DNA of 16,233 bases from Candidatus Eiseniibacteriota bacterium (GTDB lineage: Bacteria > Eisenbacteria > RBG-16-71-46), in the NCBI GenBank assembly GCA_044222065.1, contig JBGAOA010000029.1, positions 2,835 to 19,067 on the forward strand. The letters are read 5' to 3'. The translations under genes and the position numbers were made by a program. Below are positions 1-16,233 of the stretch, in pieces. The notes beneath the pieces were generated by a model. That model was not told where the DNA came from. It did no database searches and was given only the letters and a program-made list of their open reading frames with translations. How positions within the stretch are numbered: the stretch's first letter is position 1; each line of letters begins with the position of its first letter.

Positions 1-2823
1 CGCGACGCCCGCGAGCGGCGCGAGACGGCGTTCGGCGCCGATGCGCGCACGCTGGCGTCGCGCATCGCCGCGTTCCGGCTCGAATACGAGCGGTCCGCGG
101 ACCTCGCGATCGAAGTGTCGCGCTGGGCCGAGCGGCAGGTCCCGCCCGATTCGGGCCGACTCGCCGAAGCGGAGCACCTCGCCGCCGTCGCGCGGCAGTC
201 CCAGGGGCGGACGATGGAGGCGCGCGCCCACTTCGATCGCGCGGAATCGTGGATCCCGCTGCCGGCACCCCGCGCGCCTTCGACTGTCCCCCTGTTGTCG
301 GACCACGCGTTGTTCCTCTCCGAACTCGGCGAGCTCGACGAGGCCGAGCGCCTGATCCATCGCGCGCTCGTGCAGGCCGAGGGCACGAGTTCGAAGTCGG
401 CGATGCTCGAGAACGTGCTGTCCCGCCTCTCGACGATCCAGCTGCGCGGGGGAGACCTCGCGGAATCGGTCGAGACGGCGTGGCGCTCGTACGACGCCGC
501 GCTCCGGCGCACGGGGCCCGAAGGGGTCGCGACGCTGCTCGCGCGCGTGCGGCTCCACAACCGCCTGCTCGAATTCGAGGACTATCGCGGCGCGCTCGCG
601 GAGCAGCGCGACCTGCTGCCGCGCCTGACCCGCACGTTCGGCGACGCGCACCCGACCACGATCGGCGTACGGCTCTCGTACGCCGAGGTCCTCCTGCTGC
701 TCGGGGCGACGGACTCGGCGCGCGTCCACGTCTCGCTCGCTCGCGAGGCGATGCGCCGCCAGCCGCCCGCCGCTTCGAGCAATACGCTGTACGCCCCGAT
801 GCTCGAATCCCGTCTCGCGCGCGAGGCGAACGACTTCGCGAGCGCGCGCGCCCGTCTCCTCGACCCGCTCGCGATCGCGCGCGCGTTCGATCCGACGGGC
901 GATCGCGACGCCACGCTGCTGGTCGAGTACCTGAACGCGATCCGCACGCCCGCCGATTCCCTCGCCCTGCGCTTCGCGCTCGCCCACTCGGACACGCTCG
1001 CCGACTCGACCGCGATCGCGCGGAAGCCCGCGTGGGCGTTCGTGCTCGCGGCCCGCGCGCGCGCCGAACGCCGCGCCGGCTGGCACGAACGAGCGTGGCG
1101 CGATGCGCTCGAAGCCGACGAGCGTGCGTTCGCGGGCTTCCTGCAGCAAGTGCGCGCGCTGCCGGACGCCCGCGCGCTGCAGCTCGTCGGACGCCACGCC
1201 GAAGCCGTGGACGGCGTCGTCGCAACGGCGCCCGACGAAGGCCCCTCGAGCGCACTGCGGACGTGGGAACGCGTCGCGCGCTGGCGGACGCTCGTGCGCG
1301 ACGAGATCGCGCGGCGTCGCCCCGTCGCGGGCGCCGCGGACACGGCGATCACGGGCTCGCACGCACGCTGGGTCGCCGCGCGCCGCCGGCTCGCGCGCCT
1401 CGCCGTGAGCGGCGCCGCTCATCCCGACGATCCGGAGACTCGCGCGCGCTGGATGGCCGCGAGCGCCGACGCCGAGAACGCCGAACGCGCGTTCGCGCGT
1501 CTCGCCCGCGGCGCCGTGCTCCGCGCCCGGGACGACGCCAAGGCCGAGAGGCGCTCCGGGCCCCCGCGCCGCGAGGCGCTCGTCGGCTTCGCGATCGCGA
1601 CGACGACTTGGACCCTCGTCGCGTTCGTGTACCGGGCAGCCGACCCCGTCGTGCGCCGCATCGAGCTGGGCCCGGCGGAGCGCATCCGCGCCGCGCTCGC
1701 GGACTGGACCGAGCGACTCGGCGTCGTGCCCGGCCCCAGGGCAAGGCGCGATGAGGCGCTCGCGCGCGAACTCGGAGCGCGCGTTCGCGACCTCGTGTGG
1801 ACGCCGGTCGCGCGTGCGCTCGGGGCGGAGCGCGCCGTGTTCCTCGTTCCGGCCTCGCCGATCGAGGAACTGCCGTGGCTCGCGCTCCCCGCTCCGAACG
1901 ATCGCTACCTCGCCGACGACCCTCGCACGCTGCACGTGCTCGCGAGCGAGGCCGATGTGGCGCGTTCGCGCGCGGCGCCGCCCACTTCCGGCCTGCTCGC
2001 GATCGGCGATCCCGAATTCGCCACGGTTCGCCCCGGGGCGAAGTCCGACTCGCTTCGTGGCGGCCGCCTCGGGGAGCCTTGCCTGCGCGCCGTGCCGCCG
2101 CTCGGTTCGTTGCCCGGCACGCGCGAGGAAGCGCGCGCCATCGCCGCGCGCTGGTCCGAAGGCGGAGACGTGCGCGTGCTGATCGGCGCCGAGGCGCGCG
2201 AGGCCGACGTGAAACGGTTCGCGCCCGGCCGCCGCGTCCTGCACCTCGCGACCCACGGCATCGTGATCGGCGACGACTGCGATGCGGCGCTCGCGACGTC
2301 GCCCGGCGTTCGGGGCGTCGGCGGAGTGAGCCCCGTGGTCGCGAAGCCGAAGCGCGCCGCGGAGCGCCCGCGGCCCGAACCCGCCGCCGCATCGCCCTGG
2401 CTCGGCCGCCGCGTGTGGCTCGCGCTCGCCGGAGCGAACGCGAAAGCCGACTCTTCGGAAGACGAGAACGACGGACTGCTCACGGCCGAGGAAGTCTCGA
2501 CGCTCGACCTGCGCGACACCGACTGGGTCGTGCTCTCGGCGTGCCAGTCGGGCGCGCCGGAGGGCTGGTCGCGCGAAGGCGTGCTCGGCGTGCGGCGCGC
2601 GTTCCATCTCGCCGGGGCGAATGCCGTGATCGCGAGCCGCTGGCCGGTCTCGGACGACGCGACGCGCGCGTGGATGCTCGCGCTCTACGCCGCGCGCGCG
2701 CACACGCACTCGGCGAGCGAAGCGGTGCGCGAAGCGTCACGCGCCGTTCTCGCCGACCGCCGCGCGCGCCGCGCGAGCACGCATCCCTTCTGGTGGGCGG
2801 CGTTCGCGGCGAGCGGGGACTGA
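1..2823 (+). CDS. TPR-like repeat + C-terminal CHAT (caspase-like, clan CD) protease; 5'-truncated by the window edge
   Basis: Frame 1 is open from base 1 to TGA 2821-2823, so the GTG at 115 is probably not the true start. CHAT hallmarks: LVWTPV, LPWLALP, LPGTREEA, HLATHG (catalytic His, codon 2254), DGLLTAEEV, VVLSACQSG (catalytic Cys, codon 2542), AGANAVIASRWPVSD, HPFWWAAF. The N-terminal part is helical and TPR-like (FGDAHPTT). Confidence 0.92.
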   Translation, partial: RDARERRETAFGADARTLASRIAAFRLEYERSADLAIEVSRWAERQVPPDSGRLAEAEHLAAVARQSQGRTMEARAHFDRAESWIPLPAPRAPSTVPLLSDHALFLSELGELDEAERLIHRALVQAEGTSSKSAMLENVLSRLSTIQLRGGDLAESVETAWRSYDAALRRTGPEGVATLLARVRLHNRLLEFEDYRGALAEQRDLLPRLTRTFGDAHPTTIGVRLSYAEVLLLLGATDSARVHVSLAREAMRRQPPAASSNTLYAPMLESRLAREANDFASARARLLDPLAIARAFDPTGDRDATLLVEYLNAIRTPADSLALRFALAHSDTLADSTAIARKPAWAFVLAARARAERRAGWHERAWRDALEADERAFAGFLQQVRALPDARALQLVGRHAEAVDGVVATAPDEGPSSALRTWERVARWRTLVRDEIARRRPVAGAADTAITGSHARWVAARRRLARLAVSGAAHPDDPETRARWMAASADAENAERAFARLARGAVLRARDDAKAERRSGPPRREALVGFAIATTTWTLVAFVYRAADPVVRRIELGPAERIRAALADWTERLGVVPGPRARRDEALARELGARVRDLVWTPVARALGAERAVFLVPASPIEELPWLALPAPNDRYLADDPRTLHVLASEADVARSRAAPPTSGLLAIGDPEFATVRPGAKSDSLRGGRLGEPCLRAVPPLGSLPGTREEARAIAARWSEGGDVRVLIGAEAREADVKRFAPGRRVLHLATHGIVIGDDCDAALATSPGVRGVGGVSPVVAKPKRAAERPRPEPAAASPWLGRRVWLALAGANAKADSSEDENDGLLTAEEVSTLDLRDTDWVVLSACQSGAPEGWSREGVLGVRRAFHLAGANAVIASRWPVSDDATRAWMLALYAARAHTHSASEAVREASRAVLADRRARRASTHPFWWAAFAASGD

Positions 2824-3212
2824 TCGGGAACGGTACGAACCGAGCGCCTCGCGAGGGACACGGGGCGGCGGAGTGCATCCCCGGAAACGGCCGCCCTCGT
2901 TCGCTCGAACGCGGCACGCGAGCAGGAACGCGCCGGAAGGGCGTTGCACTGCTTCCGCAGGGCCGCACGAAGCGGATGCCCCGCAGAGGCCCGGCGTGTG
3001 TCCGGCGAGCGCGACGAGGCGAATCGGGGAGTGGGATCGGTACGCGTGGCGCATGGAGAGTCTCCGCTCGTTCGCTGGCCGGGACGGCGCTCCGCTCGGG
3101 CGCGACCGGGGAAGCGTCTCGACGGGGAACACCGCCGCATCGGACTCGTCACGAGGAGAGTCGGCCCCGGAGGAAAGGGCGCGTCGGGAGATGGCAATGC
3201 GCAGCGCTGCCG

Positions 3213-4361
3213 CTACTCGACGTTCGTGTGCGTCTCGAGGCGGTGCCGGATCGTGCCGAACGCGAAGCTCGCCGACAGCCCGCCGCCGAAGCCGATCAGG
3301 CCGAAGCGGGTGCCGGGTGACAGCTCGCCCGGATTGAGCGCGAGCGCGAGCGGGATCGAAGCGCTCGTCGTGTTCCCGAAGCGGCCCGAGGCGTTGATCA
3401 CGCGACCCTTGAAGCCGCGTTCCCGCCACAGCCGGACGATCGAGTCGTTCAGCGTCAGGTTCGCTTCGTGCAGTGCGACGAGGTCCACCGAATCGAACGG
3501 CCAGTTCGCCTTCGCGAGCGCGGCTTCGATCGCGGGCCCGCCGACGAACGGCACGAGCGTTTCGCGCACGGCCGCGCCGTCCATCTTGAGCCGGTGCTCC
3601 CCGGCGGCGCGCTCCCAGATGGAGGGCGAAGGATGTCGCGAGCCGCCCGCGGGCGTGAGAATCGTCGCCGCGCGGCTGCCGTCCATCCAGCCCCAGAACT
3701 GGGAGGGCGCGAACCAGTCCTCTTCGGCGGGCACGGCGGCGCAGATCGTGGCCGTGCCGGCGTCGCCGAGCACCGTCGCGAAGCTGCGATCGCGCCAGTT
3801 GATCGCGGAGCTCATCCGGTCCGCGCCGACGAGGAGGATCCGCCTCGCGAGCCCGCCGCGGATGAGGCCGTAGCAGAGCCGCAGCGCGGACACCCAGCTC
3901 GAGCACGCGAGCGAGACGTCCGCGCCGTGGAGTTCACGCGGCGCGGCGGCCTGCCAGGCGGGAATGCCGAGCTCGTGCTGGAGCAGCGCCGCGTCCGGAG
4001 GGCTGTAGAGATAGGTGGGCGTCACGCTCGCGACGATCACCGAATCGACGTCGGCGGCACGCGTCCCCGAGTGATCGAGCAGCAGGCGCGCCGCGCGGGC
4101 GGCGAGGTCGGCCGTGCCTTCCCCCTCGCGGCAGAAGCGCCGCTCGCCGAAGCCGATGAAGCGGCGCACCCAGCGGTCGCTCGTCTCGAACAGCTTCGCT
4201 TCGGCTTCGGCGAGCCCGCCCGCGCCGCTGTCCGTGCGCTGAGCGCGCAGGCGCATGCGCTCGAGCCGCAGCCGCGCGGCGACTCGCGCGTTGCTCCAGG
4301 CATCCTCGGGAACGTAGGCGGCAAGTCCCTCGAGGCGCATGCCGGCGACGTCGGCGTTCAC
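3213..4361 (-). CDS. 3-oxoacyl-ACP synthase III (FabH/KAS III) family condensing enzyme, probably a non-housekeeping paralog
   Basis: Cys-His-Asn triad contexts DVSLACSSW, LHEAN and FGNTTSASIPLAL, plus GFGGG, ETSDRWV and LGDAG. GGAGGT Shine-Dalgarno lies just upstream of GTG 4361. Confidence 0.9.
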   Translation of the reverse strand: MNADVAGMRLEGLAAYVPEDAWSNARVAARLRLERMRLRAQRTDSGAGGLAEAEAKLFETSDRWVRRFIGFGERRFCREGEGTADLAARAARLLLDHSGTRAADVDSVIVASVTPTYLYSPPDAALLQHELGIPAWQAAAPRELHGADVSLACSSWVSALRLCYGLIRGGLARRILLVGADRMSSAINWRDRSFATVLGDAGTATICAAVPAEEDWFAPSQFWGWMDGSRAATILTPAGGSRHPSPSIWERAAGEHRLKMDGAAVRETLVPFVGGPAIEAALAKANWPFDSVDLVALHEANLTLNDSIVRLWRERGFKGRVINASGRFGNTTSASIPLALALNPGELSPGTRFGLIGFGGGLSASFAFGTIRHRLETHTNVE

Positions 4362-4535
4362 TCTGGACCTCCATCCACCCGGGTACGCTCCGATGGGCGG
4401 CCCGGCAGATTACTCGATGCCGGACGCGACAGCGAGGCGAACTCGGGAGGTCGGGCGGGCGTTCCGGCGCCGCGCGCGTTCGCTCCGGGCCGGGGCGGCG
4501 CACGGCAGGCGGCCCGACGCACGACGCCGGGACGA

Positions 4536-4769
4536 CTATCCGAGGAGCGGCTTCAATTGCTCCGCCGAGGGCACGCGCCCCGCCAATCGGAGCACGCCAT
4601 TGACGACGAGCGCCGGCGTCGAGAGCACGCCGTATCCGGCGATCGCCGCCACGTCCGTCACCTTCCGCAGTTCGTACTCGATGCCGAGTTCGCGGACGGC
4701 CCGTTCGGCGTGCGCGTAGAGCGCGTCGCACCGGGCGCAGCCGGGGCCGAGCACTTCGATCCGAATCAC
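4536..4769 (-). CDS. Small redox-active disulfide protein (thioredoxin-like, MTH895 type)
   Basis: 77 aa with IEVLGPGCARC (CxxC), YGVLSTPALVVNG and GRVPS. AAGGAG RBS precedes the GTG. Last gene of the ars operon, a usual context for this family. Confidence 0.92.
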   Translation of the reverse strand: MIRIEVLGPGCARCDALYAHAERAVRELGIEYELRKVTDVAAIAGYGVLSTPALVVNGVLRLAGRVPSAEQLKPLLG

Positions 4770-4806
4770 TTTTCGATCTCCTTCGCGAGCGCGGGCGGCC
4801 GCGCGC

Positions 4807-5904
4807 TCAGAGGATCCAGTTGAAGAGGTAGCCGACGAGCACGATGCCCGCGGCGACGATGGCGATGAAGGTTCCGATGAGCCGGGGGCGAAGCACCTTG
4901 CGCAGGATGATCATCTCGGGCAGCGAGAGCGCGATCACCGACATCATGAACGCGAGCACCGTGCCGAGCGCGGCGCCCTTCTCGATCAGCGCGTGCACGA
5001 CGGGCAGGATGCCGGCCGCGTTCGAGTACATGGGAACGCCGACGAGCACGGCGAGCGGCACCGACCACCACGCGCCTTCGCCCATGAGCGCGGCGAGGAA
5101 GTTCTCGGGCACCCAGCCGTGGATGCCGGCGCCGACCGCGATCCCGGCGAGCAGGAACGGCCACACCTTGCCGACGACGTCGCGCACCGCGTCGAGTCCC
5201 GCGAGCAGGCGCTCGTGAAAGCCCGGCGGACCCGCGTCCCCGGCGCCCGCGACGGCGCGCACGTCGTACACCCACGGCTCGACGTGACGTTCGAGCCCGA
5301 GCCGGCCGAGGACCCAGCCCGCGACGATCGCGACGATCAGGCCGGTGACGAGGTAGAGCCCGGCCACCTTCCAGCCGAAGAGGCCGAAGAGCAGTGCGAG
5401 CGCGACTTCGTTGACCATCGGCGCCGCGATCAGGAACGAGAACGTGACGCCGAGCGGGATCCCGGCCGTGAGGAAGCCGATGAACAGCGACACCGCCGAA
5501 CAGGAACAGAACGGCGTCACGGTTCCGAGCGCGGCGGCGAGCACGTTGCCTGCGGCCTCGGACTTGCCCGCGAGCACGGCGCGCGTGCGTTCGGGCGTGA
5601 AGAACGTGCGCACGACGCCGACGCAGAACACGACGAGCGTGAGCAGCATCGTGACCTTCGGAGCGTCGTAGGCGAAGAACTCGACCGCCGCACCGAGGTG
5701 CGAGCCGCGCGCGAGCCCGAGCGCGCCGTAGGCGATCCAGCGCTAGAACGCGGGCAGCGTGGCGTAGAGCGCGACCCACAGCGCGAGCGCGGCCGCGAGG
5801 CCCGCACGCAGCCGCGCCGGGGCGACACCCGCGAACGGGCCCGCGGGCAGGACGGTGAGCCCGATTGGGGCGGCCGCGGCGGGCTTACCGGCGCTCGCGC
5901 TCAC
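4807..5904 (-). pseudogene. ArsP/DUF318-family permease interrupted by one in-frame TAG at 5743-5745 (nonsense mutation or sequence error)
   Basis: Family motifs TPFCSCS, PMVNE, GVPMYSNAAG and ALSLPE. One frame runs from GTG 5904 (GTGA overlap with the acr3 stop) through ...LYATLPAF*RWIAYGALGLARGSHLGAAVEFFAYDAPKVTMLLTLVVF... to TGA 4807-4809, giving 365 codons. The track ORF 4807..5649 is only the part after the stop. Confidence 0.8.
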
Positions 5905-6995
5905 GGCGCCGCCGCCGGCCCGGCCGCCTCGCCGGGCGCGGCGCCGAAGAACCGGCGCCGGAACCACAGCGCGACGTGCACGAGCCCGATGAGCGCCGGC
6001 ACTTCGACGAGCGGACCGATGACGGCCGCGAACGCGGCGCCGTGCGCGAGGCCGAAAGTCGCGACCGCGACCGCGATCGCGAGTTCGAAGTTGTTCGACG
6101 CGGCGGTGAACGACAGCGTCGCGGACTGCGGGTAGTCGGCCCCGACCGCGCGGCTCAGGAAGAAGGACACGCCGAACATCACGGCGAAGTAGACGAGCAA
6201 CGGGACCGCGATGCGCACGACGTCGAACGGGAGCTGCACGATGCTCCCGCCCTTGAGCGAGAACATGACGACGATCGTGAAGAGCAGCGCGACGAGCGTG
6301 ATCGGGCTCACGGCGGGGACGAAGCGGCGCTCGTACCACTCGCGGCCCCGGAGCGCGATCAGCGAGAAGCGCGACACGACGCCCGCGAGGAACGGAACGC
6401 CGAGGTAGATGAACACGCTGCGCGCGATCTCGCCCATCGTGATGCGGACCACGACGCCCTCGAGTCCGAACCACGCCGGAGCCACGGTGAGGAACAGGTA
6501 GGCGTAGACGGGGAAGAACAGCACCTGGAAGACGGAGTTGAACGCGACGAGCCCGGCGCAGTACTCGGGATCGCCGCTCGCGAGGTCGTTCCACACGATC
6601 ACCATCGCGATGCAGCGGGCGAGCCCGATGAGGATCAGGCCGGTCATGTACTCGGGCCGGTCGCGCAGGAACGCGACCGCGAGCGCGAACATCAGCGCCG
6701 GGCCGATGACCCAGTTCTGGAGCAGCGAGAGCAGCAGCACGCGTGCGTTACGGAACACGCGGCCCATCGATTCATAGCGGACCTTCGCGAGCGGCGGATA
6801 CATCATGAGGACGAGTCCGACCGCGATCGGCACCGACGTCGTGCCGGCATTGAACCGGTTGAGGAACGTCACGAAGCCCGGAAAGTTCGCTCCAACGCCG
6901 ACGCCGACCGCCATGGCGAGGAAGATCCACAGCGTGAGGTAGCGGTCGAGGAACGAGAGCCGGCCTCCCACGCCGGACGCGGCGTACCGGCTCAC
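5901..6995 (-). CDS. acr3: Acr3-family arsenite efflux transporter
   Basis: [60 protein letters not shown] and GPLVEVP. The start is placed at GTG 6995 (GTGA overlap with the arsC stop) rather than the track's 7193. Confidence 0.96.
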
Positions 6996-7423
6996 GGCCA
7001 GGCCTCGTCGGCTGGAGATCCCGCGAGCGCGGTCGCCACGAGCGCGCCGACGAGCGTCTCGATGCGGTCGCGCACGGCGCGAAAGCCCCCGTCGTCGAGG
7101 TGCTTCGGGTCGGACAGTTCCCAGTCGAGCCGGTGCCGGGCCGGAAGCGAGGGGCAGGCGTCGCCGCAGCCCATCGTGACGATCCAGTCCCACTCGACGC
7201 GCGGCAGGTCGCCGAGCCCCTTGGAATGCTGGCTCGCGAGGTCGACGCCCTTCTCGCGCATGAACTGGATCGCGCGCGGGTTGATCCGTCCGGACGGACG
7301 CGAGCCCGCGCTGAACGCGGCAATGCGCCCGCGCCCGTGCGCGCGCGCGAAGCCCTCCGCCATCTGGGAGCGGTTCGAGTTCTCGATGCAGACGAACAGG
7401 AGATGGGGGAGCGCGTCAGCCAC
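6992..7423 (-). CDS. arsC: Arsenate reductase, LMW-PTPase fold
   Basis: CX5R P-loop [21 protein letters not shown], distal cysteines in TMGCGDACP, and DW..DP. Lies between arsR and acr3 with overlapping ends. Confidence 0.9.
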
Positions 7424-7838
7424 GGGCGCGCGCCCTTCGCGCGGGCCGCCGGCCGGCCGGGCGTGCCGGCATCGGGCGCTTCGCTGCCGGGAGCGCGCAC
7501 AGTTCGACGAGGGGAATCGCCGCGATCTCGCGCAGGCGCCTGCGGTCCGCGAGCACGGCCGTGTCGCGATCGAGACCCGTGAGCAGCGCGAGGATCCGGC
7601 TCGCGTGCGGATTGTGTGACTCGGGCGCGAGCGCGTATTCGATCCACTTGCCGCTGCGGCGGTCCTCGACGAGCCCCGCGTGCTTCAGGATCGTGAGGTG
7701 CTTCGAGATCGTCGAGGGCGCGAGGCCGAGCACCGACTGCACCTGGCACACGCACAGACCGCCGCGCTCGAGCAGCTTGAGGATGCGGGTCCGCGTCGGA
7801 TCGCTCACGGCCTTCATCGCCAGTTCGAAGTCACGCAC
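7416..7838 (-). CDS. arsR: ArsR/SmtB-family metalloregulatory repressor
   Basis: KAVSDPTRTRIL, LCVC metalloid-binding box, HTH STISKHLTILKHAGLV, and GKWIEY wing. GGAGG RBS precedes GTG 7838. First gene of the operon. Confidence 0.93.
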   Translation of the reverse strand: MRDFELAMKAVSDPTRTRILKLLERGGLCVCQVQSVLGLAPSTISKHLTILKHAGLVEDRRSGKWIEYALAPESHNPHASRILALLTGLDRDTAVLADRRRLREIAAIPLVELCALPAAKRPMPARPAGRRPARRARARG

Positions 7839-7854
7839 GGCGTCCTCCGTTCGT

Positions 7855-7876
7855 CATTTCGTCACGTGGCGAAATG
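7855..7876. promoter_or_regulatory. Palindromic operator, probable ArsR binding site
   Basis: CATTTCGTCAC|GTGGCGAAATG is an 11+11 bp inverted repeat with 1 mismatch. It overlaps the -10 box and likely transcription start, 16 bp upstream of the arsR start. Confidence 0.8.
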
Positions 7877-7901
7877 TACGGATGACGCCGGGACGTGTCA
7901 A
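7873..7901 (-). promoter_or_regulatory. sigma70-type promoter of the ars operon
   Basis: Minus strand reads TTGACA (7901-7896), a 17-bp spacer, then TACATT (7878-7873). A perfect -35 with optimal spacing stands out in this very GC-rich background. Confidence 0.82.
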
Positions 7902-8014
7902 CGGCGCGCGTCCCGCGGACCGTCGGCCCCGCCGGACGACGCGCTCGCGACGTCCGGCGTGCGCGCCCGGCGGCGTGCGAGTGCGCCGGACGCGAGTCCG
8001 AGCGGGAGGGCGGA

Positions 8015-8476
8015 CTACTTCACGGGCCGCGACTGCAGCTCGAGCACGTTGCCCTCGGGATCGGTCACGTAGACCCAGGTCAGGCGGTAGCCCGCGGCGT
8101 TCGTCAGCGTGACGACCTCGCCGACCGGACGCCCGCCGGCGGCGAGCACCGCTTCGCGCGCCGCGACCACGTCGTCCACGACGAAGGCGATGTGGCCGAA
8201 GCCCGGACGGTTGACTGCCGTCTCGGGTCGCGATTCGAGCGTGCTGTAGTGGAAGACCTCGAGTGTGGGCCCTTCGGGACCGTGACCGGGCAGGCGGAGG
8301 TGCGCGCCGCGCAGCTGCGCGCCCGCGAGTCCGGTTCCGCGATCGAGGTCCGGTCCCTGGAAGTCGCGTTCGGGGGGAACGACGGTGCAGCCGAAGAGGT
8401 CTTCGTAGAACTTCGCGAGCGAGCGCCAGTCCTCGGCGATCAGGTTCGTGTGGCCGTACTTGACGCCTGCGATCAT
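8015..8476 (-). CDS. VOC (glyoxalase/bleomycin-resistance/dioxygenase) family protein
   Basis: HTNL..FYEDLFG, LEVFHY, GFGHIAFVVDDV and YVTDPEGNVLELQ, with H/E/H/E metal-ligand pattern. AAAGGA RBS precedes ATG 8476 (153 aa). Confidence 0.9.
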   Translation of the reverse strand: MIAGVKYGHTNLIAEDWRSLAKFYEDLFGCTVVPPERDFQGPDLDRGTGLAGAQLRGAHLRLPGHGPEGPTLEVFHYSTLESRPETAVNRPGFGHIAFVVDDVVAAREAVLAAGGRPVGEVVTLTNAAGYRLTWVYVTDPEGNVLELQSRPVK

Positions 8477-8644
8477 GCGAGGTCCTTTCGACGGGGAAGG
8501 AGTGGACGAGCGCCGACCCGCACGGACCGGCATCACACACCCTGCCTACGCTCGAGCACGCGGAAGCGAACTTCGCGACGCACGAACGCCTCGCGCGATT
8601 CCGCGACGGCACGCCCCCGCGGACTCGCGGGACGAGGCGGCGAA

Positions 8645-10231
8645 CTACATCATGTACGCCTCGACGATGTCGTCGTTCTCGATGAAGTAGAGCATGTTCT
8701 CGACTTCGTCCACGACGTACACGGGCGTTTTCTCGTTCAGGGCGGCGCTCGAGATCAGCTTGCCGTCCATCCGGCCCACGCGCGCGATCCCGGAGACCTT
8801 CTTGCCGTTCGGACCCGGCACCATCGTGAGGATGTAGAGCGACGTCGCCGACTCCATCGACGCGCGGAAGCGCTTCCCGAGGAGCGGATTCGAGGCCACG
8901 TAGTAAGTCTGGTCGCGGCCGTAGCGCTGTGCGCGGTCGTAGGCGGAGCCGGCGGCGGCCGCGTTCACCGCGGCGGTGAGCAGCCCGGCGCCCAGCTTGG
9001 CCCAGCCGCTCGTGCTCGGCGCTTCGTAGTAGGCGCGAACGATTTCCTTTCCGCTTGCATCGAGGCGCAGGAGCGTCTGGTTCGACGTCATCAGCGTGCC
9101 GCCGTCCTCGAGCAGCTCGAGGTTGCTCGGAACCTCGCCCTCCTTGAACTTGAACTTGGCGAGAATCCGGTCGGCGCCCTGCGCGAGCGACACTTCGTGC
9201 ACTTCGTTGTCCGCGCAGATGTAGAGGTTGTCGCCCTTCATGTCGAACGACGTGGCGTCCTGGAGATCCTTGAACGGCTTCGCCCATACCGACTCGCCGG
9301 TCTTCGGATTCAGGCAGTCGATGAAGGGCTTGCCCGCGATCTTGCCGTCGTCCTTCACGTACGGCGCGCCGCGCACGACGAGCCCCGCCGCGGACATGCC
9401 CATCTGCACGGGGCGGCCACGGAAGTCCTTCTCCTTCGCCCACAGGAGTGCGCCCGTCTTCGCGTCGATCGCCTGAACGCTCTTCTCGTAGGGAACGTAA
9501 ATCACTCCATCCTTCGCCCACATCGCGCAGAAGCCGTAGTTGAGCGCGGCCGGCGTCTTGCCTTTGAGGCCCGCGCACACCCACTTCTTCTCGCCGGTGT
9601 TGACGTCGATGCACACCGGACCGTCCTCGGTCACCCACAGCACCAGGCTCTCGTCGTCGGGAAACGCGGGCGGCTGGTTGCCCGCGACCGACTGGCGCTT
9701 GAACAGCTTTCCGCTGCCCTTCACCTCGTGAAGCAGCAGGTACTTGTCGAACAACTTGTCCTGCTGCCACTTGATCTCGCCGGTCTCGGTGTCGAGTCCC
9801 ACGAGCGTCGGCTTCTGGCCCGTCTTCACCGTGCCGAACACGACCAGCATCCGCTTGTGCGCAATCTGGAACTGGCCCTGCGAGTTCTTGAAGGGGAGTT
9901 TCGACGAATCCCACTTCGTCTTTCCGGTCTCGAGGTCGATCACCTCGAACTGTTTGCCGTCGAGAAGCGCGTACGGAGTGTTTTCGATCTCGTCGTAGCT
10001 GCATTCCTTGAGCTTCGCGAGGTCGGCGCGTTCCCACAGGACCTTTCCGGTCGCGGGGTCCAGGGCCGTCACTGCTTGCGAATGACTGACGACCAGCGAG
10101 CCGAGTGAGGAAACCTTCTGGAACTGGATCTCTCCGGCCTTGAAGGACCACGCAGGGTCCCCGGCCTGGGCGCTGGTCACGATCACGGCCAACAATGGGG
10201 CGGTGAACGCTACTCGAAGCACTCGATGCAT
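8645..10231 (-). CDS. Secreted PQQ-binding-like (BamB-like) beta-propeller repeat protein
   Basis: Signal-peptide-like N-terminus ending in AQA. Repeated blade motifs ALDPATGKVLW, IDLETGKTKW, LDTETGEIKW, IDVNTGEKKW, IDAKTGALLW and LNPKTGESVW. Confidence 0.85.
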   Translation of the reverse strand: MHRVLRVAFTAPLLAVIVTSAQAGDPAWSFKAGEIQFQKVSSLGSLVVSHSQAVTALDPATGKVLWERADLAKLKECSYDEIENTPYALLDGKQFEVIDLETGKTKWDSSKLPFKNSQGQFQIAHKRMLVVFGTVKTGQKPTLVGLDTETGEIKWQQDKLFDKYLLLHEVKGSGKLFKRQSVAGNQPPAFPDDESLVLWVTEDGPVCIDVNTGEKKWVCAGLKGKTPAALNYGFCAMWAKDGVIYVPYEKSVQAIDAKTGALLWAKEKDFRGRPVQMGMSAAGLVVRGAPYVKDDGKIAGKPFIDCLNPKTGESVWAKPFKDLQDATSFDMKGDNLYICADNEVHEVSLAQGADRILAKFKFKEGEVPSNLELLEDGGTLMTSNQTLLRLDASGKEIVRAYYEAPSTSGWAKLGAGLLTAAVNAAAAGSAYDRAQRYGRDQTYYVASNPLLGKRFRASMESATSLYILTMVPGPNGKKVSGIARVGRMDGKLISSAALNEKTPVYVVDEVENMLYFIENDDIVEAYMM

Positions 10232-10478
10232 CCCGGTCTGTCTCCCGTTGGAGGTGTGATGGAGCCCCGCCGGGAGTCTCCCGACGGGGCCGAGCGCGGC
10301 AGACTAGTCGAAATGACCGCCTTTCGGCGAGGCGACGAGTCGTCGTGCTCGGCGAACCGTCGACGCGCTTCACCGCCACCCGCGGTCGGGACCGCGTCGT
10401 CGGATTGGCCGTATGATGCGCCGACGCTGCGGCGGCACGTGCGCGCCCGGCGGCTCCCCGATCTCAAGGAGCATCCCC

Positions 10479-11150
10479 GTGACGACCATCCCCTCCTTCG
10501 GCGAGAACGTCGAGGCGTATCCGGTTCCCGTGCTCAACGAGCGCGAGATCCGCGCCGCGGCGGGGATCCTGTTCCTCGCGACGTTCCTGTCGCTGCTGTT
10601 CATCCTGTTCGACAACAACTTCCTTCCCATCCGCTTCGTGATCCCGGTGTTCCTCGCGGACTTCCTCGTCCGCGTGCTCGTGAGCCCGCGCTACTCGCCG
10701 ACGCTGATCCTCGGGCGGCTCATCGTCGGGAACCAGACGCCGGAGTACGTCGCCGCCGCCCCGAAGAAGCTCGCGTGGACGATCGGCATCGCGCTCTCGG
10801 CGCTGATGTTCGTGCTCATGGTGCTCCTGAACACGTACGGCCCGGTCAGCGGCATCACGTGCCTCGTGTGCCTGATCTTCCTGTTCTTCGAGTCGGCGTT
10901 CGGCATCTGCCTCGGCTGCAAGTTCTACGGTCTCGTGTACCGCAGGCCGCCCACGCTCTGCCCGGGGGAGGTGTGCGACGTGAAGTCACGACAATCGATC
11001 CAGCGCACGTCGGCCGCTCAGTGGCTCGTGCTGCTCGCGGCCGTCGTGCTCGTCGTCGCGGCATCGTTCGCGTTCTCGAAGCGATTCTCGGCGCCCGCGC
11101 GCCCGTTGTTCGGCGAGGCGACGGCCGCGACGTTCGAGTCGCGCGCGTGA
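10479..11150 (+). CDS. DUF4395-like integral membrane protein
   Basis: NEREIRAAAG, PKKLAWTIG, LFFESAFGICLGC and CPGEVC, with several hydrophobic helices. AAGGAG RBS supports GTG 10479 over the track's 10413. Confidence 0.8.
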   Translation: MTTIPSFGENVEAYPVPVLNEREIRAAAGILFLATFLSLLFILFDNNFLPIRFVIPVFLADFLVRVLVSPRYSPTLILGRLIVGNQTPEYVAAAPKKLAWTIGIALSALMFVLMVLLNTYGPVSGITCLVCLIFLFFESAFGICLGCKFYGLVYRRPPTLCPGEVCDVKSRQSIQRTSAAQWLVLLAAVVLVVAASFAFSKRFSAPARPLFGEATAATFESRA

Positions 11151-11175
11151 TCCTCGGCGCGCACGAGGTGATGCG

Positions 11176-13572
11176 GTGGTGACGCCCGGTGGCGGACTGT
11201 TCGCGCCCGGCGAGCTGCTCGCGGGCCGCTTCCGCATCGTGCGGGAGATGGCCCGCGGCGGAATGGGCGTCGTCTACGAAGCCCGCGACGAGAAGCTGGA
11301 CCGGCGCGTCGCGATCAAGGCCGCGCTCTCGGGCCACGCGCGCCTGCTGTCGCCCGAGGTGCGGAACGCGAGCGCCGTGAGCCATCCCAACGTCTGCCGG
11401 ATCTTCGAACTCCACACGGCACGCTCCGCGGCCGGCGAAGTGGACTTCATCACGATGGAGTTCCTGGAAGGGGAGACGCTCGCGCACCGCATCGCGAGCG
11501 GCCCGCTCGCAGACTCGGAAGCGCGCGCGATCGGGCTCCAGCTCTGCGCCGGGCTCGCCGAGGCGCACCGCAATCACGTCGTGCACGGCGACCTGAAGCC
11601 GCAGAACGTCCTCCTGAGCCGCGCGCCCGATGGCGCCGTGCGCGCGGTGCTCATGGACTTCGGCCTCGCCCGCGGCCCGAACCAGCGCGGCGCGTTGGGC
11701 GGAACGCCGGGCTACATGGCGCCCGAACTGCTCGCGGGCGGGAACGCCTCGGTGGCCTCGGACCTCTACGCGCTCGGCGTGATCCTGCACGAACTCGTCT
11801 CCGGCCTGCGCCCGCGCGAGCGCGCCGCGGAACTCGCGCCGACGGTGACCGTCTCCGACGACGCGACGCGGGCGGAACCCGGCGGGGCCGCGCCCTGGGC
11901 GCAGCCGCCGCCGCTGCCCCTCGGGCGGCGCTGGGATCCGATCCTCCGCCGCTGCCTCGCGGAGGATCCGGACGCGCGCTTTCGCGACGTCGCCGAGCTG
12001 CAGCGCGCGCTCGACCCGCCGCGCGGGCGCGGCGCCCTGCTCGCTGTTGCGCTCGTGCTCGTGGCCGCGGCGGTGGGATTCGCGTACTGGCGGGTCACGG
12101 CCCCCGCGACGACGGTGAAGCTCGCGGTGCGATCGTCCGTCGAAGCAAAGGACGCGCTCGCGGCGCTCCGCGGCACGCGGACGCGCGGCTACCGCATCGT
12201 GCACGACGCGGGTGACGCGACGCACGTCCTGAGCGTCGAGGGCGGGGGCGCGGGTGACACGACGCTCGCCGTCGAGCTGACCGACGCGCGCACGCGGGCC
12301 ACGGTCGCGCGCTGGAAGCGCGCTTACGCGGCGGACGAGCGGCGCTACGCGCCGGCGGCGATCGCAGGTGTCGTGAGCGCGGCGCTGCACCTCACGCCGC
12401 CGCCGCAGCGCTTCCGCAGCGCCGAGGCGCGCGCGCTCTACGAACGCGCCCTGCCGCTGCTCCGGCGCGACGAACTCGTGGATTCCGCGCGCACGCTCAT
12501 GCTCGCCGCCGCGGCCGCCGAGCCGTCCTCGCCGCTGCCGTGGGCGGGCGCCGCCGAGGCCGAGTGGCGCCAGTACTACCTTCGCTCCACCGACGACTGG
12601 CTGGCGCGGGCGCGCGAGTCGGTCCGCCGCGCCGAGTGGCGCGGCCTCGACACGCCCGAGGTGCACCGCATCGCGGGTCAGCTCGAAACGAAGGACGGCC
12701 GGTTCGCGCAGGCGATCGAGCGCTTCGTGCGGGCGACCGAGCTGCCGAGCGCGAACTCCGACGCGTGGCGCCGGCTCGGGGACGCCTACCGGCGCAACAA
12801 CCAGCCCGAGCTCGGACTCAACGCACTGCGCAAAGCCGTCGAGATCGAACCCGACTTCTACCGCAACCACCAGGAGCTGGGCTCGTGGTTCTTCAACCGC
12901 GGCGACTACCGCGCGGCCATTCCCGAGCTGCGGACGGCCGTGACGCTCGCGCCGGACATGGCGCGGCTGCGCTCGGTGCTCGCGTCGGCGCTCATGAACG
13001 TTGGCGAGTTCGCCGACGCGGAGCGGGAGCTGCGCACGGTGCTGTCGCAGCGCGAGGAATCCACCGTCCTGCATTCCCTCGGACAGGTGCTCATGTACCA
13101 GTCGCGCGATCGCGACGCGGCGCCGTTCTTCCGGCGCGCGATCGAGCTCGACAGCACGCTGTTCCTGAGCGGGCTCTACCTGGGCGACTGCCTGCGGTCG
13201 ATGGGAGCGCCCGCCGATGCCCGCGCCGCGTACGCGCGCAGCTTCGCCGTGGCCGAGCGCAACGTCCGGCAGTCGCCCCAGAGCGGCTACTACCGCGCGT
13301 TCCTCGCGCACCTGTGCGCGCGGCTCGGCGACGTGGCGCGCGCCGAAGCCGAGATCGCGCAGGCCCTGCGATCGTCGCCCGACCAGGCGGACGTGCTTTG
13401 GGAGGCGGCGCTGACGTATGAGATGGTCGGCCGCCGAGACGACGCCGTCGCGGTTCTCGCGACGATGCCGCGCGGCGTCCTCGAAGACCTGTCCCGCTGG
13501 CCGGCCGCGGCATCGCTCGTGCGGGACGAACGCTTCCGCCCGCTGTTGCAGGCCTCATCGCAGGCGCCGTGA
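11176..13572 (+). CDS. Hanks-type Ser/Thr protein kinase with one TM helix and C-terminal TPR repeats
   Basis: ARGGMGVVY, VAIK, HPNVC, HGDLKPQNV, DFGLA, GTPGYMAPE and SDLYALG. TM segment GALLAVALVLVAAAVGFAYW (12031-12090). TPR-like units such as AWRRLGDAY...ALRKAVEIEPDF and LHSLGQVL...FRRAIELDS. GAGGTG RBS upstream. Confidence 0.93.
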   Translation: MVTPGGGLFAPGELLAGRFRIVREMARGGMGVVYEARDEKLDRRVAIKAALSGHARLLSPEVRNASAVSHPNVCRIFELHTARSAAGEVDFITMEFLEGETLAHRIASGPLADSEARAIGLQLCAGLAEAHRNHVVHGDLKPQNVLLSRAPDGAVRAVLMDFGLARGPNQRGALGGTPGYMAPELLAGGNASVASDLYALGVILHELVSGLRPRERAAELAPTVTVSDDATRAEPGGAAPWAQPPPLPLGRRWDPILRRCLAEDPDARFRDVAELQRALDPPRGRGALLAVALVLVAAAVGFAYWRVTAPATTVKLAVRSSVEAKDALAALRGTRTRGYRIVHDAGDATHVLSVEGGGAGDTTLAVELTDARTRATVARWKRAYAADERRYAPAAIAGVVSAALHLTPPPQRFRSAEARALYERALPLLRRDELVDSARTLMLAAAAAEPSSPLPWAGAAEAEWRQYYLRSTDDWLARARESVRRAEWRGLDTPEVHRIAGQLETKDGRFAQAIERFVRATELPSANSDAWRRLGDAYRRNNQPELGLNALRKAVEIEPDFYRNHQELGSWFFNRGDYRAAIPELRTAVTLAPDMARLRSVLASALMNVGEFADAERELRTVLSQREESTVLHSLGQVLMYQSRDRDAAPFFRRAIELDSTLFLSGLYLGDCLRSMGAPADARAAYARSFAVAERNVRQSPQSGYYRAFLAHLCARLGDVARAEAEIAQALRSSPDQADVLWEAALTYEMVGRRDDAVAVLATMPRGVLEDLSRWPAAASLVRDERFRPLLQASSQAP

Positions 13573-13622
13573 GCGGCGCTCGAACGTCACCGCAAGGCAC
13601 TCCCATCCCGGAGGGAACACCC

Positions 13623-13877
13623 ATGAGCGCAAGGAAGAAGGCGTCGAAGAAGTCCCGCAAGAGCTCCGCGCTGAAGGGCGGGGGCGGAAACCTCCCGAGC
13701 AGCGGCGACCTCGGTGGCGGCGGCGGCAACCTGCCTTCGAGCGGGGATCTCGGCGGCGGGAGCGGATGGCGCAAGCCGGCGAAGAAGCGCTCGAGCGCGA
13801 AGAAGACCACGCGCAAGGCGGCGAAGAAGAAGGCGGTCCGACGGAAGGCCGCGCGGAAGTCCGCGAAGCGACGCTGA
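13623..13877 (+). CDS. 84-aa Lys/Arg-rich protein with two internal GGGGNLPSSGDLG repeats (histone-H1-like arms; candidate precursor peptide)
   Basis: GGAGGG RBS before ATG 13623 (alternative GTG 13569 overlaps the kinase stop). 28 of 84 residues are K/R, and all Lys codons are AAG. Repeat copies differ only synonymously in this frame. The stop is 3 nt before the next ATG. Confidence 0.8.
   Translation: MSARKKASKKSRKSSALKGGGGNLPSSGDLGGGGGNLPSSGDLGGGSGWRKPAKKRSSAKKTTRKAAKKKAVRRKAARKSAKRR
13677..13754 (+). repeat. Two tandem 39-bp units encoding identical 13-aa peptides
   Basis: 13677-13715: ggc ggg ggc gga aac ctc ccg agc agc ggc gac ctc ggt. 13716-13754: ggc ggc ggc ggc aac ctg cct tcg agc ggg gat ctc ggc. 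There are 10 nt differences and 0 amino-acid differences. Confidence 0.95.
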
Positions 13878-13880
13878 TCG

Positions 13881-14483
13881 ATGAGCCGCGAGGGATCGGC
13901 GCCCGCGCCGACCGAACCTCGACGCCTCGGCGTGCCGCTGCGGAAGCAGCAGGCGTCGGAGTGGTGCTGGGCCGCCGTCTCGCAGGCGATCGACCGCTTC
14001 TACGATCCCGAATCGGATCTGCAGCAGTGCCGGATCGTCGGCGGCGCGCTCCATCGCGCGTGCTGCGGCAAGGGTGACGCGCCGGGGCCCGATGACGCGT
14101 GCAACCGTCCCGGCTACCTGCACCTCGTGCTCGACGGACTCGGACTGCTCGTGAAATCGGACGACGATCCGAGGTCGGGTGCGATCCAGGGTCCGGTGTC
14201 GTTCGACCGGCTGCGTCGCGAGATCGACCACGGCCGGCCCGTGTGCGTGCTCATCAAGTGGCGCGGCGGCGGCGGCCGCGGCCACTTCATCCTGATCGAA
14301 GGCTACTCGGTGTCGGCATCGCGGACGCCCTACGTGTACGTGAGGAATCCGATGTCCCCGAGGTCCAGCTCGCGTCATCCGTACGACGTGATCGCGTCGC
14401 AGGGGAGCGATGGCGGCTACCAGGACGGGCAGGGCGTGTGGGCGTACTCGTTCCTCGTCCGTCCCCGCGCAGGGAAGTCCTGA
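13881..14483 (+). CDS. Papain-like (clan CA; C39-like/C70-like) cysteine protease, stand-alone, no signal peptide
   Basis: Q23-x5-C29 in KQQASEWCWAA, EIDHGRPV, His135 in GGGGRGHFILIEGY, and Asn156 in VYVRNP. Additional Cys cluster C50/C61/C62/C74. Confidence 0.85.
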   Translation: MSREGSAPAPTEPRRLGVPLRKQQASEWCWAAVSQAIDRFYDPESDLQQCRIVGGALHRACCGKGDAPGPDDACNRPGYLHLVLDGLGLLVKSDDDPRSGAIQGPVSFDRLRREIDHGRPVCVLIKWRGGGGRGHFILIEGYSVSASRTPYVYVRNPMSPRSSSRHPYDVIASQGSDGGYQDGQGVWAYSFLVRPRAGKS

Positions 14484-14485
14484 GC

Positions 14486-15052
14486 GTGCCGCTCCTGTTC
14501 GTGGCGCCCACGTCCGCCGTGCTCGCGACCTACGCCGCGGGGCTGCTCGACCTCACGGGGACGCCGCCGCCCGACGAGGGCGCGATCCACGTGCCCGTGT
14601 GGACGATCGACCTCGAGTCGATCGCGAACGGCGTCGGCGCCGAGAACGAGCAGTCGTCCGGCTGCCGCTTCTACGCTTCATATCCGCCACCGCTCGGAAC
14701 GCTGTCGAGCGAGATGACGAATCCGTCCGACTACGGGAAGGCGAAGTTCCGCAGCCTCCTCGACGGCGAACTCGCGGAGTGGGGCTGGAGCCGCATCCAG
14801 CAGATCCGATCGCTGCGGGAGCTCGCCCGCGCCGACTACGAGCTGCACCTCCTGAGTCTCCCGAGCCTGTTCGCGGAGGCGTTCTACCTGCGGGCCGCGG
14901 AGAGCGAAGGGGGACACCTCGTCGTGCCGCTCGACCTGTTCGCCGAAGGGCTGGCGCCTCCCGCGGCGCAGGATGTCGCGGCGTACCTGGCCGCGCTGCG
15001 GCCGGCCGCGCGAGCGCGCAGAGCGACGGTAGAGGATCCACTGCTGCCGTGA
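14486..15052 (+). CDS. Hypothetical protein (188 aa), probable partner of the papain-like protease
   Basis: GTG 2 nt after the protease stop. Globular-looking composition with GC3-rich codons (HVPVWTIDL, GCRFY, YELHLLSLPSLFAEAFYL, LVVPL). The track's 5' extension to 14099 is off-frame shadow of the protease gene. Confidence 0.75.
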   Translation: MPLLFVAPTSAVLATYAAGLLDLTGTPPPDEGAIHVPVWTIDLESIANGVGAENEQSSGCRFYASYPPPLGTLSSEMTNPSDYGKAKFRSLLDGELAEWGWSRIQQIRSLRELARADYELHLLSLPSLFAEAFYLRAAESEGGHLVVPLDLFAEGLAPPAAQDVAAYLAALRPAARARRATVEDPLLP

Positions 15053-15074
15053 GGCCGGGCTCGGATCGGATCGC

Positions 15075-16232
15075 TCAGCGCTTGCCGACGTCCTCCAGCG
15101 GATCGCCGAGGATGGACTTGCCCGCGAGCGAGGTCGCCGCGCCGTAGAGCGCGATGCCGAGCAGCAGCGCCATCGGCAGCAGCACGAGCCCGGCGTACCA
15201 CGAGCCGAAGTCGAGCGTCGACGCGGTGCCGCCGAGCACGAGCGCCGTGAACGCGCCGGCGACGGTCGCGAGCAAGCCCAGCCGCACGACGACGACGAGG
15301 CTCACGACCTGCCAGAAGCCCCACACGAGCGCCAGCTTCCATCCGAGGTCCGGCGCGAGCCCGACGGCGGAGTAATAGAGGTAGAGCAGGCCCGCAACGG
15401 CGAGCGCGAGATCCGTACGACGCACGACGAGCCGCACGAGCAGGAGCACGAACAGCCACTGGAGGACGTTGAGCACGCAAATGGACCCGGCGTAGCACAT
15501 GCTCACCGCCGTGAATCCGGCGCTCCCGATCGCCTCGAACATGGTGCTGCTCGTCAGCGCAGGCACCGTGCCGAGTCCGAACCGCGGCGCGAGCGCAAAC
15601 GTCGCGATGCCGAGCGTCGAGATCACGGCGCCGAGGGCGACGCCCACGAGCAGGTCGCGGCCGACGAGCGGATCGCGCAGTCGTCCGGTCAGGAGCCGCG
15701 CCCACGACACGAGCACACGCGGCCACACCCGCCTCACGTAGGGTTCGAGCGCGACGTACGCGAACCACATGCCCATGGCGTGAATCAGCGCGTGACCCTG
15801 CGCGCGCCCCGAGAACACGTCGCGGAGCACGCCGACGATGCCGACCTCGGAGAGCCGCGTGGCGAACACCGCTTCGCCCACGTTCATGAGGAACACGAAC
15901 GCCGCGATGCGCGTCGCACCGCGCCAGTCGCCGCGCCCGAGCTGCAGGTTGCGCATCGCGAAGTAGAGCGCGAGCAGGTAGGGCGCGACGTCGAACAGGA
16001 ACTCGATCAGGAGGTCGCTCGCCTGCTTCGGCACCGGGCGCACGACGTCCACCGGAGTCGCCGGCACGCCCCACGGACTCACGACGGAGAAGTGCGTGAG
16101 GCGTCCGCGCGAGGCGCCCATCTGCACGGTCGCCGTGTCCGCGGCGTTCCACGGCGACGGTCCGCGCCACGCCATTGCGGTGTCGCACAGCGCGGGCACG
16201 GGGCGCGCGAGCGCGACCGGCGCGTACGCGGC
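15075..16232 (-). CDS. C-terminal multi-TM part of a membrane protein, resembling the membrane tail of some bacterial Ser/Thr kinases; 5'-truncated by the window edge
   Basis: The frame is open to the window end and has many hydrophobic helices. Motifs RNLQLGRGDWRGA, YVALEPYVRRVWP and SWARLLTGRLRDPLVGRDLLVG match my recollection of kinase-linked membrane domains. No kinase domain is visible inside the window. Confidence 0.7.
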   Translation of the reverse strand, partial: AAYAPVALARPVPALCDTAMAWRGPSPWNAADTATVQMGASRGRLTHFSVVSPWGVPATPVDVVRPVPKQASDLLIEFLFDVAPYLLALYFAMRNLQLGRGDWRGATRIAAFVFLMNVGEAVFATRLSEVGIVGVLRDVFSGRAQGHALIHAMGMWFAYVALEPYVRRVWPRVLVSWARLLTGRLRDPLVGRDLLVGVALGAVISTLGIATFALAPRFGLGTVPALTSSTMFEAIGSAGFTAVSMCYAGSICVLNVLQWLFVLLLVRLVVRRTDLALAVAGLLYLYYSAVGLAPDLGWKLALVWGFWQVVSLVVVVRLGLLATVAGAFTALVLGGTASTLDFGSWYAGLVLLPMALLLGIALYGAATSLAGKSILGDPLEDVGKR

Positions 16233-16233
16233 G

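Follow-up and report, generated by a model that had tools for sequence, protein, structure and literature searches.

The window analysed here, a 16,233-nucleotide stretch of a Candidatus Eiseniibacteriota genome (G000), carries a cassette of four abutted genes encoding a kinase with a transmembrane (TM) segment and a TPR array, a small basic protein with two tandem 13-residue units, a cysteine protease with a modelled papain fold and a partner protein. We found no published description of such a cassette in the literature, and PADLOC 2.0 returned only generic kinase-domain matches for the kinase and no family for the other three proteins. We tentatively propose, at rather less than even confidence, that it serves the regulated excision of a strain-specific 13-mer that would be sensed by an outward-facing TPR domain.

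A preliminary description of this DNA reported four co-oriented genes separated by 50 (or a 4-nt overlap), 3 and 2 nt, and this arrangement was verified in the sequence (Table 1). The overlap would arise if the small ORF started at a GTG at 13569. The ATG at 13623 has GGAGGG upstream, and the same context precedes the start of the orthologue on a metagenome contig (L006). GC3 is 0.87 to 0.92 across all four genes and 0.61 in the 18-codon extension that the GTG would add.

Table 1. Positions of the cassette features in the window
Feature	Position	Strand	Description
Kinase gene	11176-13572	+	798-aa ORF; Pkinase and TPR families
Transmembrane segment of the kinase	12031-12087	+	aa 286-304, 19 hydrophobic residues
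Ribosome-binding site GGAGGG of the small ORF	13610-13615	+	from sequence; context recurs at the L006 orthologue
Precursor gene (small ORF)	13623-13877	+	84 aa; orthologues in L003/L004 and L006
13-mer copy 1, GGNLPSSGDLGGG	13683-13721	+	aa 21-33; inferred product of a cut after [LM]-x-G-G
13-mer copy 2	13722-13760	+	same protein as copy 1, 8 synonymous codon differences
Papain-fold cysteine protease gene	13881-14483	+	200 aa; HMM, conserved residues, modelled fold
Partner gene	14486-15052	+	188 aa; family without a name; fold model and co-fold

The same gene order (kinase-TM-TPR, Lys/Gly-rich peptide, protease, partner) is present in one other Ca. Eisenbacteria genus, and the G008 cassette keeps it with gaps of 47, 21 and 1 nt. 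L006 has the first three genes in this order, and at another locus, L005, the protease-partner pair lies downstream of a K/A-rich ORF. The linkage suggested in the preliminary description, that of protease and partner orthologues to a kinase-TPR gene and a repeat peptide, does recur. Among 206 genomes of the phylum, a close protease, the partner, an intact kinase orthologue and paired 13-mers are found only in the same two. Both are members of one family. The flanking genes of G000 and G008 are wholly different, and the four genes remain abutted; identity between the two cassettes is 0.48 to 0.54 at third codon positions, near saturation, and 0.71 to 0.76 at the first two. No conserved exporter for the peptide was found in G000 and G008, and neither neighbourhood contains conserved tailoring enzymes or PatA/PatG subtilisin proteases; an ATP-grasp gene adjoins the G008 cassette and has just 24 to 28% matches elsewhere in G000. 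The PF03412 (C39) matches of both genomes are located away from the cassette: the sole PCAT exporter of G000 belongs to a lanthipeptide cluster, and the G008 match is weak, in a 271-aa frame. HMM searches found protease and partner adjacent in four distant loci, and the pair occurs in other phyla without kinase or peptide, so the peptide is not an obligatory substrate of the protease family. On plasmids the pair is also found alone, and in some cases it carries fused repeat- or lectin-like domains or has polymorphic-toxin genes nearby. As judged by eye, several distant loci have hydrophobic N-termini on both genes.

The 84-aa precursor consists of a basic N-terminal arm, two tandem 13-mers and a basic C-terminal arm (net charge +26); it contains three [LM]-x-G-G-[GS]-G motifs, whose first residues are aa 17, 30 and 43. 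The two identical cores seen earlier are indeed present, but the repeated unit is the 13-mer GGNLPSSGDLGGG and not the 8-mer NLPSSGDL. The copies in the window differ by eight synonymous and no non-synonymous codons; when the 10 base changes were placed at random, in a simulation that takes no account of codon or transition bias, the protein stayed unchanged in 0 of 200,000 trials. For the three complete precursors known, each beside close proteases (at least 56% identical), the synonymous/non-synonymous counts between copies within a genome are 8/0, 9/0 and 4/1. The five middle residues of the unit (x5) vary from genome to genome and are near-constant between copies in one genome. Such a copy-identical, genome-variable unit is what one would expect if the peptide is recognised and carries specificity, and, judged from these codon comparisons, the 13-mer is under selection. 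Its predicted form is GGN-x5-D-[LM]-x-GG. In the three precursors an [LM]-x-G-G-[GS]-G motif stands on either side of each of the six copies, with 13 residues from one motif to the next. The one exception is the first G008 copy: it begins Met-Gly-Gly-Asn, and removal of the initiator Met would leave it with the same N-terminus. Of 3,759 coding-like frames in the genome, from which a filter had excluded the precursor's own frame, 19 contain the motif once and none contains it twice. Orthologous precursors share the unit but not the number, length or order of the arms, and K/A-rich tails are common in the proteins of this genome. The partial L005 peptide has no unit in its visible 53 residues. 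Three of the 10 motifs follow a basic linker and have Ser at two and six residues before [LM], and in the remaining seven an acidic residue (Asp or Glu) comes immediately before it; the Ser pattern is drawn from three related low-complexity sequences. The idea of a Ser-Ser core as kinase substrate (a phospho-RiPP) is not supported, as the orthologous cores NQGSGGD, NPGVGSD and NPGTGSD have no fixed Ser/Thr position.

The third gene had been taken for a cysteine protease with a Q/C/H/N set, and this was borne out by Q23, C29, H135 and N156, by Pfam matches (Peptidase_C39_2, 28.5 bits, cut-off 24; Peptidase_C70, 22.6 bits, cut-off 19) and by a staphopain-like modelled fold (pLDDT 94.8). Among 106 aligned relatives Q23, C29 and H135 are conserved in 101, 103 and 106, respectively; at position 156 Asp predominates (96, against 10 with Asn). 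Four further Cys (50, 61, 62 and 74) are conserved, and Arg133, two residues before the catalytic His, is present in 67 of 80 relatives with the clade's insert and in 5 of 26 others. The fold search placed staphopain C on top (Z 17.6, rmsd 2.5, 161 aligned), with prostaphopain B (1x9y) at Z 15.2 and C39 domains as the next-best matches at Z 13.0 to 13.1; Foldseek matched staphopain at E 2.8e-7 and TM 0.64. By its model, the protease is a papain fold nearest to staphopain rather than C39. The earlier C39 label is not supported, given these scores and the absence of a transporter, which the preliminary description had itself remarked on; the protease stands alone, with no ABC transporter at the locus. 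Pfam gave no Peptidase_C47 match at E≤0.1, the protease profile matched no PDB sequence at E≤1, and an N-terminal pro-region is absent. The fold matches also include UfSP and phytochelatin synthase and, lower in the list, CdiA-CT/CdiI (Z 11.3) and BtaeB/BtaiB (Z 10.3). AvrRpt2 appears at rank 38 (Z 9.7); a C70 effector of this type is not supported, as just aa 16-49 match (the 22.6 bits above) and the family search of the genome was matchless. Staphopains are not known to be Gly-Gly-specific, so the cut motif comes from the peptide and not from the enzyme. Related papain-type RiPP proteases cleave after Gly-Gly, according to the available part of PMC10885120. We consider it likely that the protease processes the peptide at the [LM]-x-G-G motifs, and selection on the unit together with the fixed bracketing motif favours this precursor-plus-protease half of the peptide-signalling model put forward earlier.

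No Pfam, NCBIfam or PADLOC family matched the partner. Its model (pLDDT 93.3) has a two-lobed cystatin/PepSY-like fold, for which the top match, a weak one, is the staphopain B pro-region (1x9y, residues 41-188; Z 4.8, rmsd 4.9, 124 aligned), nearly tied with PepSY (YpmB; Z 4.7) and BLIP-like folds (Z 4.4 to 4.6). Foldseek with this model returned nothing at E≤0.001, and the Pfam Staphopain_pro HMM (PF14731) did not match the partner. Co-folding of protease and partner scored 0.91, and the best of three controls 0.00; at least 92% of contacts agreed between runs, with a partner pLDDT of at least 88. Among solved pairs 116 of 157 score at or above the mark used, and among mismatched pairs 2 of 215; this is a rough guide, as the alignments built here differ. 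Likeness to solved zymogen or cystatin complexes may have contributed to the score. The modelled interface includes C29, W30 and H135, placing the partner across the active site. From these models, the partner very likely binds the protease. Because in the model it covers the active site, the protease fold is staphopain-like and the pro-region is its own best match, the two are probably a split zymogen, with the partner a candidate trans-encoded pro-domain or inhibitor. Alternatively, the partner may serve the protease as an activator or as an adaptor for substrates.

The kinase protein (Pkinase, 117 bits, plus TPR families in Pfam) has its kinase domain at about aa 17-280, followed by the TM segment, an alpha/beta segment of about 100 aa and the TPR array. 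The G008 orthologue is 60% identical over 795 aa. The Kyte-Doolittle value of the TM segment is 2.38 here and 2.04 in G008, and the basic residues ahead of it are RGR and RRRR, respectively. The positive-inside rule is used to orient membrane segments, and because basic residues precede this one, the kinase domain is predicted inside and the TPR domain outside the membrane. The catalytic loop is of the non-RD type (HGD, aa 137-139), as in the G008 and G023 kinases; 3 of the 17 kinases of the genome have a non-RD loop. The C-terminal half of the kinase was matched in 61 of the 206 genomes at E≤1e-15, and G023 has a truncated, broken orthologue without a cassette.

In the mechanism that we propose, protease and partner would form a heterodimer with the partner capping the active site, a modelled zymogen whose pro-domain is a separate gene. 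Once freed, the protease would cut the small protein after each [LM]-x-G-G, so that the basic arms are discarded and identical 13-mers are released. The weakest steps come next: the 13-mer would exit without a dedicated exporter, perhaps via damage or lysis, and, with its lineage-specific middle, would bind the outward TPR domain. That the 13-mer is the ligand of the kinase we put just short of an even chance. More speculatively, the kinase might feed back in the cytoplasm by phosphorylating precursor or partner, which would license further cutting. No signal peptide was found in precursor, protease or partner, yet the TPR domain is predicted outside, and this counts against the model.

The predicted products, which start Gly-Gly and end [LM]-x-G-G, have the geometry of sortase-type ligation and ubiquitin-like C-termini. 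The protease might be a transpeptidase whose acyl-enzyme at x-G-G yields a cyclic 13-mer or a Gly-Gly tag on a target lysine, the tag without E1/E2 and with the partner as adaptor, and the kinase would regulate the reaction or sense the cyclic product. With their spacing of six residues, the invariant Asn and Asp would lie on opposite sides of the ring, the precursor arms are rich in Lys, and the structural cluster of the protease includes ubiquitin-like deconjugases and transferases such as UfSP and phytochelatin synthase (PMC10318531, available part). We nevertheless think this unlikely, as both the Q/C/H/N residues and the staphopain-like fold of the protease suit a plain hydrolase, and conserved tailoring enzymes are lacking, the ATP-grasp gene of G008 included. 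Similarly improbable is an extension of the earlier model of a nucleic-acid-binding basic protein, in which the cassette is an intracellular switch, e.g., in a stress or abortive-infection response. The TPR domain would sense an unrelated outside cue, the kinase would phosphorylate either the partner or the Ser that precedes the N-terminal cut, cleavage would free or inactivate the arms, and the 13-mer would be a mere cleavable spacer. Export would be unnecessary, and a cytoplasmic location seems likely for the kinase domain as well as for precursor, protease and partner; Ser stands before the linker motifs where others have Asp or Glu, as if phospho-Ser replaced the acid, and the enrichment of Arg133 in the insert clade and the non-RD loop also fit. 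However, a spacer leaves unexplained why five middle residues are identical despite eight to nine synonymous changes and why the arms vary so much across orthologues. The K/A-rich tails are moreover generic in this genome, the PADLOC matches likewise, and the Ser pattern has the narrow sample noted above.

The protease and partner may alternatively be a toxin-immunity (effector-inhibitor) pair, for which the small protein would serve not as a precursor but as decoy, competing inhibitor or activating cofactor. The occurrence of the pair alone on plasmids, at times fused to repeat- or lectin-like domains or close to polymorphic-toxin genes, its patchy presence (2 of 206 genomes), the papain-fold toxins with immunity proteins in the fold list and the partner over the active site are in line with this. 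The protease, however, has no delivery domain or signal, the hydrophobic N-termini on both genes in distant loci fit a co-secreted pro-domain and not a cytoplasmic antidote, and Tox-PLC39 is given no immunity family in the available part of PMC3482391, which makes this reading very unlikely. Least probable of all is a chance or inherited juxtaposition of a generic kinase-TPR protein, a histone-like basic protein and a generic protease pair that share no pathway. Kinase-TPR genes are abundant, both cassette genomes come from one family, and G023 has the kinase orthologue without a cassette; but that kinase is broken, the four genes have stayed abutted between wholly different flanks with third codon positions near saturation, and the unit is under selection.

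Excision of a sensed 13-mer recalls several known systems. Staphopain with its own pro-region (prostaphopain, C47) is the nearest solved fold of the protease and supplies, with that pro-region, the weak best match of the partner, whereas in the cassette the pro-like module is a separate downstream gene, signal peptides are lacking and identity is 6 to 13%. As in staphopain-staphostatin and SpeB-Spi, co-transcribed protease-inhibitor gene pairs (PMC3462683, available part), the protease gene is directly followed by that of a predicted active-site binder, but the cassette adds a kinase and a repeat peptide to the pair; staphostatins are beta-barrels in the available part of PMC7863939, and the partner is alpha/beta. 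The C39 PCAT/AMS enzymes (ComA-ComC, LahT, PCAT1) and the stand-alone C1A protease PoyH also combine a papain fold with a neighbouring small Gly-Gly-motif precursor, and the hydrophobic -4 residue of C39 double-glycine leaders corresponds to Leu/Met in all 10 motifs here. In contrast, our protease is a 200-aa stand-alone enzyme without a fused ABC transporter (C39_2 and C70, not PF03412), each core has the motif on both sides, and the sensor would be a Ser/Thr and not a histidine kinase. For LahT the leader must form an amphipathic helix that has hydrophobic residues at -7 and -12 (PMC10885120, available part), whereas the residues before our motifs are basic/Ser linkers or core and form no amphipathic helix. 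Repeated cores between fixed recognition sequences in a small precursor are shared with cyanobactin PatE and the fungal Kex2-processed repeat proteins, which are multi-core precursors; unlike the cyanobactin system, the cassette has no leader, PatA/PatG or tailoring enzymes, its spacers are K/R-rich and a receptor kinase is in the same putative operon. RRNPP systems (Rap-Phr, PlcR-PapR, NprR-NprX) have a TPR sensor beside the gene of a lineage-specific peptide, an arrangement that the cassette would share, but these sensors are cytoplasmic, with an HTH or phosphatase domain, and the peptides carry signal peptides and are re-imported. The RRNPP analogy drawn in the preliminary description is not supported, as the TPR domain lies past a membrane segment on a Hanks-type kinase, not in a cytoplasmic regulator, and the peptide has no signal peptide.

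The plant PROPEP-metacaspase-PEPR system signals damage with a leaderless cytoplasmic precursor, an inactive cysteine protease and a surface receptor kinase. The cassette would resemble it, by analogy only, in its leaderless precursor, a cysteine protease held inactive and a peptide sensed by a receptor kinase, whereas precursor, protease clan and sensor domain (LRR versus TPR) are non-homologous and the plant precursor has a single core. A danger or kin signal of this kind is conceivable but unlikely: the kinase would phosphorylate the linker serines or the trans-encoded pro-domain before the split-zymogen protease cuts, and the 13-mer, possibly cyclised, would activate the same kinase on neighbours. 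Such a circuit would supply a first ligand for the orphan kinase-TM-TPR receptors that abound in Eisenbacteria and Acidobacteria. If the proposed excision and sensing of the 13-mer is true, this rare cassette would represent an undescribed kind of bacterial peptide signalling.

The kinase-TM-TPR protein, peptide precursor, papain-fold protease and partner protein are encoded by four genes on one strand, here called the cassette. ORF reading confirmed the four ORFs of the preliminary description, with the same lengths and with gaps of 50, 3 and 2 nt between them. GC3 is 0.87-0.92 in all four genes, which is the codon bias of the genome under study (G000), where the window lies at G000:C61:2835-19067. 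The peptide, protease and partner genes are single-copy there, and the kinase has many paralogues. A second complete cassette is present in G008, a genome from another genus of the same family, with the same gene order and gaps of 47, 21 and 1 nt. The flanks are different, as neither the upstream DUF4395 gene nor the downstream convergent membrane kinase, which has an N-terminal zinc-ribbon-like motif and ends 22 nt from the partner stop, is common to both loci. Identity between the two cassettes is 60% for the kinase, 56% for the protease and 61% for the partner, and third codon positions are just 48-54% identical. Three metagenome contigs add pieces. L006 has the end of the kinase gene (102 codons, 77% identical) and the start of the protease gene, with the whole peptide gene between them; in L005, protease and partner follow a K/A-rich tail truncated at the contig edge; and L007 contains a tail as in L005 and a partial protease. 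An ATP-grasp gene behind the G008 partner was rejected as a fifth cassette gene, since G000 is without a close counterpart.

Coordinates of the cassette and of other features in the window and elsewhere
Feature	Sequence	Position	Strand	Remarks
Four-gene cassette	window	11176-15052	+	
DUF4395 membrane protein	window	10413-11150	+	25 nt upstream of kinase
PQQ-type beta-propeller protein	window	8645-10231	-	lower GC, about 0.62
Convergent Ser/Thr kinase, C-terminal multi-membrane part	window	15075-16233	-	runs on along contig C61
TPR-CHAT (caspase-like) protease	window	115-2823	+	CHAT 184 bits; ORF extends upstream beyond window
FabH-like 3-oxoacyl-ACP synthase III	window	3213-4361	-	by eye; unusual insertion near N-terminus
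Arsenic-resistance-like operon	window	4536-7838	-	by eye; ArsR, ArsC-type reductase, ACR3-type permease, permease, small thioredoxin-like protein
ATP-grasp gene	L003 (G008)	7721-8917	-	8 nt behind G008 partner
Broken cassette-kinase orthologue	L022 (G023:C148)	1-2364		internal stop, without TPRs, runs into convergent FabF-like gene
Class I lanthipeptide-like cluster	G000 contig C9	~60000-67500		by eye; dehydratase-like gene, PCAT exporter, cyclase-like gene, 51-aa Cys/Ser/Thr-rich precursor
Distant protease, Nocardia	L012	2912-4468		N-terminal Trp-rich tandem repeats; no signal peptide; partner gene next
Distant protease, Rhizobium	L015	2388-3875		C-terminal propeller-like repeat region; no signal peptide; partner gene next

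The cassette is rare. Among 206 genomes of the phylum, which are incomplete and include non-independent kin (G026 enters only these tallies), the protease profile matched five, with close matches only in G000 and G008, and the partner profile two. The DNA pattern of the 13-residue repeat of the precursor (the unit) was found in three. G000 and G008 carry it twice apiece; the lone G005 match sits in an unrelated repeat protein and was rejected as a cassette peptide for that reason. The C-terminal half of the kinase matched in 61 genomes at E<=1e-15; apart from the G008 kinase and the G023 copy, which is truncated and broken (59% identity), the matches are at most 36% identical. Neither a peptide nor a protease gene was found beside the broken kinase on its contig. 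The genome and metagenome scans gave one and three loci, respectively, with a narrow protease alignment whose scope does not extend to the neighbourhoods of the 40-48% identical Acidobacteriota-type proteases. These proteases form a large second clade of ~185 aa, with named members from Acidobacteriota, Acidoferrales, Bryobacteraceae and Limnocylindrales, and one partner relative comes from Ca. Solibacter. Viral contigs gave no match to this clade; a single viral unit-pattern match, in a tape-measure-like gene, was judged to be chance. Seven RNA runs contain 5-19% of the words. Exact contigs from four of these, at a depth of 2-5, cover each of the four genes in part and span two junctions, kinase-peptide and protease-partner, and they cover the flanks equally; with DNA carry-over possible, this counts neither for nor against expression. 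A promoter and terminator scan returned no sites.

The three complete precursors contain six units: GGNLPSSGDLGGG (twice), GGNQGSGGDLTGG (twice), GGNPGVGSDMGGG and GGNPGTGSDMGGG. Copies inside one genome differ by 8/0, 9/0 and 4/1 synonymous/nonsynonymous codon changes, one of the synonymous ones being a switch between the Ser codons AGC and TCG. When equal numbers of changes were placed at random, in a model that leaves out codon bias, the observed pattern was matched in 0, 0 and 823 of 200,000 trials. We take selection on the unit, as judged from these codon changes, to be shown. Between genomes, the five middle residues vary and G-G-N and D-[LM]-x-G-G are constant. Units are bracketed by two [LM]-x-G-G-[GS]-G motifs spaced 13 residues apart; only the first copy in G008 departs from this, starting with Met-Gly-Gly-Asn at the first start codon past the preceding stop. 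Because only with a cut after [LM]-x-G-G does this copy, once its Met is removed, equal the others, we infer that this is the cut register. The number of arms on the precursor is not constant, nor are their order and length, and ordinary G000 proteins such as ribosomal S16 carry K/A-rich tails too. Where a motif follows a basic linker, as three do, Ser stands at positions -2 and -6 relative to [LM]; at the other seven motifs, position -1 is Asp or Glu. This pattern, from three related sequences only, may be a lead for a phosphorylation-gated cut. The Ser-Ser phospho-core proposed earlier was abandoned, since Ser-Ser is not conserved. A family search with the three-sequence alignment gave no match at E<=1 among 8,000 candidates, the three precursors are absent from the protein collection searched, and Atlas look-alikes for both peptide and partner were all under 0.9.

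The protease passes the Pfam cut-offs for C39_2 and C70 on short stretches; in PMC10318531, C47, C70, C39 and C39_2 are placed together as close relatives. Its modelled fold (pLDDT 94.8) is nearest to the staphopains (Foldseek E 2.8e-7 with the predicted structure), and VIA-align gave Z scores of 17.6 and 15.2 for staphopains, 13.0-13.1 for C39 domains and 9.7 for AvrRpt2. Among representatives at 50% identity, 62 are related to the partner at E<=0.001, and 55 aligned sequences (eight short or partial matches were left out) gave no convincing Pfam family match. In the fold list for the partner model (pLDDT 93.3), first place goes to the prostaphopain B pro-region (residues 41-188), with Z 4.8, rmsd 4.9 and 124 aligned; YpmB and BLIP-like proteins are tied with it, and cystatins come next. 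Z values of this size are often seen, and the match counts only because two adjacent genes give both halves of one zymogen. Foldseek found no match for the partner at E<=0.001, and in a second look with VIA the prostaphopain B entry, 1x9y, was absent from Foldseek's top 1,000. A comparison of the partner with the protease profile showed no homology, and the partner therefore does not duplicate any part of the protease. Co-folding of the two scored 0.91 compared to 0.00 for the best control; that mark was attained by 116 of the 157 solved pairs and by 2 of the 215 mismatched ones, and is only roughly applicable here. Runs agreed in at least 92% of contacts, with a partner pLDDT of at least 88. 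The modelled interface takes in C29, W30 and the loop 124-136, to which H135 belongs; strand 161-167 is also part of it and pairs with residues 88-97 of the partner. The modelled complex supports binding of the partner to the protease and says nothing on inhibition. A phospho-site at partner Thr78 was too weak to retain (by eye, Ser/Thr in 15 of 21 near-clade rows and in 12 of the 34 remaining ones).

The pair extends well beyond the cassette. At 4 of 14 distant protease loci (Nocardia, Azospirillum, Rhizobium and Burkholderia plasmids), the protease is directly followed by a gene that matches the partner profile, with E values from 1e-39 to 8e-12. In eight others (three Eisenbacteria, Bacillus, two Streptomyces, Streptantibioticus and Embleya), the product of a neighbouring gene has a hydrophobic N-terminus and stays below significance against that profile; four of these combined matched it with 51% probability and an E value of 1.6e-4. 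No partner was seen beside the protease on the remaining two, which are viral contigs. In four actinobacterial loci (L057-L060, by eye), a secreted-type protease is followed by a partner-position gene ending in a hydrophobic tail and an Arg run, like a surface anchor. In several phyla, the partner family adjoins proteins annotated just as 'papain-like cysteine protease family protein'. Neither a kinase nor the unit was found in the 14 loci (regular expression for L009-L017, by eye for L056-L060), from which we conclude that the protease-partner pair predates the cassette and was recruited into it as a module.

The kinase has intact catalytic motifs and an HGD loop, as in G008 and G023; this loop occurs in 3 of the 17 kinases matched in G000. 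Identity to the G008 kinase is 69% in the core, 51% in the post-membrane segment and 62% in the TPRs. There is one membrane segment with basic residues ahead of it, and the TPR side is predicted to lie outside. The model that we tentatively put first, at somewhat short of an even chance, is one of signalling, in which a cut-out 13-mer is sensed by the TPR domain. The protease would cut the precursor after [LM]-x-G-G, and the 13-mer would be the product. More speculatively, the 13-mer might be exported, or released on damage, and might bind the TPR domain, and the kinase might feed back through phosphorylation. No exporter linked with the cassette was found in G000 or G008, and PCAT export of the peptide was not supported. 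That the cassette is an intracellular switch is possible but unlikely, and we give the same low chance to the enzyme being a transpeptidase. A toxin-immunity pair of protease and partner is less probable, and coincidence of the four genes less probable still. Linkage of the cassette genes is shown in two genomes and one contig.

The cassette partly resembles double-glycine processing and protease-inhibitor gene pairs in its working, and perhaps peptide quorum sensing. It lacks defining features of PCAT systems, of C47 (the staphopain family) and C70, and of RRNPP and cyanobactin systems. We found no description of it in the literature covered, which includes few subscription papers; the supplements of PMC3482391 and PMC10318531 could list the pair. 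We conclude that the cassette is real, rare, conserved and apparently undescribed, with a mechanism that can be tested. Kinase-membrane-TPR proteins are common in the phylum, and we found no paper assigning a ligand to them. The cassette points to a short peptide that can be synthesised, to the receptor domain cognate with it and to noncognate variants that occur in nature, and therefore the ligand question can be tested at the bench. A protease cutting or ligating at [LM]-x-G-G could serve as a tool enzyme. A trans-encoded pro-domain, if true, would explain the protease-partner gene pair and tie it to the evolution of the staphopains.
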